From an uncultured Gemmatimonadaceae bacterium (GTDB lineage Bacteria > Gemmatimonadota > Gemmatimonadetes > Longimicrobiales > Gaopeijiaceae): a stretch of DNA of 64,000 bases. Positions 1 through 64,000 of the stretch are shown here, one piece after another. Numbering within the stretch: the stretch's first letter is position 1; the number at the start of each line of letters is the position of its first letter. Both the position numbers and the translations under genes were made by a program. The notes under the pieces were generated by a model. That model had not been told where the DNA came from. It was given only the letters and a program-made list of their open reading frames with translations, and ran no database searches. The DNA is taken from NCBI GenBank assembly GCA_964546115.1, contig CAZJIM010000002.1:1742-65741 (forward strand), written 5' to 3'.

Positions 1-507
1 CAGTCGCCGAGCTATAGTCCGATCACTGACTGGTATTACCTAGGCATAAACAACTCTTGCATGGACGTTGTCTTCGGATCGGAGGAGTATGAGCCAGGTG
101 AGAGATATGTGGGGATGCGAGGCACTCCGAAACTTGTACCAGGGTACGATTACGTCGGGGAGTTCGTAGCGTTCGATCCAGCAGCCGGAGAGAGAGTATG
201 GGAGTATCGTTCCCCCAGCGGGGCCGCGATGACGGCCTCGGCACTTGTGACGGCAGGTGGCATCGTCTTTGGCGGAACTGCGAATCGTGAGTTTTTCGCC
301 TTGGATGGCGATACGGGGGAAGTCCTCTGGGAAACCCGTCTAAACGGGGACATATCGGGAGCTCCGGTCACCTTCGAGGTAGATGGGAGGCAGTATGTGG
401 CGGTGGGTTCGGGGGGTCGGATCGCGCAGACGACTTCTTATGCGGGGTTGGTCGGTATTGACATTCCACAGGGAACGGGCGTCATGTGGGTCTTCGCTCT
501 TCCGTAG
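1..507 (+). CDS. PQQ-dependent (quinoprotein) dehydrogenase, C-terminal fragment (5' end outside window)
   Basis: Frame 1 is open from nt 1 to TAG 505-507. Beta-propeller W-motif repeats (FDPAAGERVWEY, FALDGDTGEVLWE, GAPVTFEVDGRQYVAVGSGG) are typical of PQQ alcohol/glucose dehydrogenases. Confidence 0.7.
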   Translation, partial: QSPSYSPITDWYYLGINNSCMDVVFGSEEYEPGERYVGMRGTPKLVPGYDYVGEFVAFDPAAGERVWEYRSPSGAAMTASALVTAGGIVFGGTANREFFALDGDTGEVLWETRLNGDISGAPVTFEVDGRQYVAVGSGGRIAQTTSYAGLVGIDIPQGTGVMWVFALP

Positions 508-881
508 GGCACGAAGTGGACATGAACGAGAAAAAAAACGTGTCTCCAAAAGGTCTGACCCTGTGATCCCCCCTCGTAGCCCCGCTCCCGCAGTTTCCCC
601 AACGGAGTCGTGGCCGGGAGATTGACGTGCTGGAGCCGTGCCCTCCTTGTACGTATCCTCCCCAAAGTTCCACGGGGCGATGTGACATCCACTGTCAAGA
701 TTTGTAAGAGCTGTTGCAGTAGTAATTTAGGACATATGTATTCTGGTGTTGCATTAACTTATCAAGCCTTTTGGCTGTCTGATTTTCGACAGGCGCTGGA
801 AAATCGTCGGCCACCAGACCAGGTGGGTGTATAGCGTCGTTGTCTGGTCCCCATCTACTTGACTCCCCCGTCTCATCCCAA

Positions 882-900
882 CTAGTTTAGGCTAACCTAA
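882..900 (+). promoter_or_regulatory. DtxR/IdeR-type iron box (operator) overlapping the promoter of the dtxR-MCO-ZIP operon
   Basis: CTAGTTTAGGCTAACCTAA matches 17/19 positions of the iron-box consensus TTAGGTTAGGCTAACCTAA (consensus recalled from memory). It is immediately followed by a perfect -10 hexamer TATAAT (901-906), 26 nt upstream of the regulator ATG at 932. Confidence 0.55.
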
Positions 901-931
901 TATAATCATTAGGCGAGGCTCACTGACCAAT

Positions 932-1609
932 ATGTCACAGTCTGTCGAAGACTATCTCAAAGCCATCTATGGCTTGGCGCACGAGGGGGAGTTCGTGCAA
1001 ACTGGTGCGCTCGCAGCAGTGTTGGGGGTCTCACCAGCTTCGGTCAGCGGGATGGTCCGGCGACTTGCCGATATTGGGCTAGTAGAACGCGCAGCCTATC
1101 GTGGTGTCAGTTTGACTGACAAGGGACGCCGAGCAGCGCTCCGGGTCATTCGCCGGCACCGGATCCTTGAAACCTACCTTGCTCAAGCTCTTGGGTGGGA
1201 TTGGGACATGGTGCACGAGGAGGCCGAGCGCCTCGAGCATGCCGCCTCTGATCAGCTGATCGAGCGGATGGCTGAGGTGCTCGATGATCCGAGATATGAT
1301 CCTCATGGTGCGCCGATCCCAACTAAGGAAGGGGAAGTGGAGCAACAGGAGTTGGTGCCCATGAGCGAGGTCGCGGTGGGGACACTTGGGGAGGTCCGAC
1401 TGGTCAGCGACGATGACCCCAAACGACTCCGCTACGTCGGGTCTCTCGGGTTTCGAGTTGGCGCTCGGTTCGAGGTGCTGGAAACGACGCCCTTCCGAGG
1501 ACCGGTCACCGTACGGCTCATGGATACTGGCGCTCGACCGCAGGTGATCGGGTTCGAGTTGGCGCAGTCGCTTTTGTCTTTTCCCTTGGGGCGGGAGGTA
1601 GCAGTATGA
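932..1609 (+). CDS. DtxR/IdeR/MntR-family metal-dependent transcriptional repressor
   Basis: 225 aa. N-terminal wHTH (MSQSVEDYLKAIYGL...SVSGMVRRL), dimerisation/metal-site region (RRHRILETYL...HEEAERLEH) and a C-terminal FeoA/SH3-like domain. The stop overlaps the next start (ATGA 1606-1609). Confidence 0.9.
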   Translation: MSQSVEDYLKAIYGLAHEGEFVQTGALAAVLGVSPASVSGMVRRLADIGLVERAAYRGVSLTDKGRRAALRVIRRHRILETYLAQALGWDWDMVHEEAERLEHAASDQLIERMAEVLDDPRYDPHGAPIPTKEGEVEQQELVPMSEVAVGTLGEVRLVSDDDPKRLRYVGSLGFRVGARFEVLETTPFRGPVTVRLMDTGARPQVIGFELAQSLLSFPLGREVAV

Positions 1610-2610
1610 ATGACCGTTCGATGTCCCGGCGCCAGCTCCTTACGCGGAGCGCGCTAGGTGCCGCCGGCCTCGTCGTGGGAAAGCAAGCGCTGAATGCCAC
1701 CGAGGAACACCTTCCGGTGCTAAACCCCGGCGATCCTTCGCTGGCAGGAACCAAGGGGATGGTGACTGACTCGTCGATCGATCCGATGGCTTTCCTTGAG
1801 CACTTCGACTACGGCAAGGCGTCGAAGCTGCCAGATGGCCGGACCCTTCGTGAGTACCGACTCACAGTGGTCGACCGTGATATCGAGGTAGCGCCAGGCG
1901 TGAGATACGCGGCCTGGACCTTCAATAGCCAGGTTCCTGGGCCAACACTTCGCGCGACTGAGGGCGATGTGATGCGGATTCGGTTCTCGAATGCTGGCAG
2001 CCATCCACACACCGCCCACTTCCACGGAATTCATCCGGCCGACATGGATGGGGTGTATGAGGTGGTCGAGCCCGGACAAAGCTACACCTACGAGTTCACT
2101 GCGGGCCCCGTTGGCCTCCATCTATACCACTGTCACGCTTTCCCTCTCAAGCGGCATCTTGCGAAGGGCCTCTACGGGACGTTCATCGTCGATCCCGAGA
2201 CGCCACGGCCTCCTGCACGTGAAATGGTGATGGTCATGAACGGCTTCGACACGAACTTCGACGCCTCGAATGAGACCTACGCCGTCAACACGGTACCATT
2301 CGCATATCATTCCAACCCTATTCCGGTTCATAGGGGTGAGCTGCAGAGGCTCTACATGGTCAACGTTCTTGAGTTTGACCTCATCAACTCGATGCATCTT
2401 CACGGCAACTTCTTCAATGTATTTCGGACCGGAGCGCAAGCTTCGACTGAATTCACCGACACGCTGATGTTCTGTCAGGGAGAGCGACACATTCTAGAGT
2501 TCACGTACGAGGACACAGGAAACTTTATGTTCCATGCTCACCAGGCGGAGTTCGCCGAATTAGGCTGGATGGGCGTCTTCAACGTGACGGAGCCAGCGGT
2601 AGCAGAATGA
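1606..2610 (+). CDS. Tat-exported two-domain multicopper oxidase (NirK/small-laccase-like)
   Basis: 334 aa. Twin-arginine signal (SRRQLLTRSALGAAG). Copper-ligand motifs HFHGIH, LYHCHAF (HCH), MHLHG and FHAH. Start and stop overlap both neighbours. Confidence 0.85.
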   Translation: MNDRSMSRRQLLTRSALGAAGLVVGKQALNATEEHLPVLNPGDPSLAGTKGMVTDSSIDPMAFLEHFDYGKASKLPDGRTLREYRLTVVDRDIEVAPGVRYAAWTFNSQVPGPTLRATEGDVMRIRFSNAGSHPHTAHFHGIHPADMDGVYEVVEPGQSYTYEFTAGPVGLHLYHCHAFPLKRHLAKGLYGTFIVDPETPRPPAREMVMVMNGFDTNFDASNETYAVNTVPFAYHSNPIPVHRGELQRLYMVNVLEFDLINSMHLHGNFFNVFRTGAQASTEFTDTLMFCQGERHILEFTYEDTGNFMFHAHQAEFAELGWMGVFNVTEPAVAE

Positions 2611-3758
2611 TCGGACGTCGCTGGATCTGGGGAGCTCTTCCGCTAGTGCTTCTTGCTGGTCTCGTGGTCGTGGTAACCCAGATGGGGTTGCTCGACCGGC
2701 TTCGAGGGACGTTTCCTCCGGTGGAAGAGCTCACCGTCGAGCGCGTGTCACTTGCACGGGGCTCGATCAGCCTCGCCGTCGTCAACGGCGGGCCGGAACC
2801 GTTGACTATCGCACAAGTGACTGTGGACGAGGCGTTCCGGCAGTTCACGATGACTCCTTCGACAACTCTGAATCGCTACGGTCGCGCGACGATCACGATC
2901 CCCTATCCCTGGGTCCAGGACGAGGCACACCTGGTCACATTACTGACCTCAACTGGGCTGACCTTCGAGCAGGAGATCGAACTCGCGGTCGAGACACCGA
3001 CAACCGACGCTGGGAGCCTGGGCTTGCTCACGATGATCGGGATTTACGTGGGCGTTCTTCCAGTAGCCATCGGGCTGCTATTCCTGCCATTGATCCGGAG
3101 GCTTCTGCCGGAGCGGTTCGAGGTCATGCTTGCCCTGACCGCGGGACTACTGATTTTTCTCGGTGTAGATGCCCTCTTTGAGGCGCTTGAGACGGCGGGG
3201 GAGGTGCCGGCCGCCTTCCAAGGCACTGCGCTGGTCTTGCTGGGCTCACTCGGCGCGTTCCTGGTGCTTCAGCTTGTCAGCGGTGCTGGTACTGTCCGAT
3301 CGGGGGCTGATGGACGTCGGTCCGTAGCCTGGTTCATCGCGCTCAGTATCGGACTCCACAATCTTGGCGAGGGGCTCGCGGTTGGTGCGGCTTATGCGAT
3401 CGGCGAGGCTGCGTTGACCGCCTTTCTCGTGACCGGGTTCATGATTCATAACACCACCGAAGGGCTTGCCATTGTCGCACCGGTTGCGAAGGATCAGCCA
3501 CGGCTCACGACTCTGGCTGGAATGGGCGGGCTGGCCGGCATCCCGACGATCATCGGTGCCTGGATCGGTGGGCTTGCCTTCACACCGACTCTAGCGACGC
3601 TCTTCATTTCTATTGGTGTTGGTGCGATCGCACAGGTGGTGGCAGTTCTCTTCCGGATGTTCAATAGAGGTGGGGAAGGGGTATGGCGACCCGCTATTGC
3701 TGGCGGTGTGCTCGCAGGTTTGGCGGTCATGTACGTGACCGGGCTTCTGGTCGGGTAA
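2607..3758 (+). CDS. ZIP-family divalent metal transporter with an N-terminal extra domain
   Basis: 383 aa. The C-terminal polytopic region carries ZIP/ZupT signatures HNLGEGLAVG and HNTTEGLA. An extra ~130-aa domain follows a single N-terminal TM. ATGA overlap with the MCO gene. Confidence 0.85.
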   Translation: MIGRRWIWGALPLVLLAGLVVVVTQMGLLDRLRGTFPPVEELTVERVSLARGSISLAVVNGGPEPLTIAQVTVDEAFRQFTMTPSTTLNRYGRATITIPYPWVQDEAHLVTLLTSTGLTFEQEIELAVETPTTDAGSLGLLTMIGIYVGVLPVAIGLLFLPLIRRLLPERFEVMLALTAGLLIFLGVDALFEALETAGEVPAAFQGTALVLLGSLGAFLVLQLVSGAGTVRSGADGRRSVAWFIALSIGLHNLGEGLAVGAAYAIGEAALTAFLVTGFMIHNTTEGLAIVAPVAKDQPRLTTLAGMGGLAGIPTIIGAWIGGLAFTPTLATLFISIGVGAIAQVVAVLFRMFNRGGEGVWRPAIAGGVLAGLAVMYVTGLLVG

Positions 3759-4289
3759 ATCCCTCCCCTGGACTCTATCCGCTAGTTCTGCGAGGGTCAT
3801 CTGATTGGCCCGGTCGATCACGTTCGGGAAGGCTCTTGTAGTGCGCTGCATACCCTCGGCGGGCACCAAAGGCGGGGGTATCAAGCGTCGTGTGGTAGAT
3901 CACGTGGTCAATATCGTGGCCGTGGATATCACTATGCGGGTGGGGGTTCTGTATCTCCCCATAAAACCCGAGGTCGCAATCGCTTAGGGTGGCCCCCGAT
4001 GTACTAGGTTGATGGGTTGGGTCGTAGTGAGGTGACGAAGTGATATCCTTCCGATACGTGCCCCCGCTCCATCCCGATCTGCGGTCTGGTGACCACCAAA
4101 CGGGGTGGGCCGGGGGCGCGACGGTCTTACCAAGTAGGGATTTGACCCTTTCGGATCGCTTCCACATTCTTCAACGCTAAGCGGTAGCCAGAGCACCGAA
4201 TCGGCCGATTAAGAGACACCCGAGACGAACGGGGTTATCCGAGACGTGATCCCGGCGCACGAATAGGCGACATCTCTGGACGAGGATCC

Positions 4290-5912
4290 ATGTCATCTTC
4301 ACACCGAGGGCGCGCGCAGAAAGAGCGCCGAGAGCAAAAGCAGCAAGATTCGCTGCGCACATCTACGGTGACACCCTCGACTCATAAAGGGTTCTTTCTG
4401 CCAGTGGTGATGATGGTGGTTCTGGTGGTGCTGTCGTTTCTGCCTCGTATGCAGGACAATCCCATTCTCTCCGGGTCGTTCTGGGGCGCAGCCATTGTGC
4501 TCCTGGTTTGGCAGATCGCTCTTTTCCTACGGTTCAAAGGTGGATCGGTTGTTCCGTCACTCCGCATCGAGTTGCGCCCACAGCATTACTTGCAGGCGCT
4601 CGTCCAGATTGCAGTGTTCGCCTACTGGGGTTGGTACTGGCGCCCCGTATATGACTTTGCTTTGCTCCTCGTCGCTCAACTGGCCTTCGCCTACGCCTTC
4701 GACATGCTTCTCGCTTGGTCCCGACGGGCGAGCTACGTCCTGGGCTTTGGTCCCTTTCCGATCATCTTCAGCACCAACCTGTTCCTGTGGTTCAGGGACG
4801 ACTGGTTCTACCTGCAGTTTCTGATGGTTGCGGTGGGGTTTCTAGGGAAAGAGTTCGTACGCTGGAACCGTGAGGGAAGGCGTAAGCACATCTTCAACCC
4901 TTCCGCATTCTCATTGGGCCTTTTCTCACTCGTTTTGATCGTCACGGGCATGAGTGACCTGACCTGGGGACAGGACATTGCATCGACACTGACCCTGGCG
5001 CCCCGGATTTATCTGTTCTTGTTCTTGCTTGGCTTGGTTGTCATGTATTTCTTTTCGATCACACTGGTTGCAGGGACCGCGGCGGCTGTGCTCTTCGGTC
5101 TGAGTGGGCTCTACTTCGCCTGGGAGGGAGTTCCCTACTTCGTCGATTCCGACATCCCCGCTGCGGTGTTTCTCGGACTTCATCTTCTGGTGACCGATCC
5201 GTCCACCTCACCTAGAAGTCTCTTGGGAAAGGCCGTATTTGGAGCGGGATATGGAGTGGGAGTCTTTGTCCTATATGCCCTACTCGGAGCCCTCGGGGCT
5301 CCAACATACTACGACAAGCTCCTCGCCGTTCCGCTCTTAAACCTGAGCATTCAGTGGATCGATCACCTGTTTCACTCAATCCGAGTGAGCTCCATCGTGG
5401 GTCGTTGGCGTCTGTCTTGGGATCAAAGGCGTATGAACCTCGCGTATATGGGTGTTTGGATCCTGCTCTTCAGCGCCATGACTGCCATGGGGAAGACTGA
5501 CGGTAAGCACACTGGAGACAGCTTACCTTTTTGGGAGCAAGCCTGTAAAGAAGACCTACGAAACGCATGCCAGCAGCTGGTCCGACTGGAATTGACCTAC
5601 TGTGGTGATAACTCCGCCTGGGCCTGCAACGAACTAGGTAGGCACTACATCGAAGGGGAGGTCATTCCGCCCGATTCTGAACTCGCGCTGGTCTATTTCT
5701 CGAGGGCGTGTGAACTCCGGTTCCAGGCGGGCTGCGTGAATCTGTTGGATCCGGCGATTGTCAGCCGGTCGGAGCCGAAGGTTCTGGACCTGAGGCTACT
5801 CTTGCGTGAAGGAGGAGGTAATCTGATGGAGATGCCGGAGACTTACCTTTATGCTCGCGCCTGCGAGCACGGTTGGGCCTTCGCCTGTGGCAGAGCAGCG
5901 GGTTCAACTTGA
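4290..5912 (+). CDS. Polytopic membrane protein with C-terminal Cys-rich Sel1/Hcp-like repeats
   Basis: 540 aa. About 10 predicted hydrophobic helices over aa 35-400. The C-terminus has repeats of the Helicobacter Hcp/Sel1 type (WACNELGRHYIEGEV...ALVYFSRACELRFQAGC...YARACEHGWAFACG). The exact start is uncertain. Confidence 0.6.
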   Translation: MSSSHRGRAQKERREQKQQDSLRTSTVTPSTHKGFFLPVVMMVVLVVLSFLPRMQDNPILSGSFWGAAIVLLVWQIALFLRFKGGSVVPSLRIELRPQHYLQALVQIAVFAYWGWYWRPVYDFALLLVAQLAFAYAFDMLLAWSRRASYVLGFGPFPIIFSTNLFLWFRDDWFYLQFLMVAVGFLGKEFVRWNREGRRKHIFNPSAFSLGLFSLVLIVTGMSDLTWGQDIASTLTLAPRIYLFLFLLGLVVMYFFSITLVAGTAAAVLFGLSGLYFAWEGVPYFVDSDIPAAVFLGLHLLVTDPSTSPRSLLGKAVFGAGYGVGVFVLYALLGALGAPTYYDKLLAVPLLNLSIQWIDHLFHSIRVSSIVGRWRLSWDQRRMNLAYMGVWILLFSAMTAMGKTDGKHTGDSLPFWEQACKEDLRNACQQLVRLELTYCGDNSAWACNELGRHYIEGEVIPPDSELALVYFSRACELRFQAGCVNLLDPAIVSRSEPKVLDLRLLLREGGGNLMEMPETYLYARACEHGWAFACGRAAGST

Positions 5913-5914
5913 CC

Positions 5915-6871
5915 ATGGGGCGTCGGGCACCATTGAAGGGGAATCTAGGCGTAGCACTCCTGACCGCGCTCTTGCCCCTTATTGCAGTTTGGACCTACAT
6001 GCAGATGTCACGATCAGTATCGGCGGCCGAAGCCGCCCAGGCAGTTCCACCGCCGGCCGCTAGCGAGGCCAGCGTCTTGGAGCCTCCACAGTTTCGATCC
6101 GAAGTATGGTTTCTTCCTGACGAGGAGTTCCATGGCTTCGTGGAGATCCTGGCGGGCCCGTTCCTGATGGGGAGTGACCCGTCCGTAGATACGCTGGCAT
6201 TCGACAGTGAGCGTTGGGCACCTGGCCAGGTACAGGGGGCTGTGTACCTGCCCACCTTCTACATCGGGCGGTACGAGGTCACCGTGGCGCAGTTCCGGGC
6301 GTTTGTCGAGGCGACCGGATTCAGGGTCGATGACCAGATGCTCGACCTTCCCCCTAACCACCCGGTCGCATTCGTCTCTTGGCCGGATGCGCTTGCCTAC
6401 TCCCGTTGGCTCGAAGCGATGCTCAGAGAGGGGCCTGAGACATCGCCACAACTGCGCCAACTTCTAGTTGATGGATGGCGGGTCAGTTTGCCGAGCGAGG
6501 CGGAGTGGGAGAAAGCGGCGCGTGGGATGGATGGGCGTATTTTCCCATGGGGGGATGAATTCACGCCCGAGCGGGCGAACTACGCCGGGAGCGGAACGAT
6601 CCCCGTTGGAAGCTTTGACTGTTCGGAGTGTTCGTTCGGGCTGTCGGATATGAGTGGGAATGTCTGGGAGTGGACGCGGAGTCCGTATCAGCCCTACCCC
6701 TACGATGAGACAGATGACAGGGAGGGCCTGGAGACCGATGCGCTGTGGGTGATGCGTGGTGGCGGTTTTGGCGATACGGAGCAGAACGTCCGTAGTGCTG
6801 TTCGGGGCGGGGCGGATCCCGGTGTTCGCCGCGGTTTCATCGGGTTTCGCATTGTGATCTCGCGTTTCTAA
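5915..6871 (+). CDS. Formylglycine-generating-enzyme (SUMF1/FGE-sulfatase) domain protein, membrane-anchored
   Basis: ATG 5915 lies 2 nt after the upstream stop, and the longer ORF from 5873 would overlap that gene. There is an N-terminal TM (ALLTALLPLIAVW). FGE-domain motifs are GRYEVTVAQFRAF, HPVAFVSWPDALAY, LPSEAEWEKAARG, GNVWEWT and MRGGGF. Confidence 0.85.
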   Translation: MGRRAPLKGNLGVALLTALLPLIAVWTYMQMSRSVSAAEAAQAVPPPAASEASVLEPPQFRSEVWFLPDEEFHGFVEILAGPFLMGSDPSVDTLAFDSERWAPGQVQGAVYLPTFYIGRYEVTVAQFRAFVEATGFRVDDQMLDLPPNHPVAFVSWPDALAYSRWLEAMLREGPETSPQLRQLLVDGWRVSLPSEAEWEKAARGMDGRIFPWGDEFTPERANYAGSGTIPVGSFDCSECSFGLSDMSGNVWEWTRSPYQPYPYDETDDREGLETDALWVMRGGGFGDTEQNVRSAVRGGADPGVRRGFIGFRIVISRF

Positions 6872-7663
6872 CTCGGGGTTAATTCTGCGGGATCATGACG
6901 TGAACCACCTCAGTCTCCTCCCGCATCAGCTAAGGCTAATGGTCGTTCTCCTCTGTCGGTAACCCTGTCGTGGCTCCAGGGGCTCCGGGAATGGTGATCG
7001 CGACAATGAGCTCTGCACTCTTGGGGTTCCGGCCTGTGAGTGGGTGCTCGGTCCCGCTGTTGTTAATGCCGAACTGGCCTTCTTTCATCTCGGTGTCCAA
7101 CGATCTAGGCGATATCGTCGATCGACGTGCTCTGACCCAGGAACGCGGGTATTGATCAACTATTGCTTCTAAGTCATCGATGATGGCATTAAGCGCAATA
7201 AAAACCCGGCGGGAAGGAGAACAGCCTGCACTCTACATCGTTGGTCCCTTTGCGAAGTGCAGTGGGCTGACCCGATTCCTCTTAATTGACGACCGTGGCC
7301 TCGCTTCGAAGAGACTCTAGCAGGGGCAGTAGTGCCCGCTAGATCAGTTCCTGGGTGTCCTGGCCGGAGGCTGGAAGCGCCGCTAAGCTCAAGAGGAGTA
7401 GCGAGAGGAATATCCTGAACACGGGGGGCGCACGCGCCATTACTCCCTCGTGGGATAGGGATGGGAACGTCGATACGGTCTCCAGGACAGTGACTTGTTA
7501 CGCCACGGTGGACCGGTACAGGCGGGGAGGCAAGAAGGTGGATTTTTGCCAACCAGGTGTGGATGCACCAGCAGACAATAGATGGACTGAGTATGGTTCA
7601 ATGGTGAGGTTCCAGTCGAACGAGGGTTCTGAGAACTTCCCGTCCCGGTTTCGGAGGTATGAG

Positions 7664-9199
7664 ATGAAGAACCAAATCGTTTCACGGATCCTTTCTCTAG
7701 GGCTCTTGCTGGTGCCCATGTCTTGCGGGGAGTCGGGTGGCCCTCCCGGTACGGACGCCTCCGAGATCGCGAACAGCGAAGTAGAGATTTCCCCGATCGT
7801 TGCGAGAGGCTTGGCTCTGGAACTCGATACCGAGTACGAGGTTCCACCCGGAGAGGCGCTCCATCACCACACTGCGGGTTTCGCCAATACTCTATGTTCT
7901 GCGGTCTTTCTCACGGGGCTGGATCCGGCCGATGCGGCCGCGAACGTGGGTGGGTTCTCGGCTCCCTTCGACCAGAGACACCATGTCGTTGATACGATTG
8001 TCGACTTCGAACGGCAGCTGGTGAGCCTCAGGCTTCCGGATGGAGTGACCAGGGCAGCTAAGAAATATGGAAGCCAGGGCTGCGTTGCGCTTGCGATCGG
8101 AGAGGATTCGGTCCACTTCACGCCTTCCGAAGTGCCGAGTCCCCTCCCTCCCGCTGAGACCACACCCTGGCCGCTGGGGGACGTGTTGTCCCAAGATCCG
8201 CTCCCGGCTGACCTTGACATGGCCAAGGTGGACGAAGCCATTGAAGTTGGTTTCGGGCCCCCGGAGGCACGGACGTTAGCGTTCGTGGTGACGCACGATG
8301 GTCGGATCGTTGGAGAGCGTTACGCGGAAGGGATCGACCTCCACTCACCGCTCGAGGGATGGTCGATGACCAAGAGCCTGACGGGCGCCCTCATGGGTGT
8401 CTTGATCCAAGAGGGCACATACGACCTCTGGCAGCCAGCGCCGATTCCAGAGTGGCAGTCGGAGGGGGATCCCAGACAGGCCATTCGCATCGGGGACATC
8501 ATGAGGATGTCTAGCGGGATCCGAATCCGTGCACCCCAGGATCCAGACTACGATCCGTCTCTCGGCTATCCGGATCATCTTTACCTGTACACCGCGACCG
8601 ACAATTCATTCGAATGGGCGGCCACCAGACCACAACAATGGGAACCCAATACGGTGGGCCGGTATCGAAACTCGGATCCGATACTCGCCAGCTATCTGAT
8701 TCGGCTCGGGGTGGAGGGCCGAGGGGGGGACTATCACTCTTTCCCCCGACGGCATTTGTTTGATCGGATAGGGATCCGAGACGCATATTTTCAGACGGAC
8801 GTGTACGGGAATTTCCTCGGGCAGGGTTACGCCTTCATGTCTGCCCGGGACTGGGCCCGTCTTGGGAACCTGTATCTGCAGGACGGGATCTGGAATGGAG
8901 AACGAATTCTGCCCGAGGGCTACGTCGAGTACGGTACCCAGCCGGCACCGGCCTGGGTAGAGGATGGCCGTCCTACGTACGGGGGTGCGTTCCTGTGGGT
9001 GAACCGAGATCTTTCCTTGCCCGTCCCAGCGGGGACCTTTGCCATGTCGGGTGCAGGAGGACAGAGTACCACGGTTATTCCGGCCCACGGCCTCGTCGTT
9101 GTACGCATCGGTAAGTACACCGGAGCCGGAGCCGGTGGGCGTGCTCTGAGAGAGGGGTTGGAGCTATTGATCGACGCCGTACCGGAGGTCGAGCGGTAA
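7664..9199 (+). CDS. Beta-lactamase-fold serine hydrolase (lipoprotein)
   Basis: GGAGG lies 6 nt upstream of ATG 7664. Lipoprotein-type signal (LLLVPMSCG). S-x-x-K (SMTK) and Y-x-N (YRN) motifs are present. The track ORF from 7355 adds 103 aa with no signal and is probably read-through. Confidence 0.8.
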   Translation: MKNQIVSRILSLGLLLVPMSCGESGGPPGTDASEIANSEVEISPIVARGLALELDTEYEVPPGEALHHHTAGFANTLCSAVFLTGLDPADAAANVGGFSAPFDQRHHVVDTIVDFERQLVSLRLPDGVTRAAKKYGSQGCVALAIGEDSVHFTPSEVPSPLPPAETTPWPLGDVLSQDPLPADLDMAKVDEAIEVGFGPPEARTLAFVVTHDGRIVGERYAEGIDLHSPLEGWSMTKSLTGALMGVLIQEGTYDLWQPAPIPEWQSEGDPRQAIRIGDIMRMSSGIRIRAPQDPDYDPSLGYPDHLYLYTATDNSFEWAATRPQQWEPNTVGRYRNSDPILASYLIRLGVEGRGGDYHSFPRRHLFDRIGIRDAYFQTDVYGNFLGQGYAFMSARDWARLGNLYLQDGIWNGERILPEGYVEYGTQPAPAWVEDGRPTYGGAFLWVNRDLSLPVPAGTFAMSGAGGQSTTVIPAHGLVVVRIGKYTGAGAGGRALREGLELLIDAVPEVER

Positions 9200-9227
9200 T
9201 GCCAGGATGAGGAGGAGTTCGAGGTGT

Positions 9228-10487
9228 TTAGCCATACCCAACCGGCGCATCCATGACGACTCGTCGGTCCCGTAGTTCCTCGTATTCCGACCCGAGCGTC
9301 TCGCGCAGAATCGGACCCGTCAGGTCTGCCTCCACTGTGATGTGGTCCGGCAAGTACCGGCGGCACTCACCGAACTCAGCCTCGTATTCGGGCGTGGGAA
9401 AGGTCAGCGTCAAGATCGACGATCCGCCACGGCGCTCGACCCGATACAGAGGGTTGACCGTCAGCTCGCCGGTCACGTCGTGCTCATCCGTCAGCTCGTA
9501 GCGACGAAACAGATCGGCTCGAGCGCTAGCGACCAGCGTGAGCACCGGCTCGGTACCGAGTTCCTCGGGCGACACGTCGTGCGTCAGATCGACCGCACGG
9601 TGTTCGATCACGTCGTTGAAGATCCGCTCATCGCTGAATAGGCGCGGCTGGTGTGGCGCAAAGAGTGCGTGGTACGCGGCTGGCGTGAGAGTGTCGCCCG
9701 CTGAGAAGTTTTCGCCGAGGGCGCTGTGGAGGTGCGGCATCACCACGACGCCTTCCGAGCCCACAAGCCTCATCATCTCCTCGGCCAACAGTCGCTTGTG
9801 CCAGATATACGGAAACGCGTCAGCGAGGACCACGGTCGAGAACGTCCCTCGGGCAAACGGTAGCGGGTGGTTAGCGTCGCAGCAGACCGTCTCGGAGTCG
9901 GGCGCCGTGAACCGTCGGGCGAGCCACAGCTTCCAGAAGTACACGTCGGCGAGAACCGTGCCCGGGACCAAAGTCCCCCCGAGGGGGCGGAGACCGGTGA
10001 GGACCTGGGTCAGATGACCCGAGCCACCGCAAAGATCGAGAGTTCGGCCTCGGACGGGCCAGTCTTGCTGGCCGATCGCCCGTAACAGCGCTTCCGCGGT
10101 CAGAAACGTCGGGTCCGTGAAACGATAGAGAAAGTATGTGCCCTCGGCGTCGTGACACAGAAGCTCGAGGGCGTCGCGATATGTCGCGGTGTCCTGAGTC
10201 ATGAGGGTGCGAAAGCGTTTGCAGCGTACTGTATCGTCAGAAAAGCCAAGCAGCCCGAAGAGCGCCGCATCGCCCCGGTCCGCCTCGAGGGCGTGCAGGG
10301 CATGCCGCGTCGTCTCGTCGGTCTTCATCACGGGGATACCGGCGATGATGGGAAAAGCGCAGCACTCGCACCCGAGCACTCCCGCGTCGATGTGGCCTCC
10401 GTCGCGAACAAGCGCGTCGTTCTCGACGATCGAAACAGCGTTTCCACAAAAGGGACAGCGCAGGATATCCAGCAGGCTCGCATGCAT
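9228..10487 (-). CDS. Class I SAM-dependent methyltransferase with N-terminal Trm112-like zinc ribbon
   Basis: 419 aa. N-terminus LLDILRCPFCGN...LGCECCAFPIIAGIPVM (Trm112/UPF0434-type zinc ribbon). SAM motif I is LDLCGGSGHLT. Last gene of the minus-strand operon. Confidence 0.8.
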   Translation of the reverse strand: MHASLLDILRCPFCGNAVSIVENDALVRDGGHIDAGVLGCECCAFPIIAGIPVMKTDETTRHALHALEADRGDAALFGLLGFSDDTVRCKRFRTLMTQDTATYRDALELLCHDAEGTYFLYRFTDPTFLTAEALLRAIGQQDWPVRGRTLDLCGGSGHLTQVLTGLRPLGGTLVPGTVLADVYFWKLWLARRFTAPDSETVCCDANHPLPFARGTFSTVVLADAFPYIWHKRLLAEEMMRLVGSEGVVVMPHLHSALGENFSAGDTLTPAAYHALFAPHQPRLFSDERIFNDVIEHRAVDLTHDVSPEELGTEPVLTLVASARADLFRRYELTDEHDVTGELTVNPLYRVERRGGSSILTLTFPTPEYEAEFGECRRYLPDHITVEADLTGPILRETLGSEYEELRDRRVVMDAPVGYG

Positions 10488-10492
10488 GCAAA

Positions 10493-11308
10493 TCAGCTGT
10501 TAATCAGGGTCCCGAAGCGTTCGATGAAGACGTCGTCACGTGAGCCGACCTCAGCGCGTCGGTAGTGCTCGGTCCCGAGGAGAGCCGCCGAGTCTTGTGC
10601 ACTGACGTACTCCAGTGCACTCCCCTCGAACTGCGTACGGTGGCACCGTAACGCGGCCAGCTTCCGGTCCGCAAACTCCCCGGCCTCCATGACGAGTGTA
10701 GGTGCGGGCGCCATCGATCCGAACGCATCAGCATCGGCCACGCCGAGGATGAGCCTCGGGCGCGGGTCAGCCCGCTCGGGGTCGTTGGATGCGGCGTCCA
10801 CGATGGCTCGCATTCTGCCTGCGGGCATACTGACATAATGCAGGGCAGGGCCGGCGGCGCCTAACTGTGCGACCGCAGCGGTGGTTCGTTCGTGAACCGC
10901 GATGTGGTCCGGATGCCAGTAGAGGCCGTCCTCGTCGAATGTGACGACGACGTGTGGTTGGAACCGACTGATGGCGTCGAGGATGTCCGCCTCGAGCTGC
11001 GCATGGTCGATCCAGGGGAGCATCCCATCCTCGTGGTTGAGCAATAAGACGTCCCGAATACCAAGAATCCGCGCGGCGGCGTCCAGCTCACCCGCTCGAG
11101 TGTCGCGAAGCCGCCGGCCCTCGTGTCCGCCGGGCTTGCCGTCCTGCCCCGGGCCGTGCTCGCCGTGCGTGAGGCATAGGAGCGAGACCCGGACACCGGA
11201 TTGGGTGCACCGGGCGAGCAGACCCCCGCATGCCAGCGATTCGTCGTCGGGGTGTGCGAAGACCGCCAGGAGCGAAGCCCCGCTCAGATCGTCGAGTGGC
11301 AGTGACAT
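10493..11308 (-). CDS. PIG-L/LmbE-family N-acetylglucosaminyl deacetylase
   Basis: Start chosen at ATG 11308 (MSLPLDD...), 1 nt from the upstream stop. The signature is LLAVFAHPDDESLACGG plus HPDH. The longer ORF to 11596 overlaps the GT gene and is Ser/Trp-rich junk. Confidence 0.85.
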   Translation of the reverse strand: MSLPLDDLSGASLLAVFAHPDDESLACGGLLARCTQSGVRVSLLCLTHGEHGPGQDGKPGGHEGRRLRDTRAGELDAAARILGIRDVLLLNHEDGMLPWIDHAQLEADILDAISRFQPHVVVTFDEDGLYWHPDHIAVHERTTAAVAQLGAAGPALHYVSMPAGRMRAIVDAASNDPERADPRPRLILGVADADAFGSMAPAPTLVMEAGEFADRKLAALRCHRTQFEGSALEYVSAQDSAALLGTEHYRRAEVGSRDDVFIERFGTLINS

Positions 11309-11309
11309 A

Positions 11310-12380
11310 TCAGGGGGTGCGCTCGGCACGCTGACGCTCCGTGACCAGTCGCGAGTACACCTCCACGTGGGACGCGACCATACGGTCGGGCCCGAAGCGC
11401 TCCACGGCGCGATTTCGTACGATGCCCCGGTCGAGCGCCAGGACGAGTGGAAGCCCGTCGACCAGGGCGTCGAGTGAGTCGAAGATCCCGCCCGTGATGC
11501 CGCCGTCGACGAGCTCGTCGACGGCGCCGCATCGAAAGGCGGCAACGGGTGTGCCGCATGCCATGGCCTCCGCCATGACGAGACCAAACGGCTCACTCGC
11601 TTGCATGGGATAGAGCAGGGCTCGCGCCCCGCCGAGTAGCGTCACCTTCTGGGCGAGGTCTACCTCGCCGGCGTAGACGACTCGCTGGCCGTCGACCATC
11701 GGTGCGATGACGTTGGCATAGTAGTCATTCTCCGCCGCCGCGAGTACGAGACGCACACCGGCCCGTCGGGCTATCTCGATCGCCTGCACTACCCCCTTGC
11801 CTTCGGTAAAGCGCCCAAGAAAAACGAGGTAGTCTTCGGGTTCAGGGTGGAGAATGAACGTGGCGGTATCCACTGCGTGATGAATCGTCCCGACGACGTT
11901 GAGTCCGGCGAGAAGCTGCTTTTGCGCGGCCGAGATGGCTACGAAGGGCGCCTCCGGATAGCGCGACCAGAGCGCGACTTCGGGCGGCGTCGGCGCGTGG
12001 TGCAGGGTGAGCAATACCGGCGTGCGAGAAATCCGGGTGAACGCTAGCGACATCGGAGCGTACTCCGCCTGATAGTGAATGACGTCGAATTCGGCGGCCC
12101 GCTCGACGGCAGCGGCGAGGTTGAACAGCTCGCAGAGCTCCCACGGCCACAGCGAAGTGTCCTCGTGATAACCCAGTGGAAAGCTTGCGTGGAGCCTGGC
12201 CGTCGTGGTCGATGATCCGGTCGCGAAGAGGGTGGCCTCGTGGCCCATGGCCACCAGGCCGTCGGTGAGCAATGCGGTGACCGTTTCTACCGATCCAGAC
12301 CGGGGCGGCGGTATCGCCTGACCGACCGGGCCGACCACCGCGATACGCATCGGTTCAACTGACCGCGGTGTCATCCGCAC
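11310..12380 (-). CDS. GT-B fold glycosyltransferase, family 4
   Basis: 356 aa. N-terminus MRIAVVGPV...PPPRSGSVE...GHEATLF. C-terminal E-x7-E region (EPFGLVMAEAMACGTPV). An alternative start is ATG 12350. Confidence 0.85.
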   Translation of the reverse strand: MRMTPRSVEPMRIAVVGPVGQAIPPPRSGSVETVTALLTDGLVAMGHEATLFATGSSTTTARLHASFPLGYHEDTSLWPWELCELFNLAAAVERAAEFDVIHYQAEYAPMSLAFTRISRTPVLLTLHHAPTPPEVALWSRYPEAPFVAISAAQKQLLAGLNVVGTIHHAVDTATFILHPEPEDYLVFLGRFTEGKGVVQAIEIARRAGVRLVLAAAENDYYANVIAPMVDGQRVVYAGEVDLAQKVTLLGGARALLYPMQASEPFGLVMAEAMACGTPVAAFRCGAVDELVDGGITGGIFDSLDALVDGLPLVLALDRGIVRNRAVERFGPDRMVASHVEVYSRLVTERQRAERTP

Positions 12381-13492
12381 GCCTTTTCCAGAAACGGCGG
12401 CAGGACACGAGCACCGTCAAAACACTCCCGCGCGATCTCGGTTGCGCGGTTCGCATGGAGGGCGTATTCGCTTTCCACGCGTTTGAGGCCATCGAGCGCC
12501 TCGTCGACGGTCGAGAAACCGATGAGACCGGTGCCCGAAGGGAGGTGGGCGCTCCACCCGGTGTCCTGCACGAGCGCCGGTCGCCCAGCCGCCAGGTAGC
12601 ACGCGGTCCGGTCGCTGAACCAACCCGAATGCCTAGCCACGTAGGCGTGCTTGGCGACACCGAACTCCGCCTTCGATGCACGGATGAAGTCGCGGTAATC
12701 CCAAAGCGATCTAGAAACGCTCATCGCGTCGACCGGTGACCAGCCGTGTTCCCTGAGCAGTTCCATCGGACCGTTCACCGCGATCTCGAATCGCGAGGGC
12801 GTACGGGACGGTAGCTCGATGAACCGGATGAACTCCCGATCCTTGTTGCCGTCGACGTCCGTGAAGCTTTCGTTCTTCCAGGTCATCACGGTGGTGAAGC
12901 TCTCACCGGCCGGCAGTTCGTCGGTGTGCCAGAGCTCAGTGACGACGGGCTGCCAAGTCGGGTGCCACACGAGGCCGCTCGTCGGCACGTCGCAGGCTGG
13001 CGTACCAATGTTCGCCCCGAAGGTGAACAGATGGTCGAACCCCCGAAAGAACTCCACGTACCACTCTTCACCTTTTGCGATCGCGAGCTGCGTGAACACC
13101 GGGTCCGAGTCGACGAACACTCGGCGCGGGATGGCCGCGTACTCGTCACGCCAAGACCAGGAGCCTCCGGAGAGGTTCACGAAGAGGTCGGCCTCCGCGC
13201 AGTAGGTGCAAACGGCGTCCTTCGAAAGACCGTGATACGATCCGTCGTAGTTGACGAAGCTCCAACGGTCGCCGAGACCGAACGGCTCTAGCGCCTCATG
13301 GATGTAGCGCGTGCCGTATCCGGGGTCGGTCGCGATCTCGTCGCGCTCCGGGTCGTAGTTACACTCGCCGGTGTCCTCGATGTAGAGGACCTCGTGCCCG
13401 AGCCCCCGGAGGCCGAGCAGATACATTAGTGAACACCAAGTGACGCCACCGAAGGGATAGCGAGCGACGATACCGGCCAGCACGATCTTCAC
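12371..13492 (-). CDS. GT-B-like (CgeB/DUF3880-like) putative glycosyltransferase
   Basis: 373 aa. Rossmann-like N-terminus MKIVLAGIVARYPFGGVTW...GHEVLYIED. The C-terminus (YLAAGRPALVQDTGWS...GLIGFSTVDEAL) resembles the donor-binding half of GT1/GT4 enzymes. Assignment is by resemblance only. Confidence 0.55.
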   Translation of the reverse strand: MKIVLAGIVARYPFGGVTWCSLMYLLGLRGLGHEVLYIEDTGECNYDPERDEIATDPGYGTRYIHEALEPFGLGDRWSFVNYDGSYHGLSKDAVCTYCAEADLFVNLSGGSWSWRDEYAAIPRRVFVDSDPVFTQLAIAKGEEWYVEFFRGFDHLFTFGANIGTPACDVPTSGLVWHPTWQPVVTELWHTDELPAGESFTTVMTWKNESFTDVDGNKDREFIRFIELPSRTPSRFEIAVNGPMELLREHGWSPVDAMSVSRSLWDYRDFIRASKAEFGVAKHAYVARHSGWFSDRTACYLAAGRPALVQDTGWSAHLPSGTGLIGFSTVDEALDGLKRVESEYALHANRATEIARECFDGARVLPPFLEKACG

Positions 13493-13505
13493 GAGGTGGC
13501 CCGCT

Positions 13506-15329
13506 TCATGACGTAGCCCGCAGAAGCTCGTCCACCGTGCGCGGTTCGTCGAGCGATTTACCGACGGACAGGCGCTCGCACATCCGCCGATAGAGCCCGC
13601 ACGTCTTGATCAACTCGTCATGGGGTCCCTGGGCAACCAATCGCCCATCGTTCAGCACGAGGATGCGCGAGGCGTCGCGGACCGTGGATAGACGGTGGGC
13701 GATGACGAGCATGGTGTGGCTGGCGCGAAGCCGCCGTAGGGTATCGAAGATCGCCCCTTCAGAGATCGCGTCGACCGCTGAGGTGGGTTCGTCGAGAATC
13801 AAGATCGGAGCCACCTTCAGGAGCGCACGGGCGATACCGATTCGTTGGCGCTCGCCGCCTGAGAGCGTCGCGCCCCCCTCATGGACAGGGGTCTCATAGC
13901 CCTGAGGCAGACGGGTCACGAAATTGTGAAGGTTGGCGCCTCTCGCCGCCGCTTCGACGTCGGCGTCTGAGGCGTCGAGCCGCCCGTAGCGGATATTTTC
14001 GGCGATCGTGCCGGTAAACAGTATCGGCTGCTGCGGGACCAACGCGATCTGCTCACGAAGCGATTTCAAGGAGTAGCGGACCACGTTGATGTCGTCGATG
14101 AATACGCGGCCGGAGGCGGGCTCGAAGAATCTTGGGACCAAGCTGGCGATCGTGGTCTTACCGGCGCCGGTAAGACCGACCAGCGCGACCATCTCTCCAG
14201 GTCGGGCCTCGAAGCTGATGGTGTCGAGTACGTCCCGTTCGTCACCGTACTTGAAGCTCACCTCATCGAAGCGGATGTGTCCCTCGGTGCCCGATGCGTC
14301 GATCCCATCGGGATCGTCGAGGATCTCAGGGGTGAGGGAGAAGATCTCGCGGACACGGCGAGCACTCGTGACGGCTTGCTGCAGCGATCCGGTTGAGTGT
14401 GCAATCGCCGAGATCGGGTCATAGACCGCCGCCAGATAGGCGACGACCACGAGCAGGCTCCCGAGCGTCAGCGTGCCGTTCAGTACGTGGAGTCCGCCCA
14501 CGATCAGGACCAGAGCCGTGCCGGAAATCGTAATCGTCGTCACTGCGACGGAGAAGAGCGATTCCTGCCACGTCAGCGTGAGCCGGGCACGCATGGTGTC
14601 GTCCCCAGAGCTCGAGAAGCGCGCCAGCTCGTGGCGCTCCCGCGTAAAGCTCTTCACGGCCGCAACCGAGGACAGAATCTCGAAGGCGCGCTCGATCAAC
14701 GTCGACTCCAGCGCCTTCACCCGCTCGGCGCGATCGAGCATAGTGCGCGAGTAGAAGCGGAGGCACACATAGAGAAACGGCGCCACCACCAGCGAAAGCA
14801 GGGCGAGCGTCGGGTCCACGTAGACCAGGACCACGAACATGACCCCCAGATTGAGCGTAGCGAGAGTCAACGGAAACACACCACCGATAATCAAGTCGTC
14901 CACACAGTGCGCGTCGGCATCGAGCCGATAGACCGAATCGGCTGTCGGGGTCAGGACGTGGTGGCCCAGCGGAAGCGCCTGGAGGTGCTCCAGGAGCTTG
15001 GCCCGGAGCGTGTAGACGACGCTCTGGGCCACCTTCACCTGCATCTGGGTGTGGACCATACGGACCACCTCGTTGGCGATCTGGACTAGGAGACCGGCCA
15101 GGACGACGACAATGAGGAACGCCAGAGCACTGCCAATGATTGCCGCGGGAGTGATGGCTACAAGCGACGCCGGAAGCGGAAGACCGCCCAGCACATAGTC
15201 CACGATCACTTTGAGCGGCCAGGGGGCCAGCACCGCCAGGCCGATCTCTAGGATCGACAGCGCAAGGATCGCGGCGGCCTTTCCTCGATAGGGTTGGAGG
15301 AATCCGAGCGTCCAGGCAATCACGGTCAC
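13506..15329 (-). CDS. ABC exporter, fused permease/ATPase (MsbA/type I exporter-like)
   Basis: 607 aa. Six N-terminal TM helices. Walker A GLTGAGKTT, signature LSGGERQRIGIARAL and Walker B ILILDE. Confidence 0.9.
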   Translation of the reverse strand: MTVIAWTLGFLQPYRGKAAAILALSILEIGLAVLAPWPLKVIVDYVLGGLPLPASLVAITPAAIIGSALAFLIVVVLAGLLVQIANEVVRMVHTQMQVKVAQSVVYTLRAKLLEHLQALPLGHHVLTPTADSVYRLDADAHCVDDLIIGGVFPLTLATLNLGVMFVVLVYVDPTLALLSLVVAPFLYVCLRFYSRTMLDRAERVKALESTLIERAFEILSSVAAVKSFTRERHELARFSSSGDDTMRARLTLTWQESLFSVAVTTITISGTALVLIVGGLHVLNGTLTLGSLLVVVAYLAAVYDPISAIAHSTGSLQQAVTSARRVREIFSLTPEILDDPDGIDASGTEGHIRFDEVSFKYGDERDVLDTISFEARPGEMVALVGLTGAGKTTIASLVPRFFEPASGRVFIDDINVVRYSLKSLREQIALVPQQPILFTGTIAENIRYGRLDASDADVEAAARGANLHNFVTRLPQGYETPVHEGGATLSGGERQRIGIARALLKVAPILILDEPTSAVDAISEGAIFDTLRRLRASHTMLVIAHRLSTVRDASRILVLNDGRLVAQGPHDELIKTCGLYRRMCERLSVGKSLDEPRTVDELLRATS

Positions 15330-15339
15330 GGGAACACCT

Positions 15340-18114
15340 TCAACCTATGAAATCGGACACCGTCGTCTCGGCGGATCGCCGGGGCGTGGGTTCGACCCTG
15401 GGTTCTACGGCGAATTCGACCATGGTTTCAGCCGTAGATTCAGTCGTCGGCTCGACCATGGGTTCGACCGTGGTCGAGACCGGCAATTTTAGCAGCCCGG
15501 CAGCCGTGCTGACCCGAGCGACCGCCCGGTCGAGCACGGCCGTGGCGCGCATCACTTGCCAAGCGGCGCGGACGCCGATCGCCGCTATGGAAACCGCCGC
15601 GACCAAGACGGTCACCGACAGATCGTAGATGAAAATAGACGCGCTCATGCCGCCGGCTATTAATACCGCCAACGTCACACCCTGAAGGGTACCGACGAAG
15701 CTGGGACGCAGCCGTGCTCGCATCCGGAAGAGACAAGCTCCGTGTTCGTGCTCCTCAACGAGCGTCCGCACGTGCAACCAACCCCAGCGGCCGATCGCCA
15801 AGCTGAAATCCCGGTCGGGACGCCATCCCGCGTCGACGTCGACGATCTGAGTGGGCCGCGAGGCGCGCAGGACCCCGACGAGTTCAGTCAACAGGGTCGT
15901 GTGCGATGCCCACGACTCGCCCCAGAACGAGCGCTCCGTACCGGTGCGGGTCACGAGGCGCGCGGACGCGACGACGTCGCGCAAGGTCGGCATCGGCGAC
16001 TTCCAAGGATGCCGTGTCACGTGCTTCAGTGCCACCGCCGGGGGCCGCGACAGACCGCGGAAGCGCCCTCTGAATCGGGCCAGCGGCTGGAGCACGTGGA
16101 GCCACGCGATGAGGCCTCGATACAAAAAGCTACTCTGTCGCATGGACCAGCGTCCGATAGCGGGCAGACCGTCGAGGTTGGCACGCCAACCGCATCGGGC
16201 ACACTGCGCAAAGGTGACGGTCCCGCCGAGGATCCCGGCGATCAGAGGAAGCCACGCGGCGTCCATGCCTGCCAGCGGCCCAAAGACCCCGATGAGGAGC
16301 AAAACGAACGAGGCGGCCATCCACCCCGGCGAGTGGGGCAGGTAGTGCCACCGATGCGATTGCGTGCTGTAGATCGACGGGAATGCCGCTGTACCCCAAA
16401 CCCCGGTGTTCACTCGCCGCTCGGCCACCGGGCCCTGGAAGGGAAGCGGGCCATAGATACGCCCACGCCACACCATTTGCCCGCCGAGAAACTTCTCGGG
16501 ATGATGCGCGTCGAGCCAAGCCTCCCCCTCGCCATATCCGACCTGCTGACGCCAATACGCTCGCACGCTTGCTCGGCGATGGTGCCAGACCAGCGCCGAC
16601 GGTGCGAAGCCGATGTCCAGATTTTTGGCCTGCAGTCGCCAGCAGATGTCGACGTCGTCGCCGGCACGGACATAGACCGGATTGAAGCCATCGGCGGCCA
16701 AGAGCACGTCCCTTCTGAACGCCATGTTGCAGCCCGGTACGTGCTCAGCGATCCGGTCGTCGAGCATGACGTGGATTGGTTCTCCGGGGGCACGCGCTAC
16801 ACACTGTGACACCCATGGGTCGTCTGCCGGCACGACGTTCGGACCTCCGACGCCGGCGACGTCGGAGGTGAGCAACGGCTGCACCAAGTAGGTCAGCCAA
16901 TCGGGGTCGACACGGACATCGGCGTCGGTATACGCGATGATCGCGCCGGTCGCGGCGGCGAGTCCGACGTTCCGCGCCGCACTCAGGCCGCCGTTCGGCA
17001 CCTCAATGACACGAACGCCGGAATACCCTCGAGCGAGGTCCCCCGTCGCATCGCGCGACCCATCGTCGACGACGATGACCTCCACGTCGGGGTAGGTCAG
17101 TTCATCGAGCGACGTCAGGCAGTCGGCAAGGGTGTCCGCGGCGTTATACGCGCAGACCACCACTGAGACTTTCGGCCACGTAGCGCGCTCGCTGGACGGG
17201 AACGGAGCGCTGGCGAAGACCTCTTGCACTGCAGAGAGCGCCGGTTTGCGGTGTCGCGCCTCATCGACCAGGCCAAAGTTCCAGTCGTCGACCGTCTGGC
17301 CGCCGCGCCACCACTCGTCGGTCCAGGCGTACGCCACCGCACCACAGGCACCTTCGGCAAAAGCAGTCCGGAGATGTGTGGCCGTGATGCACGCTTGCCC
17401 CTTTAGTCCCTCTCGCAAGCTGTCCCCGCCGGCTTCCGCAAGGAGCAGCGGTCGGATACCCGCGAGATGCTGCAAGCGTGCGAGATAGCCTCGGAGCTCG
17501 GTCTCGCGGTGGAGATAGACGTTGTAGGCGAAGACGTCGAACGCATCGAGTTCGAGGTGCTCAGTCGGCGGGAAATTTACATACGTCAACAGGCTAGCGG
17601 GTGCCACGGCCTTCACGTCTTGGTAGAACTCGCGCAGGAACCGCTCGATCCTTCTGTGGCCGTGCCAACGGACGATCCCCGCGGGGATTTCGTTTCCGAG
17701 AGCAAAGAGGAGCGCCGCGGGGTGCTCCGCAAGCCGTCGCACAGTCGTGACGGCGTCAGATTTAATGCGTCGAGTGAGCCTTCTGTCGTCGAGGAATGGG
17801 ATGTGTTGCGGCCACGCCAGTCCGACCATCACGCTGAGACCGTGCCGAAGGGCTTCGTCGAGCAGGGCCAAAGACGGCGGTGTGTAGGTGCGCACCGTGT
17901 TGATGCCGGCGGCCGCCATCAGTGTAAAATCCTGTGCGATGCGCTCCTTCGACGGGAATTGTGCTCCCTCGCTGTCTGGAGCGAAGGTGCCGTAGGCAAC
18001 TCCTTTGATCCAAATACGACGCCCATCGACTTCTAGGAATTTGCCATCCATGCGGACACGGCCAGCGGGCCCGATTAGGGTGCGAGAGCCGCTCACACGG
18101 GTGGTGTCGTCCAC
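15340..18114 (-). CDS. Tri-partite fusion of a clan GH-A glycosidase-like domain, a GT2 glycosyltransferase and a polytopic membrane domain
   Basis: 924 aa. The N-terminal ~300 aa is a (beta/alpha)8-like domain (IWIKGVAYG, ALGNEIP, LLAEAGGDS). The GT2 core is VSVVVCAYNAADTL...VIVVDDGSRD...TDADVRVDPDW...WRQQVGYGEG. The C-terminal third is hydrophobic and ends in a VEP-rich low-complexity tail. Confidence 0.8.
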   Translation of the reverse strand: MDDTTRVSGSRTLIGPAGRVRMDGKFLEVDGRRIWIKGVAYGTFAPDSEGAQFPSKERIAQDFTLMAAAGINTVRTYTPPSLALLDEALRHGLSVMVGLAWPQHIPFLDDRRLTRRIKSDAVTTVRRLAEHPAALLFALGNEIPAGIVRWHGHRRIERFLREFYQDVKAVAPASLLTYVNFPPTEHLELDAFDVFAYNVYLHRETELRGYLARLQHLAGIRPLLLAEAGGDSLREGLKGQACITATHLRTAFAEGACGAVAYAWTDEWWRGGQTVDDWNFGLVDEARHRKPALSAVQEVFASAPFPSSERATWPKVSVVVCAYNAADTLADCLTSLDELTYPDVEVIVVDDGSRDATGDLARGYSGVRVIEVPNGGLSAARNVGLAAATGAIIAYTDADVRVDPDWLTYLVQPLLTSDVAGVGGPNVVPADDPWVSQCVARAPGEPIHVMLDDRIAEHVPGCNMAFRRDVLLAADGFNPVYVRAGDDVDICWRLQAKNLDIGFAPSALVWHHRRASVRAYWRQQVGYGEGEAWLDAHHPEKFLGGQMVWRGRIYGPLPFQGPVAERRVNTGVWGTAAFPSIYSTQSHRWHYLPHSPGWMAASFVLLLIGVFGPLAGMDAAWLPLIAGILGGTVTFAQCARCGWRANLDGLPAIGRWSMRQSSFLYRGLIAWLHVLQPLARFRGRFRGLSRPPAVALKHVTRHPWKSPMPTLRDVVASARLVTRTGTERSFWGESWASHTTLLTELVGVLRASRPTQIVDVDAGWRPDRDFSLAIGRWGWLHVRTLVEEHEHGACLFRMRARLRPSFVGTLQGVTLAVLIAGGMSASIFIYDLSVTVLVAAVSIAAIGVRAAWQVMRATAVLDRAVARVSTAAGLLKLPVSTTVEPMVEPTTESTAETMVEFAVEPRVEPTPRRSAETTVSDFIG

Positions 18115-18165
18115 CGGGATGGCCGGCCGGCTAATCCGCCGAAACGGGCTGCGAAATCATGTCCA

Positions 18166-19332
18166 TCATAACCAGTGACCCGAGCGTTTCGCCTTGGTCT
18201 GGACGTAGCGCAGATTGTGGCGGTTGATTCCACCGTAGAGGGGCATGCGTTCCGTGACTTCGATGCCGCTCTCCTCCACCGCCATCACCTTGTTGGGGTT
18301 GTTGGTGAGGAGTTCGACCCGCTTGATGTCGAGGTGGTTCAGGATCGCCACCCCCGCATCGTAACGCCGCTCGTCCGCACCGAAGCCGAGCACGCCGTCA
18401 GCGTCGACCGTGTCCAGCCCATCGGCTTGGAGGTTGTAAGCGCGAATCTTGTTACCCAGTCCGATCCCACGGCCCTCTTGGGCTAGATATACCAACACGC
18501 CTCCGCCCCGGTTCTTGAAGTGCTCTAGGCTCCCGCGGAGCTGCTCCCCACAGTCACAGCGCAAGCTGCCGAAGAGGTCTCCCGTGAGGCACGCCGAGTG
18601 GAGGCGTACCGGCACCGGATCGGGCCATCCTGCGCGAGGTCCGACCAGTACCGCCACGTGCTCCAGGAGGCCCCCGCCTTCTCGGAAGAATACGAAACGG
18701 GAGTGCTCGGCGCCCGCCAAGGGAACCGGCGCCTCGGCCACGGTGGTGATCTCGATTCCGGACCCGGCCGCCGCGTGCTCTGCGTCCTCGTTCGAGACGT
18801 CGAGAACCGTCCCGTCCTCGATCCAGCGCACTAGTAGCGGCGAACCGCGATCCACCTCCACGCTCACCACAGCGGGAAGGAGACGGGCGAATCGCGTGAG
18901 CGCCAACCCTGCCGATTCAGTGGCGCTGGCCGGACGCGTGTTGAAGCGGAGAGAAGAGCCGGACTGGGCGGGTCTTCGTGCCGTCGCCAGTCCCAGAATC
19001 GTCTCCGGAGTTTCGCCGACGTCGAGTCCGATGCTGAGGTTCGCCTCACCCTCGTGTTCGGCGATCCTCATCGCTCGACCGCGATGGCGGGTCACGACCA
19101 GACGAAGGGGTGCACCGAGGGAGCGGAGCCGTTCCAGCCCGTCCACGCCCAGACATTCGACCGCAGCGACCAGGGCGCACGCACCTCGAGCCCCATTGGT
19201 CACGCAGAGAACTCGTCCCTGCCTGAGCTCGAAGAGTCCTCGTTCCGCTTTGTGCGCCATTCGGTCAGGTAGTATCGTTGGGGCCGCGTGTGCCCCGATC
19301 CGGGCGTCGTGGGCTGGCTGGCCGCTCTGCAA
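18166..19332 (-). CDS. GTP cyclohydrolase II paralog with a degenerate DHBP-synthase(RibB)-like N-terminal domain
   Basis: The C-terminal ~190 aa is HSACLTGDLFGSLRCDCGEQL...EGRGIGLGNKIRAYNLQ...LLTNNPNKV, the canonical RibA core with its zinc Cys triad. The N-terminal ~190 aa aligns to RibB (ELRQGRVLCV...ALVAAVE...LRLVVTRHR) but lacks the acidic catalytic motif. An alternative start is ATG 19260. Confidence 0.85.
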   Translation of the reverse strand: MQSGQPAHDARIGAHAAPTILPDRMAHKAERGLFELRQGRVLCVTNGARGACALVAAVECLGVDGLERLRSLGAPLRLVVTRHRGRAMRIAEHEGEANLSIGLDVGETPETILGLATARRPAQSGSSLRFNTRPASATESAGLALTRFARLLPAVVSVEVDRGSPLLVRWIEDGTVLDVSNEDAEHAAAGSGIEITTVAEAPVPLAGAEHSRFVFFREGGGLLEHVAVLVGPRAGWPDPVPVRLHSACLTGDLFGSLRCDCGEQLRGSLEHFKNRGGGVLVYLAQEGRGIGLGNKIRAYNLQADGLDTVDADGVLGFGADERRYDAGVAILNHLDIKRVELLTNNPNKVMAVEESGIEVTERMPLYGGINRHNLRYVQTKAKRSGHWL

Positions 19333-19394
19333 TTCGTCCCGGAAACCGGTTCCGGGGCGATCGGGCGAAAGATGCGCCTGTAGGACTCCGGCTG

Positions 19395-21047
19395 ATGAGG
19401 GTACTCATTAAGATGATCAGGCTCGTGTCCGGGTGGGTGCTTGTCAATGGGCTGCTCTTGACGCCATCGTGGCTCTCGGGCGTGGTGGCGGACGCACCGA
19501 CGTCGGCCTGGCTTTCCCTGGAGGCGGCCCTGATCGTGGGTGCGATGGCGCTCCTGCCACGGCGGCCTTGGAGCCGCGGGCTGGCCTGGGTCTTGGCCAC
19601 GGGAGTCATTCTGTTCGTCGCCATCGCGCTGACGGATGTCGTCTTCCGGGTGAGCCTGAGCCGCTCGCTCAACCTCTCCTTGGACCTCTATCTGCTGAGC
19701 GCCATCTACCGGCTGGCGGTGGGGAATTTGGGGTTCTTGTCGACACTTTTTGGGTTCGGGGCAATCACCGTTTCCCTCGCCCTGTCGGCGTTCGCGATGG
19801 CATGGCTTCTGACGCCGACCGCCTCGGACGGCGGGAAGTCCCTCTCCCGGCCCGTACCGCGGGCCGCAGGGGGAATCATAGTGGGCTCGCTCGCGCTCGG
19901 CCTCATTGGTCTGGCCGCGCCCGCCGTTGGACACCTGATGGCCGCACCCGCCGTTTGGCTCGCCCTCGAGCAGGCGGAGCAATTTGGGGCGACTCGCGAG
20001 GAACAGAAGGCGTTCGCGGCCGAGCTGGAGACGCGCTCGGATGGATTCGCGGACTTGCCGGGACTGTTCTCGAGGCTGGAGGGGCGCAACGTCGTCTTGA
20101 CGTACATCGAGTCCTACGGGATGGCGGCGCTCGAGGACCCTGAGTTCGCGGTGACCATTCGGCCGCGCCTCGACACGATCGCAACACGAATCGAGAGTGC
20201 GGGCCTCCACTTCGCGACCGGCGAGTTTACCTCCCCTACCGTGGGCGGGCAGTCGTGGTACGCGCACGGGACCATGCTCAGCGGACTCTGGCTCGAAAAT
20301 CAGCTTCGCTACGACCTCCTGCTCGCGAGCGAGCGGAAGACGCTGGTCGACGACTTCCGTCGCGCCGGCTACCGCACCGCAACCGTGATGCCCGCCATCA
20401 CGACGAGCTGGCCGGAGGGGCTCCGACTCGGCTACGACGACGTGTATTCGAGGCCTTCCATTCCCTACGCCGGCCCGCCCTTCTACTGGGTCACCGTCCC
20501 GGATCAGTTCACGTGGTCGTTCCTCGGGGACCTCATCAAGGAGGCGACAACCCCGCTCTTTTTGGAAGCGGCGATGGTGAGCAGCCATGCGCCCTGGACC
20601 CCCGTCCTGCCCCTCGTCGATTGGGACTCCGTGGGGGACGGAGCGATTTTCGGACCCTACCGAGAGGATGGGTATCCGCCCGAGAAACTCTGGTGGGATG
20701 TCCAGGCCCTGCGCCAGGGTTACGCTCGCACTCTCGACTACTCGCTGCTGGCGATGGCCGAGTTTGCCGAGTGGTTCCTGAATGAGCGGACGCTCCTGGT
20801 CGTGGTTGGGGACCACCAGGCGGCTCCCTGGGTGACGGGGGCGAGCGACGCGGATGTTCCGGTGCACGTGATCGCCCACGACCCCGCCCTTCTCAAGCCC
20901 TTCTTCGAGTGGGGGTTCCTCCCCGGCGCCTTCCCCAACCCGGAGGGCACGCCTCCGCGAATGGACGAGTTCCGCGAGTGGTTCCTGCGGGCCTTTAGCG
21001 GCGGCACCGTCGACTCCACCACTCTTTTGACGAAGGAGGGAAGGTGA
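19395..21047 (+). CDS. Membrane-anchored sulfatase/LtaS-like (alkaline-phosphatase superfamily) transferase
   Basis: Start chosen at ATG 19395 (MRVLIKMIRLVSGW...). There are about 5 N-terminal TM helices, followed by a catalytic domain with NVVLTYIESYG, FTSPTVGGQSW and VVVGDHQAAPW. The overlapping 653-aa minus ORF is an Arg/Pro-rich shadow. Confidence 0.7.
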   Translation: MRVLIKMIRLVSGWVLVNGLLLTPSWLSGVVADAPTSAWLSLEAALIVGAMALLPRRPWSRGLAWVLATGVILFVAIALTDVVFRVSLSRSLNLSLDLYLLSAIYRLAVGNLGFLSTLFGFGAITVSLALSAFAMAWLLTPTASDGGKSLSRPVPRAAGGIIVGSLALGLIGLAAPAVGHLMAAPAVWLALEQAEQFGATREEQKAFAAELETRSDGFADLPGLFSRLEGRNVVLTYIESYGMAALEDPEFAVTIRPRLDTIATRIESAGLHFATGEFTSPTVGGQSWYAHGTMLSGLWLENQLRYDLLLASERKTLVDDFRRAGYRTATVMPAITTSWPEGLRLGYDDVYSRPSIPYAGPPFYWVTVPDQFTWSFLGDLIKEATTPLFLEAAMVSSHAPWTPVLPLVDWDSVGDGAIFGPYREDGYPPEKLWWDVQALRQGYARTLDYSLLAMAEFAEWFLNERTLLVVVGDHQAAPWVTGASDADVPVHVIAHDPALLKPFFEWGFLPGAFPNPEGTPPRMDEFREWFLRAFSGGTVDSTTLLTKEGR

Positions 21048-21682
21048 CAAAGGGCTTCGGCACCGGCGCCCGGCTCTTCCATTGGTTGGTCGTGCTACTC
21101 TTGCTGGTACAGATCCCCGCGGGAATCGCGATGATCGCACCCGCCCTCGAGCAGGAGTCAATCGACCGGCTCTTTGTCTTGCACAAAGGGCTCGGCGTCG
21201 TACTCCTCGTGGTCGTGGCGGCCCGCGTACTGTGGCGGCTGACCCACCCGGCGCCGCCGATGTCGGAGACCTTCCCCGAGTTGGAGCGACGCATGGCGAC
21301 CATGGCGCACTGGGTCATCTACGTGGTCCTGATCGTGGTTGCGGGGAGCGGATACGTGCACGTGGTCGGGGATGGCTTCCCCATCGAGATGATGGACGCG
21401 CTCAGGCTACCGACGCTGTTACCTCTGATGCCCGGGGTCGCCTCGTGGGCGTCCCTCGTGCACCGATTCTCGACGTTCTTGCTGATCATCCTGGTGTCAT
21501 TTCACGTGGCAGAGGTCCTGCGGCACCATCTAGTGCTGCGCGACGAGACGCTGGGCCGGATGTGGCCGCCGCTTGGCGGGCCAGAGCCCCCTCCCGACTC
21601 CGAAACGAAGCCGGAGAGCGGGACCAAGACCGAGGGAGTGGCTAACCCCGAAGGAGGGGCCGGCGGTGTGGGGCCGAGTTGA
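21044..21682 (+). CDS. Cytochrome b561 family protein
   Basis: 212 aa with 4 TM segments. Has the conserved His pattern (ARLFHWLVVLL, LHKGLG, MAHWVIY, HRFSTF). The GTG start overlaps the upstream TGA (GTGA). Confidence 0.75.
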   Translation: MTKGFGTGARLFHWLVVLLLLVQIPAGIAMIAPALEQESIDRLFVLHKGLGVVLLVVVAARVLWRLTHPAPPMSETFPELERRMATMAHWVIYVVLIVVAGSGYVHVVGDGFPIEMMDALRLPTLLPLMPGVASWASLVHRFSTFLLIILVSFHVAEVLRHHLVLRDETLGRMWPPLGGPEPPPDSETKPESGTKTEGVANPEGGAGGVGPS

Positions 21683-22430
21683 GTGCTGGCTCGGCCTGGT
21701 TCGCTCGCTGATCATCTACTGGCGGCCGGGCCGGCAGCGCGGGCTGCGGGAGCTGTACCGCCCGTTCGTCGGGGCGGGAGACCTGGTTTTCGACGTGGGG
21801 GCGCACCTGGGAGACCGCACCGCCGCGTTCCGAAAATTGGGCGCGCGGGTGGTGGCCTTGGAGCCCCAGCCAGCCGTGTGCCGCTGGCTCGTGCAGATCG
21901 TCGGGCGCAGCCGTGACGTTTCAGTTCGGCCGGAGGCGGTGGGGCGCGCGGTCGGTACCGCCCGCCTGGCCCTGAGCCACCGCACGCCGACCATGTCCTC
22001 CCTGGCCGAGGACTGGCGAAGCACCCTGCCCGCACAGAACCCCGGCTTCCGCCGCGTGCGCTGGGACGACTCGTTGGAGGTGCCGGTGACGACCCTGGAC
22101 GCGCTGATCGAGGACCATGGCCTCCCGCGCTTCTGTAAAATCGACGTGGAAGGGTACGAAGCCGAGGTGCTGGCGGGCCTGAGTCACCGCATCCCCGCGC
22201 TCTCCGTGGAATTCTTGGGAGGGGCTCTGGACGTCGCCGAGGCGTGCGTGCGGAGGCTCGAGGTGCTAAGTGGGTACGAGTTCAACGCGATCGAGGGAGA
22301 GGAGAGGAGATTCATGTCGAAGCAGTGGCTTACGGCTAATGAGATGGTCGCCTGGCTGAGGCGTGACGGGGGGAGTGTTTCTTCGGGAGACGTCTACGCC
22401 CGGCTGACCGAGTGCTCGAACCATGGCTGA
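21666..22430 (+). CDS. FkbM-family SAM-dependent methyltransferase
   Basis: FDVGAHLGDRTAAF...VVALEPQP...FCKIDVEGYEAEVL are typical FkbM motifs. Start placed at GTG 21666, a 17-nt overlap with the b561 gene. The track ORF from 21573 would overlap by 110 nt. Confidence 0.7.
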   Translation: MWGRVECWLGLVRSLIIYWRPGRQRGLRELYRPFVGAGDLVFDVGAHLGDRTAAFRKLGARVVALEPQPAVCRWLVQIVGRSRDVSVRPEAVGRAVGTARLALSHRTPTMSSLAEDWRSTLPAQNPGFRRVRWDDSLEVPVTTLDALIEDHGLPRFCKIDVEGYEAEVLAGLSHRIPALSVEFLGGALDVAEACVRRLEVLSGYEFNAIEGEERRFMSKQWLTANEMVAWLRRDGGSVSSGDVYARLTECSNHG

Positions 22431-23238
22431 CGGGGCGATCCGTTGGTGGCAAACCCTGACGACGGTGGAGGCGGATGCGATCGAGGCAAGCGATCCGGTG
22501 GTCGTTCTGCCCCTCGCCGCAGTCGAACCGCACGGATCTCACCTGCCCCTCTCCACCGGCCTCGAGATCGGGCTCGGCCTGCTCTCGGAAGCGTTCGGGC
22601 GGCTGCCGGATGGCTTTCCGGCCTGGGCTCTGCCGCCCCAAGCGATCGGCTGCAGCCGAGAACACTCGCGCTTTGCGGGAACGCTTTCTCTGGAGCCGGA
22701 GCAGCTCTCCTCCCTGATCGAGGCGGCGGGCGAGGCTCTCGCACGAATCGGCGTGCGGCGCCTCGTGCTGAGCAACAGCCACGGCGGGAACCGGCACGCG
22801 CTGGAGATCGCCGGTCTACGGCTTCGCGACGAGTTGGGTATGCTGGTCGTGCACGCGAGCTGGTTCCGTTTTCCCCAGCTGAAAGACGTGGACCTCCCGG
22901 ATGGGGAGTGGCGCCACGGCATCCATGGCGGGGCGGTGGAGACGGCCATGATGATGCATCTCCGGCCGGATCTGGTGAGCGCGCCCGAAGCGGCCCAGAC
23001 CCGCTCCTTCGGTGAGGAATTTGAGAAAACGCTACGGTTGGTGGCTCCGGAGGGTTCGACCTCGTTCTCCTGGCTGGCCGGCGATCTAAATGTCGATGGA
23101 GTGGTCGGGGACGCGACCTTGGCCAACGCCGATCTTGGGGCACGGTTGGTGTCGCACTACGGAGCGTTCCTGGCCGACGTAATCGAGGACGCGCGGGCGT
23201 TCCCTCTGGACCGGCTGGAGACCCACGCCCGTGAGTAG
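22423..23238 (+). CDS. Creatininase-family amidohydrolase
   Basis: 271 aa. Family motifs are VVVLPLAAVEPHGSHLPLSTG, SNSHGGN and HGGAVETAMMMHL. The start overlaps the FkbM stop by 8 nt. Confidence 0.85.
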   Translation: MADGAIRWWQTLTTVEADAIEASDPVVVLPLAAVEPHGSHLPLSTGLEIGLGLLSEAFGRLPDGFPAWALPPQAIGCSREHSRFAGTLSLEPEQLSSLIEAAGEALARIGVRRLVLSNSHGGNRHALEIAGLRLRDELGMLVVHASWFRFPQLKDVDLPDGEWRHGIHGGAVETAMMMHLRPDLVSAPEAAQTRSFGEEFEKTLRLVAPEGSTSFSWLAGDLNVDGVVGDATLANADLGARLVSHYGAFLADVIEDARAFPLDRLETHARE

Positions 23239-23261
23239 CTCCGCGAAGGCGGTGGGTCGGA

Positions 23262-24152
23262 TTGTCTGAGATCGCAGCCGCGCTGGACGAGGTTGCGGCC
23301 TGGACACTGGTACGCGCCGCCGTGGCGCGTGATCTCCCCGAGCCCGGGCCTCGTCGTGTAGTGCATGGCACGCGCTCGGAGCTCTGGCTTGAGCTGAGCG
23401 AGTCCGGGCGCTGGGAGACGTCGGCTCCGCCCACGCCGGCGGCTCGAGATCTGCTCGACCTCTATCTGCCGCTCACCCGTGGACCCGACTTGGTCATCGG
23501 GCAGCTCGGCCAGAGCCTGGACGGCCGCATCGCAACGGTGAGCGGGAAGTCCCACTACATCACCGGACCAGAGGACATCCGCCGCCTCCACCGACTTCGC
23601 GCTCTGGTCGACGCCGTGATCGTGGGGGTCGTCACCGTGGCGCTGGACGATCCGGAGCTCACGGTGCGGAAGGTGAAGGGCGAAAATCCGGTCCGGGTGG
23701 TGCTCGATCCGGACGGCCGCCTCGGGCAGGACCGTCGGATCTTCTCGGACGGATTGGCCCCGACGATCGTGGTGCGAGGCACCGGGGTGGATGATCTCCA
23801 AGCCACAGGGGATGGCCCCGATGATGCCAAAGCCACAGGGGATGGCCTCCCGGAAGTCCTCACCCTTCCCGCCTCCGGCGCCGAGGGCTTCGAGCCGAAG
23901 GGTGTTCTGGAAGCGCTCCGTGCCCGCGGGCTGCGACGGGTGCTGGTGGAGGGGGGAGGGGTCACGGTGTCGAGGTTCCTCAAGGCCGGCATCCTCGACC
24001 GACTCCACCTGACCGTCGCACCTATGTTGATGGGCTCGGGCCGTCCGGGGATCACCCTGCCGCCGATCGAGACCCTGGACCAGTCGCTCCGGGCTCGGTG
24101 CCGTCACGTACCCCTAGGAGACGACCTCCTCTTCGATCTCGACCTGAGCTGA
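23262..24152 (+). CDS. RibD C-terminal-domain (DHFR-like) reductase, no deaminase domain
   Basis: 296 aa. Has GQLGQSLDGRIAT...ITGPEDIRRLHRLRALVDAVIVGVVTV..DDP.LTVR...RVLVEGGGVTVSRFL...LHLTVAPMLMGSG. It contains an in-frame 30-bp tandem duplication. Confidence 0.85.
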   Translation: MSEIAAALDEVAAWTLVRAAVARDLPEPGPRRVVHGTRSELWLELSESGRWETSAPPTPAARDLLDLYLPLTRGPDLVIGQLGQSLDGRIATVSGKSHYITGPEDIRRLHRLRALVDAVIVGVVTVALDDPELTVRKVKGENPVRVVLDPDGRLGQDRRIFSDGLAPTIVVRGTGVDDLQATGDGPDDAKATGDGLPEVLTLPASGAEGFEPKGVLEALRARGLRRVLVEGGGVTVSRFLKAGILDRLHLTVAPMLMGSGRPGITLPPIETLDQSLRARCRHVPLGDDLLFDLDLS

Positions 24153-24185
24153 GCAGGACGACGCCCGGAACGGAGGAACCGGGGA

Positions 24186-25016
24186 TCAGGGACTGTCTAG
24201 GCCCCGGGGGAGGGCCAACAGGTCCACGTGTCCCACATCGAGCCCAGGCGTCAAGGCGGTCGTTGCGCGACGGCGGTCTGCCCAACTCTGGATGAGCGCA
24301 GCGTCGTCGGGACGCTGCTCGGAGGCGGCCGCCCCCCACCCGTCGATCAACGCGCGAGCCAGCGAAGTGTCGGCGGCGCCCAAGCGCCAGGGGCTCGGCC
24401 GGAGCCGGGTGTCGTATCCGGCCGCGCGGAATGCGCGCTCCGCCGCGGGGCCGCCCGCCGGTCCGAGCGCAGGTCCCATGCCCTTGTCCCGGAGCTGATG
24501 GCTCCGCACTGCCTCGGCGACGAGCGCGTCGTCGGGGTCGGGGTCATCCCAGGTCATGGTGCCATCCCAGGTGAGGGCAAGCAGCGCCCCGCTCCCGGCT
24601 GCTAGGCACGCTGCTACGAGCCGCTCGAGCCACTCGTGGGTCACCAGGTCCAGCAGCGCGGAGGCTGTCACGAGGTCCGCTCCGAGGACGAGCTCCAGCC
24701 CTTCCTGGTCCAGCTCGCCGACGACGCACTCCGCCCCACCCCCCCCGGCCATTCCGTGGACTGCGACGACCGTGTGGGTCGCCCGTTCAAGCAGAGCGGC
24801 GTCCCTGTCCACCAGCGTCCATGTCTGCTCGCCCGGGAGCCGGGGCACGAGGTAGCGGAGGTTCGAACCGGTGCCGCTACCCAGGTCGAGCACGCGCCGG
24901 CTCGGCCGGGACTCCCACCACTCGGCCAGGGGGACCACGAGATCGGCGGCGCGGGAGCGGTGATCCACCGGCTCGCGCAAGGCCAGCCAGTCCGGGGTGA
25001 AGGTTTCCTCACCCAC
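24186..25016 (-). CDS. Class I SAM-dependent methyltransferase
   Basis: Start placed at GTG 25016 ([16 protein letters not shown]...), overlapping the upstream GT stop by 8 nt. SAM motif is VLDLGSGTGSNLRYL. The 332-aa track ORF extends into the GT gene. Confidence 0.75.
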   Translation of the reverse strand: MGEETFTPDWLALREPVDHRSRAADLVVPLAEWWESRPSRRVLDLGSGTGSNLRYLVPRLPGEQTWTLVDRDAALLERATHTVVAVHGMAGGGGAECVVGELDQEGLELVLGADLVTASALLDLVTHEWLERLVAACLAAGSGALLALTWDGTMTWDDPDPDDALVAEAVRSHQLRDKGMGPALGPAGGPAAERAFRAAGYDTRLRPSPWRLGAADTSLARALIDGWGAAASEQRPDDAALIQSWADRRRATTALTPGLDVGHVDLLALPRGLDSP

Positions 25017-26106
25017 CCGGAGAGATCTCCCGAACGGCAAGCTCGAAGGCCAGGGTCGCGTCGCCCCAGGTAGAGAGAGACCGGCCGTGGCGGAGCGATC
25101 CCTCCGCAAGCTCGGTCCGACGCGCGGCCCCCCCCGGGTCCGAAAGCAGCTCCTCCAGCGCAACCGCCAGAGCCGCCTCGTCACCGGGGGCCACGAGCAT
25201 ACCGGCCTCGGGGGGTACGGTGTCCGGAACTGCTCCTCCGCGCGTGCTCAAGACCGGGAGTCCGCGGGCGAGAGCCTCGGACAGCACCATGCCGTAGCCT
25301 TCGTAGTGAGTCGCAAGCACGAAGATCGAAGCCGAGTGGTAGAGCCCGTCGAGCTCCAGGGCCCCGAGCTCGCCGGGGAAGTCGATTCGGTCCTCCAGCC
25401 CCAGTGCTCGCGTCAGCTCCAGCACCGAGCCGGCGAATTCCGGCGCCCGCGTCAGGGTCCCTGCGCACAGGCAGCTCCAGGGGAGAGCAGTGACGCGGGC
25501 GAGGGCGCGAACCAGCACGTCCTGCCCCTTTCGGGGGATCACCGAGCCCACACACAGAAGGCGGGGAGCCTCGCCGGGCCCGGGGCCTACCGCGGCTCGC
25601 GCCGCGTCTGTCCCGGGCGGTACGATGCGGATGCGCGAGGCGGGGACGCCGTACTCCGCGAGCCGGCTCGCGCTGAACGCGCTCGTCACAACCACGCCGG
25701 AGCACTGTGCCAGAGACTCGCGCTCCAACCCGGTGAGGCGAGCGTGCTCGGCGGTGTCCAATCCCGTCTCGTCGGCAAGCGGGTGGTGAATGAGAGCCGT
25801 CAGCCGTAAACGCTCTCGGTGCACCCGGAGAGGGTCGGGAAGCGGGCTCATAGCGAGGCCGTCCAGGACAACCCGGGCACCTTCGGGGATCCCCTCTAGG
25901 GTGCGAGCGAGGCTAGACTCCGCGCACGTGTCGCCCGCGGAGAATCTGCCCTCGAGCACATGGGTGATCACGTTCCAGCCCAGCGCTGTCAGGCCTTCGG
26001 CGATCCGTGCGTCGTAGAGGTAGCCGCCGGTCCGCTGGCCGAGCGGCCCCGGAACGATCAGGTGGAGATCCCCCGCGCTCAAACCGACCCTTCGAAGGAT
26101 GCCCAT
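25009..26106 (-). CDS. GT-B fold glycosyltransferase, family 4
   Basis: 365 aa. Has [18 protein letters not shown] and the C-terminal [29 protein letters not shown] (E-x7-E region). Its 5' end overlaps the PTPS-like gene by 28 nt. Confidence 0.85.
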
Positions 26107-26477
26107 GCCACATGCGACTCGTGAAGCGTCATGTTTAGTCGCTGGATGCCTCGAGCCTCGTCCCCGAGGCGGCCATCATGAATTGCCTCCACGAGCCGGT
26201 CGAAGATCGTGCGCGCCAGGAACTCCGTTGTCGTGTTCTGCCCCGTGAACGCGGCCTCCTCGTCCAGGTTTCGGAAATCAAGCTCCCCGAGGATCTCTTT
26301 AAGCGTCGCGCTGGCGAGTCCGATGTCGACGACCAGGCCGTCGGCGTCGAGTTCCGGGCGGCGAAAGGTGGCGTCCACGATGTAGGTGGCACCGTGGAGA
26401 TTCTGCGCTGGACCAAAGGTCTCACCGCTGAAGCTGTGGGCGATCATGAAATGGTCGCGGACGTTCAGGCTATACAA
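26079..26477 (-). CDS. PTPS/QueD-like T-fold protein lacking canonical zinc and catalytic residues
   Basis: 132 aa. T-fold pattern FMIAHSF...[13 protein letters not shown]...DFRNLDEE...[12 protein letters not shown] replaces HGH, there is no catalytic Cys, and LDFRNL replaces LDHxxL. Confidence 0.85.
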
Positions 26478-26485
26478 GGCCCCTC

Positions 26486-27475
26486 CTAATAGCAGATTCG
26501 GTGGCAGAGTTCGTCACCTGGGTCTTTGCTCAGGTGTGCGAGCACCTCGGGGAGGTCCTTGAAGTCACTTTCCCCTGTGATGAGAGCATCAAGGTTGGGG
26601 TCTCGAAGGAGATCCAGTGCCAACTCCATCCTACGAGACCAGGTCCACCGGGGTGATCGCATTGACGGCAGACGTCCCACCTGACTGCACTTCACGGAGA
26701 GACGGCGCGAATGGAAGCCCTCTCCGAGAGGTAGGCATACAGACTCGTTTCCGTACCAACTCACTTCGACGATTGTGGCCTCTCTCCCTGCGGACTCCAG
26801 CGCTCCTCGGAGCCCGCTCGGGCTTCCGCTTGCATGGAACACCAGGTCCGCATCTGCCTTTGGCGGGGAGTCCGTGCTGAAGGGCACGCCCAGCGCTTCG
26901 GCCTGGGACTCTCTGGACGCGTTCAGGTCGATTGCTGTTACCTGAGTGCCGGGAATCTGACGGCATAGCCAGGAGATGAGCAGTCCTATCACTCCCGCGC
27001 CGATGACGACGATCCGGTCTCCGGTTGAAGGAGCTCCGTCCCAGACGGCGTTCACCGCCGTTTCCATATTTGCCGCCAGGACGGCTCGGGCAGGTGGCAG
27101 ATCATGAGGAAGAGGGGTTACTGCTGACTCCTGCACCAGATATAGGTCCTGATGGGGATAGAGGCAGAACACCGTCTGGCCCTCCAGGTTAGCGCCCGAC
27201 GAGTCGGCTTGCTCCACCACCTCTCCCACGCTCGAATACCCGTACTTGATAGGGCCGGGGAGGGTGCCTTCCTGGAACGGCGCTCGCATCGTCACATACT
27301 GTGACGGGGGCACCTCCCCCTTGAACACCAGGGACTCAGTTCCACGGCTGATTCCGGAGAAGAGCGTTCGCACTAGCACCTCGTGCCCTTGCCTCGAAGG
27401 CAGATCTCTCCTCAAGATTTCTCCTTGGCCCGGCCCCTGAATCCAGAACTGCCGGGAACTCTTCGTTTTTGACAT
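26486..27475 (-). CDS. MDR-superfamily dehydrogenase, BchC-like subgroup
   Basis: 329 aa. GroES-like N-domain with [12 protein letters not shown] in place of the GxCxxD zinc-Cys motif. The Rossmann motif is [10 protein letters not shown]. Confidence 0.85.
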
Positions 27476-27509
27476 GTCCCTTCAGCTCTCTGGATGCGGG
27501 TCGGTCCCC

Positions 27510-28256
27510 ATGTCTTCAACCAACCACGGTTCCATGGTTCCGTTCACAGCAGGCGGTGCTCTTCACCGATCGGGAGGAGACCTTGGTGTCGCAGTTCTTC
27601 CGCTCCTGGCGGTCACCGCTGCAACTTGGCGGCTCTTTGGCCTCCCTGCCAGCTACCTGATTCAGGTAGTGGCGGTCTACGTAGCAATGTCCGCGTTGGT
27701 GGTGTGGCGTTCACCGGCGCCCTCTACGACTCGGGGCCTGGGTGTCGCGAACCGGATCACCCTGGGTCGGGCGACGCTCGTTCTTCCCGTAGCAGCACTT
27801 GTGTTCCATCCTCAGATCGTCGTGGGTGCGGCGTACTGGTGGATCATTCTCTGTTCCGCTCTGGCGATGCTCCTGGACAGTCTTGATGGGCGCGTGGCTC
27901 GGCGGACTGGGACGACCTCTGCCTTCGGAGCCGGGTTCGACATGGAGCTGGACGCGTTCTTGATCCTAGTACTCTCGGTCCTCGTCTGGCAGAGTGGGAA
28001 AGTGGGTCCATGGGTCCTTCTGATCGGTGCCCTTCGCTACCTTTTTATCGCCGCTGGGTGGATGTGGCCGAGGCTCAGAGGGAAGTTGCCCGAGAGTCAA
28101 CGGAGAAAGGCAGTGTGCGTGGTTCAGGGAATTGTGCTGTTGGCATGTCTGGCGCCGATGATTCCTTCGGTGATGGCTTCGGCGGTGGCCGCGGGAGGCT
28201 TGGCGCTACTCATGTACTCATTCGCGGTCGACGTTGCCTGGCTGGTGACCCACTAG
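27510..28256 (+). CDS. CDP-alcohol phosphatidyltransferase family protein
   Basis: Signature D-G-x2-A-R-x8-G-x3-D-x3-D is present as LDSLDGRVARRTGTTSAFGAGFDMELDA, with about 6 TM helices. The start is uncertain among ATG 27474 (overlaps the divergent start), 27510 and 27534. Confidence 0.8.
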   Translation: MSSTNHGSMVPFTAGGALHRSGGDLGVAVLPLLAVTAATWRLFGLPASYLIQVVAVYVAMSALVVWRSPAPSTTRGLGVANRITLGRATLVLPVAALVFHPQIVVGAAYWWIILCSALAMLLDSLDGRVARRTGTTSAFGAGFDMELDAFLILVLSVLVWQSGKVGPWVLLIGALRYLFIAAGWMWPRLRGKLPESQRRKAVCVVQGIVLLACLAPMIPSVMASAVAAGGLALLMYSFAVDVAWLVTH

Positions 28257-28429
28257 GTCACAGACTCCCACAGCCGAAGCACTCGGTCAAAACGGTCAAT
28301 ACCCGTCGAAGGTTTGATATTTGTTCCGGACATTTCGTTGAAGCCGGCCAGGAGGTGGGAGGATTATGTGCTCCGGCTCGACATGCGAGTGGTCGCCCCT
28401 CTGTGGGTGAGTCGGTTCGGTTTCCCGTA

Positions 28430-28942
28430 TCACGATCCAGACCCGACAATGTCGCCACAGGCGATGGGGGCTCCGCCGGAGCCATGAATTTGCACGAAAA
28501 GCGGCTCAGTCACCGGCAGCGCATCAGTCCCGAGAATCGTTGTGCCTGTCCCGGTACCATCGGCCAGACCCACCACTGAGTTTAGCGCTGCGGCTACCGG
28601 GCCTCCTTCCTCGCATACTCCCCGATGGACGTGAGATACGAACTCCAGCACCTCGGGAAGGTCCTCTACCCGGATAACTAGCACAGTCTGCCCGGCGGCG
28701 TACGTGGCAGTGAGTTCTCCCATCGTACCGGATCCGCCGACGGGCAGTATTGGACTTGACGGGGGGAGCGATTCGCGATCCGTGACTGCGGCTGCGGCTG
28801 CGTCCGTCCGGGCAGTCGGATTGTCCGGCGGCGCGGGTTCAACGTAGAACTGCTGGGTTGCCGGCTGCCCCTCACCACACCCCGTGACGAGCAGGAATAT
28901 CACGCCAAACGCCAGGACTCCTCTTTCGATTACCAATCTCAC
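28430..28942 (-). CDS. CHRD-domain-like lipoprotein
   Basis: GTG start. Lipobox LLVTGC. SHVHRGVCEEGGPVAAAL and FVQIHGSGGAPIACGDI resemble the CHRD motifs aHIH.G..G.nGpV and yvNvH...GeiRG. Confidence 0.5.
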   Translation of the reverse strand: MRLVIERGVLAFGVIFLLVTGCGEGQPATQQFYVEPAPPDNPTARTDAAAAAVTDRESLPPSSPILPVGGSGTMGELTATYAAGQTVLVIRVEDLPEVLEFVSHVHRGVCEEGGPVAAALNSVVGLADGTGTGTTILGTDALPVTEPLFVQIHGSGGAPIACGDIVGSGS

Positions 28943-29105
28943 CCACTTTTCATAAACGCTTAGGACTAGCTACGGAAAGATGGCCCCCTCAATGTGACTG
29001 GTACAGATCCTGACCGACGACCTCGCCACGAACGCGTCGTACGGGCAACCTTGGAGGCCCCATTCTCCCATCGTAGATTTCGGCTGGTCGAATTACCCTT
29101 AGCAA

Positions 29106-30386
29106 ATGGCTGCACGTTCAAGCCTGGAGCCTCTCTTGAGTATCTGGAACCGGCGTAGGACCAAGGAAGTCGATGTGGGTGGGGTCCGAATCGGGGGTGA
29201 CAACCCGGTCGCGGTCCAATCTATGACGAACACAGACACCGCGGATATCGGGGCCACAGTAGCTCAGGTTATTGAGCTAGCCCGGGCTGGGAGCGAGCTC
29301 GTCCGGGTGACGGTCAATAATAATGATGCAGCGCGAGCCGTACCTGAAATCGTTGCCCGCCTTGCCGACGCAGGGCTGGACACTCCGATCGTAGGGGACT
29401 TTCATTATAATGGCCACATTCTTCTGAGAGGTCATGCTGCGTGTGCGAGGGCTCTCGCCAAGTATCGGATCAATCCTGGAAACGTTGGGGCGAAACGCCG
29501 CGACGAGAATTTTCAGGAAATCATCCGTATCGCGGTGGACAATGGCAAGCCCGTGAGGATCGGTGTGAACTGGGGTTCGCTCGACCAGAAACTGCTTACT
29601 GAGATGATGGACGAGAACGCGACTCGGCAGGAGCCCAGGGACGCTCAGGTGGTTCTTCGTGATGCGATGGTGGAGAGTGCACTTCGTTCCGCGAAGTTGG
29701 CAGAGGCTACGGGGCTCAGCTCCGATCGGATCATTCTGTCGGCGAAGGTATCGGAGATTCCCGAGCTGATTGCAGTGTATCGGCAACTGTCACCGCTCTC
29801 TAAGTACCCGTTGCACCTCGGGCTCACCGAGGCGGGGATGGGTGCGAAGGGGATTGTGTCCACCGCTGCGGCGCTCTCCGTGCTTCTCATCGAGGGGATC
29901 GGAGACACGATCCGGGTGTCGCTGACCCCGCCGCCAGGAGGTGATCGGTCGGAGGAAGTCCGGGTCGCGCAGCAGATCCTTCAGTCCCTCCACATCCGTA
30001 ACTTCGAGCCCCAGGTGACCGCCTGCCCCGGCTGTGGTCGGACGACGTCCAGTTTCTTCCAAGAGATGGCTGAGAACATCCAAGGCTACATCCGCGAATG
30101 CATGCCGGAATGGCAGGAGTCCTATTCAGGAGTGGAAGAACTCCAGGTCGCGGTTATGGGCTGTGTTGTTAACGGGCCCGGCGAGTCAAAATACGCCAAT
30201 CTCGGAATCTCGCTCCCCGGAACCTTCGAGGACCCCCAGGCGCCGGTGTATGTCGACGGAGAGCACTTCACGACTCTGAAAGGGGACGGCCTCGTGGAGG
30301 AGTTCAAGGTGATCCTACTGGAGTACATTCGTCGTCGCTACGGACAGATAGACTCAGTCGACAGGGAAGTGGGTGCTTCAGCCTGA
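29106..30386 (+). CDS. ispG: 4-hydroxy-3-methylbut-2-enyl diphosphate synthase
   Basis: 426 aa. Has [20 protein letters not shown] and the C-terminal 4Fe-4S Cys motif (TACPGCGRT...GCVVNGPGE). Confidence 0.95.
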
Positions 30387-30404
30387 CTGGCTCCTCTCCA
30401 AAAT

Positions 30405-31847
30405 ATGTCCATTCGCGTTCGCTTCGCTCCGTCCCCGACCGGTCACCTACATCTTGGAGGAGCCCGCACCGCGCTCTTCAACTGGCTGGTGGCCCGGAGC
30501 GAGGGTGGGGCCTTCATCCTACGGATCGAAGATACGGATCGGGATCGCTCCTCACAGGAGATGGTCGGGGGCATTCTTCATGGTATGGAGTGGTTGGGGT
30601 TGGACTGGGACGAGGGACCGTTCTTCCAGAGTCAGGGGCTGGCTCGGCATAGAATCGAGGTGGGAGAGCTTCTCGACCGAGGGCTCGCCTATAGAGACTT
30701 CACCTCGGCTGAGGAGTTGGCCGGTGTCAGAAAGGAAAACCCCGCCGACGCGGTGCGTTACCCTAGGGAACAGGCTGACCGGCTGGCCCCGGGGAAAGCG
30801 GATCAGAGGGCATCGGATGGAGAAGATCACGCAATTCGTTTTCGGGTCCCGTCAGGCGAGACGTCCTGGAGAGATCTGGTGCATGGGCTCATCCGTTTCC
30901 GGAACGAGGACATCGAAGATCTCGTCCTGTTGCGAACCGATGGAACCCCTACCTACAACCTTGCAGTTGCTTCCGACGACGCGCATATGCGGATTACGCA
31001 TGTCATCCGCGGCAATGACCACCTCTCAAACACTCCCAAGCAGATTCTTATCCTGCAGGCCCTCGGAAGACCTGTACCAATCTTTTCACATGTGCCCATG
31101 ATCCTAGGGCCTGATGGCAGGAGGTTGTCTAAGAGGCACGGGGCCACTGCGGTCGGCGACTACGAGGCGCGGGGGATCCTACCCGAAGCGATGGTCAACT
31201 TTCTTGCACTGTTGGGTTGGTCTCCCGGCGCCGATGAAGAGTTGATGAACCGGGAGGAGTTGATCCAAAAGTTCTCCCTAAACCGGGTTCTCAAGAAGAG
31301 CGCGATCTTCGATATGGCAAAACTCGAATGGCTGAATGGGAAGTACCTGTGCCATATCCCCGCGGAGGATTTAGTCGATCGGGTGCTAAGTGAAACGGGA
31401 TCCTCCCGCGAGGAGGCCGAGAAGCGGCTAGTGGCGGATCGGGCCTGGTTCCTCGGACTCATCGACCTCCTGAAGCCCCGGGCCCGAACCGCCGGGGACA
31501 TCGCTGCCCAGGCGAAAGTATTTTTCGAGGACCCGGTGCAGCTAGAAGCTGAGGCGGTGCGGCGGTACTGGAGCAAAGATCCTAGAATGACCTGTGGTTT
31601 GCTTGCTGCGCTTGAAGAACGGTTTGCTGGGGTGCCCTGGGAGGAAGACCGGTTGGAGGTAGCGCTTCGCGGGCTTGCTGATGAGCATGAACTCGGAGCC
31701 GGTAGACTGATCCACCCACTGCGTGTTGCGTTGACCGGTCAGGCTGTGAGCCCCGGAATTTTCGAGGTGCTCCGCTTTCTTGGCCGAGACCGTGCATTAG
31801 TTCGAATTAGGGACGCTGTCAGTCGCCTTAATGAAATGCAGACGTAG
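30405..31847 (+). CDS. gltX: Glutamate--tRNA ligase
   Basis: 480 aa. HIGH motif (PSPTGHLHLGG) and KMSKS-type motif (RLSKRHG). Confidence 0.95.
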   Translation: MSIRVRFAPSPTGHLHLGGARTALFNWLVARSEGGAFILRIEDTDRDRSSQEMVGGILHGMEWLGLDWDEGPFFQSQGLARHRIEVGELLDRGLAYRDFTSAEELAGVRKENPADAVRYPREQADRLAPGKADQRASDGEDHAIRFRVPSGETSWRDLVHGLIRFRNEDIEDLVLLRTDGTPTYNLAVASDDAHMRITHVIRGNDHLSNTPKQILILQALGRPVPIFSHVPMILGPDGRRLSKRHGATAVGDYEARGILPEAMVNFLALLGWSPGADEELMNREELIQKFSLNRVLKKSAIFDMAKLEWLNGKYLCHIPAEDLVDRVLSETGSSREEAEKRLVADRAWFLGLIDLLKPRARTAGDIAAQAKVFFEDPVQLEAEAVRRYWSKDPRMTCGLLAALEERFAGVPWEEDRLEVALRGLADEHELGAGRLIHPLRVALTGQAVSPGIFEVLRFLGRDRALVRIRDAVSRLNEMQT

Positions 31848-31852
31848 CGTGC

Positions 31853-31882
31853 TTGACACTGTTTCAAACGGCGGGTTAAGCT
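31853..31882 (+). promoter_or_regulatory. Candidate promoter of the lexA-like gene with an imperfect palindrome in the spacer
   Basis: Perfect -35 TTGACA (31853-31858), an 18-nt spacer and TAAGCT (31877-31882). The spacer holds CTGTTT-C-AAACGG (31859-31871, 5/6 complementary arms). Confidence 0.3.
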
Positions 31883-31924
31883 GTTCACCCGCTTACTCAC
31901 TGGGCCGAGTCCCGGAGAGCGTAA

Positions 31925-32578
31925 ATGCTCACTGTCCTCACCGATCTGGAACGGCAGATACTGGACTACCTAGTTCAGTATCTTCGCACTAACACCTATC
32001 AGCCTTCTGTTCGAGAGATCGGTGAGGAGTTCGACATCAGGAGTACCAAGACAGTATCTGAACACCTGAGCGCGCTTGCCGACAAGGGATATGTCGAGCG
32101 TGATTCCTCACGATCTCGGGGAGTTCGGATCCTGGGTATGGACCTCAACCCTCAGACGGTATCTGTTCCCTGTTATGTTGCAATTCCTGATGACCTTCAC
32201 GGCTTCGTGTTGGGCGGAGTTGAGGCCTGCTACTCGGTTGACCGCCGGATGGCGGGTAAAAAGGGATGCTACTTCGTCCGAGCGCAGGGGGAAGAGTTCG
32301 AAGGTCTGGGGATCGAGCACGGAGACTTCCTACTGGTCGAGCCTGCTTCGGCTAATGTGGTCAAGGAAGGAGATCTGCTGGTGATCGGGAGGTCCAAGGG
32401 GGTGGGACTCTATCGGTACAGTGGCAACGGGAGCCATCACTTCCTGAGCCCTGCTCGGGCGGGTGCGGAGCCCTTCGCCGTGGGTTTGACCGAAGATCTC
32501 GGTGTCACCGGGCGGGTCACCGGATTCTTCCGAAGCTTCGAGCAGACTGCTGTCCCCGTGAGGACCACGGCCCGCTGA
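31925..32578 (+). CDS. LexA-like repressor with a degenerate S24 peptidase domain
   Basis: 217 aa. LexA wHTH (LTDLERQILDYL...PSVREIGEEF...VSEHLSALADKGYVE). The C-terminal domain aligns gap-free to E. coli LexA, but Ser119, Lys156 and the Ala-Gly cleavage site are all replaced. Confidence 0.8.
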   Translation: MLTVLTDLERQILDYLVQYLRTNTYQPSVREIGEEFDIRSTKTVSEHLSALADKGYVERDSSRSRGVRILGMDLNPQTVSVPCYVAIPDDLHGFVLGGVEACYSVDRRMAGKKGCYFVRAQGEEFEGLGIEHGDFLLVEPASANVVKEGDLLVIGRSKGVGLYRYSGNGSHHFLSPARAGAEPFAVGLTEDLGVTGRVTGFFRSFEQTAVPVRTTAR

Positions 32579-32646
32579 TGGCCCGGCCCGTATCTGGGCC
32601 CCTCAAGGTATACTTCCAGCCCCCTAGCGTCGGAGATCGTGCTTGG

Positions 32647-33135
32647 ATGGCTCGCGCGCTTGAGCGGGCACGGGAGGCTTGGGACCAGGGGGAAGTGCCC
32701 GTCGGTGCCGTTCTTGTCAGGGACGGTGCGATTCTTTCAGAGGCATCCAACAATACGATCCGTTGGTCCGATCCAACCGCTCATGCAGAAGTCGTGGCTA
32801 TTCGTAAGGCGGCGAGTGGGATCGGCGATTGGCGGCTTCAGGATACGACCCTGTACGTGACTCTGGAGCCATGCGCACAGTGTGCTGGAGCGATCATTCT
32901 AGCTCGGATCTCGCGGCTCGTTTACGCAACGCCCGAACCCAAGAGTGGTATGGTGGGAAGCCTGGGGAATCTCGTTCAAGATCCGCGACTGAATCACCGT
33001 GTGAAAGTGACCACAGGCGTACTGTCCGAAGCCTCAGCGGGGCTACTGAGAGAGTTCTTCCGAGAAAGAAGACCGAGAACCGCAGCCGTACACTTCAGTG
33101 ACCTCCCGGCCTCGCCAACGGAGGATGAGGTATAG
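32647..33135 (+). CDS. tadA: tRNA adenosine(34) deaminase
   Basis: CDA zinc motifs HAEVVAI and LEPCAQCAGA. Start placed at ATG 32647 (MARALERAREAW...). The track ORF from 32578 (TGATG overlap with the lexA-like gene) is also possible. Confidence 0.9.
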   Translation: MARALERAREAWDQGEVPVGAVLVRDGAILSEASNNTIRWSDPTAHAEVVAIRKAASGIGDWRLQDTTLYVTLEPCAQCAGAIILARISRLVYATPEPKSGMVGSLGNLVQDPRLNHRVKVTTGVLSEASAGLLREFFRERRPRTAAVHFSDLPASPTEDEV

Positions 33136-35043
33136 GGTCAGGGCTCCTCCGGCTAGCGCAACCCAAACCGGGAGACCAAATGCCGTTCCAATGTCCCCGA
33201 GAGGTACCGTGATCGCCGCAACCACCATGGCATACGGGAGTTGCGTTCGGACATGGTCGACGTGATCACAAGAGCTTGCCATCGATGATAGAACGGTAGT
33301 ATCGGAGATCGGGGAGCAGTGGTCTCCGAAGATGGCGCCCGCGAGTACCGACGAGATTGCGCCCAAAAGAATCGAGTATTGGGCCCCTGCCTCGAAGCCC
33401 GTCCCGCCGCCCAGGCTTACGGTGAGGGGAATCACGAGAGGGAGGAGGATTGCCATCGCTCCCCACGAGGTGCCCGTCGCAAACGAGATCGCAGCAGCAG
33501 TGAGAAATACCAGGGCAGGAATAAGCTCGAGTGGAAGCCTCTCGCTCAGGATCTGTGATAAGTATTGAGCGGTCCCGAGCACTTCGGTGACGGATCCGAG
33601 TGACCAGGCCAGGACGAGAATGATCACCGCAACGACCATCGCCCGCATTCCCTCAATGAGGGCTCCGATGGTCTCCTGGATCGAGAGTATTCTCTGTCCA
33701 ACGGACAGCAGAAGAGCAACGATGCAGCCCGCTAGAGATCCCCAGAGCAAAGTCGTGAAGGGGTCTGCCTCTCCGAACACGCTCATCAGTGAGGCACCTG
33801 GGCCTGCCACCGCGCTTCCGGTCGCGTACAGACCCCCAAGGACTACGGCAATGACGGTCATCACCGGGACCGCGGCATTCCACCACCGTTCCGTTGCGCC
33901 TGGAGGTGGCTGCATTGCTTCTCCGGATGCGTCGGTAGAAAGGAGTGCTCCTGGCCGGAACAATCCTTCCCCAGAAGCGGCGCGAGCTTCCGCCGAGGCC
34001 ATTGGCCCAAAGTCCCGATTCGTCCACGAGGTAAGGAACACTAGATAAAGGGCCATCAGCGGATAAAAGCGATACGGAATTGTCTGTATGAACACACTCA
34101 GAGGCGAGGCTGAGAGCAAAGCCCCGGCCAATGCGGGAGAGGTGGTCTGCTGCTCGGCCGCGATTCGAAGTCCGTCGCTGATGAGTGAGATTTCATAGCC
34201 CACCCAGGTCGAGATCGGTACAATCGCGGCTACCGGAGCGGCCGTCGAATCAACGAGGTACGCGAGCTTCTCTCGTGAGATCTTGAGGCGATCGGTGATT
34301 GGTCGCATCGTGTTGCCCACGATGAGGGTGTTCGCGTAGTCATCGAAGAAAATCGCAAGACCCGCACTCCAGGTGGCCAGCTTCCCTCGCCGACGGGTTG
34401 TCGCCCAGTTTACGACTGTGCCGACGATCCCTCGCGTCCCACCGTTTCGTGTGATTATACCGACCATGCCCCCTAGGAGGAGCGAAAAAACGACGATCTG
34501 GGTCTGCCCGCTCGTATCTCCGAGGGCTGGTACGGCGAATTCGTCGATTACCCTCCAAAGAGCTGTTATGGGGTTGAACCCTACTAACGGAAGCGCTCCC
34601 AGCCAGACACCGGCGAAGAGAGAGATCACGACCTCCCGGAAGACGAGCGCTAGCGCGATTGCCAGAAGTGGAGGAAGGAGAGAGAACCATCCCGGAACGA
34701 ATGGGGCTGAGATTTCACTCTGAGTTTGCTCGAACACGGCTCGGATGGGGAGTTCGGCTCTTCGCTCGATTACCAGGCCAGCTAGTTCTTCCGAGCCGCC
34801 TGGCCCGATCTCTCCCTGAGCCATCACCCGGCCCCGCGCAGTCTCAATCCGGAAGAGGACCGACTCTCCCGCTGAACCGACGACCATGAGATCGAAAGGG
34901 GTTCCACCGACGAATACTCGCGGTGTACCCTCGACTTCTTGCGCGAGAATTTGAGTCGAAAGTGGACCAAGTACGATCAGTCCGGCTAGCACTGCGAGCA
35001 GTCTTAGTCGCCCAGTACGCGCGCTGGAACTGACTCGGGTCAT
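33043..35043 (-). CDS. NhaC-family Na+/H+ antiporter with N-terminal signal and extra domain
   Basis: 666 aa, polytopic. Family motif is GAIFGDHCSPISDTTVLSSMAS.CDHVDHVRTQLPYA. The 3' end overlaps tadA by 93 nt (convergent). Confidence 0.85.
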   Translation of the reverse strand: MTRVSSSARTGRLRLLAVLAGLIVLGPLSTQILAQEVEGTPRVFVGGTPFDLMVVGSAGESVLFRIETARGRVMAQGEIGPGGSEELAGLVIERRAELPIRAVFEQTQSEISAPFVPGWFSLLPPLLAIALALVFREVVISLFAGVWLGALPLVGFNPITALWRVIDEFAVPALGDTSGQTQIVVFSLLLGGMVGIITRNGGTRGIVGTVVNWATTRRRGKLATWSAGLAIFFDDYANTLIVGNTMRPITDRLKISREKLAYLVDSTAAPVAAIVPISTWVGYEISLISDGLRIAAEQQTTSPALAGALLSASPLSVFIQTIPYRFYPLMALYLVFLTSWTNRDFGPMASAEARAASGEGLFRPGALLSTDASGEAMQPPPGATERWWNAAVPVMTVIAVVLGGLYATGSAVAGPGASLMSVFGEADPFTTLLWGSLAGCIVALLLSVGQRILSIQETIGALIEGMRAMVVAVIILVLAWSLGSVTEVLGTAQYLSQILSERLPLELIPALVFLTAAAISFATGTSWGAMAILLPLVIPLTVSLGGGTGFEAGAQYSILLGAISSVLAGAIFGDHCSPISDTTVLSSMASSCDHVDHVRTQLPYAMVVAAITVPLGDIGTAFGLPVWVALAGGALTLYLILRWRGREVTEVYGCGSRSSFSEELSQ

Positions 35044-35248
35044 TGGGAAGGTCTCAGGTCTTATGGGTCCGGGAGGGGAAGCGGATACATCCCGAGCGAG
35101 GGCGGTTCATGATGAACTAGAGTCCGGGGAATGTAAAGATGGGACGACAGGTGATCGGGGAAGTGTTTGAAGGCTCCGTTGACACTCGCTCGAAGTCCAG
35201 TCTAGGTTTTGCCGATTGCTTACCTGATGACGATCGGAGCCCCTGTCC

Positions 35249-35809
35249 ATGACGGACGATGCGCCCGTTACGCTTCTTGACCAAAGTGCAGTCGAGCGAG
35301 CCCTCGCTCGGATGGCGCGGGAGATCTTGGAACGCAACGAAGGGACCCGTGACCTGGTTCTCCTTGGTATCAGGCGTCGAGGGGTCGAGCTATCGGAGCG
35401 AATTCGAGGTTTCATCGAAGGTGAGGAGGGGATCGAGATTTCGTCAGGAGCAATCGACATCACTTTGTATAGAGACGATCTGGCACAGATTGGACCTCGC
35501 CCGGTGGTCGGGGAGTCTACTCTTCCGATGGGGGGGATCGACGACCAGACCGTGGTAATCGTGGACGATGTTTTCTTCACTGGTCGAACGGCCCGCGCCG
35601 CTCTGAATGAAGTAATGGACTGGGGTCGGCCGTCCCGGATCCTGCTTTGCGTGCTGGTCGATCGGGGTGGTCGAGAGCTTCCGATTCAGCCGGATATCGT
35701 GGGGCGCCAAGTCACGGTGCGTCCGCGTGAGAAGGTGGACGTACGAGTGCCGGAGATCGATAGCCGCCTTACCATCGAAATCTCGTTTTCGGGGGAGAAG
35801 GAGACTTGA
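35249..35809 (+). CDS. pyrR: Bifunctional pyrimidine operon regulator/uracil phosphoribosyltransferase
   Basis: 186 aa. Has [17 protein letters not shown] and the PRPP loop [18 protein letters not shown]. It lies directly upstream of pyrB with a 4-nt overlap. Confidence 0.9.
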
Positions 35810-36777
35810 ACCCAACGGTTTCGGCTTTCGGGAAGGATCTGGTCGGGCTTGAAGACCTGTCGGCCAACCAGATTCTATCGATCTTGGATACGGCCGAGCC
35901 GTTCAAGGAAATATCCGAACGAAGAATCAGGAAAGTTCCAGTGCTTCGAGGGAAGACGATCGTGAATCTGTTCATGGAGCCGTCAACCCGCACCCGAATT
36001 TCCTTCGAATTCGCCGAAAAGCGTCTCAGTGCCGACACAGTCAACATCACGGCGTCAGGATCCTCGGTGGTAAAAGGGGAGACCCTCGTGGATACGGCGC
36101 GGAACCTCGAAGCAATGCGGATCGACATGGTGGTGATCCGGCATGGCTCGTCTGGCGCTGCTCGGTTTTTGGCGGAACGTATCCCTTCGAACGTTATCAA
36201 TGCGGGCGATGGGGCCCACGAGCACCCCACCCAGGCTCTTCTCGATCTTCTCACCATTCGAGATCACTTGGGGGAGATCAATGGGCTGAAGGTATGTATT
36301 GTGGGGGACATTCTTCACTCGAGGGTGGCGCGCTCGAACATCTTCGGTCTTCTCAAGCTGGGAGCGGAAGTGGCAGTGTGCGGGCCGATGACCCTCCTCC
36401 CGTCCGGGATTGACGCACTCGGCGTGCGTGTCTTCAGACGAGTCGAGGAGGCGATCGAATGGGCGGAGGTTCTGAACATCCTCCGACTTCAAGTCGAGCG
36501 GATGAAAGCCGGCTTCGTTCCCTCTCTCAGGGAGTACAACCGGTTCTACGGGATCTCGACTCAGCGACTGGAGCGTGTGGATCGAGAGTTCCTGATCCTT
36601 CACCCTGGACCGATGAACCGCGGGGTAGAGATTGACTCTGATGTGGCGGACGGGCCGCATTCCGTCATTCTGGAACAAGTGACGAATGGCGTGGCAACCA
36701 GGATGGCTGTTCTCTATCTCCTTGCGGGTGGAGCGCCAGAAAAGGCCGAGGCTGCGAAGGAGGAAGGGGTAGGATGA
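35806..36777 (+). CDS. pyrB: Aspartate carbamoyltransferase catalytic subunit
   Basis: 323 aa. Motifs are [22 protein letters not shown] and HPGPMNRG. Confidence 0.95.
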
Positions 36778-38090
36778 ATACACAGCCAATCCTGTTTAGA
36801 GGGGCGCGAGTGGTGGACCCCAGCCAGAGGATCGATAAGGTGTTTGACCTCCTCCTCGCAGAGGGGAAGGTTGTCCGCGTTGGGTCTGATCTTGAGGGGC
36901 CTGAGGACGCGAGGATCGAATCGTGTGGGGGGCTGATTCTCACCCCGGGCCTCATTGATGTTCACGTGCATCTGAGAGAACCCGGGGGAGAGCACAAGGA
37001 GACGATCGAGACGGGAGCGCGTGCGGCCGCGGCAGGAGGTTTTACCTCAATCTGTGCGATGCCTAATACGGACCCGGTGATTGATTCGCCCGCGATGGTT
37101 GGATTTGTGGAGGCAGCGGGACGGGCTGCTCGACTTTCCAGGGTCTATCCAGTCGGAGCCATCTCTATCGGGCAGAAGGGCGAACGACTGACCGCGATCG
37201 GGGAGTTGGTCGAAGCGGGAGCAGTCGCGATAAGCGACGATGGCCAGCCGGTGATGGACTCCGGCCTGCTACGGATGGCACTCGAATATTCGCAGGCGTT
37301 CGAGATTCCTGTGGCCGACCACCCGGAAGACATCGGGCTTTCCCGGAACGGAGTGATGAACGAGGGGCTGGTCTCAGCTCGTTTGGGCCTGCAAGGGAAG
37401 CCGAATGCCTCCGAGGACGTCCACATTGCGAGAGACCTCCTGGTGGCGGAACTCACGGGGGGCCACATCCATCTCCAGCACGTCTCCACCTGTCTGGGCG
37501 TGGACCTGATCCGTAGAGCGAAAGCGCGGGGAGTCCGAGTCACTGCGGAGGCCACACCCCATCATCTTCTACTCACTGACGACGCCGTTGACGGGTACCA
37601 AACCCAGGCGAAGATGAATCCTCCGTTGCGGACTGAGGCGGATCGCGAAGCAGTAGAGCAGGGGTTCCTGGATGGTACGTTGGACACACTGGCAACGGAT
37701 CATGCGCCCCATCACTACGACGAGAAGGAGCAGGCCTTCGACGACGCCCCCTTCGGGGTCGTGGGTCTGGAAACCGCTCTGGGTCTCATGCTGACCCAGT
37801 TCGTCGAAGGAGGGAAGATGGACCTCCCAACCTTGGTGGAGCGCATGAGCTTGCAGCCAGCACGAGCGTTCCGGCTCCCGGGGGGCACCCTGAAGGAAGG
37901 CTCTCCTGCCGATGTGACCCTGGTCGATCCTTTATTGGAGTGGACCGTTGATCCTACAGAATTCTGTTCTCGTGCGCGGAATACGCCCTTCGAGGGCGAG
38001 GTATTGCGGGGAAGAGCGATCCTAACGCTCGTGGACGGTCGCGTAATCCACGAAGCGGACCGATCCCAACCCCAGGTCAGTCGGCGCTGA
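36774..38090 (+). CDS. pyrC: Dihydroorotase
   Basis: 438 aa. Amidohydrolase metal motif [10 protein letters not shown]. Has TATDHAPH. ATGA overlap with pyrB. Confidence 0.9.
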
Positions 38091-38337
38091 GTTGATTGAC
38101 TTGAGCCTGAAGCTGGCTCTTGATACGGGCCGCTCGGTTCGGATGAACGAGCCGCTTTCGACTGGCTTGGTCAAGTAGCGAGATGGCCTCCGAAAGCAGG
38201 GCACTAGCCGTTTCGGGGTTGTCTGCCTGACGTACCTTCTTCACAACCGTACGGATACGTGCTCGAGCGGTGCGATTTCTCGCAGCCCACTTCCGAGACA
38301 AGACCATCCGCTTTTTTGCGCTCTTGATGTTTGGCAT
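38077..38337 (-). CDS. rpsT: 30S ribosomal protein S20
   Basis: Start at ATG 38337 (MPNIKSAKKRMVLSRKWAARNR...). Basic 86-aa protein. The 3' end overlaps pyrC by 14 nt. Confidence 0.9.
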   Translation of the reverse strand: MPNIKSAKKRMVLSRKWAARNRTARARIRTVVKKVRQADNPETASALLSEAISLLDQASRKRLVHPNRAARIKSQLQAQVNQLSAD

Positions 38338-38559
38338 TTGAGCCTCAGGACCTCTCAACGTGCTTTACGAAGCGCGAAAAGATACACGCGGTGGCATGTG
38401 GGATCAACAGGGCCGAGAATAGGCAGGGGCAGTTCACCTCCCATCGTGGGGGTTCTTCGTCCGCACCGATCACGGGTCGGCGCCAGCCCCTTCGAGGGGA
38501 GGTGGATGGCCCCCTACAGTCGCAGCACCATCTGAGTCGGACGCACGTTCATCGTCAGA

Positions 38560-38835
38560 TCACTCCGAATAAAGAAATGAATCTGAGGCCTGGGCATCCC
38601 CGTCGAGAGCTTTCCTGGCAGGTCCCTCCCACTGGCACTCCGCGCACCAGCGCCACTCGAACGCAGAGTTGAATCGGACGAACCATCTCATCCTGATGGG
38701 CACAGTGGGGCGAAAACAGGCGGGACAATCTCGAACTGGACGGATGATCAGCAATCCAACGACCGTGATCAGAGCTAGGCGGAGGAAGACCAGAAAGAAA
38801 AGGATCGTAGCGACGGCAATCTCGAACTGGCTCAT
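38560..38835 (-). CDS. Small membrane-anchored zinc-ribbon protein (hypothetical)
   Basis: 91 aa from ATG 38835. One TM (IAVATILFFLVFLRLALITVVGLLII) is followed by CPAC...CAEC. No family was recognised. Confidence 0.4.
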   Translation of the reverse strand: MSQFEIAVATILFFLVFLRLALITVVGLLIIRPVRDCPACFRPTVPIRMRWFVRFNSAFEWRWCAECQWEGPARKALDGDAQASDSFLYSE

Positions 38836-38938
38836 GCCTATGCCTTCCAACTCTCTTCCATGGGGGAAAATAGTAGGAACAGGTCTGCCCGCCGTCTAGG
38901 GCGTGAGTTCGAGAGTAATCTACAGGCTGGTATGAGCA

Positions 38939-39622
38939 GTGCGGTTGGGGTACCTTGCTGAGCAAGATCCCATGCAATGGCTCCTCCTCCTACCTGTGCT
39001 TCTCTTCTCGATCGTGCTCCACGAAGTAGCGCACGCGTGGGTAGCGCGACGGGAGGGAGACGATACCGCGGAGCGATTGGGTCGCATCACGTTGAACCCC
39101 ATCCCTCATTTAGATCCGGTTGGATCGCTCCTCGTTCCGATCATCCTCTCCCTACTCCCAGGCGGATTCATCTTCGGGTGGGCTCGCCCCGTTCCCGTGA
39201 ACCGTGCGAATATCCGGACAGGAGTCTGGGGAGATATCCGGGTATCGCTGGCGGGGATTACGGTGAATCTTCTGCTTGCGGTGTGCTTTGCCGTGGTCAT
39301 GGTGCCTCTCGAAAGATTGGTCGAGCAAGGGAGTTCTTTAGCCGGGGCCTTACTCCTTGTCGGTTACTACGGGGTGTTCATCAACCTTCTTCTAGCGGTG
39401 TTCAATCTCGTTCCCGTTCCGCCGCTGGATGGCTCGCACGTTCTGTATCACATGCTGCCCCAAGGGCTTCGATCCCCATACAGGGCCATCGCACCCTACG
39501 GTGTTGTCGTACTCTTGTTGGTGATGATCTTCGTTCCCGAGGGCTTCTCTCTGGTCCTGCAGCCCGTGAATTTTCTGCTCGGCCTCCTCTTCTCCATCTT
39601 CGGGTTGTCAGGGCCGATTTAG
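38939..39622 (+). CDS. Site-2 protease family (M50) zinc metalloprotease
   Basis: 227 aa. HExxH (LHEVAHAW) and NLVPVPPLDGSHVL motifs in a polytopic protein. The start is GTG 38939 or ATG 38972. Confidence 0.8.
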   Translation: MRLGYLAEQDPMQWLLLLPVLLFSIVLHEVAHAWVARREGDDTAERLGRITLNPIPHLDPVGSLLVPIILSLLPGGFIFGWARPVPVNRANIRTGVWGDIRVSLAGITVNLLLAVCFAVVMVPLERLVEQGSSLAGALLLVGYYGVFINLLLAVFNLVPVPPLDGSHVLYHMLPQGLRSPYRAIAPYGVVVLLLVMIFVPEGFSLVLQPVNFLLGLLFSIFGLSGPI

Positions 39623-39628
39623 GAGCGC

Positions 39629-40435
39629 TTGATGGCTATCCAGACCCATCGAGAGGATGGTCCCTTTGTCGTGGAGATCGAGAGGTTCCATGGCCCTCTG
39701 GACCTGTTGCTTCACCTGATCCGGCAACAGGACATAGATGTTCTGGACATTCCAATAGCTCGAATCACGCGTCAGTTTCTGGCGGCGGTGGAGGGGGTTC
39801 AGGCGCTGGACCTTGATTCGGCCGGTGAATTTCTCGAGATGGCGGCCACGCTCATCAGGATCAAGGCGCAGTTGCTTCTCCCAACACCCGTTGACGAAAG
39901 TGAGGAGGATCCCAGGGCAGAACTCGTCCGACGGCTACTGGAATACGAACAGATAAGGGAGATTAGCCAATGCCTGCAACGCACTGAAGCTGATCGGGCG
40001 AGGAGGTTCAAGAAGGGCTTCATTCCGCTTCGACCGAGCACGATGGTGGAAGATCTGCCCCTAGAAGTGGTCTGGGAGGATGTGTTCTCAGCGGCTTGTG
40101 AGGTGAGGCCGTCCAACCAGAGGGGATTGGAGCATCGAGTGACCACGAGAACCATCTCGATCGATGAAAAGGTGGAACTGATACTGGCTGCGCTCGAGGG
40201 AGTGACGAGCATCGAATTCCGACGGCTTGTTCAGCCATTCTACGAGAGGATGCACGGGGTGATGACCTTGCTTGCTGGACTGGAGTTGACGCGACGGCGA
40301 GAGGTCAAACTGCGCCAAAGCCGTCCTTTCCACGAGCTATGGGTGTACCGCAGGGAGGGGAAGGGGAAAGCGGCGGAGGAGCCTCACGTCCACCCCTCCG
40401 AAGGCGGAACTGGGGCTCCCAAGGTTCCGGCATGA
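39629..40435 (+). CDS. scpA: Segregation and condensation protein A
   Basis: 268 aa. Has FHGPLDLLLHLIRQQDIDVLDIPIARIT and EFLEMAATLIRIKA. Confidence 0.9.
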   Translation: MMAIQTHREDGPFVVEIERFHGPLDLLLHLIRQQDIDVLDIPIARITRQFLAAVEGVQALDLDSAGEFLEMAATLIRIKAQLLLPTPVDESEEDPRAELVRRLLEYEQIREISQCLQRTEADRARRFKKGFIPLRPSTMVEDLPLEVVWEDVFSAACEVRPSNQRGLEHRVTTRTISIDEKVELILAALEGVTSIEFRRLVQPFYERMHGVMTLLAGLELTRRREVKLRQSRPFHELWVYRREGKGKAAEEPHVHPSEGGTGAPKVPA

Positions 40436-41055
40436 AGCCGTCGCAGATTGTAGAGGCAGTCCTGTTTGCGAGCGATGCCCCCCTCAGAGCGGAGGAGATC
40501 GCGAGGGCGGATGAATCATTGGATGAGGATGAAATCGAGGGAGCGGTCCGACAGCTACAGGCCGACTACTTAGAGAGTGATCGGGCTTTTGATGTGGTCG
40601 AGGTTGCCGAAGGATATCAAATTCTGACCCGTACAGAATACGCTCCCTATCTTGATCGATTCGACACTGTTCCCAGGCCCTCTCGCCTGTCTGGTCCGGC
40701 ACTGGAGACACTGGCGATTATCGCCTACCGTCAGCCAATTGGACGCCTGGAGATCGAATATGTGCGCGGTGTGGGATCGACTGCCGTTATTCGCACGCTT
40801 CAGGACCGTGGGCTCGTTGAGGTAGTTGGACGGGGCGAGGGGATCGGGCGTCCTCTTCTCTATGGGGTGACTCTTCTGTTCCTAGAGCACTTCGGGTTCC
40901 AATCGATTGAAGACCTGCCTCGGCCCGAGGAGTTGCCGGTGATACTTCGGGACCCGTCGGTGGCTATTCTGCCCGCTGAACGGGAGTCCCGGCCGGTTGG
41001 TGCCGAGGACCAGCCGGGAGATAGCGAACCGGAGTCAGGCTCAGTAGGGGAATGA
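40432..41055 (+). CDS. scpB: Segregation and condensation protein B
   Basis: ATG 40432 overlaps the scpA stop (ATGA). Has IVEAVLFASDAPL and LETLAIIAYRQPI...IEYVRGV. Confidence 0.9.
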   Translation: MKPSQIVEAVLFASDAPLRAEEIARADESLDEDEIEGAVRQLQADYLESDRAFDVVEVAEGYQILTRTEYAPYLDRFDTVPRPSRLSGPALETLAIIAYRQPIGRLEIEYVRGVGSTAVIRTLQDRGLVEVVGRGEGIGRPLLYGVTLLFLEHFGFQSIEDLPRPEELPVILRDPSVAILPAERESRPVGAEDQPGDSEPESGSVGE

Positions 41056-41837
41056 ACCGGGAAGAGATGCGCCTTCAGAAGTTCCTCTCGCGTGCTGGTG
41101 TTGCGTCCAGGAGGGAAGCCGAGAAGCTCATGGTTCAGGGGCGAGTGCGCGTAAACGGAGAGGTCGTTGCCGAACTCGGCTCTCGAGTGGATCCTTTCTC
41201 GGATCGAATTGAGGTGGATAGAAGGCTCGTCCTTCTCGAACCTCCTCGGTGGATCATGTTGAACAAACCACGCGGCGTGCTGACGAGCCGAAAGGATCCG
41301 GCTAATCGGCGCACGGTCTACTCCCTTCTCGCTCCTGCCGACAGGAACCTACGCTATGTGGGCCGGCTCGATCGGGATACCGAAGGGCTTCTCCTCTTCA
41401 CCAACGAGGGGGACCTTCAACACGCCCTTCTACATCCATCGACAGGCATTCCGAGACAGTACCATGCGACTGTCGAGGGGATTCCCAACGCGAAGGCATT
41501 GCGGGCCCTAGAGAGGGGCGTCGATCTGGAGGATGGACCTGCTCAGGCCGAGCAGGTCCACCTCATTGGAGCACGGGACGGTGTGGATGGGGTGGTAATT
41601 TCACTCGTTCTGCGGGAAGGGAGAAAGCGGGAAGTCCGGCGCCTTTTGACAGCGGTTGGTCACTCGGTCCGGCGACTGCGTCGAATCCGATTCGGGTCGG
41701 TCTCGCTCGAAGGAGTTTCGCCAGGGAAGTGGCGGGTGCTTCGTCCTGAAGAAATCAGGGCGCTACATCAGGCGGCCAGCTCTCCGCACCCCGCCACCCC
41801 TCATGACCGATTAACGGGACGAATCGGCATTCCATAA
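41052..41837 (+). CDS. rluB: Pseudouridine synthase, RsuA/RluB family
   Basis: 261 aa. S4 domain (MRLQKFLSRAGVASRREAEKL) and the catalytic GRLDRDTEGLLLFTN motif. Confidence 0.9.
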   Translation: MNREEMRLQKFLSRAGVASRREAEKLMVQGRVRVNGEVVAELGSRVDPFSDRIEVDRRLVLLEPPRWIMLNKPRGVLTSRKDPANRRTVYSLLAPADRNLRYVGRLDRDTEGLLLFTNEGDLQHALLHPSTGIPRQYHATVEGIPNAKALRALERGVDLEDGPAQAEQVHLIGARDGVDGVVISLVLREGRKREVRRLLTAVGHSVRRLRRIRFGSVSLEGVSPGKWRVLRPEEIRALHQAASSPHPATPHDRLTGRIGIP

Positions 41838-42519
41838 GTGTCTCTCGGGCCGAGATCGTGCCATCGGGGTTGAGAGTGACTCGCACTAGTTGCTGCTGGT
41901 CGTGGGGTCCGATTGGGATAACGAGGCAGCCTCTAGGCGCCAGTTGCTCTATGAGTGACGGCGGGATCTGGGGCGCTCCAGCGGTGACCAGAATTCCTTG
42001 GTAGGGGCTCCCTTCTTTCCACCCGAGGCTTCCGTCGCCTACTCGGATCCGTACATGTTTGAGACCTAGATCATCGAGGCGCTCCTTAGCCTCATTCGCC
42101 AGAACGGGGTCGCGTTCTACCGTCCACACCTCGGTTGCGATGTGAGCGAGCACTGCGGTCTGGTATCCGGTGCCCGTCCCGATCTCGAGTACCCGCGCTC
42201 CTTTTGGGATCTGCAGCGCCTGTGTCATTGCGGCAACCATATACGGTTGGGACAAAGTCTGACCCCGCCCGACAGGCCGAGCGCAGTCAGCGTAAGGATC
42301 CGTGATGGGTTGACACGTCGCGTGACGAATGAATCGCTCCCGGGGGATGTTCCCCATGGCCAGGAGAACTCGAGAGTCCCTGATGCCTCGGTGTTCCAGC
42401 TGGTTCCACACCATGCGGGCACGCGCCTTGGAAAACGGTTCGATCACGCTGGACTCTCCGAGTTCACCTTGTTGGCCACTGGGGGTGGCTAATGGCTTGA
42501 ACCACCCGTTCAGAGCCAA
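41755..42519 (-). CDS. pcm: Protein-L-isoaspartate O-methyltransferase
   Basis: Has VLEIGTGTGYQTAVLA and ILVTAGAPQIPPSLIEQLAPRGCLVIPIG. An alternative start is ATG 42414. The 3' end overlaps rluB by 83 nt. Confidence 0.9.
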   Translation of the reverse strand: MALNGWFKPLATPSGQQGELGESSVIEPFSKARARMVWNQLEHRGIRDSRVLLAMGNIPRERFIRHATCQPITDPYADCARPVGRGQTLSQPYMVAAMTQALQIPKGARVLEIGTGTGYQTAVLAHIATEVWTVERDPVLANEAKERLDDLGLKHVRIRVGDGSLGWKEGSPYQGILVTAGAPQIPPSLIEQLAPRGCLVIPIGPHDQQQLVRVTLNPDGTISARETLMECRFVPLIGHEGWRGAESWPPDVAP

Positions 42520-42878
42520 ACTACCCCTGGCTCATCGTCGTCGTTTCCTGGCCGTCCCATTCCGCCTTCAGTGGCGGGGTTCTGGCGAGTCGCAGCTGTG
42601 GAACCCGAACTATTTTGCGGGGGACAGGAGCAGCGCCCATCACAGAAATTCGAAAAAAGCACCCATGCTGAACTACGAAGAACTCGTGGGACTTTACCGT
42701 GAGCGCCGCATTGGAACTGGTGCCATGGCGCCTGTAGTGGGACCCGCTGTACTCGTTAAGAGCTCTTTGACCAGGACTGTCGGAGAGAGGGAGCGACCGG
42801 CAGAGCGATGTGCAGGGGTGGCAGAGCTTGAGCGGTGCCCCTAGCTTTTCGCGAGGCCCACGATATGTAGGCCCCATC

Positions 42879-42952
42879 GGTCCCGTAGCTCAGCTGGTTA
42901 GAGCGCCCGACTCATAATCGGATGGTCCTGGGTTCGAGTCCCAGCGGGACCA
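42879..42952 (+). tRNA. tRNA with CAU anticodon (elongator Met, or Ile2 if lysidine-modified)
   Basis: The 74 nt fold by hand into a cloverleaf. Acceptor GGTCCCG/CGGGACC, D arm GCTC-AGCTGGTTA-GAGC, anticodon arm CCCGA-CTCATAA-TCGGA, T arm CTGGG-TTCGAGT-CCCAG, discriminator A. G1-C72 are paired, so it is not an initiator. CCA is not encoded. Confidence 0.9.
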
Positions 42953-43281
42953 CTTTGTAAGAGGTCAGACTTCGGGCTGGCCCACTATCCGTCGCAGATT
43001 CTCTTGAGAGTCGCACACAAGAAATCGCGAGATCAGTTTGGTGACAGCGCGCCAGAACCGGCGTCTGTGTACGTTGGGGGGGTTGGGCTTCCCAACGATT
43101 TCCGGCTAGGCTTCACGGCTGATTGAAAATCCCGAGCTCCTCCGACTCCGGGTGGGGCTACCCCTGACCAAGATGTAAGCAACTGTGCGGCAAGACTCCC
43201 ACTTGATCAGTATGAACTCAGATCAGGATGGATCTGGGGCCACGGGCCCTAATTTCTTGATGTATGATTTCCCAGTGAGGG

Positions 43282-44616
43282 TTAGCTGCCTCGCAGGAGT
43301 TCCCTCAAGCCCTCGGGGTCGGGGCCTAGTCGGACCGTGTCTGGAGAGATGCTCGACTCCTCGCCGCCGCTTTTCGCCCAGTCCTCGCGTGGGGGAGGAG
43401 GCTGGCCCGTGGCCCGTCGGACGGTGTCTGGGAATTTTGCAGGATCAGCCGTCGCGAGTATCATTCCTGGGGTCTTCGGTTGATCTTTTCGATACCATTC
43501 GAGCCCCAGGTATCCTACGGCGCTATGAGGGTCCAGAAGATAGCCGGACTCATGACGCACCCGTGCCATCACCTCGAGCACCTCTTTGTCGATGTGCCGC
43601 GTCGGCGAGATCCACCGTTGGAGTGCGTCGACATCTCCCTCGAAGATGGCAATCAGGCGTTCGAGGTTGCTCGGACGGGCTACGTCCATCGCGCTTGCCA
43701 CCGTCTTCAGTGAAGGGCCACTCGGAAGCGTACCCGCCTCGAGAAATCGCGTCATCGCTGCATTCGCATTACTGGCTGCGATAAAGTTACCCAAGGGGAT
43801 TCCCATCCGCCGAGCGATCACCCCCGCTGTTAGGTTGCCGAGGTTCCCTGTCGGAACGCTGACCGCCGGGTCCTTGCGTGCCTCTGTCGGGAGCGAGTTC
43901 CATCCCTGTGCGTAATAGAAGGTCTGAGGGAGAAGGCGGCCGATATTGACGGAGTTCGCCGAAGTCAGGATTGCGCGGATCCCTGGTCCTGGCTCTGCTA
44001 GTACCTCCCTCACCATGCGCTGACAATCGTCAAAGGTGCCGTCCACCTCGACCGGGATGACGCCCTCGTGGTCTGAGCGGTTTCCAGCAGCGGGCTCCTC
44101 GATCTGTCGGAGTTGAACTGGACTCAGCCAGTCTCTAGGGAAAAGGACCATTGCCTTCACCCCCTCCAAACCACGAACCGCGTGCGCGACCGCTCCGCCC
44201 GTATCTCCCGAAGTCGCGACGAGGATGATGACTGGATCTTCGTCCGAGTCCCGGAGCACCGAAAGCAAGCAAGCGAGAAAGCGTGCACCAAAGTCCTTGA
44301 ACGATCCCGTCGGCCCATGGAAGAGTTCCAAGATCCAGGTGTTTCCATCGATAGGGACGAGGGGAGCCGGGAAATCAAACGCTGTCGTTACGATGCGCTG
44401 AACGGTCTCCCTGCCCACGCCCGGTCCGAACAGACGGAGTGCCAGTCGCTCAGCGAGGACTGGGAAGGGAACCCCCTTGAGGACCTCTAGGTCATCAGCG
44501 GAGAGTCGGGGAAGGGAGATGGGTAGGTATAGTCCCCCGTCTGGCGAGGGGTCTTCCAAAACAGCCTGACGTAGGCTTACCTCGTGATGGGGCGGTCGGG
44601 TAGAGATCAGCCTCAC
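43282..44616 (-). CDS. thrC: Threonine synthase
   Basis: 444 aa. PLP lysine motif HGPTGSFKDFGARF. The start overlaps the thrB stop by 4 nt. Confidence 0.95.
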   Translation of the reverse strand: MRLISTRPPHHEVSLRQAVLEDPSPDGGLYLPISLPRLSADDLEVLKGVPFPVLAERLALRLFGPGVGRETVQRIVTTAFDFPAPLVPIDGNTWILELFHGPTGSFKDFGARFLACLLSVLRDSDEDPVIILVATSGDTGGAVAHAVRGLEGVKAMVLFPRDWLSPVQLRQIEEPAAGNRSDHEGVIPVEVDGTFDDCQRMVREVLAEPGPGIRAILTSANSVNIGRLLPQTFYYAQGWNSLPTEARKDPAVSVPTGNLGNLTAGVIARRMGIPLGNFIAASNANAAMTRFLEAGTLPSGPSLKTVASAMDVARPSNLERLIAIFEGDVDALQRWISPTRHIDKEVLEVMARVRHESGYLLDPHSAVGYLGLEWYRKDQPKTPGMILATADPAKFPDTVRRATGQPPPPREDWAKSGGEESSISPDTVRLGPDPEGLRELLRGS

Positions 44617-45575
44617 CAGACTCGGGCCTCGGTGGGAGAGATGACTCTGGCGCCGGCGAGGGCTACTGGCGAGCGATAGATCGTAGCATCAGGCTCAGCA
44701 TTGGCATTGTACGCCGAGAGCATTGCCTCTCCAACCCTTCGAGTGCTCTCAGCGTCGCGACAGAGAGAGAACAATGAGGGACCCGCACCGGAGATGCCGC
44801 ACGCGATAGCTCCCGTCGCGAGGGCCGCCCGACGCACAGTATCAAAAGCGGGAATGGAGGCACGGCGGTGCGGCTCGGCGATGCGGTCCTCCAAGGCGTC
44901 GGCGAGGAGTCCCCAGTCCTGTGCGTGTAGGGCATGAACGAAGGCCGCTGTGTTCCCCCACTGGGACACAGCCTCTCCCAGGGGCACCATCTCGCCGATC
45001 GCCCGCCTTCCCTCTCGAGTACTCAGCTCTACTGCTGGGTTGAGTAGTGCTACGGCTAGACCCTCGGGGACAGGAAGACGTACCACAGGCAAGGTCTTGG
45101 AGGGTCGGACTAGGAGAAGGCCACCAAGGAGCGCGGGCGCGACGTTGTCTAGGTGAGTACCCCCCGCAGCCACTTCTTCACCCGCAAGCGCGCAAGATAG
45201 GAGTTTCTCCTCAGACAGGTCGGTGGCAAGAAGCCTATCCGCCGCTACGACGGCGGCGACCGCGCTGGCGGCACTCCCTCCCATTCCCCCAGAGAGTGGG
45301 AGGCCTTTTTCCACGATGACCTCCATTCCCTCCGACCGATCCGCTTCCCTCAGCAGAGCTGAGATTCCTACTGTTGCGGAGTTCAATCCTGGGTCGGTCG
45401 GAAGTCGCCCACCATCTCCGAGAATCCTCGAAATCCTCAGGCCAGAATCGGGTGTGAGTCGTACGGTGACGCGGTCTCCCGGAGATTCGAGCGCAAGTCC
45501 GAAGACATCGAATCCACAGATGACGTTGCCGATCGTCGCGGGGGCGAAGGCCGTGACCGCCTGGTCAGGGCTCAT
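44613..45575 (-). CDS. thrB: Homoserine kinase
   Basis: 320 aa. GHMP kinase motif GLPLSGGMGGSAASAVAAV. Confidence 0.9.
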   Translation of the reverse strand: MSPDQAVTAFAPATIGNVICGFDVFGLALESPGDRVTVRLTPDSGLRISRILGDGGRLPTDPGLNSATVGISALLREADRSEGMEVIVEKGLPLSGGMGGSAASAVAAVVAADRLLATDLSEEKLLSCALAGEEVAAGGTHLDNVAPALLGGLLLVRPSKTLPVVRLPVPEGLAVALLNPAVELSTREGRRAIGEMVPLGEAVSQWGNTAAFVHALHAQDWGLLADALEDRIAEPHRRASIPAFDTVRRAALATGAIACGISGAGPSLFSLCRDAESTRRVGEAMLSAYNANAEPDATIYRSPVALAGARVISPTEARVW

Positions 45576-48123
45576 TTGTGGGATTCCGAAGTCCGTGGGT
45601 CACCCGCTCTCCAGCGGCGACCAGGTCGGTCATCAACCCTGCAGCGGTTACCTTGGGCCCAGCACCTGGGCCCTGAATCAGAATCGGGTGCTCTGAGTAC
45701 CGTTGCGACCGGATCTCTAGGATATTCTCTGTCCCACCTATCCGCGCAGTTGGTCGGTCGGCGGGCACAACATCCAGGCTCACGGTAGCCCCTGACTGAT
45801 CGATTCTAGCCACGCATGCCAAACGGCAACCGCTCTCACGAGCCTTAGCGCTGCGGTCGGCTATTTCTGCGTCCAGTCCGGGGAGGGCAGCCATGAAAGC
45901 ATCGACCGATGGGGCCCCGAGGAGGTCTTCGGGAAGGATAGGGTTTACCCGGACGGCCTCGGGTTCGATGTCGAAACCAGCGGCACGGCCCAGAATCACG
46001 AGCTTCCGCACGACATCCCTGAAACCCAAATCATCTCTCGGATCAGGTTCCGAGATTCCCCGGTCCCTCGCTTCTTTGATCACTTCGCTGAATGGTCGCC
46101 CTCGGTTCACTTCGTCGAAAAGGAAGGTCAGCGTACCCGACAAGACTCCCTCCATTCGTACGATGTGATCTCCGCTACGGCGCAGCTCTGAGACCGTTCG
46201 AACCATTGGCAACCCTGCCCCGACCGTCGTTTCGTGATGGAGTCCCCCTCCGGCTTGAGCAATGCGCTGGAGAGACCGATACTCATCGAGCGACACCGAA
46301 AGCGGAATCTTATTCGCGGTAACGACGGCCGCGCCCGATCCGAGGTAGTCCGGGTACCGACTCGCGACTTCGGCGCTCGCGGTGCAATCCACGATCACAA
46401 GAGGATCTCCGGTGAACACTGAGGGAAACACGTTCTCCGGCGTGTGATCCCCACCCCCTAGGAGTTCTCGCCACCGGCCGGGGTCAAGCCCCTCCTGGTC
46501 TATCACAGCCTTCTGGCTCTGTGAGATCCCCACAAGTAACGGTCGTAACCCATGTAGGGCGAGGGCCTCTTCCCCATGGTCAGCCAACTGATCCAGGAAA
46601 GCACCACCCACGCTGCCCACGCCCAGCACCAGCATCCGAACGGGTTGAAGCTCACCGGGAGGACTGAAGAAGGCCCGGTGCACCGTCCTGAGAGCGAGGT
46701 CCTCCTGATCCGATGTCACCACCCACGAGATGTTCCGCTCCGAAGAGCCCTGGGCCACGGCGTGGACATTTACTCTCGCCGCTCCGAGAGTCGAAAACAG
46801 TCTGCCTGAGATCCCCGGGGTGTCCCGCATCCCTTCTCCCACGATCGCGAGGATAGCGAAACCCTGCTCGCTCACCGGGTCTCTGAGCAGTCCGGCATCC
46901 CGGTCGCGTTGGAACTCGGCCTGGAGGGCAGAAAGGGCTCTTGCTGCTGCTGCTCCTTCGACTGCAAACGAGACGGAGTGCGCACTCGAATCCTGTGTGA
47001 AGAGTAGCGATTCCACGTATGCGTCCCCCAGGGCCCTGAAGATCCGCTGGGAAGTTTCGGTGACACCGACAGCTTCCACGCCTTCAACTCTAATCAGCGC
47101 TACATCCCGGATGGCGGAGATGCCCCGTACGGGTCGGTATGGATCGGGTGGGAGCGTTCCGAGGACGAGTGTTCCCGGCAGGGATGGGTCGAGTGTACTT
47201 CGGATCCGGAGTGGGATGCCTGCTTTCCGCGCCGGCTCAACAGCCAGTGGGCACATCACCTTCGCACCGAATTGGGCCAGCTCGAGGAGCTCCTCATACC
47301 CAATTTCACGGATCGGGATCGCGTCGGGGACCACTCGAGGATCGGCGGTGAGTACTCCGTCCACATCGGTCCAAATCTCTACGGCCTCGGCGCTGAGTGT
47401 GGCCCCGAGAAGGGTGGCAGTGTAGTCCGAAGCTCCTCGACCCAGGGTCGTCGTTTCGCCGCTAGCCGTCGAGCCTATGAACCCGGTAACCACCGGAACT
47501 CCATCGCTTCCCGGAAGTCGCTCGCGGATCAGTTCCCGCGAGACGCGTTGATCCACTTTGGCAGCGCCGAACCGATCGTCGGTCCGGATAATCTCCCGAG
47601 CATCGACGTCCGTGGCGGCAACCCCTTCGGATCGGAGACACGCGGCTAGAAGCATCGCGGACTGCAGTTCTCCGAATGCAAGCATCCGATCCCGGATCCG
47701 GAGGGTACACTCTCCCAGGAGCTGGGCACCACGCGCGAGCTCCCGTAACTCTGCGATTGCGTCCTCAAGTCGCCTGCTCAACTGTGCCAGTTCTTCGTCC
47801 GGCGCTAGTTCCTCAAGAATACCGCGATGCTTCTCGTCAATGCGTGAAAGAGGTTCTACATAGCCTTTGTCTCCGCGGCTAGCCAGGTCAGCTGCTTCTA
47901 GGATCGCATTTGTGGTTACGCCGACTGCTGACACGACAGCGATCGGGGCCACATCACTACTCTGTGCCTGTGTCACTATTTCCGCGACGCGCCGAATCCG
48001 GCCCAGATTTCCAATGGAACTCCCGCCGAATTTGAGGATCCGGATGTTTCTGCTCTTCATCCCGGACTCCACTGGAAGGGAGCTTGCTTGATTCACGGGC
48101 AGAGGAGGCGCCTTGGTTTCCAC
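45565..48123 (-). CDS. thrA: Bifunctional aspartokinase/homoserine dehydrogenase
   Basis: 852 aa. Aspartokinase N-terminus (ILKFGGSSIGN), ACT region and C-terminal homoserine dehydrogenase (LVLGVGSVGGAF...). The start is GTG 48123 (GAGAGGAA 4 nt upstream) or ATG 48060 (GGAG upstream). Confidence 0.9.
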   Translation of the reverse strand: METKAPPLPVNQASSLPVESGMKSRNIRILKFGGSSIGNLGRIRRVAEIVTQAQSSDVAPIAVVSAVGVTTNAILEAADLASRGDKGYVEPLSRIDEKHRGILEELAPDEELAQLSRRLEDAIAELRELARGAQLLGECTLRIRDRMLAFGELQSAMLLAACLRSEGVAATDVDAREIIRTDDRFGAAKVDQRVSRELIRERLPGSDGVPVVTGFIGSTASGETTTLGRGASDYTATLLGATLSAEAVEIWTDVDGVLTADPRVVPDAIPIREIGYEELLELAQFGAKVMCPLAVEPARKAGIPLRIRSTLDPSLPGTLVLGTLPPDPYRPVRGISAIRDVALIRVEGVEAVGVTETSQRIFRALGDAYVESLLFTQDSSAHSVSFAVEGAAAARALSALQAEFQRDRDAGLLRDPVSEQGFAILAIVGEGMRDTPGISGRLFSTLGAARVNVHAVAQGSSERNISWVVTSDQEDLALRTVHRAFFSPPGELQPVRMLVLGVGSVGGAFLDQLADHGEEALALHGLRPLLVGISQSQKAVIDQEGLDPGRWRELLGGGDHTPENVFPSVFTGDPLVIVDCTASAEVASRYPDYLGSGAAVVTANKIPLSVSLDEYRSLQRIAQAGGGLHHETTVGAGLPMVRTVSELRRSGDHIVRMEGVLSGTLTFLFDEVNRGRPFSEVIKEARDRGISEPDPRDDLGFRDVVRKLVILGRAAGFDIEPEAVRVNPILPEDLLGAPSVDAFMAALPGLDAEIADRSAKARESGCRLACVARIDQSGATVSLDVVPADRPTARIGGTENILEIRSQRYSEHPILIQGPGAGPKVTAAGLMTDLVAAGERVTHGLRNPTNEP

Positions 48124-48190
48124 GTGATTCCTCTCGGGCTAGCACCCTCTTTCACACCGGCCCCGGGCCCAGTCTTGAGCGGGGGGCTTG

Positions 48191-48224
48191 AAAAAAACAA
48201 CCCCGACCTTTAGAGGGGCCGGGG
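48191..48224 (-). terminator. Intrinsic-terminator-like hairpin in the thrA leader (candidate attenuator or riboswitch expression platform)
   Basis: The minus strand reads CCCCGGCC-CCTCTAAA-GGTCGGGG followed by TTGTTTTTTT, giving an 8-bp stem with one G-U. It lies 67 nt upstream of the thrA GTG. Confidence 0.6.
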
Positions 48225-48369
48225 CGGGCGTGGTGTTCTGGGTTGATTCTTGAAACGTCAGGTCACACTCACCCGCCTTCCTGCCCTTGCCTCCGGATCG
48301 TGGAGGCAGCGGGACGGGCTGTCATACCCGTACTGTCGAATCCACCGCTTAGTATTGTCATAAGTGACA

Positions 48370-48398
48370 TTTATCGCCCCTTACCGATCAGGTGTCAA
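48370..48398 (-). promoter_or_regulatory. Candidate sigma70-type promoter for the thrA leader
   Basis: The minus strand has TTGACA (48398-48393), a 17-nt spacer and GATAAA (48375-48370). This would give a ~175-nt leader ending at the terminator hairpin. Confidence 0.35.
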
Positions 48399-48547
48399 GG
48401 GCGCGAGTGAGCCCAAGGATGGGGCGAGTTCAAGGGTGTCAGCTTGTTCGTTGAGCCTCCGAAACCCAACTTGGGCTACCAGGTTAGCTTCTGGAGTCTT
48501 TCGACCACAGCCCCCAACCAACTCCTTCACCCACCGATCCTCCCGAA

Positions 48548-49315
48548 ATGCACCATATGACTCCTTGGGTACGTCGGATTCTGCTGACCAACGTAGCGGT
48601 CTTCTTCGCCACTACGCTTATCTTGCCTGGTGGAGTCTTAAACCAACTCGTGTTGGTTCCAGCGCTACTTCCTGTCCGGCCCTGGACGGTGATTACCTAC
48701 CAGTTCCTCCACGCCGGTTTCTTACACCTGCTGTTCAACATGGTTGGGCTGTACTTTTTCGGTCCGAGGCTAGAGGTGCGGATCGGAAGCAAACACTTCG
48801 TCCTGCTTTATCTCCTGAGTGGGGTGGGGGGAGCCGTACTGTCTATTTTTACGCCAGGAGCCTTCATCGTGGGGGCTTCAGGCGCCGTATTCGGTGTGCT
48901 GTTGGGTTTTGCCCGATACTGGCCTCGCGAGCGGATCTACATCTATGCCCTGATCCCTGTTGAAGCGCGAATACTTGTGATCTTCATGGCTGTTCTCTCG
49001 CTCTGGAGTGGGATCAGAGGGGGTGGAAACATCGCGCACTTCGCGCATCTTGGAGGGTTCATCGGGGGCTGGATCTACCTGAAGCTCCTAGAGCGCAACT
49101 CCCCGGCCCGCAGGTTCAAAATGCAGGTAGGCGCGGCGACCCAAGGCAAACCGAGCGGCCGCGATTTGCAGCGTTGGGCAGGGGTTGATCGGGCGGGGCT
49201 CCATCCCATCAACCGCGACGAGTACGATCGCGTCCTCCAGAAGGCAAGGAAGGACGGCGTGCCTTCGCTGACTGTTCAGGAGAGGGCCTTCATGGAGCGG
49301 TTTATGGGTGGGTAG
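48548..49315 (+). CDS. Rhomboid-family intramembrane serine protease
   Basis: 255 aa. Motifs are FLHAGFLHLLFNM, the catalytic GASGAVFG and HLGG. There is a soluble C-terminal tail. Confidence 0.85.
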   Translation: MHHMTPWVRRILLTNVAVFFATTLILPGGVLNQLVLVPALLPVRPWTVITYQFLHAGFLHLLFNMVGLYFFGPRLEVRIGSKHFVLLYLLSGVGGAVLSIFTPGAFIVGASGAVFGVLLGFARYWPRERIYIYALIPVEARILVIFMAVLSLWSGIRGGGNIAHFAHLGGFIGGWIYLKLLERNSPARRFKMQVGAATQGKPSGRDLQRWAGVDRAGLHPINRDEYDRVLQKARKDGVPSLTVQERAFMERFMGG

Positions 49316-49325
49316 GAATGGGGGG

Positions 49326-49676
49326 TTACTGGTCGTCCGGACTCGGAGGCTTCCGCAGCTTCTTACTCTGCGACCTCCTCCGCTTCGCTTCGAGGCGGGC
49401 CCGCTTTTGTCTATTGGGAACCCGGGTCGGGACGCGCTCCGGTTCATTCTCTTCGAACTGTTGCAGTCGCTCCCTGAGCCGGTCCAGGGCGATGATTTTG
49501 TTGCGATGTTGACTGCGCTCTCTTCGTGCGGCAACGACGATTCCACTGGGCTCGTGGGTCAACCGAACGCCAGACTCAGTTGCGTTCTGGTGTTGCCCTC
49601 CCTTGCCTCCGGATCGGAAGGTGTGAACTCGGCATTGCGCGAGGAGGTCGTCGTTTGAGGGCATGGTGGCTTCCAA
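49326..49676 (-). CDS. arfB: ArfB-type peptidyl-tRNA hydrolase (RF-1 domain, GGQ)
   Basis: 116 aa. GGQ motif (SGGKGGQHQNATESGVRLTH) and a basic C-terminal tail (KRARLEAKRRRSQSKKLRK). Confidence 0.75.
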   Translation of the reverse strand: MEATMPSNDDLLAQCRVHTFRSGGKGGQHQNATESGVRLTHEPSGIVVAARRERSQHRNKIIALDRLRERLQQFEENEPERVPTRVPNRQKRARLEAKRRRSQSKKLRKPPSPDDQ

Positions 49677-49793
49677 GGGTTTTGAGGACGCTGGCCATGG
49701 CGATTTCGAAAGGTAGGAGTGGAGAACGTGGGTTGGGAAGGAACATCCTTACTGTTGGAGGTGGCTCCATCCGGGTGCGGTGATTAAACTCCT

Positions 49794-50927
49794 ATGGGCC
49801 TGATGACCATGTATAGAGAAGGCGGAAGAGCGATGCCCAAGAACCGGTTTGGTTCGGCAGACTGGGGTCCAGGAGCGCGGTTTCTAGTTGTTCTTGCGAG
49901 CGTGGTCGTGGTTGTGGCCGGACTCCGTGCCGGCGCGCCCATCCTACTCCCCTTCTTTCTAGCATTTTTCCTGGCAATCCTCTCTCTGCCTATTATGCTT
50001 GGGCTACAGCGGAAAGGGGTTCCTCCTGCGATCGCGATCCTGGTTTCAGTGCTGATCAACGTGGCCGTTTTGGGTGTCATTGTCCTTCTCGTGAGCCAAT
50101 CGGTCGCGGATTTTCAGGTCCGCCTGCCTCAATACGCCAGCCGCCTCCAGACACTCTTCGATTCGTGGATCGAGGCACTGCAGGCCCGAGGCGTTCCCGC
50201 CGATGAGTATCTTTTGGACGAGATCGTGAGCGCGAACGCGATTATGGACTTCGTGGGCAATCTGCTTGGTCGGGTCGCCGTATTTCTCTCCACCACGTTT
50301 ATTGTGGTCCTCGTCATGATCTTCATCTTGGCAGAGGCCACGATCTTCCCGAAGAAGTTCCAAGCCATCTTGGGTGAGGTGGAGGGAGACATGGGGCGTT
50401 TTGCCAAGATCACGGGGGAGGTGCTCGAATATCTCGCGATCAAGACGCTGGTGAGTCTTGCCACGGGGATCTGTATCGGGATCTGGGCTTGGATCATGCG
50501 CGTAGATTTCCCGATCCTCCTTGGGCTGATCGGGTTCCTGCTGAACTACGTCCCCAACATCGGGTCAATCATTGCGGCAATTCCGGCCGTATTGCTCTCG
50601 TTGATCCAGTTTGGTGGGTTCGAAGACCCACTGCTCGTAATTTCGGGATATGTCATCATCAATGTAGTGTTTGGCAACCTGATCGAGCCCCACCTGCTGG
50701 GTCGACGGTTGGGACTGTCCACTTTGGTCGTCATCCTCTCGCTTATCTTCTGGGCCTGGACTTGGGGGCCGGTCGGTGCTCTGCTCGCTGTCCCGATGAC
50801 CATGGTCGTGAAGATCATGCTCGAGAACACCCAGGACCTCCGCTGGGTTGCCGTCCTACTTGACAAATCGGCTCCTCAGTCGGCTGTAGCTAGCCCTCCG
50901 GCCACCCACACTGACGAGGCTATGTGA
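49794..50927 (+). CDS. AI-2E family (PerM/UPF0118) transporter
   Basis: 377 aa, polytopic. Has LLNYVPNIGSIIAAIPAVLLSL and LIEPHLLGRRLGLSTLVVILSLIFWAWTWGPVGALLAVP. Confidence 0.85.
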   Translation: MGLMTMYREGGRAMPKNRFGSADWGPGARFLVVLASVVVVVAGLRAGAPILLPFFLAFFLAILSLPIMLGLQRKGVPPAIAILVSVLINVAVLGVIVLLVSQSVADFQVRLPQYASRLQTLFDSWIEALQARGVPADEYLLDEIVSANAIMDFVGNLLGRVAVFLSTTFIVVLVMIFILAEATIFPKKFQAILGEVEGDMGRFAKITGEVLEYLAIKTLVSLATGICIGIWAWIMRVDFPILLGLIGFLLNYVPNIGSIIAAIPAVLLSLIQFGGFEDPLLVISGYVIINVVFGNLIEPHLLGRRLGLSTLVVILSLIFWAWTWGPVGALLAVPMTMVVKIMLENTQDLRWVAVLLDKSAPQSAVASPPATHTDEAM

Positions 50928-51436
50928 TGACCGCGGTAGCGGCCGATCTCTTTTCGCGTTTGCCTGATTCGTCGCGGCTCTGGGTCTTTGGTGCAGGTCG
51001 CCCGCTCTCCCCGGAAGAGGAGTCGAGACTTCTCTCGAGCGTCGACGGTTTTCTCGAAGGGTGGAAGGCTCACGGGTGCCCCCTGGTCGCGGCGCGCGAA
51101 TGGCTATACCACCGCTTTTTACTGGTAGGAATCGATGATCAGGTCACACCGCCGTCCGGTTGCTCGATCGATGCGCTGGTGAGCAGCCTCCGTGTGCTCG
51201 AAGCCGATTTAGGGACGGAGATCATAGGTGGTGCGTCAGTCTGGTACCGTCAGAATGGACCCGAAGGAGAGATCCGGAGGATTTCCCGTTCGGCGTTTAA
51301 GGAGCTGGCGGAAAACGGCCTCGTATCAGGAGATACGATTGTATTCGATCTTTCGCTGACTCGAGTCGGTGAGCTTCGCGAGGGAAGATGGGAGTCCTCT
51401 GCTCGGCAGAGCTGGCATCAGAAGTACCTCAGTTGA
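50924..51436 (+). CDS. Conserved hypothetical protein
   Basis: 170 aa. The start (GTG 50924 or ATG 50927) overlaps the upstream stop. The composition is protein-like, with a PPSGCSIDALV segment I associate with a family of unknown function in FCB-group bacteria (from memory). Confidence 0.5.
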   Translation: MMTAVAADLFSRLPDSSRLWVFGAGRPLSPEEESRLLSSVDGFLEGWKAHGCPLVAAREWLYHRFLLVGIDDQVTPPSGCSIDALVSSLRVLEADLGTEIIGGASVWYRQNGPEGEIRRISRSAFKELAENGLVSGDTIVFDLSLTRVGELREGRWESSARQSWHQKYLS

Positions 51437-52475
51437 GAATCGAGGGTACCCTGAGGATCGTCGTAAGGTAACGGATCGCCTCGGCCTCGGCCCAAAAGGT
51501 GGGGCGCCAAGGAGGCCCTCCCCCAACGAACCCTACGTGACCGCCCCGTCGAGGAAAGGAAGCCGCCAGCCAAGGGTTCTCGTTAACCGCTTCGCGCGGC
51601 ACAGCGTGTTCGGGGAGAAAGGGGTCGTCCATGGCATGGAGGAGGTATGTGGGCACCCTGATGGACCTAAGGATTGGCCCGGACGACGCCTCCCGGTAAT
51701 ATTCCCCAGCATTCCGGAATCCATGGAGGGGAGCTGTTGCGACCTCGTCGAACTCGCGAAGGCTCCGCGCTTTGAGAATCCGCTCGAGGTCAACGACTCC
51801 GTTGAGCAAGTGCCGCTTGGCACGAGCCTTCTCCTGCAGCGACCGGAGGAAGTAGCGCGTGTAGATTTTGCCCATCCACCCAACTTCCAGCATCCGGGAT
51901 CCCTCCGTGAGATCGTACGGTACTGAGATCACGGCGGCCCCGAGGAAGCGTGGGGGCGGGGAGTCACCCTTCTCGCCAAGGTATCGAAGGAGGACGTTGC
52001 CTCCGAGGGAGAAGCCCAGAGCACCGAACGTTCGGTCCGGAAACTTCTTACGGAGAACGTCGACGACGAAAGATAAATCCCTGGTTTCTCCGGAGTGATA
52101 GAAGCGCGCTCGGCGATTCGGGACTCCTGAGCACGAGCGGAAGTTCATTCCGATCGGCCTCATTTTTGCACGTGCCAGCTCGGCCATCGCCGTTCGGACG
52201 TAGGCACGACGCGTAGAGCCCTCCAGTCCATGGAGGACCACAACGAACGGTGCTTCAGCTCCCGGGTCGGGACCCAAGTCTAGATCCAGGAAATCACCGT
52301 CTGGAGTTTCGATGCGAAGTCGCTCAAGATTCAGCTCTTCCGTTGGTCGCAAGAGTTTCCCGGCAAGCGTCTGAAGATGCGCGTCGGGGAGCCATCGTGT
52401 CGGATGGAAGGGAGAGCCCTGAAACCCGAGGTGAGCTTGGGGTGGGGTCGGCTTCATCCAGTCTGTCTGCTTCAA
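51429..52475 (-). CDS. Alpha/beta hydrolase, YheT/ABHD1-3-like
   Basis: 348 aa. Has VVVLHGLEGS and the nucleophile elbow GFSLGGN. The late Asp/His region is also present. Confidence 0.85.
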   Translation of the reverse strand: MKQTDWMKPTPPQAHLGFQGSPFHPTRWLPDAHLQTLAGKLLRPTEELNLERLRIETPDGDFLDLDLGPDPGAEAPFVVVLHGLEGSTRRAYVRTAMAELARAKMRPIGMNFRSCSGVPNRRARFYHSGETRDLSFVVDVLRKKFPDRTFGALGFSLGGNVLLRYLGEKGDSPPPRFLGAAVISVPYDLTEGSRMLEVGWMGKIYTRYFLRSLQEKARAKRHLLNGVVDLERILKARSLREFDEVATAPLHGFRNAGEYYREASSGPILRSIRVPTYLLHAMDDPFLPEHAVPREAVNENPWLAASFPRRGGHVGFVGGGPPWRPTFWAEAEAIRYLTTILRVPSILN

Positions 52476-52568
52476 ATGCTTGTCCTTAGTTCTTGGCCCA
52501 GGGTTGACCGAGAATATCCTCGGTTCGATGGCCTGCCAACCTCTCAGAAAATAAGGAATACTCCCGCG

Positions 52569-54638
52569 ATGATCTCCACAACACGTCTGATCATTTCGCT
52601 GGTTCTGATGCTCCTTGGAACATGGGGATGCAGCGGTACCATGGACGGAGACTCCATCGCCGTCCCGGTTCCCGATCTGCCCGCGTCGGACGGACTGCTC
52701 GGAAACCCAAAGCTCCAGGCTGTCGTGGATCTTCAGGTCGAGCGGGACGGAGCGGCCCTGCAGGAGCTACTAGCCAGCACGGAGGCGTCAGTTCGCGCTC
52801 GAGCCGCCTTGGCCTTGGCATCGGTTCAGGATCCAACGGCGTTCGAGGAGCTTGCAAGCCGGCTCTCCGATATCTCCCCCGAGGTGCGACGTAATGCCGC
52901 ATTCGCCCTCGGCCAGTTGCCGCTCGCTGACGGGGGATTGCTTCTCCTCGTGTCCCTTGTGGGGGAGGAGAATCGGGAGGTGCGGGCACGTTTGATTGAG
53001 GCGCTGGGGAAGAGGGGGGGGTTGGACGCGGTCGCTAAACTCATTGAAGGCATTTCCAATCCGGACGAAGAGGTTGATCGGACGCTGGCGGTTTCTCGCG
53101 CGGCTCTCCGGGAAGTGAGACCACCGGCCGCGCTCGAATTTCTCGTGACACGCCTGACCCACCCGGACCGCGACGTCCGATCACGGAGTGCCTATTACTT
53201 CGGTCGTGCGACAAGCGTGACTGCCTGGGGCGAGTTTGCGCCTCGCCTCCGAGAAGCTCTCGACGGTTATGCGCCAGAAGAACCGGCGGCCATGGATTTG
53301 GTTCAGGCCCTGGGTCGGCTCAGAGATGTAGAAGAGGACGAGGGTCGGATAGCTCGGTGGATGAATTTCTCCACCGACTGGAGAACGAGGACGAACGCCG
53401 CTAGAGCCGTGATGAGTCCCTTATGGCTCGAGAGCTCAGAGGTCCGGGATGCTCTTGTCCTGGCCCTCGAAGATCAGTCGGAACACGTCCGCATCGCGGC
53501 TGCCGGATCGATCACCCTCCTCATGTGGACCTCCGAGGAGTACCTCGGACGAGGAGAAGAGTGGATCCGCGGACCGGCTGAGGATTGGCGAAAGCAGGCG
53601 TCCTTTGCTGCTCCACTCGTGGCCCAAGGCGAAGGGGATGCCGTCGTCGATTGGACTCTTAGGATGGCCAACCACCATCCGGCAGCCACGGTTCGGGGGA
53701 TCGAGAACCTTGGTGGTCTTCCGGCACCAACAGTTATGGGCCTTCTCTTCGAACTGGGTGAACACCCTGATCCGCTCGTTAGAGCGGCGGCCGTTAGGGC
53801 TCTTGCGCAACGCTGGAGCCGCGGGGCTGTGGGAGACGAGCCAGCAGAGCGCTTCTATACCCTCTTCGTTTCCCGATTGGGCGACCCCGAGAATCTTCCC
53901 GCGGCCCGTGCGGCCATCTCGCTTTCTCAGCCGAGCTTTGGGCCGCTAGGGGCGGAGGCGGTTCTGGAAGAGGCTTTCTCCGCACGCCGTTCCGGGGGAG
54001 ATGCGAACATCTTGGTACCCATCCTCGAATCGATGGGCTCGTCCTCCCTTCCTCTTCTTCGGGAGGTTGTCGAAGGCGAGCAGTTGATGCTTCGCGGAGC
54101 TGCTGCGCGGGCCCTTGAGCGGCTCACGGGAGAGCAGGTGCCCCTAGGAGGGGCTGACGCGACCATGCCTCCACCTACCATAGATTGGGTGGTCCTTTCC
54201 GAACTCGGTCCGGCGCCAAGGGTCAGAATCGAGACGGATCGAGGCGAGATGTTTGTGCGGCTCTTCGCCGAACAGGCGCCGCTTTCGGTGCAAGCGTTTG
54301 TGAACGACGTTCGCCGGGGTGCACATGACGGTGCTCGGTTCCATCGCGTTGTCTCGAATTTCGTCGCACAGGGTGGTGATTTCGGGATGGGGGACGGCGG
54401 CGGTATGGCGGGCTATCAAATCCGGAGCGAATTTACCCAACTTCCGTTCCAGAGGGGCGTGCTGGGACTGGCGTCAGCGGGCAAGGATACTGAAGGGTCT
54501 CAGTTCTACCTCACTCACTCGATGCAGCCCAACCTAGATGGTGGCTACGCCGCCTTCGGGTGGGTCGAGCAGGGAGCCGATGTACTCGACCGAATCCAAC
54601 AGGGTGACCAAGTGATCCGCATGACCATCGAAGACTGA
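52569..54638 (+). CDS. Lipoprotein fusing HEAT/ARM-like repeats to a C-terminal cyclophilin-type peptidylprolyl isomerase
   Basis: ATG 52569 gives a lipoprotein signal (LMLLGTWGC). Repeated xxVRxxAAxALG helices follow. The C-terminus is FHRVVSNFVAQGGDF...GLASAGKDTEGSQFYLTH. Confidence 0.85.
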   Translation: MISTTRLIISLVLMLLGTWGCSGTMDGDSIAVPVPDLPASDGLLGNPKLQAVVDLQVERDGAALQELLASTEASVRARAALALASVQDPTAFEELASRLSDISPEVRRNAAFALGQLPLADGGLLLLVSLVGEENREVRARLIEALGKRGGLDAVAKLIEGISNPDEEVDRTLAVSRAALREVRPPAALEFLVTRLTHPDRDVRSRSAYYFGRATSVTAWGEFAPRLREALDGYAPEEPAAMDLVQALGRLRDVEEDEGRIARWMNFSTDWRTRTNAARAVMSPLWLESSEVRDALVLALEDQSEHVRIAAAGSITLLMWTSEEYLGRGEEWIRGPAEDWRKQASFAAPLVAQGEGDAVVDWTLRMANHHPAATVRGIENLGGLPAPTVMGLLFELGEHPDPLVRAAAVRALAQRWSRGAVGDEPAERFYTLFVSRLGDPENLPAARAAISLSQPSFGPLGAEAVLEEAFSARRSGGDANILVPILESMGSSSLPLLREVVEGEQLMLRGAAARALERLTGEQVPLGGADATMPPPTIDWVVLSELGPAPRVRIETDRGEMFVRLFAEQAPLSVQAFVNDVRRGAHDGARFHRVVSNFVAQGGDFGMGDGGGMAGYQIRSEFTQLPFQRGVLGLASAGKDTEGSQFYLTHSMQPNLDGGYAAFGWVEQGADVLDRIQQGDQVIRMTIED

Positions 54639-54779
54639 CGAACTATCCGAGGTTCGGTTCGACACCCAGCATTCCATTCTCTCAGAGGTGCACGCACAGC
54701 AAATGCTGTTAACGACGTTATCGTATCAGTATCAGGGGATAAGTTGAATTAGAATACGCATTAGTTTACAGTGTTCACT

Positions 54780-55436
54780 ATGAGTAAGAGACGTGAGCGG
54801 ATTCTGACCCATGCCTGCGACCTGTACCTGCGCGTAGGCTTCGAAGGGTTCTCCATGCGGAAGTTGGCTCGTGACGTTGGGGTGACTGCGCCGGCGCTCT
54901 ATCGCCACTTCGAAAACCGAGAAGAGGTGCTTTTCGATGTCCTCGGTGAGGCTCACGACGAGCTCTTCCGGACTTTGTCACGGGCTCTATCAGGTGCCAC
55001 CCCGTTGGAGCGATTTGAGATTGCCGGTGAGGCCTACATGGATTTCTCGCTCAAGAATCCGCGCTACTTCCAGATGGTCCATGCGTTCAGGGAGTTCATG
55101 GGTTTGGAGGAGGTCCCGGCCGAGGTTGCCAGGCGCCACTATGCCATCCAGCAGTTCTGGGATGACAGGGTGAGGGAATGTGTCGAAGCTGAGATTTTGA
55201 GGCCGGAGGACCCTGCGGGGATTTCGCTAACGCTTTGGTCACACGCGTACGGGCTGCTGTCGTTGTACTCAAGGCGTCTTTTGAGCATTTCAGAAGACAC
55301 GTTTCGAGCAGAGTTCAGGGCATCGTTCCGAAGGGTCCTGCTGGGCGTCGGCACGGAGAAGTTTTCCGCCCTGATCACTCATGAGGATACGCCGATGGGG
55401 GCCGCATCGGGAGGTCATCCGACCCGGTCGGAGTAG
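54780..55436 (+). CDS. TetR/AcrR-family transcriptional regulator
   Basis: HTH ILTHACDLYLRVGFEGFSMRKLARDVGVTAPALYRHF. It lies directly upstream of the efflux genes. GTG 54771 is an alternative start. Confidence 0.9.
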   Translation: MSKRRERILTHACDLYLRVGFEGFSMRKLARDVGVTAPALYRHFENREEVLFDVLGEAHDELFRTLSRALSGATPLERFEIAGEAYMDFSLKNPRYFQMVHAFREFMGLEEVPAEVARRHYAIQQFWDDRVRECVEAEILRPEDPAGISLTLWSHAYGLLSLYSRRLLSISEDTFRAEFRASFRRVLLGVGTEKFSALITHEDTPMGAASGGHPTRSE

Positions 55437-55504
55437 GAGACTGAAACTTCCTTTTCTGCGTTCCTAGAGGGGCGCGAGTTCAACCAGTGGACGGAGTGAA
55501 ATGG

Positions 55505-56998
55505 ATGCACGCCTTCGGACGGACCTTGACAGTGGCGCTTGCCGTTCTCGCCGGGATTCCGGGTGAGGTTCACTCTCAGTCGGTCGTGGGCGGCCTGTCG
55601 GCGAGGAGTGTGCGGGACCAGGCTGGTACCGTTTCTCTCACACTGGACGAGGCTCTGCGCCTGGGGCTCGGGGGAAACCGGGATCTGGAGCGAGCCCACC
55701 TGGCGCTGGCGCTGGCCGAAGGTCAGGTAGCCGAGGCTTGGTCCAGCCTCTATCCCAGTCTGGATCTGAGCACCTCCTACACACGGAACCTCTCTCCGGC
55801 CGTTTCCTTTCTTCCAGCGATCATCTTTAATCCGAACGCGCAGGAGGGTGAGCTGCAACAGATCCAGTTTGGAGCGGAAAACGTATGGAGTGGAAACATT
55901 GCGCTCGAGCAGCCACTCTTTCGCGCCCAGACGTTCATTGGTGTAGGGGCCGCGGTACGGTTCGAGAATCTCCAGCTGGAGATAGTGAGGGGCGCGGAAC
56001 ATGAGATCATCACCCGGATCCGCCTTCTCTACTACGAACTGCTCTTGGCACAGGAGGAGGCGAGGCTCATCGAGCGGTCAGTCGCGAGGGTGATCCAGTC
56101 CCTCGAAGAGACCCGGGCTCTGAATCGGGCGGGGCTTTCCTCGGACTACGACGTGCTCCGGCTGGAGGTAGAGCTGGCGAACTTGGAGCCGAACCTGAGG
56201 AGGGCGGAGAACGAGTTCCGCCGGATGCAACGGGATCTCGTTACCGAGTTGGACCTCGAAGAAGGGACATCCTTGGAAGTCGTGGGTTCTCTGGCCACAC
56301 TGAACCTGGATGATCTTGGAGCAAATAGTGAGGCGAATGCCCGGCTCCTGACCCTGATGGGGGTGGATCTGGGGGAAGAGATTGACGATGCTCGCTCGGA
56401 GGCATTGCTCCGGCGAGCACGGATGACCAACTCACTGATCCAACAGGCAGGCCTGAACACGGAGCTTCGAGGGACGGAGCTACAGCTCGAACGAGCAGAG
56501 TACCTTCCCGAGGTTTCCCTTTTCGCTATGTATGACATCCAAGCCCAGCAGGATGGGAGTCCGATCTTTTTCGGGCGGTCGGGACAGCGGGGATACGGTC
56601 GCAACGTGGGCCTGCGCGTGTCGTTCCCCGTTTTTTCGGGGTTCCGTCGTAATGCGCGGATTGATCAGATGCAGTCATCCCTCCGCACAGCCGAGGTTGA
56701 ACTGGATCTGGCGGGGAACCAACTTCGAAACCAGCTCCGAAGTCTCATCGAACAGGCGGAAGAGGCGAGACTTCGATCCCGCAGCCAGGGCCTCGCAGTT
56801 CGGCAGGCCCAGCGAGGCTTTGAAATCGCGAGCGCGCAGTACCGGGAGGGGTTGGGGAGCCAGCTTGAGCTGACAGACGCCGAGGTTGCCCTTCGACAGA
56901 GTGAGTTCAACTACGCAGAGGCCGTGTTCGACTACCTGTCCACTCGGGCTCGAGTTGACCAGGTCGTCGGGGAGGTTCCGCTTCCCGAAGGTTCGTAG
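55505..56998 (+). CDS. TolC-family outer membrane efflux protein
   Basis: Signal peptide (MHAFGRTLTVALAVLAGIPGEVHSQ). Two-repeat coiled-coil/beta-barrel pattern with the typical LTLDEALRLGL N-terminus. Confidence 0.85.
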   Translation: MHAFGRTLTVALAVLAGIPGEVHSQSVVGGLSARSVRDQAGTVSLTLDEALRLGLGGNRDLERAHLALALAEGQVAEAWSSLYPSLDLSTSYTRNLSPAVSFLPAIIFNPNAQEGELQQIQFGAENVWSGNIALEQPLFRAQTFIGVGAAVRFENLQLEIVRGAEHEIITRIRLLYYELLLAQEEARLIERSVARVIQSLEETRALNRAGLSSDYDVLRLEVELANLEPNLRRAENEFRRMQRDLVTELDLEEGTSLEVVGSLATLNLDDLGANSEANARLLTLMGVDLGEEIDDARSEALLRRARMTNSLIQQAGLNTELRGTELQLERAEYLPEVSLFAMYDIQAQQDGSPIFFGRSGQRGYGRNVGLRVSFPVFSGFRRNARIDQMQSSLRTAEVELDLAGNQLRNQLRSLIEQAEEARLRSRSQGLAVRQAQRGFEIASAQYREGLGSQLELTDAEVALRQSEFNYAEAVFDYLSTRARVDQVVGEVPLPEGS

Positions 56999-57087
56999 TG
57001 ACCATGATCCATGTAAGGGTCCTCGCTCCAAGCTTATACGCCCACTAGAAGAACGACTTTGATAGAGAGAGAAGAGGAAGGATCTTG

Positions 57088-58185
57088 ATGATAATAGATG
57101 AGAGGGCCCTGACCTTTGTGCTAACTCTAGCGGTGTCGGGCTGCGGCGACACGGTAGAGGCGGGTGCCGGGGGGGAGGAGGACATCTCCTTCCAGCGGGT
57201 CATCAATGTGGAGGTCCTGCCGCTGCTGGCAGTGGATTTCGAGCAGCGCGTCCAACTGACTGGAACCGTTCAGGCTAACCGGGACGTAACGATCTCCGCA
57301 GAGGAAGTGGGAGTGATCCGCGAAATCCTGACCAACGATGGATCCTCGGTGACCGAGGGACAGCCCCTTCTTCGTATCGATGACAGCATTCTCCGCGCTC
57401 AGTTCGCCGAGGCCGAGGCCCGTGCGGGACTTGCCCAGGAGACTTGGGAGAGGCGTAGACGGCTGTTCGAAGAGGACAGAGTGGGATCTGAGCTTGCCTA
57501 TCTAGAGGCCCAGTATCAAGCCGATCAGGCTGCGGCTGTACTGAGAACGCTGAACGAGAGGCTGGTCCGGACCGTGATTCGCGCACCGATCGACGGGATC
57601 TTAGAGAGACGCGAGGTGGAGTTGGGAACGATGGTATCCCCGGGGGTTCCCGTAGCTCGAATTGTCCAAATCAATCCGGTGAAGGTGACCGGTGGAGTGC
57701 CGGAGCGATACGCGGCTGACGTGAAGACTGGCTCTCGAGCATTGGTAAGCTTCGATGTTCTCGCGGGTGAAGAGTACGCTGGCCGAATTGGATACGTTGG
57801 AGCCACGGTGAACCCGCGGAACCGGACGTTCGCAGCCGAGCTCGTTCTCCCCAATCCCAACTTCGTCATAAAGCCGGAGATGGTCGCCAATATCGAGATC
57901 CTTCAGCGGACGATCCTGAGCACCATCGTGATTCCTCAGGAGGCACTGGTCCGGGTAGAGGAAGGATTCGTCGCGTTTGTCGTCGGTGTAGGCGAAGCGG
58001 GTGAAGAGGTGGCCGAAATGCGTTCGGTTGCTATTGGTCCGGCTCAGCGTGACGAAGTGGTCGTGGAGGAGGGCCTTGTGCCAGGAGACCGACTCATCGT
58101 GGTGGGTCAGACTCTCGTCGCAGATAGGGATCGGGTCAAGGTGGTCCGAACCCGAGAGGCGAACTGGACCCGAGACACATGGTAA
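57088..58185 (+). CDS. RND efflux periplasmic adaptor (MFP/HlyD family) lipoprotein
   Basis: Lipobox LAVSGC. Lipoyl and beta-barrel motifs (GQPLLRIDD, IRAPIDGIL). A GAGGAAG SD precedes the ATG. Confidence 0.85.
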   Translation: MIIDERALTFVLTLAVSGCGDTVEAGAGGEEDISFQRVINVEVLPLLAVDFEQRVQLTGTVQANRDVTISAEEVGVIREILTNDGSSVTEGQPLLRIDDSILRAQFAEAEARAGLAQETWERRRRLFEEDRVGSELAYLEAQYQADQAAAVLRTLNERLVRTVIRAPIDGILERREVELGTMVSPGVPVARIVQINPVKVTGGVPERYAADVKTGSRALVSFDVLAGEEYAGRIGYVGATVNPRNRTFAAELVLPNPNFVIKPEMVANIEILQRTILSTIVIPQEALVRVEEGFVAFVVGVGEAGEEVAEMRSVAIGPAQRDEVVVEEGLVPGDRLIVVGQTLVADRDRVKVVRTREANWTRDTW

Positions 58186-58244
58186 CCGGGCGAGGCTACG
58201 AGCATCCGGACAGAGGACCCCAGAACGTCCCAAAGTCTGATCCG

Positions 58245-61200
58245 ATGTTCGCAGACCGGTTCAAGGAGTTCAGGCTCACGAGCTTCGCTGTCGAGCACAA
58301 GACCAGCGTCGTCATGCTCTTCTTCATCATTTCTCTCGCTGGTTTTCTCTCATATCTAGGCCTCCCCAAGGAGGCTCAGCCTGAGGTCGAACTGCCCATG
58401 ATCGTGGTGAACACGATCTATCGGGGGGTGGCTCCCGCGGATATCGAGACTCTCGTGACTCGGCCCCTGGAGGAGGAGCTGAACACGATCTCCGAGGTGG
58501 AGGAGATGACCTCAACCTCGGTCGAGGGATATTCGTCGATCACCGTCGAATTCTCGGTCGACACAGATCTCAACGAGGCCCTACAGCAGGTCCGGGAGAA
58601 GGTCGACTTAGCGACTCCCGAACTCCCGAGCGACGTGGAAGATCCGAGCATATTGGAGTTCAACGTGTCCGAGTTTCCCATCATGCAGGTGAATCTAGCT
58701 GGGGAATATGGGCTTGTACGTCTCAAGGAGTTGGGTGAGGAGATCCAGGACCTCTTTGAGCAGATCCCTGAGGTCCTGCGGGTCGATGTCAGAGGTGGTC
58801 TGGAACGCGAGGTCAAGGTCAAAGTAGACCTCGGAAAGCTCAAGTTCTATGGCCTCGCAATGGGTGACGTGGTCGAGGCGATTCAGACGGAAAATGTGAA
58901 CATCCCCGGTGGCTTGATCGAGGTCGGCGACGTGAACTATCTCGTTCGGGTCGACGGTGAGTTTGTGGACCCGACGATTATCGAGGACCTTGTCGTCGAC
59001 ACTTTCGATGGACGCGCTGTCTACGTTCGTGACGTAGCCGATGTCGAGTTTGGCTTCACCGATCGAACGAGCTACGCCCGCCTGGACGGTGATCCCGTAG
59101 TGACTCTTGACATCATAAAGCGGTCAGGCGCGAACATTATTGAAGCTTCGGACCAGGTGAAGCAGATCCTGACCGATATAAGTCCCCTGTTTCCCCCAAC
59201 CACGCAGGTATCGATCACGGGGGATCAGTCGCGCCAGATTGACATGATGGTCAGCAGCCTTGAGAACAACATCATCTCGGGCCTGCTCCTGATCTTGGCT
59301 GTTCTGTTGTTTTTCTTGGGTCTACGGACGGCCTCGTTTGTCGCGTTTGCGATTCCTACCTCGATGTTGCTCTCGTTTGTGATCCTCTCGCTCCTCGGGA
59401 TCACGATGAACATGATCGTGCTTTTCAGCTTGATCCTTGCTCTCGGGATGCTGGTCGACAACGCGATCGTGGTCGTGGAGAACATCTACCGCTTCGTCGG
59501 AGATGGGTGGAGCCCTGTAGTCGCAGCGAAGAAAGCGACTGGTGAAGTGGCCGCACCTGTGATCGCAGCGACAGCGACGACCCTCGCGGCATTCGGTCCG
59601 CTCACCTTCTGGCCCGGTTTAGTGGGAGAGTTCATGGGGTATCTCCCATTGACTTTGATCATCACCCTTTCAAGTTCGCTTTTCGTGGCCCTCGTCATCG
59701 TGCCGACTCTGTGCGCGATCTTCCTGAAATCCGAGGCGAATCCGAGCAGGCCGCTCACGGGGATCGCGCACCGGACGATTCTCGTGGGGTTGATCGCAGC
59801 GCTCGTGGCCATCGGGTTCTTCAATGTCATCACCGCAGTTCTCGTTACGGTCACGGTGGTCGGCTTTTGGGCTCTCCACCACTACCTGCTTGAGCGAATG
59901 GCCCGAGCGTTTCAGACGAACTGGGTGCCAGCCCTTCTTCGTACGTATGAGGGGACCGTCTGCTGGGCGCTGGATCACCGCGCTGTTGTCCTATCTGGCT
60001 GCGCCGGAGTCTTCGTGGTGACTCTCGGCTTCTTCTACCTGTTCAACCATGGTGTCGAATTTTTCCCGGAGGACATTCCGCCCCCACAGTTGATCGTGGA
60101 TGCGGAAGCCTCCGTAGGTACCGGCGTTTCGTTTACTGAATCTGTTGCTCGCGCCTTAGAGGAAGAACTCCACGACTTTCCAGGGATGGCGGACGTGGAG
60201 TCGATTGTGACGACTGCCGGAGGGGGCGGAGGCGGTGGTCCGGGAGCGGCCGTCATGGGGGGTGGGGGTGGACCATCTGGAGAAAACCAATCTCGTATCA
60301 CATTGTCTTTGATTGACTTCGAGTACAGGATCTCAGATGTGTTTGAGACTCTTACCTTCCTGCAGGAGCGAATCGGAGCGGACATTCCGGGCGCCGAGAT
60401 CACCGCGGATATGCCCGCGCAGGGTCCCCCTGGGGGCCCTGCGGTAAACGTCGAAGTGGTGGGGAGCAATCCCGAGGAGTTGAAGCGTCTGTCAGATCGT
60501 ATCCTAGAGATCCTTCGCAACGCCTCGGTTGTGGCCCGTCTTGTGGGACTGGAGAGTGATTTGGATGAGGCCCGCCCAGAGGTGTCGGTGAGAGTGAACC
60601 GTGAACTCGCCGCAATCTACGGCCTCTCGACCAGCGAAGTAGGGAGTGCAGTCCGTGGTGCGATTCAGGGTGTAGAGGCAGCAACATACCGCGCGGGTAA
60701 CGACGAGTATGACATTGTTGTCCGGCTGGCGGAGCCGTACCGAGACGAACTCTCCTCACTGGAGGACTTTGTCGTATTCTCGGAGGGGGATCCGATTCCG
60801 TTGGTCTCTGTGGCGGCGTGGGAGGTGGGTGAGGGTCTAGGTTCGATCCGCCGTAAGGACATGGATCGGCTGGCCACCATCTCCGCTCAGGTGCGAGCGG
60901 GATTCAATCAGAACGCCGTATTAGCGGAAGTCCAGGAGACTCTGTCTGACTTCGTAGCGATGGAAGTCCCACCTGGGTACCAAGTCCGGTATACGGGACA
61001 GCTCGAGGAGCAGATCGAGGCGCAAGAATTTCTGACTCGGGCCTTCGGTATCGCGCTCATGCTGATCGCATTCATCCTGATCAGCCAGTTCAACTCCGTC
61101 GTGAAGCCCCTAATCATCCTGACCTCGGTGATGATGTCGACCGTCGGCGTATTGATCGGGCTTCTCGTCTTCAATTTGCCCTTCGTGATCATCATGACGG

Positions 61201-61748
61201 GCGTGGGGATCATTTCGCTGGCAGGAATTGTTGTGAACAACGCGATCGTTCTCATTGACTACATCGACGTTCTCCGAAGTCGCGATGGGATGAACATACG
61301 AGAAGCTCTCGTCCAAGGAGGCATCACTCGCTTTCGTCCGGTAATTCTAACCGCGGTCACCACGGCGCTGGGATTAGTACCTCTGGCAATCGGGCTGAAC
61401 TTCAACTTCTTCGGTCTCTATGCGAGCCTGAGCCCGGAGTTCTATTGGGGCGGGGAACAGGCTGCTTGGTGGAGAAACATGGCGATCGTGGTCATCGTGG
61501 GTATCATGTTCGCCACCTTCCTGACTCTTGTCGTTGTTCCGGTGATGTACTCCCTGGTCGACGACCTGTCGGGCTTCTTCCGCGGACAATTCGTGGCAGG
61601 GGCGGCGGACCTTCCGAAGGACGTAATCTCCGCGGGGCCCTCGCGGGATCCGGAGTCGAACCGCCCGGCTAAACCCACTCCGCGGCCGGAGCCGGCCTTC
61701 CGACGCAACCCGACGCCTCCGGAGGGTCTGGCGTCGGATCCCGGTTGA
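58245..61748 (+). CDS. RND efflux permease (AcrB/HAE family)
   Basis: About 1167 aa from ATG 58245, while the track ORF begins at 58179. Has 12 TM segments, with GMLVDNAIVVVENI and GIVVNNAIVLIDY motifs. A Gly-rich insert lies in the second periplasmic loop. Confidence 0.9.
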   Translation: MFADRFKEFRLTSFAVEHKTSVVMLFFIISLAGFLSYLGLPKEAQPEVELPMIVVNTIYRGVAPADIETLVTRPLEEELNTISEVEEMTSTSVEGYSSITVEFSVDTDLNEALQQVREKVDLATPELPSDVEDPSILEFNVSEFPIMQVNLAGEYGLVRLKELGEEIQDLFEQIPEVLRVDVRGGLEREVKVKVDLGKLKFYGLAMGDVVEAIQTENVNIPGGLIEVGDVNYLVRVDGEFVDPTIIEDLVVDTFDGRAVYVRDVADVEFGFTDRTSYARLDGDPVVTLDIIKRSGANIIEASDQVKQILTDISPLFPPTTQVSITGDQSRQIDMMVSSLENNIISGLLLILAVLLFFLGLRTASFVAFAIPTSMLLSFVILSLLGITMNMIVLFSLILALGMLVDNAIVVVENIYRFVGDGWSPVVAAKKATGEVAAPVIAATATTLAAFGPLTFWPGLVGEFMGYLPLTLIITLSSSLFVALVIVPTLCAIFLKSEANPSRPLTGIAHRTILVGLIAALVAIGFFNVITAVLVTVTVVGFWALHHYLLERMARAFQTNWVPALLRTYEGTVCWALDHRAVVLSGCAGVFVVTLGFFYLFNHGVEFFPEDIPPPQLIVDAEASVGTGVSFTESVARALEEELHDFPGMADVESIVTTAGGGGGGGPGAAVMGGGGGPSGENQSRITLSLIDFEYRISDVFETLTFLQERIGADIPGAEITADMPAQGPPGGPAVNVEVVGSNPEELKRLSDRILEILRNASVVARLVGLESDLDEARPEVSVRVNRELAAIYGLSTSEVGSAVRGAIQGVEAATYRAGNDEYDIVVRLAEPYRDELSSLEDFVVFSEGDPIPLVSVAAWEVGEGLGSIRRKDMDRLATISAQVRAGFNQNAVLAEVQETLSDFVAMEVPPGYQVRYTGQLEEQIEAQEFLTRAFGIALMLIAFILISQFNSVVKPLIILTSVMMSTVGVLIGLLVFNLPFVIIMTGVGIISLAGIVVNNAIVLIDYIDVLRSRDGMNIREALVQGGITRFRPVILTAVTTALGLVPLAIGLNFNFFGLYASLSPEFYWGGEQAAWWRNMAIVVIVGIMFATFLTLVVVPVMYSLVDDLSGFFRGQFVAGAADLPKDVISAGPSRDPESNRPAKPTPRPEPAFRRNPTPPEGLASDPG

Positions 61749-61786
61749 TCGTAGGCGGTGCTGGGAAGCCCTATTCGCGTCTGCCT

Positions 61787-64000
61787 GTGATTACTTTCGG
61801 GGTCACCGCACTGCGGTCGTTAGTTGTGTGCACAGTAGCAGCGGTATTCCTCGCATCGCCCGTGACACTTCCTGCGCAGGTCGTGAGCGACCCCACCTAT
61901 AGTGACCCAGGGGTGACCCTCCAGGCATATCCGTTACCCGACGAAGCTTTGATCGAGCTAGATGGAAGGATCGAAGAATCGGCTTGGGTAGCGGCCATCC
62001 CGATCACGGAATTCACTCAGCAGGAGCCGGTTGAGGGTGCGGTTGCTTCGGAGGGGATGGAGATCCGGGTCGTGTACGACCAGGATCGTCTGTACATCGG
62101 TGTGATCTTGTACGATGAGCCCGAAGGGATTCTCGCCCACCAGCGGGAACGGGATGCCGGCCTTGGGACAGACGATCGCTTCATGTGGATTCTGGATACG
62201 TTCCTGGATGGTCGCACCGGGTACTTCTTCGAGATCAATCCCGCCGGTCTGATGGGCGATGGTCTCCTGACGGGCGGGGGCGGCATCAACAAGTCATGGG
62301 ACGGGATCTGGGAGGCTCGTACCTACAGGCTCGAAAACGGCTGGTCTGCAGAGATTGAGATCCCATTCAGGACGCTCAACTTTGATCCAGAACTCACGAC
62401 CTGGGGCATCAACTTCCAGAGGACCATCCGACGCCGGAATGAAGAGATCCTTTGGCGGGGGTGGCGTCGCAACGAGGGTCTCTTTCGCCCGGTCTATGCC
62501 GGCCGTGTCTCGGGCCTTGAGGGGATGAGTCAGGGCCTGGGACTGGAGGCCGTCCCGTCTACGAGTCTCAGCTGGCAGAATGTGGTCGATGAGACGGACG
62601 ACACGACGTTTCCCCGTAACCTGAGCCTCGACCTGAACTATAGCGTTACTGAGAACCTTAGAGCGTCTGTTTCCGTGAACACGGACTTTGCGGAGGTGGA
62701 GAGTGATCAGCGACGCGTGAACCTAACTCGGTTTCCACTCTTCTTTCCTGAGCGCCGCGACTTCTTCCTCGAGGGGTCCGGTGTGTTCACCTTCGCTCCT
62801 CGGAGCGGTCCGAGGCCCTTCTTCTCTCGTCGGATCGGGATGGAGCAGAGACGACAGATTCCCATCGAATTTGGGACGCGGGTCAATGGCCAGGTGAGTG
62901 TATACGAACTGGCCTTTTACCAGATCCGCACAGGTTCGGCGCTTCTTCCATCCTTGAATGGGACTGGGTCGGACACGTTCGTCCCCCAAGAAGACTTTAC
63001 AGTCGCGCGTGTCAGGAGACAGATCCTAGAGCAGTCGAGCGTCGGAGTGATCTACACGGGCCGGGCAGCCTCGAAGGACCGAACAGGATTCACGCCGGAC
63101 GCACTGCATACTGCCGGCGTCGACCTGCAGTTGTCCACGCGGAGTTTCCTGGGTGAAAACAATGCTGAGTTGAACGCGTTCCTGGTCTGGAACTCGGACC
63201 CCGATCCCAACCTTGGTCGATCGCTCTCAGATCTCTCGGCCCGTGGGTTTCGGCTGAACTTCCCCAACGACATCTGGTCTGGGCATGTCTCGTACCGCGA
63301 GTTCGGCGAATACTACGATCCAGCGGTGGGGTTTATGACGAGGAACGACTTCCGTCGGGTTGAGCCAAGGATCAACTGGTCCCCTCGCCCGGAAAGTATA
63401 CCGTGGATTCGTCAGCTTGCCTTTGGCGTTCAGTTCAGGAATCTGATAGAGATGGAAACCGGTGAGCTTGAGGAGCGCGAGTGGGTTTTCAATGTCTTGG
63501 GGGCAGAGTTTGAAAGCGGCGATAATGTGGATATCAATGTCGTCCGGTCGTTCGAGTGGCTTGATCGGCCTTTTGAGATCAGCGATGGGGTTGAGATCGA
63601 ACCAGGAGCTTATCCCGCCTGGAGATCTACCGCCCGAGTAAGCACTACGGGCCGGCGGTCAGTATCCGTGTTCAGTGACTTGACGATCGGCGAGTTCTGG
63701 AACGGGAGTCTTCGGGGAATATCGACCGGAGTCACTCTTCGGCCTAACCCTGGGATTGCCTTTTCTCTTGATGTGGAGCACAACGACGTCGATCTGCCTC
63801 AGGGGGACTTTTCCACCGATGTCTACCAGCTTGAGAGTGATTGGAATCCAAGCCCTTGGGTTAGTGCCACGACGCAGTTGCAATACGACGATGTCAGCAA
63901 GATCGTAGGACTCTTCGTTCGTCTCCGCTGGATCGTGACTCCAGGAAGCGACATTTTCTTCGTGTACACGCACAACTGGCAGAATACGAGTCTCGGACTT
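61787..64000 (+). CDS. CBM9-like/DUF5916-family outer-membrane protein (3' end outside window)
   Basis: Not in the ORF track because no stop occurs before the window end. I translated this frame by hand over 61787-62280 and at spot-checked segments (62282-62340, 62702-62760, 63962-64000) and found no stop; the track also lists no competing + ORF from 61748 to the window end. The ORF starts at GTG 61787 and runs off the window in frame at 64000. Signal peptide ALRSLVVCTVAAVFLASPVTLPAQ. Has LDGRIEESAWVAAIPITEFTQQEP...IRVVYDQDRLYIG...YFFEINPAG...NKSWDGIWEA...QRRVNLTRFPLFFPERRDFF. Confidence 0.7.
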   Translation, partial: MITFGVTALRSLVVCTVAAVFLASPVTLPAQVVSDPTYSDPGVTLQAYPLPDEALIELDGRIEESAWVAAIPITEFTQQEPVEGAVASEGMEIRVVYDQDRLYIGVILYDEPEGILAHQRERDAGLGTDDRFMWILDTFLDGRTGYFFEINPAGLMGDGLLTGGGGINKSWDGIWEARTYRLENGWSAEIEIPFRTLNFDPELTTWGINFQRTIRRRNEEILWRGWRRNEGLFRPVYAGRVSGLEGMSQGLGLEAVPSTSLSWQNVVDETDDTTFPRNLSLDLNYSVTENLRASVSVNTDFAEVESDQRRVNLTRFPLFFPERRDFFLEGSGVFTFAPRSGPRPFFSRRIGMEQRRQIPIEFGTRVNGQVSVYELAFYQIRTGSALLPSLNGTGSDTFVPQEDFTVARVRRQILEQSSVGVIYTGRAASKDRTGFTPDALHTAGVDLQLSTRSFLGENNAELNAFLVWNSDPDPNLGRSLSDLSARGFRLNFPNDIWSGHVSYREFGEYYDPAVGFMTRNDFRRVEPRINWSPRPESIPWIRQLAFGVQFRNLIEMETGELEEREWVFNVLGAEFESGDNVDINVVRSFEWLDRPFEISDGVEIEPGAYPAWRSTARVSTTGRRSVSVFSDLTIGEFWNGSLRGISTGVTLRPNPGIAFSLDVEHNDVDLPQGDFSTDVYQLESDWNPSPWVSATTQLQYDDVSKIVGLFVRLRWIVTPGSDIFFVYTHNWQNTSLGL

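Follow-up and report, generated by a model that had tools for sequence, protein, structure and literature searches.

In the window, by which we mean the whole stretch of 64,000 nt that was analysed, a six-gene glycan cassette (9228-18114) lies beside a cluster of genes predicted to act on GTP-derived metabolites (18166-28256), and a comparison of about 1,800 genomes supports the sequence-only reading in that it makes a functional coupling of the two highly likely. The best explanation overall, to which we give about an even chance, is that they are two separable modules working as partners on a decorated glucan-type glycan; together they probably build an envelope glycan of a type undescribed so far.

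The six cassette genes and the paralogue of GTP cyclohydrolase II (GCH II) are all on the minus strand (Table 1), in the order GCH II, GH157-like/GT2/membrane fusion, ABC exporter, GT-B, GT4, PIG-L and Trm112-ribbon methyltransferase, and Pfam and NCBIfam returned the domains that had been predicted for them. As computed from the coordinates, gaps of at most 10 nt or overlaps, as had been described, are present at four cassette junctions (10-nt gap between the fusion and the exporter, 10-nt overlap of GT-B and GT4, 1-nt gap between GT4 and PIG-L, 5-nt gap between PIG-L and the methyltransferase), the exception being the 13-nt gap between the exporter and GT-B. Because the identical order was found in dozens of genomes, the arrangement is far beyond chance. 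All six genes occur in this order in about 45 of 80 loci of Vicinamibacterales and Longimicrobiales, the Trm112-ribbon methyltransferase being the sixth gene in about 29 loci, and they are an autonomous conserved cassette common in both groups.

Table 1. Features of the window with the matches or observations behind each assignment
Feature	Position	Strand	Basis or remark
Trm112-like zinc-ribbon + class I SAM methyltransferase	9228-10487	-	Final cassette gene; weak Pfam Trm112p, Methyltransf_11/25
PIG-L/LmbE-family de-N-acetylase	10493-11308	-	Pfam PIG-L 3e-34
GT4 glycosyltransferase (GT4a)	11310-12380	-	Pfam Glycos_transf_1, Glyco_transf_4
Predicted GT-B-fold glycosyltransferase, 373 aa	12371-13492	-	AF2 + Foldseek
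MsbA-type half-size ABC exporter	13506-15329	-	Pfam ABC_membrane + ABC_tran
GH157/GH158-like clan GH-A barrel + GT2 + TM fusion	15340-18114	-	Pfam Glyco_hydro_2_C + GT2 families
Conserved GCH II C-terminal tail, MDMISQPVSAD-stop	18131-18169	-	Out of frame via 2-nt insertion in window
GTP cyclohydrolase II paralogue	18166-19260	-	Pfam GTP_cyclohydro2 8e-53
Divergent intergenic region, GCH II/cassette vs plus-strand GTP operon	19261-19394	.	Contains CCGGAACCGGTTTCCGG palindrome
Putative sulfatase-like membrane protein	19395-21047	+	Pfam Sulfatase 1e-5, 25.4 bits vs cut-off 25
Cytochrome b561	21044-21682	+	Pfam Ni_hydr_CYTB 4e-27
FkbM-family methyltransferase	21573-22430	+	Pfam Methyltransf_21; NCBIfam fkbM_fam over cut-off
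Creatininase-family amidohydrolase	22423-23238	+	Pfam Creatininase 2e-55
RibD_C-type pyrimidine reductase	23262-24152	+	Pfam RibD_C 4e-40
Class I methyltransferase (MT2)	24186-25184	-	Pfam Methyltransf_25/23, weak
GT4 glycosyltransferase of GTP cluster (GT4b)	25009-26106	-	Pfam Glycos_transf_1, Glyco_trans_1_4
PTPS-IV-type T-fold protein	26079-26477	-	FGPAQ signature; HGA where HGH expected
MDR/ADH-like oxidoreductase	26486-27475	-	Weak Pfam ADH_zinc_N; NCBIfam BchC-like under cut-off
CDP-alcohol phosphatidyltransferase	27474-28256	+	Pfam CDP-OH_P_transf 1e-17; right-hand end of transferred block

The fusion protein begins at a GTG codon and has more than 8,000 homologues. LaGH157 was the top match of its GH domain (AF2 and Foldseek); the domain is nearest to the GH157/GH158 beta-1,3-glucanases and retains the catalytic Glu pair, so that the modelled fold fits a glucan product. 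Over 35 sequences the invariant residues were NE (141-142), E227, DxD (397-399), GDD (485-487) and QQxGYG (523-528), and the hydropathy profile (TM segments near residues 596-640 and 810-855) points to some four TM helices into which a soluble domain is inserted, the barrel being assigned to the cytoplasm. The 373-aa protein, for which Pfam, NCBIfam and PDB sequence searches gave no match, is on structural prediction a novel GT-B transferase (AF2 pLDDT 94, pTM 0.93; best Foldseek neighbours Tll1591, T4 AGT, BH4 glucosyltransferase, MshA, BshA and PimA, TM about 0.6), and of the six cassette genes its gene is the best conserved, with 65-90% identity across two phyla. For the PIG-L protein, the start at 11596 given by the long ORF was rejected, the true ATG being at 11308; its translation carries the AHPDDE and HPDH motifs, and its NCBIfam matches to BshB, MshB and Mca were all under cut-off. 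The same holds for the matches of the exporter to MsbA, the glucan exporter (NdvA/ChvA) and HepA, and no NCBIfam equivalog reached its cut-off with GT4a. The methyltransferase matched Trm112_arch of NCBIfam (2.7e-6), and a 4-Cys ribbon was seen.

The GCH II paralogue, which has an N-terminal extension of 170-190 aa and scores 316 bits, under cut-off, with the NCBIfam model of long RibA (PRK08815), is accompanied by a second GCH II, a housekeeping RibBA, elsewhere in the genome (G000:C8). It is indeed directly upstream of the cassette and co-directional with it, with 51 nt from its stop to the GTG of the fusion gene. Precisely, 36-39 of these 51 nt are the conserved final 11 codons of GCH II, in frame in every close relative (L018-L022, G004 and G011:C5), and the protein has 364 aa in the window vs 375 aa in homologues. 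Since the gap consists mostly of conserved codons, the true non-coding spacer is 16 nt. A consensus scan of this spacer, which is a weak test, found neither a terminator-like nor a sigma-70-like site. In this genome the GCH II gene is very probably transcribed together with the cassette.

By descent, GCH II is part of the orphan GTP cluster and not of the cassette; other members of this cluster include PTPS-IV, the creatininase-like and RibD_C genes, the CDP-alcohol phosphatidyltransferase and the sulfatase-like membrane enzyme. The divergent gene noted close by most likely starts at the ATG at 19395, which is 134 nt away from the start codon of GCH II (ATG at 19260), and the intergenic region with its palindrome is conserved in an alignment with L018-L020. 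The product of this gene is putatively sulfatase-like, as judged from a borderline Pfam score and from 5-6 N-terminal TM helices followed by a sulfatase/alkaline-phosphatase-superfamily domain (hydropathy, Pfam), which is the architecture of OpgB/LtaS/EptA; a PDB sequence search gave no match, and the orthologue in G043 matches Pfam Sulfatase at 2e-9. The creatininase-like protein belongs to the family of the ArfB/BrbF formamidases and MftE, of which a bacterial formamidase has been described (PMC9478397); its NCBIfam matches to MftE and creatininase were under cut-off, as were those of the RibD_C protein to the archaeal DARPP reductase and ribD_Cterm. PTPS-IV was recognised by the signature defined in PMC5445326, and its orthologues in cassette genomes are 60-86% identical.

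We considered PTPS-IV and the cassette as markers of the two modules in 201 Vicinamibacterales genomes. PTPS-IV was present in 51 and the cassette in 40 (both in 32, cassette only in 8, PTPS-IV only in 19, neither in 142), hence PTPS-IV in 32/40 cassette genomes vs 19/161 others, with an odds ratio of 29.9 (Fisher p = 1e-16) that is uncorrected for shared ancestry. In 13 of the 32 genomes the two are 13-40 kb apart on one contig, in varied orders, the distance being 13 kb in the window. The halves do occur independently, which had been named as evidence against their linkage, only in part: 8/40 cassette genomes are without PTPS-IV, some of them fragmented MAGs, and many genomes have the GTP cluster without the cassette.

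That GCH II heads the cassette as a conserved operon did not hold up. The co-directional layout (window, G004, G011:C5, G429 and L018-L021) arose within one Longimicrobiales lineage and is limited to that sub-lineage. Elsewhere, the cassette is embedded among GTP genes (L022), GCH II and the cassette are convergent (L081/G011:C15 and G398), or the entire GTP cluster is downstream of the cassette and convergent with it (G043 chromosome); the modules may also be 58 kb apart (G376), on different contigs (G186) or, for the group B cassettes, which are located behind the his operon, unlinked, for instance about 2 Mb off on the same contig in G049. The adjacency nevertheless persists over at least four gene orders in two phyla, which argues for the functional link.

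A further argument comes from OpgG/OpgH as an alternative partner. The N-extended GCH II was found in 19 of 401 Gemmatimonadota genomes, exactly the 6 with the cassette (6/6) plus 13 with MdoG/OpgG, whose OpgG genes are all (13/13) 1.8-4.3 kb from GCH II; neither the cassette nor MdoG/OpgG was found in the genomes without it. This perfect partition lies nearly wholly inside one family and is uncorrected for kinship. Among 41 close relatives, 10/10 genomes with MdoG also have the GCH II paralogue; in cassette-less Vicinamibacterales with PTPS-IV, 7/8 MdoG genes are 7-10 kb from PTPS-IV, and three cassette genomes lack MdoG. In one genome (G019, L014:7209-10406) a single frame of 1065 aa joins an OpgH-like GT2 to GCH II, and in six further genomes GCH II lies within an open frame of about 1000 aa. 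A sulfatase-like gene adjoins the cassette in 9 acidobacterial loci and is between OpgG and GCH II in G426; a 605-aa gene beside OpgG in G002, for which a Pfam search gave no match, is likened to it by position and size only. The GTP-derived pathway thus travels nearly always with a glucan-making system; the Thauera cluster, which includes a 577-aa membrane protein with no Pfam match, had no glucan genes within 10 kb.

The cassette could instead glycosylate the GTP-derived small molecule itself, the transporter exporting a glycosylated metabolite or cofactor, which we consider unlikely. GT4 and PIG-L would decorate the heterocycle or its ribityl chain with GlcN, GT-B and an MftF-like GT2 would extend an oligosaccharide and the methyltransferase would cap it, as in oligoglycosylated, methylated mycofactocin, pterin glycosides or vicine. 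In favour of this reading, the GT2 domain scores best, among the NCBIfam models, with MftF (2.7e-45), an enzyme that places a beta-1,4-glucan chain on a small cofactor, later methylated by MftM (PMC7491314, PMC9679996), although the score of 155 bits is far under the cut-off of 280. BH4 glucosyltransferase, MshA and BshA, structural neighbours of the GT-B protein, use small acceptors, only 16 nt separate GCH II from the downstream synthase, and plants contain GCH II-derived pyrimidine glucosides (bioRxiv 10.1101/2020.02.26.966523). However, OpgG/OpgH makes a free periplasmic glucan and no small-molecule glycoside, some genomes keep the cassette without PTPS-IV, and the CDP-alcohol phosphatidyltransferase and the sulfatase-like enzyme would be left without a role.

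The block from the Trm112-ribbon methyltransferase to the CDP-alcohol phosphatidyltransferase, the final gene common to both loci, shows 90-97% protein identity to its counterpart in G011:C5, of a different genus, where it has other flanks and lies next to an IS30-like transposase; the GC content of the block is 62-71% vs 57-60% in the flanks. The whole 19-kb block was transferred as one unit, which supports the link between the modules. The same GC-rich block, with a transposase beside it in G011:C5, would also suit an ordinary exopolysaccharide or envelope glycan cassette that shares no product with the GTP cluster and rides the same mobile envelope-related island, co-occurrence reflecting common descent and co-transfer; the modules found alone, the concentration of Gemmatimonadota cases almost exclusively in one family and the housekeeping his-operon context of group B agree with this. 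We regard it as quite improbable, given the association in two phyla with differing gene orders and the mutual exclusion of the cassette and OpgGH as partners, and hitch-hiking leaves the single-frame synthase-GCH II fusion unexplained. Very unlikely is a GPI-like glycolipid made by the combined locus (a phosphatidyl-polyol from the phosphatidyltransferase, GlcN-lipid formation by GT4 and PIG-L like PIG-A and PIG-L, extension by the remaining transferases and flipping by the exporter): GT4, PIG-L and CDP-OH_P_transf do share one block, MsbA lipid flippases give the exporter's best score and both GT4s weakly match a GlcNAc-phosphatidylglycerol synthase model, but all these matches are far under cut-offs, GT4a and PIG-L are unlinked to the phosphatidyltransferase in most Vicinamibacterales, and the GH157-like domain and the OpgGH alternative are left without a role.

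We therefore return to the two partner modules, for which we infer the following chemical steps and the glycan as acceptor. The cassette would be an autonomous cytoplasmic line for synthesis and export of a glucan-type oligo- or polysaccharide: the fusion would polymerise the chain and trim or transglycosylate it, the novel GT-B enzyme and GT4 would add more sugars, one of them probably GlcNAc, which PIG-L would de-N-acetylate to GlcN, and the product would be methylated by the Trm112-ribbon enzyme and exported by the MsbA-type transporter. In the GTP cluster, GCH II may act with the creatininase-like hydrolase, the RibD_C reductase, PTPS-IV and methyltransferases to make, out of GTP, a reduced aminopyrimidine or pterin-like alcohol, which the CDP-alcohol phosphatidyltransferase would mount on a phospholipid. 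Of the single exported glycoconjugate with a GTP-derived substituent that had been suggested, the linkage of the modules is supported and the chemistry is conjectural; we put the specific mechanism, a lipid head group transferred onto the exported glycan by the sulfatase-like (OpgB/LtaS/EptA-type) membrane enzyme, forward tentatively, at slightly less than an even chance. Such a step would resemble the addition of phosphoglycerol or phosphoethanolamine to osmoregulated periplasmic glucans and cellulose, in which phospholipid head groups are transferred to glucans by enzymes of the alkaline-phosphatase superfamily (PMC3818809; bioRxiv 10.64898/2026.09.23.753746).

The cassette (the six minus-strand glycan genes of the window) and the GTP cluster (the orphan PTPS-IV/GCH II module beside it) are linked statistically and physically, not obligatorily. 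Among 201 Vicinamibacterales genomes, 32 had both PTPS-IV and the cassette, 8 the cassette only, 19 PTPS-IV only and 142 neither, which corresponds to an odds ratio of 29.9 (p = 1e-16, uncorrected for phylogeny). In the 32 genomes with both, the two markers were 13-40 kb apart in 13, as expected of clusters that lie side by side, 0.2-1.6 Mb apart in 4 and on different contigs in 15; on the complete chromosome of G043 the cassette is directly followed by the entire GTP cluster, in convergent orientation. A cassette orthologue was present in six of 401 Gemmatimonadota genomes, and an N-extended GCH II in all six of these and in 19 genomes overall. The functional link that the sequence-only reading had drawn between the glycan and GTP modules is hence backed by co-occurrence and adjacency. 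As to whether the two halves occur independently elsewhere, each is found alone in some genomes, and the association between them is nevertheless strong. We also discarded a reading from a screen for full-length GCH II, by which 21 acidobacterial genomes with the cassette would be without the GTP cluster; a PTPS-IV search found the cluster in them, with a short GCH II and unlinked.

GCH II and the cassette are co-directional in the window, in G004, on contig C5 of G011, in G429 and in the fetched loci L018-L021, while the cassette sits inside the GTP genes in L022, the order is convergent on contig C15 of G011 and in G398, the modules are 58 kb apart in G376, and they are on separate contigs in G186. 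Since several gene orders exist among genomes, a GCH II gene heading the operon is one arrangement of several: that part of the earlier claim holds in the window and its co-directional relatives, fails where the modules are embedded, convergent or distant, and is thus lineage-specific.

Coordinates of the features considered, in the window or, where an L number is given, in loci fetched from compared genomes
Feature	Position	Strand	Content
Seven-gene run	9228-19260	-	Trm112-ribbon/SAM methyltransferase, PIG-L, GT4, 373-aa GT-B protein, MsbA-type ABC exporter, 924-aa GH/GT2/membrane fusion, GCH II
Cassette	9228-18114	-	the run except GCH II
Start of PIG-L	11308	-	true ATG
Mini-ORF after GCH II	18131-18169		MDMISQPVSAD, then a stop
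Insertion in GCH II	18164-18170	-	2 nt, TTA[TG]ATGGAC vs TTAATGGAC in G004
GCH II paralogue	18166-19260	-	
GTP cluster	18166-28256		GCH II, sulfatase-like membrane protein, cytochrome b561, FkbM methyltransferase, creatininase-family hydrolase, RibD_C reductase, second methyltransferase, second GT4, PTPS-like protein, ADH-like protein, CDP-alcohol phosphatidyltransferase
GC-rich block	9228-28256		methyltransferase to phosphatidyltransferase
Divergent intergenic region	19261-19394		CCGGAACCGGTTTCCGG palindrome
OpgH-GCH II fusion	L014:7209-10406 (G019)		single 1065-aa frame
rve-family integrase	L099:4142-5230 (G426)		
LPG_synthase_TM gene	L102:12479-13513 (Thauera)		MprF-type flippase-like
LPG_synthase_TM gene	L099:15724-16698 (G426)		MprF-type flippase-like
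Fusion with NHL repeats	L037:9944-13774		
Fusion with NHL repeats	L039:9905-13807		

In the window, the cassette and GCH II form one run of seven co-directional genes, in which the domains (Pfam, NCBIfam) and the strand reported from the sequence alone were borne out. Successive cassette genes are separated by 10, 13, -10, 1 and 5 nt, one of these distances being slightly above the 10 nt first given, and the gap between GCH II and the GH/GT2 fusion gene is 51 nt, of which only 16 nt are really non-coding before the GTG of this synthase. In fact, most of the gap corresponds to the end of GCH II in relatives. The protein has 375 aa in all the relatives, and stops at 364 aa in the window, 11 residues early, owing to a 2-nt insertion; its last 11 conserved codons remain as an overlapping, out-of-frame mini-ORF, which is the in-frame tail of GCH II in L018-L022, in G004 and on contig C5 of G011. 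The insertion is either a real frameshift or an assembly error of the MAG. A scan of the spacer for promoter and terminator consensus sequences returned neither a terminator-like site nor a promoter, which is a weak test, as the promoters of this organism may differ from the consensus. We considered GCH II and the six cassette genes as a probable single operon on the basis of a common strand, short or overlapping junctions and no intervening terminator. The divergent intergenic region upstream of GCH II, with its palindrome, is kept in L018-L020; L021 has lost it by deletion, and in L022 it is not conserved. It is a candidate shared operator.

GCH II belongs to the orphan PTPS-IV/GCH II cluster and not to the cassette module. 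The translation of the PTPS-like gene carries FGPAQ, the signature by which PTPS-IV was defined (PMC5445326), and has lost the HGH zinc site, and GCH II (PF00925) lies 7 kb off in the same block. The GCH II gene has an N-terminal extension of 170-190 aa, and a separate RibBA-type GCH II is on another contig of the window's genome, so that the one in the window is an extra paralogue. The GTP cluster is found also in relatives of the same genus that have no cassette, and Thauera has the same set of genes, where a stretch of 10 kb around it is free of glucan genes. Its sulfatase-like protein was compared with the head-group transferases of the alkaline-phosphatase superfamily (OpgB, OpgE, LtaS, EptA, BcsG), in which a multi-TM N-terminal domain precedes a sulfatase-type catalytic domain. 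It has 5-6 N-terminal hydrophobic segments (hydropathy) and scores 25.4 bits for the Pfam family Sulfatase, whose cut-off is 25, the orthologue in G043 matching the same family at 2e-9; no match was found for it in NCBIfam or, by sequence, in the PDB. An LPG_synthase_TM gene was observed in the GTP clusters of Thauera and of G426; none was seen in the window block, whose sole exporter is the MsbA-like ABC protein of the cassette.

The same cluster has a second glucan partner. In relatives without the cassette (G426 and G002) its neighbours are OpgG (MdoG) and an OpgH-like GT2, the latter not orthologous to the GT2 of the fusion. A sulfatase-like orthologue, 44% identical to that of the window, adjoins OpgG in G426, and the equivalent position in G002 is taken by a 605-aa gene without a Pfam match. 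MdoG was present in 13 of the 401 Gemmatimonadota genomes, which are exactly the 13 that are GCH II-positive and cassette-less, and it lay 1.8-4.3 kb from GCH II in every one of them; both MdoG and the cassette were absent from all the GCH II-negative genomes of this set, and OpgG/MdoG (PF04349) had no match in G000 (the window's genome), G004 and G011. The pattern extends to the Vicinamibacterales genomes with PTPS-IV only, where seven of eight MdoG genes are 7-10 kb from PTPS-IV, and MdoG was absent from three cassette genomes of this order. Moreover, Pfam divides a single reading frame of G019 into an OpgH-like GT2 and an N-extended GCH II. In six more genomes (G454, G384, G352, G326, G403 and G015) GCH II lies in an open frame of about 1000 aa, which suggests the same OpgH-GCH II fusion, that of G019 being the one confirmed by Pfam. 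An rve-family integrase gene was also observed just past the OpgH-like gene of G426, beside the GTP cluster, and is another hint that the slot for the glucan partner could be a recombination-prone site.

The block formed by the cassette and the GTP cluster has a GC content of 62-71% vs 57-60% in its flanks. It recurs as a whole on contig C5 of G011, a genome of a different genus, with 90-97% protein identity; the genes on either side are unrelated there, and a transposase of IS30-like type (HTH_38 + rve) is next to it (L004, L005). Hence both modules move together, and the block on this contig looks like a recent horizontal transfer, or else the contig is mis-binned. G011 carries two cassette and GTP units (L003, L004, L081), the co-directional one on C5, near-identical to that of the window, and a diverged one on C15 (55-68% identity), in which GCH II is convergent to the cassette and which is the older of the two. 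As for the window's own genome, the assembly measures 1.82 Mb in 66 contigs with an estimated completeness of 91%; its completeness estimate or its binning may be off, because genomes of the same genus measure 2.7-4.7 Mb.

The cassette is itself an autonomous and widespread module. Homologues of the GH/GT2 fusion number more than 8,000, and our genome scan gave 589 loci, mostly from MAGs of Vicinamibacterales and Longimicrobiales, and among the 80 best of the 589 about 45 had the six genes in the same order; other loci have the fusion alone or the fusion with ABC and GT-B paralogues. In a large set of loci that we called group B the synthase ends in an additional NHL-repeat domain, and the cassette lies behind a histidine operon, directly 3' of hisGDCBHAF; many Vicinamibacterales fusions are of this kind, about 1280-1300 aa long with a C-terminal NHL-repeat beta-propeller.

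The fusion has neither a signal nor a TM segment at its N-terminus, which presumably places the GH and GT2 domains in the cytoplasm; hydropathy predicts about 4 TM helices in the protein. The GT2 part matches Glyco_trans_2_3, and its motifs DxD, GDD and QQxGYG (a variant of QxxRW) do not vary among 35 fusion sequences. The same holds for the clan GH-A residues of the (beta/alpha)8 barrel, N141-E142 (the acid/base motif) and E227 (the second Glu, the nucleophile). The AF2 model (pLDDT 74) had as its best matches the GH157 and GH158 beta-1,3-glucanases (Foldseek, LaGH157 first with E 2e-14, then GH158; PDB sequence match to GH158 at 4.7e-7). From residues and model, the GH domain is predicted to be a GH157/GH158-like retaining glycosidase of clan GH-A, an assignment at the level of the clan that leaves GH157, GH158 and GH2 undivided. 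No channel-forming synthase of the BcsA, HAS or chitin-synthase type was among the top 50 Foldseek matches, the membrane part of the model being of moderate confidence only. The best conserved cassette gene is that of the GT-B protein (65-90% identity across two phyla), which was assigned by fold alone: its AF2 model (pLDDT 94) has two Rossmann-like halves that superpose on GT4-type enzymes, and 227 PDB matches at E <= 1e-3 with TM about 0.6 (Foldseek), the nearest being Tll1591, T4 AGT, the BH4 glucosyltransferase (BGluT), MshA, BshA and PimA. Nothing useful came from PDB sequence searches with this protein, with the methyltransferase or with the sulfatase-like protein. For all the cassette proteins, the curated equivalogs (MftF, PgaC, MshA/B, BshA/B, MsbA, ChvA) scored below their cut-offs.

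In osmoregulated periplasmic glucans (OPGs) and cellulose, membrane enzymes of the alkaline-phosphatase superfamily transfer phospholipid head groups to the glucan (PMC3818809; bioRxiv 10.64898/2026.09.23.753746). The pattern of genes fits this decoration logic, by analogy with which we infer every chemical step: a glucan would be made and then exported, a phospholipid would carry the GTP-derived substituent, and a membrane enzyme of the same superfamily would move this head group onto the glucan. Such a scheme would give a role to the phosphatidyltransferase and to the sulfatase-like enzyme, and would account for the interchange of OpgGH and cassette and for the place of the sulfatase-like gene at the interface. 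We propose, tentatively and aware that it is rather doubtful, that at least two phyla may put a GTP-derived, possibly redox-active, pyrimidine- or pterin-like group on an exported envelope glucan (an OPG or the product of the cassette) as a phospholipid head group, and that b561 could link it to transmembrane electron transfer.

The chief alternative is a glycosylation of the GTP-derived small molecule itself by the cassette, in the manner of MftF. It is favoured by the GT2 domain, for which MftF (TIGR03965) is the best match among curated models, with 155 bits vs a cut-off of 280, and by those fold neighbours of the GT-B protein that act on small acceptors; this explanation, however, leaves OpgGH as the alternative partner without a reason. 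A mycothiol or bacillithiol reading of GT4 and PIG-L was rejected, all the equivalog scores being far under cut-off (MshB 90 vs 224, BshB2 92 vs 195, MshA 27 vs 462 and BshA 28 vs 274 bits).

Transfer of a GTP-derived head group to a glucan, if true, would define a new class of glucan substituent and give a first function to the PTPS-IV/GCH II cluster, which has been known as an orphan since 2006-2008. This old orphan, common to many phyla, now has a testable partner, and the cassette is among the most conserved uncharacterised glycan operons of the abundant soil Acidobacteria and Gemmatimonadota. With the two as evolutionary partners and OpgGH as the interchangeable alternative, two loci of unknown function come under one hypothesis, by which periplasmic glucans, or exported ones, would carry a substituent derived from GTP; this would bear on the chemical diversification of envelope glucans. 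It is also practical to test, as cultivable bacteria of the Thauera type carry the GTP cluster and may have an OPG system. The system would be a novel variant of decorated-glucan biosynthesis, and there is a real chance that it is something new in kind.

Among known systems, mycofactocin glycosylation (MftF + MftM) is similar in its logic, as a redox-active small molecule receives an oligo-glucose chain and is methylated (PMC7491314, PMC9679996), and a creatininase-family protein is common to both systems. It differs in that no MftA/B/C-type genes were seen in the window block, in the 155 vs 280 bits of the MftF match, and in the GH domain and dedicated exporter that accompany the window synthase. 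The orphan PTPS-IV/GCH II neighbourhood SCO6650-SCO6655 of S. coelicolor shares the FGPAQ PTPS-like protein, creatininase, RibD_C, GT4 and CDP-OH_P_transf, but a cluster of this type is joined to the cassette in the window and to OpgGH in relatives. In the literature that could be searched, GCH II, PTPS-IV and their cluster were nowhere linked to glucans or glucan synthases.

The cyclic beta-1,2-glucan system (Cgs/NdvB/ChvB) is alike in its large membrane synthase, which makes the chain in the cytoplasm and has, besides its glycosyltransferase, a GH-type domain that trims or cyclises the product, and in export by an MsbA-like half-transporter (Cgt/NdvA/ChvA), the ABC protein of the window matching the glucan-exporter models at 1e-100 and 2e-76. 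This protein is nevertheless below the family cut-offs (257.9 bits vs 585 for TIGR01192 and 336 vs 733 for NF010178), and the synthase domains are GT2 and GH157/158-like, whereas those of Cgs are GT84 and GH94-type. The likeness implies neither a cyclic form nor a beta-1,2 linkage for the product of the window.

In the OPG system (OpgG/OpgH with the head-group transferases OpgB/OpgE) a membrane GT2 synthase makes an envelope glucan, to which a membrane enzyme of the alkaline-phosphatase superfamily adds phospholipid head groups (PMC3818809); the scheme proposed for the window would be similar. The window departs from it in a genome without OpgG, in a synthase that joins a GH157-like domain to a GT2 and has about 4 TM helices, in export by an ABC transporter, in three extra tailoring enzymes, and in a proposed head group that would be GTP-derived, vs glycerol or ethanolamine. 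It is nonetheless the system that stands in the same position, as a genuine OpgG and an OpgH-like GT2 take the place of the cassette beside the GTP cluster in the cassette-less relatives.

Follow-up and report, generated by a model that had tools for sequence, protein, structure and literature searches.

Earlier publications already set out PTPS-IV as a subfamily and connect it with PF00925 (PMC5041015, PMC5445326), and the neighbourhood around PTPS-IV and its Streptomyces coelicolor member SCO6650 was known to specialists before the sequence-only reading that preceded this work. PTPS-IV has been said to take part in F420 synthesis, on the basis of unpublished work (PMC5041015), and formamidases of the creatininase family serve riboflavin synthesis both in archaea and in the bacteria Sinorhizobium and Brucella (PMC5397151, PMC9478397). 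We found no paper in the searchable literature that assigns a product to the homologous cluster, in agreement with the earlier reading.

The window analyzed here, a 64 kb stretch of DNA, carries the Gemmatimonadota (Longimicrobiales-like) version of this widespread orphan PTPS-IV/SCO6650 cluster. All 11 genes described earlier were found between 18166 and 28256, in four transcription units of mixed orientation with overlaps of 4-28 nt. Gene identities come from Pfam and NCBIfam profile matches:

18166..19260, - strand, GTP cyclohydrolase II with degenerate RibB-fold N-terminal domain (PF00925, 7.8e-53)
19395..21047, + strand, LtaS/EptA(MCR-1)-like membrane enzyme, alkaline-phosphatase superfamily (PF00884, 1e-05; 5 N-terminal TM helices)
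21044..21682, + strand, cytochrome b561, YceJ/CybB type (PF01292, 4.4e-27)
21666..22430 (longest ORF from 21573), + strand, FkbM-family methyltransferase (PF05050, 5.6e-15; TIGR01444, 4e-24)
22423..23238, + strand, creatininase-family amidohydrolase (PF02633, 2.1e-55)
23262..24152, + strand, RibD_C reductase without deaminase domain (PF01872, 4.3e-40)
24186..25016, - strand, class-I SAM methyltransferase (Methyltransf_25/23/12, weak, 6e-06)
25009..26106, - strand, GT4 glycosyltransferase (PF13692, 6.8e-27; PF00534, 1.1e-25)
26079..26477, - strand, PTPS-IV T-fold protein (PTPS Pfam, 5.4e-25)
26486..27475, - strand, BchC-like MDR dehydrogenase (best NCBIfam match TIGR01202 (BchC), 3.4e-14, far below cutoff)
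27510..28256, + strand, CDP-alcohol phosphatidyltransferase (PF01066, CDP-OH_P_transf, 1.1e-17)

The longest cyclohydrolase ORF runs to 19332, with the ATG at 19260 as its likely start, and the longest ORFs of the LtaS/EptA-like and CDP-alcohol phosphatidyltransferase genes begin at 19278 and 27474. That of the class-I methyltransferase extends to 25184; with the GTG at 25016 as start, it overlaps the GT4 gene by 8 nt. Further overlaps join b561 to the LtaS-like gene before it, to which it is translationally coupled (4 nt), FkbM to b561 (17 nt, the FkbM start GTG 21666 lying behind AAGGAGG), creatininase to FkbM (8 nt) and GT4 to PTPS (28 nt).

Conservation of the neighbourhood

A genome scan for PTPS-IV recovered at least 593 related loci, and gene presence was counted in the 58 with full flanks. 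GT4 and the MDR dehydrogenase are present in 58/58, the class-I methyltransferase in 57/58 and the CDP-alcohol phosphatidyltransferase in 49/58, followed by GTP cyclohydrolase II (39/58), the RibD_C reductase (38/58), an MprF-type flippase-like gene (LPG_synthase_TM; 31/58), the LtaS-like gene (30/58), the creatininase homologue (27/58) and FkbM (17/58). Gene order is conserved across these loci, which span six classes or phyla (Gemmatimonadota, Acidobacteriota, Actinomycetota, and alpha-, beta- and gamma-proteobacteria). MDR-PTPS-IV-GT4-MT forms the invariant operon core, with the CDP-alcohol phosphatidyltransferase divergently paired to it. Cytochrome b561 is confined to Gemmatimonadota (5/6 loci), and in proteobacterial loci a YceI-family gene adjoins the cluster in its stead. 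Four transcription units in mixed orientation could suggest unrelated operons brought together by chance, sharing no pathway. However, the same gene set and order recur around PTPS-IV at 58/58 loci in six classes or phyla, close relatives keep the block within differing genomic contexts, and two cluster members exist as a gene fusion. These conservation data rule out chance adjacency, which we regard as next to impossible, and they show the cross-phylum conservation for which the sequence-only reading had proposed a test.

The cyclohydrolase gene is followed immediately downstream by a lineage-specific extension in the same orientation, with genes assigned by Pfam (9228..18114, - strand):

15340-18114, - strand, GT2 synthase-like protein, 924 aa
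13506-15329, - strand, ABC exporter
12371-13492, - strand, protein without assigned family, 373 aa
11310-12380, - strand, second GT4
10493-11596, - strand, PIG-L deacetylase
9228-10487, - strand, methyltransferase-like protein, 419 aa

Its gene order is repeated in three related contigs (L084-L086; 62-95% identity) with differing flanking contexts, and was not found adjoining the cluster in other phyla among the 58 fully flanked loci. In close relatives, GTP cyclohydrolase II is co-oriented with the glycosyltransferases and ABC exporter, with gaps of 16-51 nt.

Proposed entry from GTP and the flavin question

The cyclohydrolase matches E. coli RibA (2BZ0, 1.7e-45) and keeps the equivalents of R49, C54, C65, C67, Y105, R128 and others, with all catalytic residues intact. 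It is thus predicted to be canonical, not FAPy-forming, and should deformylate by itself. Its N-terminal ~170 residues adopt a DHBP synthase-like fold in Foldseek comparisons, the model matching Mycobacterium tuberculosis RibBA (4I14) and stand-alone RibB structures; Pfam gives no match over residues 1-195, and the acidic RENEGD-type motif is replaced. This domain is a dead RibB fold, which confirms the earlier remark that the cluster lacks a catalytically intact RibB.

The reductase carries no Pfam deaminase domain, and its matches (6P8C, 1.5e-25; 2AZN, 3e-23; bacterial RibD ~1e-15; TIGR01508, 2.7e-32, below cutoff) place it, at the sequence level, closest to archaeal 2,5-diamino-6-ribosylamino-pyrimidinone 5'-phosphate (DAROPP) reductases. 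In the creatininase homologue, Gly replaces a metal-binding Asp, the window motif being EPHGSHLPLSTGLE as against EQHGxHLPLSTD in 28/28 homologues, all of which keep the Asp. The FAPy/ArfB logic of the earlier reading does not suit the cluster in the window, where the cyclohydrolase retains Tyr105 and its other catalytic residues.

These enzymes could be read as an archaeal-style route to 5-amino-6-ribitylamino-uracil for riboflavin or deazaflavin (F420/FO), in which GTP cyclohydrolase II, the creatininase homologue and RibD_C are joined by PTPS-IV filling a missing step, and the glycosyl and lipid genes form a separate neighbouring module. The published F420 statement, the archaeal ArfC-type affinity of the reductase and the formamidases cited above all speak for this route, yet RibH, RibE, active RibB, FbiC/CofGH and CofC/D/E recur in none of ~80 loci and are absent from the window. 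PTPS-IV is also tied more tightly to GT4, MDR and the methyltransferase (57-58/58) than to cyclohydrolase II (39/58) or creatininase (27/58), the PTPS-IV family is patchy while riboflavin synthesis is near-universal, and no FMN riboswitch was found. We consider this route improbable. In line with the sequence-only reading, the cluster is no riboflavin, folate, BH4 or queuosine operon, since required genes are missing: RibD deaminase, RibH, RibE, active RibB, FolE/B/K and QueC/E are found neither in the cluster nor elsewhere in the 64 kb window, and the surroundings of the cluster hold no genes of the rib, fol, que or F420 sets.

The proposed tailoring core

The PTPS-like protein matches 3D7J ('Uncharacterized protein SCO6650', S. 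coelicolor) at E = 1.8e-52, upholding the link to that organism drawn in the sequence-only reading, and on sequence grounds we assign it as a PTPS-IV T-fold protein, a SCO6650 orthologue and the marker of the cluster. The FGPAQ signature is present, Ala occupies the positions of the catalytic Cys and of the third Zn His, and Glu120, which anchors pterin or guanine, is invariant; relatives number >8000 across phyla at 63-86% identity. The MDR dehydrogenase has GISRGTE and GAGVIG (nucleotide-binding) motifs and lacks the catalytic-zinc Cys. For GT4, PDB matches are Tll1590, MshA and PimB', with weaker matches to the BH4 glucosyltransferases 5ZE7 (9e-07) and 9V0L (2.3e-05).

The MDR-PTPS-GT4 trio would parallel the known logic of reductase, PTPS and pteridine glycosyltransferase, and the product could then be a soluble glycosylated, methylated pterin-type compound akin to biopterin glucoside, tepidopterin or cyanopterin, with the membrane genes needed for nothing but its export, or for some nearby function unrelated to it. 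The invariance of the operon core, the retained Glu, the detectable relation of GT4 to BH4 glucosyltransferases and the placement of pteridine glycosyltransferases in the same GT-B/GT4-like group (PMC5683033) are all consistent with such a product. However, GT4 lies nearer to MshA, PimB' and sucrose-phosphate-synthase-like enzymes, entry is through cyclohydrolase II and a ribityl-forming reductase instead of GTP cyclohydrolase I, neither the catalytic Cys nor the Zn site of PTPS is kept in PTPS-IV, and the CDP-alcohol phosphatidyltransferase is divergently paired with the core at 49/58 loci and in some genomes fused, within the cluster, to the LtaS-like protein. A soluble pterin is a credible but rather unlikely product.

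Membrane enzymes and a proposed lipid-linked head group

The plain sulfatase label was rejected: the AF2 model (pLDDT 81.7) finds LtaP/LtaS, full-length MCR-1 (TMq 0.50), EptC and GacH as its top Foldseek matches, the protein has 5 N-terminal TM helices, and E239, T282, H398, D473 and H474 are invariant. The modelled fold thus identifies a predicted LtaS/EptA(MCR-1)-type lipid head-group transferase. The CDP-alcohol phosphatidyltransferase, predicted to be a polytopic membrane protein from its 6 hydrophobic segments, retains the DxxDGxxARx8GxxxDxxxD motif. Natural fusions of the two enzymes occur (P0363, 5e-46, and P0378, 5e-31, to the window protein), the first inside an orthologous cluster (L087). 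Fold and fusion together strengthen the earlier idea of a phosphodiester or lipid linkage.

GT4, the CDP-alcohol phosphatidyltransferase and the flippase-like and LtaS-like proteins could instead make an ordinary glycophospholipid or polymer. In the version of this reading that we weighed, the cluster would yield a glycophospholipid or an envelope polymer resembling teichoic acid or OPG. The GTP-derived enzymes would then supply, in place of a defining head group, no more than a small building block, such as a ribityl or ribitol-phosphate-type unit once the ring is lost, or a dedicated cofactor. Together with the GT2, ABC and PIG-L genes of the window, this set resembles envelope glycoconjugate systems, and sugars are often methylated by FkbM-type methyltransferases. 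However, the GT2/ABC/PIG-L extension is confined to one lineage, the cross-phylum identity of PTPS-IV and its retained Glu argue for a heterocycle-centred role, and we know of no precedent for a polyol unit derived from GTP. We consider an envelope polymer equally as improbable as the flavin route.

Our preferred reading, to which we give a probability of roughly 0.4, is that the cluster tailors a head group made from GTP, a 2-amino-4-oxopyrimidine or pterin-like compound, links it to lipid through a phosphodiester and then transfers it outside the cytoplasm. The conserved neighbourhood, the cyclohydrolase residues, the reductase affinity, Glu120, the CDP-alcohol transferase motif, the LtaS fold and the fusions count in its favor, as do the co-orientation of the cyclohydrolase with the glycosyltransferases and ABC exporter in close relatives and the lack of rib, fol, que and F420 genes nearby. 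Against it, neither the LtaS-like nor the flippase-like gene is universal and the latter is absent from the window; a Tyr105 cyclohydrolase leaves the creatininase homologue, itself without a metal ligand here, unexplained; for PTPS-IV, the literature offers no hint beyond the mention of unpublished F420 work; and the nearest solved relatives of the CDP-alcohol enzyme, choline and ethanolamine phosphotransferases, match at only 3e-05. Because of these relatives, a CDP-activated head-group donor is possible.

What stands of the sequence-only reading is a real, conserved, non-standard cluster; its FAPy/ArfB logic and the novelty of the neighbourhood do not. New here are the LtaS/EptA-type reassignment, the CDP-alcohol transferase fusion, the MprF-type partner gene, the archaeal-type reductase, the canonical Tyr105 cyclohydrolase and the dead RibB fold.

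In the proposed pathway, the cyclohydrolase would, judging by homology and residue conservation, convert GTP to 2,5-diamino-6-ribosylamino-4(3H)-pyrimidinone 5'-phosphate, which the archaeal-type reductase would take to its ribityl form. From the archaeal relatives and the absence of any deaminase we infer that no deamination comes first, which would divert the intermediate from riboflavin synthesis. Zinc-less PTPS-IV may then tailor the 2-amino-4-oxopyrimidine or pterin-like compound together with GT4, the class-I methyltransferase and the BchC-like dehydrogenase, with FkbM adding further tailoring in the Gemmatimonadota lineage. The CDP-alcohol phosphatidyltransferase would join the product to a lipid of the membrane through a phosphodiester, CDP-diacylglycerol being the simplest donor, and the lipid would be flipped by the MprF-type protein in most lineages, where the window offers only the adjacent ABC exporter. 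Finally, the LtaS/EptA-like enzyme may donate the phospho-head group to an acceptor outside the cytoplasm, much as phosphoglycerol is transferred from phosphatidylglycerol or phosphoethanolamine from phosphatidylethanolamine, and b561 here, with the proteobacterial YceI gene, hints that this head group is redox-active.

Composition and conservation of the PTPS-IV cluster

Pfam supports all eleven genes that the sequence-only reading had described between 18166 and 28256, at the coordinates listed here, and per-protein HMM identities match those given in that reading.

Genes of the cluster and of the same-strand continuation of its GTP cyclohydrolase II unit (Pfam identities)
9228-18114, minus strand: continuation of the GTP cyclohydrolase II unit, with a GT2 synthase-like gene, ABC exporter, unknown gene, second GT4, PIG-L deacetylase and methyltransferase-like gene
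18166-19332, minus strand: GTP cyclohydrolase II (GCH II; 7.8e-53)
19278-21047, plus strand: sulfatase domain, weak match (the LtaS-like protein)
21044-21682, plus strand: cytochrome b561
21573-22430, plus strand: FkbM
22423-23238, plus strand: creatininase (PF02633, 2.1e-55)
23262-24152, plus strand: RibD_C reductase, deaminase domain absent
24186-25184, minus strand: class-I methyltransferase, weak match
25009-26106, minus strand: GT4 glycosyltransferase
26079-26477, minus strand: PTPS-like T-fold protein (PTPS-IV)
26486-27475, minus strand: medium-chain dehydrogenase (MDR), weak match
27474-28256, plus strand: CDP-alcohol phosphatidyltransferase (CDP-OH transferase; PF01066, 1.1e-17)

The cluster comprises four transcription units and, with the most plausible start codons, its gene overlaps are 4, 17, 8, 8 and 28 nt. 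An NCBIfam scan found no curated family specifically naming any cluster protein. With Rfam, tRNAs were the only hits in the window and in four related loci, and no riboswitch was found.

The cluster is an orthologue, and a new member, of the PTPS-IV/SCO6650 neighbourhood that has already been noticed by others (PMC5041015, PMC5445326). Residues 1-130 of its PTPS-like protein align with PDB 3D7J ('Uncharacterized protein SCO6650'; E = 1.8e-52), which bears out the likeness to Streptomyces coelicolor pointed out in the sequence-only reading. Where other PTPS proteins have a Cys-containing motif, this one has FGPAQ, the defining signature of the PTPS-IV subfamily (PMC5445326); residue 21, G22, P23 and A24 do not vary among 14 diverse members. 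The same work reported PF00925 (GCH II) in the PTPS-IV gene neighbourhood (PMC5445326), and we find it there in the window and in 39 of 58 related loci. The Streptomyces version of the neighbourhood (locus L057) holds GCH II, the CDP-OH transferase, MDR, PTPS-IV, GT4, the methyltransferase, a flippase-like LPG_synthase_TM protein, RibD_C and creatininase; the window differs in adding cytochrome b561, FkbM and the GT2/ABC/PIG-L extension, and in having no flippase-like gene. The searchable literature holds no product assignment for the cluster.

A genome scan with one genome per species yielded at least 593 PTPS-IV loci. The family is very large, with 63-86% identity between Gemmatimonadota, Acidobacteriota, Actinomycetota and Proteobacteria, and the window, which derives from a marine metagenome contig, has a Longimicrobiales (Gemmatimonadota) MAG as its closest genome relative in the scan. 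Carriers include Gemmatimonadota, Acidobacteriota (Vicinamibacterales), Actinomycetota (among them Micromonospora, Streptomyces and Nocardiopsis) and alpha-, beta- and gamma-proteobacteria, and many are halophiles or haloalkaliphiles. Window proteins were compared with the best 80 loci by tblastn, and our counts refer to the 58 loci with 10 kb on both sides.

Occurrence of genes in 58 PTPS-IV loci (counts rest on tblastn)
GT4: 58/58
BchC-like MDR: 58/58
Class-I methyltransferase: 57/58
CDP-OH transferase: 49/58
GCH II: 39/58
RibD_C: 38/58 (undercounted in actinomycetes)
LPG_synthase_TM membrane protein: 31/58
LtaS-like protein: 30/58
Creatininase: 27/58
FkbM: 17/58
YceI: 13/58
Cytochrome b561: 5/58 (Gemmatimonadota only)

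GC3-based gene calls chose antisense ORFs in some high-GC loci, and the gene families f11, f15 and f17 are artefacts. The kept order has the CDP-OH transferase divergent from MDR-PTPS-GT4-MT, with or without the flippase-like gene, followed by RibD_C, GCH II and creatininase. The same set surrounds PTPS-IV across phyla, and this conservation of set and order refutes chance adjacency; that the genes merely happen to be neighbours is a notion to which we give next to no credence. In close relatives the same block occurs in other flanking contexts, one of which adjoins a transposase.

Several features of the locus bear on its history. A GC-rich block spans about 9200-26500 (0.62-0.71, with flanks at 0.57-0.60), and in related contigs the stretch running from the second GT4 through the CDP-OH transferase is found in other surroundings: beside an SSF transporter, a response regulator or, in L086, an rve transposase. 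Horizontal movement would fit this pattern. The MDR and CDP-OH transferase genes (26486-28256) have a GC content of 0.60-0.61 and 54-63% identity to the closest relatives (L004, L084-L086), whereas the other cluster genes (9228-26477) have 0.63-0.73 and mostly 73-95% identity, with PIG-L down to 62% against L085/L086 and the PTPS gene, beside the boundary, at GC 0.61 and 86-89% identity. This contrast points to a mosaic cluster with a recombination boundary at about 26.48 kb.

GTP-side and tailoring enzymes

The window GCH II matches E. coli RibA (2BZ0) at E = 1.7e-45 and is identical to it at 12 of 12 checked positions, including the Zn Cys triad, the catalytic Arg, Arg128 and Tyr105 (E. coli numbering), the last within the motif NKIRAYNLQ. 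Since Tyr105, the zinc cysteines and Arg128 are kept, the enzyme should be canonical and release formate itself. FAPy-forming GCH II of the SCO6655 type has Tyr105 replaced, by Met in SCO6655 itself; that type is rejected for the window, where Tyr105 is kept, and replacement is seen only in some actinomycete orthologues. The earlier interpretation is supported in part: a conserved orphan cluster without known-pathway genes stands, but deformylation of a FAPy intermediate in the manner of ArfB does not fit the window copy of GCH II, which keeps Tyr105. Among actinomycetes, Tyr105 is replaced by Leu in L057 (7200-7950, minus strand), and Actinomadura, Pseudonocardia and Nocardiopsis copies have His or Gln there (L057, L044, L054 and L075 are such loci). 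These copies co-occur with a more divergent creatininase homologue of about 30% identity with an HAGExETS motif; Micromonospora GCH II keeps the Tyr and has no creatininase gene nearby.

The N-terminal domain of the window GCH II has no PF00926 match in Pfam even at E <= 1. Its structural model (pLDDT 73.9) is matched by Foldseek to Mtb RibBA (RibA2) 4I14 over 371 columns and to about 30 stand-alone RibB (DHBP synthase) structures (E about 1e-06). The acidic metal/substrate motif of RibB is of the RENEGD type, and VTNGARGACALV stands in its place here. A DHBP-synthase fold from which the acidic motif is gone marks the domain as a dead RibB remnant.

The best PDB matches of the stand-alone reductase are archaeal 2,5-diamino-6-ribosylamino-pyrimidinone 5'-phosphate reductases (6P8C, 1.5e-25; 2AZN, 3e-23), ahead of bacterial RibD (about 1e-15), and for TIGR01508 (NCBIfam), where the cutoff is 186 bits, it reaches 111.7. 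The residue before SLDGR (..KlgaSLDGR) is Gln in the window reductase, Lys in bacterial RibD and Asn in the archaeal enzymes. A reductase closest to archaeal enzymes, in a cluster that encodes no deaminase domain, suggests that the 2-amino group is retained. The sole deaminase-fold gene in the window, a TadA-like (MafB19/dCMP_cyt_deam_1) gene at 32578-33135 (plus strand), is a poor candidate for the pyrimidine deaminase that the cluster lacks, since it lies among the housekeeping genes LexA and GltX and is not conserved beside the cluster elsewhere.

The creatininase homologue reads EPHGSHLPLSTGLE in the window, where 28 of 28 cluster-associated homologues have EQHGxHLPLxTD. Only the window copy has Gly where the others keep a metal-ligand Asp, and this copy may be impaired, or the change may be a sequencing error. 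Its presence alongside a Tyr105 GCH II is hard to explain and is a loose end.

These enzymes invite comparison with the archaeal and fungal ArfA/ArfB/ArfC route, in which ring opening, deformylation and reduction precede deamination: the reductase is closest to archaeal DAROPP reductases, and the creatininase-family hydrolase recalls ArfB and bacterial BrbF (PMC5397151, PMC9478397). The cluster differs in that its entry enzyme is a bacterial GCH II and not GCH III, in having no lumazine synthase, riboflavin synthase or FO synthase, and in that its genes always lie among glycosyl-, methyl- and phosphatidyl-transferases. A riboflavin operon is rejected, as the deaminase, RibH and RibE are absent from the cluster, from the 64 kb window and from the recurrent neighbours in related loci; QueC/E and FolE/B/K are also absent, which rejects a queuosine or folate pathway. 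The earlier claim that no known riboflavin, folate, BH4 or queuosine pathway can be assembled holds, diagnostic genes being absent over the same three scopes. We also consider it improbable that the cluster is an archaeal-style route supplying riboflavin or F420 precursors. The sole published hint is a mention of PTPS-IV in F420 synthesis, given as unpublished work (PMC5041015), but diagnostic riboflavin and F420 genes were found neither in the cluster nor elsewhere in the 64 kb window, and they do not recur in related loci.

Among the tailoring enzymes, PTPS-IV retains neither the catalytic Cys nor the third His of the zinc site. [quoted passage not shown] Glu120 is invariant at the pterin-anchoring Glu position, and the sequence would suit a ligand of the 2-amino-4-oxopyrimidine or pterin-like kind. 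BchC orthology of the MDR is likewise rejected (TIGR01202 52.7 bits, cutoff 291); it resembles BchC only in that the catalytic-zinc Cys is missing (GISRGTE motif). GT4 is a generic family member with best PDB matches to the sucrose-phosphate-synthase-like protein Tll1590 (5e-20), MshA (5e-14) and PimB' (3e-12). All three outscore the BH4 glucosyltransferase 5ZE7 (9e-07), so GT4 is not a pteridine glycosyltransferase (BGluT/PGT) by closest homology.

These proteins bear on whether the product is a soluble pterin glycoside, which we consider doubtful. Pterin glycoside biosynthesis likewise combines a T-fold PTPS homologue, a dehydrogenase or reductase and a GT-B glycosyltransferase (PTPS plus reductase plus BGluT/PGT), and the cluster GT4 is weakly homologous to BH4 glucosyltransferase (PMC5683033). 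However, the cluster begins with GCH II and a ribityl-forming reductase and not with GCH I, its PTPS-IV is without the Zn site and catalytic Cys, its reductase is an MDR and not an SDR, and membrane transferases are added. The toxoflavin (tox) clusters and other natural-product clusters that start from GCH II also dedicate an extra GCH II copy to a secondary pathway with methyltransferases. Tox clusters encode a RibD-like protein with a deaminase domain, ToxC and ToxD, and, unlike the present cluster, are not known to carry PTPS, GT4, MDR or membrane transferases.

Membrane enzymes and a proposed lipid connection

In the LtaS-like protein, five transmembrane helices at the N-terminus precede an alkaline-phosphatase-fold domain. 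The protein's sequence has no match in the PDB, so structure prediction and a fold search were needed; with an AlphaFold model (pLDDT 81.7), the best Foldseek matches are LtaP/LtaS, full-length MCR-1 (TMq 0.50), EptC and GacH. LtaS, OpgB and GacH transfer phosphoglycerol from PG, and EptA/MCR-1 transfer phosphoethanolamine from PE. The LtaS-like protein shares with these enzymes the five helices, the fold and a conserved Thr, Glu and Asp-His set, although the sequences are just 13-16% identical. E239, T282, H398, D473 and H474 are invariant; by position, T282 would be the nucleophile, and the invariant Glu/Thr/His/Asp-His residues fit the metal ligands and nucleophile of enzymes that take a phospho-alcohol head group off a phospholipid and pass it to an acceptor outside the cytoplasm. 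A formylglycine-generating enzyme-like (FGE-sulfatase) gene lies 12 kb upstream (5873-6871, plus strand) and is probably unrelated, because the LtaS-like protein has Thr at the nucleophile position and not a Cys/Ser-x-P-x-R motif.

The CDP-OH transferase retains the motif DxxDGxxARx8GxxxDxxxD (D144-D169 of the 260-aa ORF) and has six hydrophobic segments. We searched 1.8 billion representative proteins for fusions of this enzyme and examined the 150 best representatives, two of which are fused to an LtaS-like homologue (P0363, 5e-46; P0378, 5e-31). P0363 lies at 3419-5773 of L087, inside an orthologous PTPS-IV cluster, beside MDR-PTPS-GT4-MT and FkbM. The extra part of a third representative, P0387, is not LtaS-like and has no Pfam domain. 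Within these 150, informative fusions are to the LtaS-like domain only, and none is to a cytidylyltransferase, which would be a sign of a CDP-activated head group. The fusion argues for one lipid as the shared substrate of both membrane enzymes.

The cluster resembles lipid head-group transfer systems in pairing the LtaS-like protein with a phospholipid-forming CDP-OH transferase and LPG_synthase_TM, yet we know of no such system clustered with enzymes for a GTP-derived heterocycle. In most lineages an LPG_synthase_TM gene lies between the methyltransferase and RibD_C (for example 14710-15684 in L085 and 14762-15685 in L086), and its frequency fits a flipping step. Both this MprF-type gene and YceI were sought in the window and neither was found; the window does have an ABC exporter in the cyclohydrolase operon. 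The flippase-like gene is also missing from L084.

In proteobacterial loci, a YceI-family (polyisoprenoid-binding) gene stands beside the CDP-OH transferase (e.g., L046 7134-7736, minus strand), and Gemmatimonadota versions have cytochrome b561 in its place, which in the window is translationally coupled through a 4-nt overlap. In E. coli, yceI adjoins yceJ (b561). The two genes hint at a redox or isoprenoid-quinone connection.

Directly downstream of GCH II (15340-18114, minus strand) is encoded a 924-aa protein whose N-terminal region is a GH2-like TIM barrel and which also has a GT2 domain and C-terminal TM helices; it is found only in Longimicrobiales-like relatives and could make an acceptor glycan. 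That the cluster as a whole makes an envelope glycopolymer, with the GTP enzymes as a minor part, strikes us as quite unlikely.

A pathway model and its implications

We infer the link between heterocycle and lipid from conserved clustering and from the fusion. In the model that we favor, GCH II would open GTP and the reductase would convert the product to a ribityl form with no deamination, both steps being proposed on homology and residue conservation. Tailoring by PTPS-IV, the MDR, the methyltransferases and GT4 would follow, after which the CDP-OH transferase would form a phosphodiester bond to a lipid, the lipid would be flipped, and the LtaS/EptA-like enzyme would hand the head group on. 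We give this whole sequence, from GTP-derived head group to lipid to extracytoplasmic transfer, a probability of roughly 0.4. A stronger version is more speculative, and we advance it tentatively: that the cluster makes a new class of membrane lipid or envelope modification, shared by hundreds of species in at least four phyla, with a ribityl-bearing 2-amino-4-oxopyrimidine or pterin-like head group, GTP-derived and possibly redox-active, that is installed by the CDP-OH transferase and transferred by the LtaS/EptA-like enzyme to an extracytoplasmic acceptor.

The orphan pathway is real, widespread and long-standing, and specialists are partly aware of it; we rate it a variant of GTP-derived cofactor or pterin biosynthesis with no characterised counterpart. 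PTPS-IV is very strongly conserved, and its crystal structure (3D7J) has stood without an assigned function for well over ten years. Our analysis ties it to a fixed set of partners, ties the two membrane enzymes to each other through their fusion, and turns a vague orphan cluster into a testable, membrane-directed hypothesis of a guanine-derived head group in the lipid or envelope fraction. If the lipid-head-group reading is true, the system would be categorically new. It would add a branch to GTP-derived cofactor chemistry, give phospholipids a new type of head group or the envelope a new decoration, account for what a divergent LtaS/EptA family does, and show that bacteria make use of the pyrimidine intermediate of the archaeal-type "reduce before deaminate" order.

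Follow-up and report, generated by a model that had tools for sequence, protein, structure and literature searches.

The window, i.e. the whole stretch of 64,000 nucleotides analysed here, derives from an uncultured Gemmatimonadota bacterium and contains a gene cluster (Table 1) that includes an open reading frame for a PTPS-IV (SCO6650-type) T-fold protein. This is the ORF to which the original prediction had drawn attention, and all the strings quoted from it at that time, ESHVAWASF included, are present in its translation. The neighbourhood of the gene was compared across 63 loci from four phyla, each of at least 18 kb, and the counts in the table refer to these loci.

Table 1. Features of the PTPS-IV gene cluster in the window, with supporting matches and occurrence among the compared loci.
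Feature	Coordinates	Strand	Evidence and occurrence
Two-domain GTP cyclohydrolase II (GCH II) paralog	18166..19332	minus	PF00925 E 8e-53, NF006456 E 4.5e-95; 36/63 loci
Membrane protein with sulfatase/LtaS-like (alkaline-phosphatase superfamily) domain	19278..21047	plus	PF00884 E 1e-5; 33/63 loci
Cytochrome b561-type membrane protein	21044..21682	plus	PF01292 E 4e-27; 6/63 loci
FkbM-family methyltransferase	21573..22430	plus	Profile matches; 32/63 loci
Creatininase-family amidohydrolase	22423..23238	plus	PF02633 E 2e-55; 39/63 loci
RibD_C-type reductase, deaminase domain absent	23262..24152	plus	PF01872 E 4e-40, TIGR01508 E 3e-32; 55/63 loci
SAM-dependent methyltransferase (Methyltransf_25/23)	24186..25184	minus	Pfam; final gene of the four-gene core operon; 61/63 loci
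GT4 glycosyltransferase	25009..26106	minus	Pfam/NCBIfam; 62/63 loci
PTPS-IV (SCO6650-type) T-fold protein	26079..26477	minus	ORF, 132 aa, TTG start, Cys-free
MDR stop/PTPS-IV start junction	26478..26488	minus	TAG 26488-26486, SD-like GGAGGGG, TTG 8 nt on
MDR-superfamily dehydrogenase	26486..27475	minus	Pfam, NCBIfam; Rossmann GAGVIG; adjoins PTPS-IV in 62/63 loci
CDP-alcohol phosphatidyltransferase-family membrane protein	27474..28256	plus	PF01066 E 1e-17; 54/63 loci

Within the core operon, the order from dehydrogenase to PTPS-IV is retained in 62 of the 63 long loci, and the succession of the TAG stop, GGAGGGG and the TTG start 8 nt later suggests that the two genes are translationally coupled. 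On the other side, the first 28 nt of the GT4 gene lie within the end of the PTPS-IV gene, an offset that is mostly the same across loci. The dehydrogenase lacks the usual Cys/His ligands of the catalytic zinc (GISRGTE, GYS; 77 homologs compared), its PDB matches are confined to the NAD-binding domains of polyol/butanediol dehydrogenases, and its best named relative is BchC, which oxidises a secondary alcohol. The nearest named relatives of the GT4 protein are MshA and GlcNAc-PG synthase, which act on polyol phosphates or lipid head groups, and the CDP-alcohol phosphatidyltransferase gene, which runs divergently from the core operon, encodes a product that weakly resembles PgsA and PIP synthase. 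For the RibD_C-type reductase the nearest solved relatives (PDB 6P8C, E 1.5e-25; 2AZN, E 3e-23) are 2,5-diamino-6-ribosylamino-pyrimidinone 5'-phosphate reductases. The cytochrome b561-type gene belongs to the cluster only in Gemmatimonadota loci.

The GCH II of the cluster keeps the Tyr (KIRAYNLQ) typical of formate-releasing enzymes. This product-determining Tyr is found in 44 of the 45 cluster-linked GCH II copies, Met being present only in the Streptomyces locus, and a FAPy-type first step followed by a creatininase-family deformylase is therefore not supported as a general scheme. No known RNA elements or riboswitches were detected between positions 17500 and 29500 at E values up to 1, and FolE, QueC and QueE were not found in the PTPS-IV neighbourhood. 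An association of PTPS-IV with PF00925 and PF01872 has been found independently, based on 561 sequences (PMC5445326).

The product of 26079..26477 is an ortholog of SCO6650 and, within the PTPS/QueD (COG0720, PF01242) T-fold family, a member of the PTPS-IV subfamily. It matches the PF01242 PTPS profile with 88.2 bits (cut-off 22.4; E 5.4e-25) over profile positions 2-120 of 121, and its AlphaFold model (pLDDT 86.8) is a T-fold whose top Foldseek match is PDB 3D7J, the structure of SCO6650 (TM 0.82, E 2.6e-19), with QueD and PTPS structures ranking next; the T-fold membership proposed from the sequence alone is thus borne out. The SCO6650 homolog named in the original prediction is equally real, as the window protein aligns to 3D7J over residues 1-130 at about 70% identity (E 1.8e-52; E 1e-62 in a profile alignment). 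The scores against the NCBIfam profiles for QueD (TIGR03367; 47.9 bits, cut-off 89.25) and PTPS (TIGR00039; 37.9 bits, cut-off 125.5) both fall below their cut-offs. Residues 21-25 read FGPAQ, which is cited as the signature of PTPS-IV (PMC5445326). PTPS-IV and the disappearance of its catalytic residues were described before, and the window protein represents a further member. The original prediction had missed that PTPS-IV is a named subfamily with FGPAQ as signature and that its GCH II/RibD_C neighbourhood was published (PMC5445326).

Catalytic residues were mapped through profile-to-structure alignments (human PTPS, C. elegans PTPS, QueD and PH0634) and through an alignment to the two canonical paralogs of the same genome. 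In both, Ala24 aligns with the catalytic Cys and His28-Gly-Ala30 with HGH, the third zinc His being replaced by Ala30. Gln25 takes the position of the Glu of ExxHGH, and Asp67-Phe68 aligns with the Asp-His dyad (LDHxNL), in which the His has become Phe68 and the Asp is retained; in 201 relatives the position of this Asp is occupied by Asn in 54% and by Asp in 40%. His14 (the first zinc ligand), His28, the T83-T84-E85 motif and the pterin-anchoring Glu120 are all retained. The losses of the catalytic Cys, of the third zinc His and of the relay His claimed earlier therefore hold, with the qualification that two zinc histidines (His14 and His28) are kept instead of one and that the relay still contains Asp67. 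A shifted catalytic Cys is impossible because the window protein contains no Cys at all. Displaced catalytic residues are ruled out by this Cys-free sequence and by the concordance of the profile and paralog alignments; the profile alignment, which had been suggested as a check, leaves the His and Cys losses in place without any shift. Given the replacements at Ala24, Ala30 and Phe68, the protein is therefore not considered a 6-pyruvoyl- or 6-carboxy-tetrahydropterin synthase. The 2008 structure paper on SCO6650 reportedly described a zinc-free hexamer that was inactive as PTPS.

The part of the pocket that is kept, Glu120 together with T-T-E85 from the neighbouring subunit, would grip a 2-amino-4-oxopyrimidine ring, and the pterin or pyrimidine ligand suggested in the original prediction would fit the conserved Glu120 and NTTTE85 as well as the clustering with GCH II and RibD_C. 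A new metal site may have formed from further residues that are invariant (His9, His122, Asp8).

The replacements are shared by the 201 relatives, which span at least four phyla: A24 is present in 100% and A30 in 99.5% (200/201), next to H14 (100%), H28 (99.5%), E85 (99.5%) and E120 (100%). The NTTTE85 motif is conserved at 96% or more at each position, within FGPAQ the F, G and A reach 100%, P 99.5% and Q 97.5%, and 153 of the 201 sequences are free of Cys. Such fixation across phyla argues for a selected new function and not for decay. In a sample of 14 sequences, drawn from those 70-92% identical to the window protein and including Thauera-, Acidobacteriota- and Pseudomonadota-labelled ones, 59 of the 132 positions (about 45%) are invariant; the family-specific invariant polar residues are Arg7, Asp8, His9, Asp35, Asp51, Asn70, Asp72, Ser121 and His122. 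Among the cluster proteins PTPS-IV shows the highest identities (62-86%, versus 35-83% for its neighbours), the nearest relative (L001) being the only locus where the other cluster proteins approach it. This strong conservation could come partly from oligomer interfaces instead of catalysis.

PTPS-IV relatives occur at no fewer than about 600 genomic stretches in a scan of approximately 186,000 species genomes. Their spread is patchy, with PTPS-IV present in only two of 201 genomes sampled from the phylum of the window. Vertical inheritance was rejected based on a tree that, although poorly resolved with its 132 columns, interleaves Gemmatimonadota, Acidobacteriota and Pseudomonadota, only Actinomycetota forming a clade.

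We favour, with moderate confidence, an enzymatic role for PTPS-IV that does not depend on zinc: the protein would bind a 2-amino-4-oxopyrimidine or pterin intermediate derived from GTP and partner with the probably co-translated dehydrogenase, in an accessory pathway starting from the GCH II product. Its substrate, the order of the steps and the chemistry are what we infer from the observed family membership, residue pattern, fixation across phyla and conserved neighbourhood. In such a route GCH II would convert GTP into 2,5-diamino-6-ribosylaminopyrimidinone-5'-P, the RibD_C reductase would turn this into its ribityl form, and the zinc-less BchC-like MDR dehydrogenase, encoded directly upstream and probably translationally coupled, would oxidise a side-chain hydroxyl. 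PTPS-IV would then perform an isomerisation, ring closure or elimination on the oxidised side chain, for which the carbonyl formed by the dehydrogenase would serve as electron sink, replacing the zinc and cysteine of canonical PTPS. Finally, the GT4 protein, the methyltransferases and the CDP-alcohol phosphatidyltransferase would decorate the product, possibly as a phospholipid-type head group. The proposed order, a reduction followed by reoxidation, is chemically roundabout, and the part played by the creatininase-family protein is hard to explain if GCH II already releases formate. A bolder version, which we put forward as a tentative possibility, would make PTPS-IV the signature enzyme of a laterally mobile GTP-derived pathway, its zinc-free ring closure or elimination following the dehydrogenase, and leading to a glycosylated and methylated aminopyrimidine or pterin polyol that is joined to a phospholipid by the CDP-alcohol phosphatidyltransferase, i.e. 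a new class of head group or envelope decoration.

PTPS-IV might instead be a non-catalytic T-fold whose task is to keep hold of a labile intermediate of the aminopyrimidine or pterin type, or to organise the dehydrogenase and the glycosyltransferase. Three of the classical catalytic features are gone, the ring-binding Glu120 and T-T-E85 are the best-conserved of the canonical features, and the gene is tightly coupled to both of its neighbours, with MDR-PTPS-IV read-through fusions occurring among metagenomic representatives. Of these read-throughs, however, only a few look plausible and they may be frameshift artefacts; among the same representatives many PTPS-IV/GT4 hybrids break off near PTPS-IV residue 100 and give the impression of artefacts that arose by frameshifting in the overlapping genes, and fusions were for this reason discarded as functional links. 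Moreover, the formerly catalytic positions have been fixed as Ala without drift, new family-specific polar residues (Arg7, Asp8, His9 and others) have become invariant, and His14 and His28 are conserved almost without exception though there would be no zinc to hold. We therefore regard a purely non-catalytic role as unlikely, and the invariant Ala-for-Cys and Ala-for-His replacements, together with the proportion of invariant positions in the 14-sequence sample, favour, as far as residue patterns can tell, a working enzyme over a scaffold. A ligand unrelated to GTP, such as another heterocycle or a sugar derivative, with GCH II and RibD_C adjoining for another reason, is to be considered in view of the loci without these genes: GCH II is absent within 10 kb in 27 of the 63 loci and RibD_C in eight, and most genomes without a nearby GCH II show only RibA-type or housekeeping matches elsewhere. 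Since no more than 36 of the 63 loci have GCH II within 10 kb, the link to GTP is contextual and not obligatory. Nevertheless, the residues that specifically anchor a 2-amino-4-oxopyrimidine ring do not vary, and the PF00925/PF01872 association has independent backing from 561 sequences (PMC5445326), making a ligand unrelated to GTP quite improbable.

No published characterisation of the cluster product was found in the literature searched, and the one remark on function in print connects PTPS-IV with F420 synthesis on the strength of unpublished data (PMC5041015). A role in riboflavin, Fo or F420 biosynthesis could also be read from the resemblance of GCH II, the creatininase-family protein and RibD_C to the archaeal ArfA/B/C-type route to the ribitylaminopyrimidine precursor, and CofH scores above the cut-off in five of 14 PTPS-IV carrier genomes. 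It is missing, however, from the other nine, among them the genome of the window, which is 91% complete, and a Longimicrobiales assembly consisting of a single chromosome, so that a general F420/Fo role is not supported by the distribution of this Fo-synthase gene. In addition, the GT4, methyltransferase and CDP-alcohol transferase genes do not fit into the synthesis of Fo/F420 or riboflavin, and the genome carries a separate RibBA-type GCH II copy on contig C8; we deem such a role very unlikely. Less credible still is a canonical-type PTPS/QueD acting on dihydroneopterin triphosphate with its metal and base provided by other residues, in spite of the PF01242 match, of the annotation of relatives as 6-carboxytetrahydropterin synthase in public sources, and of the two zinc histidines left next to the invariant His9 and His122. 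The protein has no Cys, its third zinc His and dyad His are replaced, it scores under both NCBIfam cut-offs, and its neighbourhood is devoid of FolE, QueC and QueE. Participation in the canonical Q, folate or BH4 pathways was rejected since contig C45 of this genome already encodes a PTPS-II beside FolE and an SDR, as well as a PTPS-I/III hybrid with CExxHGH. SCO6650 is moreover said to be zinc-free and PTPS-inactive.

PTPS-IV proteins are routinely mis-annotated as 6-carboxy- or 6-pyruvoyl-tetrahydropterin synthases, and labelling them as PTPS-IV avoids crediting their hosts wrongly with a capacity for queuosine or biopterin. There is nothing new in the loss of catalytic residues as such. PTPS-IV is among the most conserved function-unassigned proteins of this analysis, with 62-86% identity over the four phyla sampled. 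Its reaction, once worked out, would add a new branch of GTP-derived metabolism and would also reveal how a T-fold enzyme operates after discarding its metal and nucleophile.

Compared with known systems, the window protein shares with QueD/PTPS-I and PTPS-II the T-fold, the Pfam family, the first two metal histidines, the T-x-E motif and the ring-anchoring Glu. It differs from them by lacking the catalytic Cys, the third zinc His and the dyad His, by an identity of about 20-30%, varying with the comparison made, and by its gene context, and canonical paralogs coexist in the same genome. In the PTPS-III/PTPS-VI proteins of COG0720, which replace FolB, the chemistry has been changed via the residue before HGH, the PTPS-III proteins keeping HGH and using Glu (ExxHGH; PMC5041015), whereas the window protein reads AQNLHGA, so that Glu and Cys are both missing there and HGH is incomplete. 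The closest counterpart is SCO6650 of Streptomyces coelicolor (3D7J), which shares FGPAQ..LHGAT and HESHVAW with the window protein and has NTSTE as its NTTTE-type motif. A Streptomyces locus likewise presents the order CDP-alcohol transferase, MDR, PTPS-IV, GT4 and methyltransferase, with GCH II nearby. In contrast to the Streptomyces system, the host of the window is a small-genome (1.8 Mb) Longimicrobiales-like Gemmatimonadota bacterium, the product-determining residue of its cluster GCH II is Tyr instead of the Met of the Streptomyces copy, and its cluster additionally comprises the cytochrome b561, FkbM methyltransferase and LtaS-like genes.

The protein encoded by the PTPS-IV gene (a subfamily of the PTPS/QueD T-fold proteins, COG0720) is covered end to end by the Pfam family PF01242 (E 5.4e-25), and all strings quoted in the original prediction were found in its ORF. 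The fold then proposed is supported by the AlphaFold model (pLDDT 86.8), which has the beta-beta-alpha-alpha-beta-beta T-fold layout, with the FGPAQ loop (residues 23-25) modelled at low confidence. The top Foldseek match of this model was 3D7J, the crystallised Streptomyces coelicolor ortholog SCO6650 (TM 0.82, E 2.6e-19), followed by E. coli QueD and by animal, Plasmodium and Pyrococcus PTPS structures. SCO6650, to which the protein had been likened, is about 70% identical to it across residues 1-130 (E 1.8e-52).

Residue equivalences were derived by aligning the PTPS-IV family profile with human PTPS (3I2B), C. elegans PTPS (2G64), QueD and PH0634. His14 corresponds to the first zinc His, Ala24 to the catalytic Cys, His28-Gly29-Ala30 to HGH, Asp67-Phe68 to the Asp-His relay, T83-T84-E85 to the T-x-E motif and Glu120 to the ring-anchoring Glu. 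Identical equivalences were obtained by aligning the protein with two canonical COG0720 paralogs of the same genome, used as in-genome controls. No cysteine occurs in the 132 aa, so the catalytic residues are not simply present in shifted positions. The predicted losses are hence upheld, with two refinements: the third zinc His is replaced by Ala30, but two of the three metal histidines (His14 and His28) are kept; the relay His is replaced by Phe68, but Asp67 is still there, though this position is Asn in 54% of 201 relatives. The protein scores under the cut-offs of both the QueD and the PTPS models of NCBIfam. Judged from its sequence, it is a PTPS/QueD fold without the canonical catalytic set; the original observation is right and its interpretation sound.

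The two paralogs are located outside the window on another contig (C45), in a compact pterin locus together with GTP cyclohydrolase I and an SDR. The CExxHGH motif of one of them denotes the PTPS-I/III hybrid type (PMC5041015). Counting PTPS-IV, COG0720 is represented in this 1.8-Mb genome by three paralogs, each from a different subfamily.

Coordinates of PTPS-IV, its neighbours and related genes (window coordinates unless a contig or locus is named)
Feature	Location	Strand	Remarks
PTPS-IV ORF	26079..26477	-	132 aa, TTG start
MDR dehydrogenase	26486-27475	-	annotated as zinc-binding
CDP-alcohol transferase, longest ORF	start 27474	+	
GCH II, two-domain	18166-19332	-	Tyr kept in K(I/L)RAY
Streptomyces-locus GCH II	L075 10832-11287		Met, KLRAMALQ
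PTPS-II	C45 7345-7761	-	138 aa, CSNPNWHGH (Cx5HGH); beside GTP cyclohydrolase I and SDR
GTP cyclohydrolase I	C45 6674-7324	-	pterin locus
SDR, sepiapterin-reductase-like	C45 5938-6750	-	pterin locus
PTPS-I/III hybrid	C45 5503-5898	-	131 aa, KCERLHGH (CExxHGH); pterin locus

The protein carries FGPAQ, cited as the PTPS-IV signature (PMC5445326). A search of 5.8 billion proteins returned at least 8000 candidates, the top matches listed being 70-98% identical. Across 201 relatives Ala24, His14 and Glu120 are conserved in 100%, Ala30, His28 and Glu85 in 99.5% and His122 in 98%, and 153 have no Cys at all. In a sample of 14 sequences, some of them labelled Thauera, Acidobacteriota or Pseudomonadota, 59 of the 132 positions are invariant; Arg7, Asp8, His9, Asp35, Asp51, Asn70-Leu71-Asp72 and Ser121 are both invariant and family-specific. 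Since the former catalytic positions are held as small residues, with no drift, the alignments look like those of a protein selected for a new function rather than of a decaying pseudoenzyme. Six proteins from the haptophyte algae Emiliania huxleyi and Gephyrocapsa oceanica (P0121, P0122, P0131, P0139, P0143, P0147) are built of three PTPS-IV-like domains in tandem, amounting to a covalent trimer, with the motifs LHG[C/I]TY, NTTCE and RESDVA and a degenerate middle repeat; in two haptophyte proteins a C-terminal extension is weakly and collinearly similar to the cluster methyltransferase (pairwise E 0.004).

Four minus-strand genes form an operon (MDR dehydrogenase, PTPS-IV, GT4 glycosyltransferase, SAM methyltransferase), with PTPS-IV in second place. 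Its start follows the TAG stop of the upstream dehydrogenase gene by 8 nt, with a Shine-Dalgarno-like GGAGGGG between the two, and the called TTG is supported by the same N-terminus in relatives; its final 28 nt overlap the start of GT4. Some metagenomic representatives join the MDR C-terminus to PTPS-IV and others the first ~100 PTPS-IV residues to GT4 (P0215, P0257, P0184, P0265 and P0142, P0165, P0169, P0193 are among these hybrids); the GT4 hybrids look like frameshift artefacts of overlapping genes, and a few MDR read-throughs could be real fusions. One flank holds a divergent CDP-alcohol phosphatidyltransferase gene. Its longest ORF overlaps that of the dehydrogenase by 2 nt at the start codons (27473-27476), leaving no room for an intergenic promoter region; homologs match from near residue 80-90, so the true start is probably further downstream. 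The other flank encodes a RibD_C reductase, a creatininase-family hydrolase, an FkbM methyltransferase, cytochrome b561, an LtaS/sulfatase-like membrane protein and a two-domain GTP cyclohydrolase II (GCH II).

Eighty PTPS-IV loci were taken from named genomes of Gemmatimonadota, Acidobacteriota, Alpha-, Beta- and Gammaproteobacteria and Actinomycetota. In the 63 loci that span 18 kb or more, the neighbours were MDR dehydrogenase and GT4 (62 each), methyltransferase (61), RibD_C (55), CDP-alcohol transferase (54), creatininase-family (39), GCH II (36), LtaS-like (33), FkbM (32) and cytochrome b561 (6). The core gene order is identical in one Streptomyces locus, and association with PF00925 and PF01872 has been reported for 561 PTPS-IV sequences (PMC5445326). 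PTPS-IV is the most conserved member (62-86% identity vs 35-83% for the others, which approach it only in the nearest relative, L001); its closest relative among the matches listed belongs to a Longimicrobiales MAG (86%). The gene tree interleaves phyla, which fits a mobile accessory cluster. The assembly (1.82 Mb, estimated completeness 91%) is small for the phylum, sampled relatives having 2-4.6 Mb, and keeps this roughly 10-kb cluster despite its size; of the 201 phylum members sampled, only two carried the gene.

The nearest solved relatives of the RibD_C protein are 2,5-diamino-6-ribosylaminopyrimidinone-5'-P reductases (6P8C, 2AZN). The two-domain GCH II architecture (N-terminal domain ~190 aa) is kept in most loci, and 44 of 45 cluster-linked copies have the product-determining Tyr, which in RibA enzymology goes with formate release; this makes a general role of the creatininase-family protein as FAPy deformylase improbable. 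The only Met, in the Streptomyces locus, marks the SCO6655 variant, whose reaction ends at the formylated product. Where no GCH II lies nearby, most genomes show only RibA-type matches elsewhere, and the pathway can apparently draw on the housekeeping enzyme. In the MDR dehydrogenase the Cys/His catalytic-zinc ligands are replaced (GISRGTE for GxCxxD, GYS for GHE), as conserved in 77 homologs, so the zinc site usual in the respective family is missing from both co-translated partners. Among named relatives BchC matches the dehydrogenase best; it oxidises a secondary alcohol adjoining an aromatic ring. GT4 is nearest to glycosylators of polyol phosphates or phospholipid head groups (e.g. MshA, GlcNAc-PG synthase), and the CDP-alcohol transferase resembles PgsA and PIP synthases.

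On balance, we lean towards PTPS-IV being a catalytic, zinc-independent enzyme that works within the cluster on a pyrimidine or pterin ligand derived from GTP. Glu120 and T-T-E85, both kept, are expected to bind a 2-amino-4-oxopyrimidine ring; a ligand that is not GTP-derived appears improbable. Canonical PTPS obtains its electron sink via zinc and Cys; here, the dehydrogenase partner points to a side-chain carbonyl of its making as a possible substitute. PTPS-IV might then catalyse tautomerisation, ring closure or elimination, with His14, His28 and the new Asp8/His9 as possible acid-base groups; oxidation of ribityl C2', for example, would permit closure to a dihydropterin. Any single chemistry is considerably less secure than the general reading, and a role as signature enzyme of a GTP-derived lipid head-group pathway is proposed tentatively.

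That the fold persists as a non-catalytic binder or scaffold seems unlikely, and residual canonical PTPS activity is the least credible reading of a protein with Ala24 and Ala30. A role in F420 or flavin synthesis is scarcely more credible: PTPS-IV was linked to F420 in an unpublished-data remark (PMC5041015), but the Fo synthase CofH exceeded its cut-off in only five of 14 carrier genomes and was found neither in the window's genome nor in a single-chromosome Longimicrobiales assembly. The proteobacterial carriers Vreelandella aquamarina (L009) and Variovorax humicola (L035) have CofH above the NCBIfam cut-off, the latter with a single-domain GCH II ~3 kb from the match.

In the literature searched, no published characterisation of the PTPS-IV reaction or cluster product was found. 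The SCO6650 structure was released in 2008, and its paper reportedly described a zinc-free, PTPS-inactive protein. The PTPS-IV name and the FGPAQ signature existed already, and the GCH II/RibD_C neighbourhood was published in 2017 (PMC5445326). Both the observation and its interpretation are thus already on record, and the protein described here is a further member of PTPS-IV.
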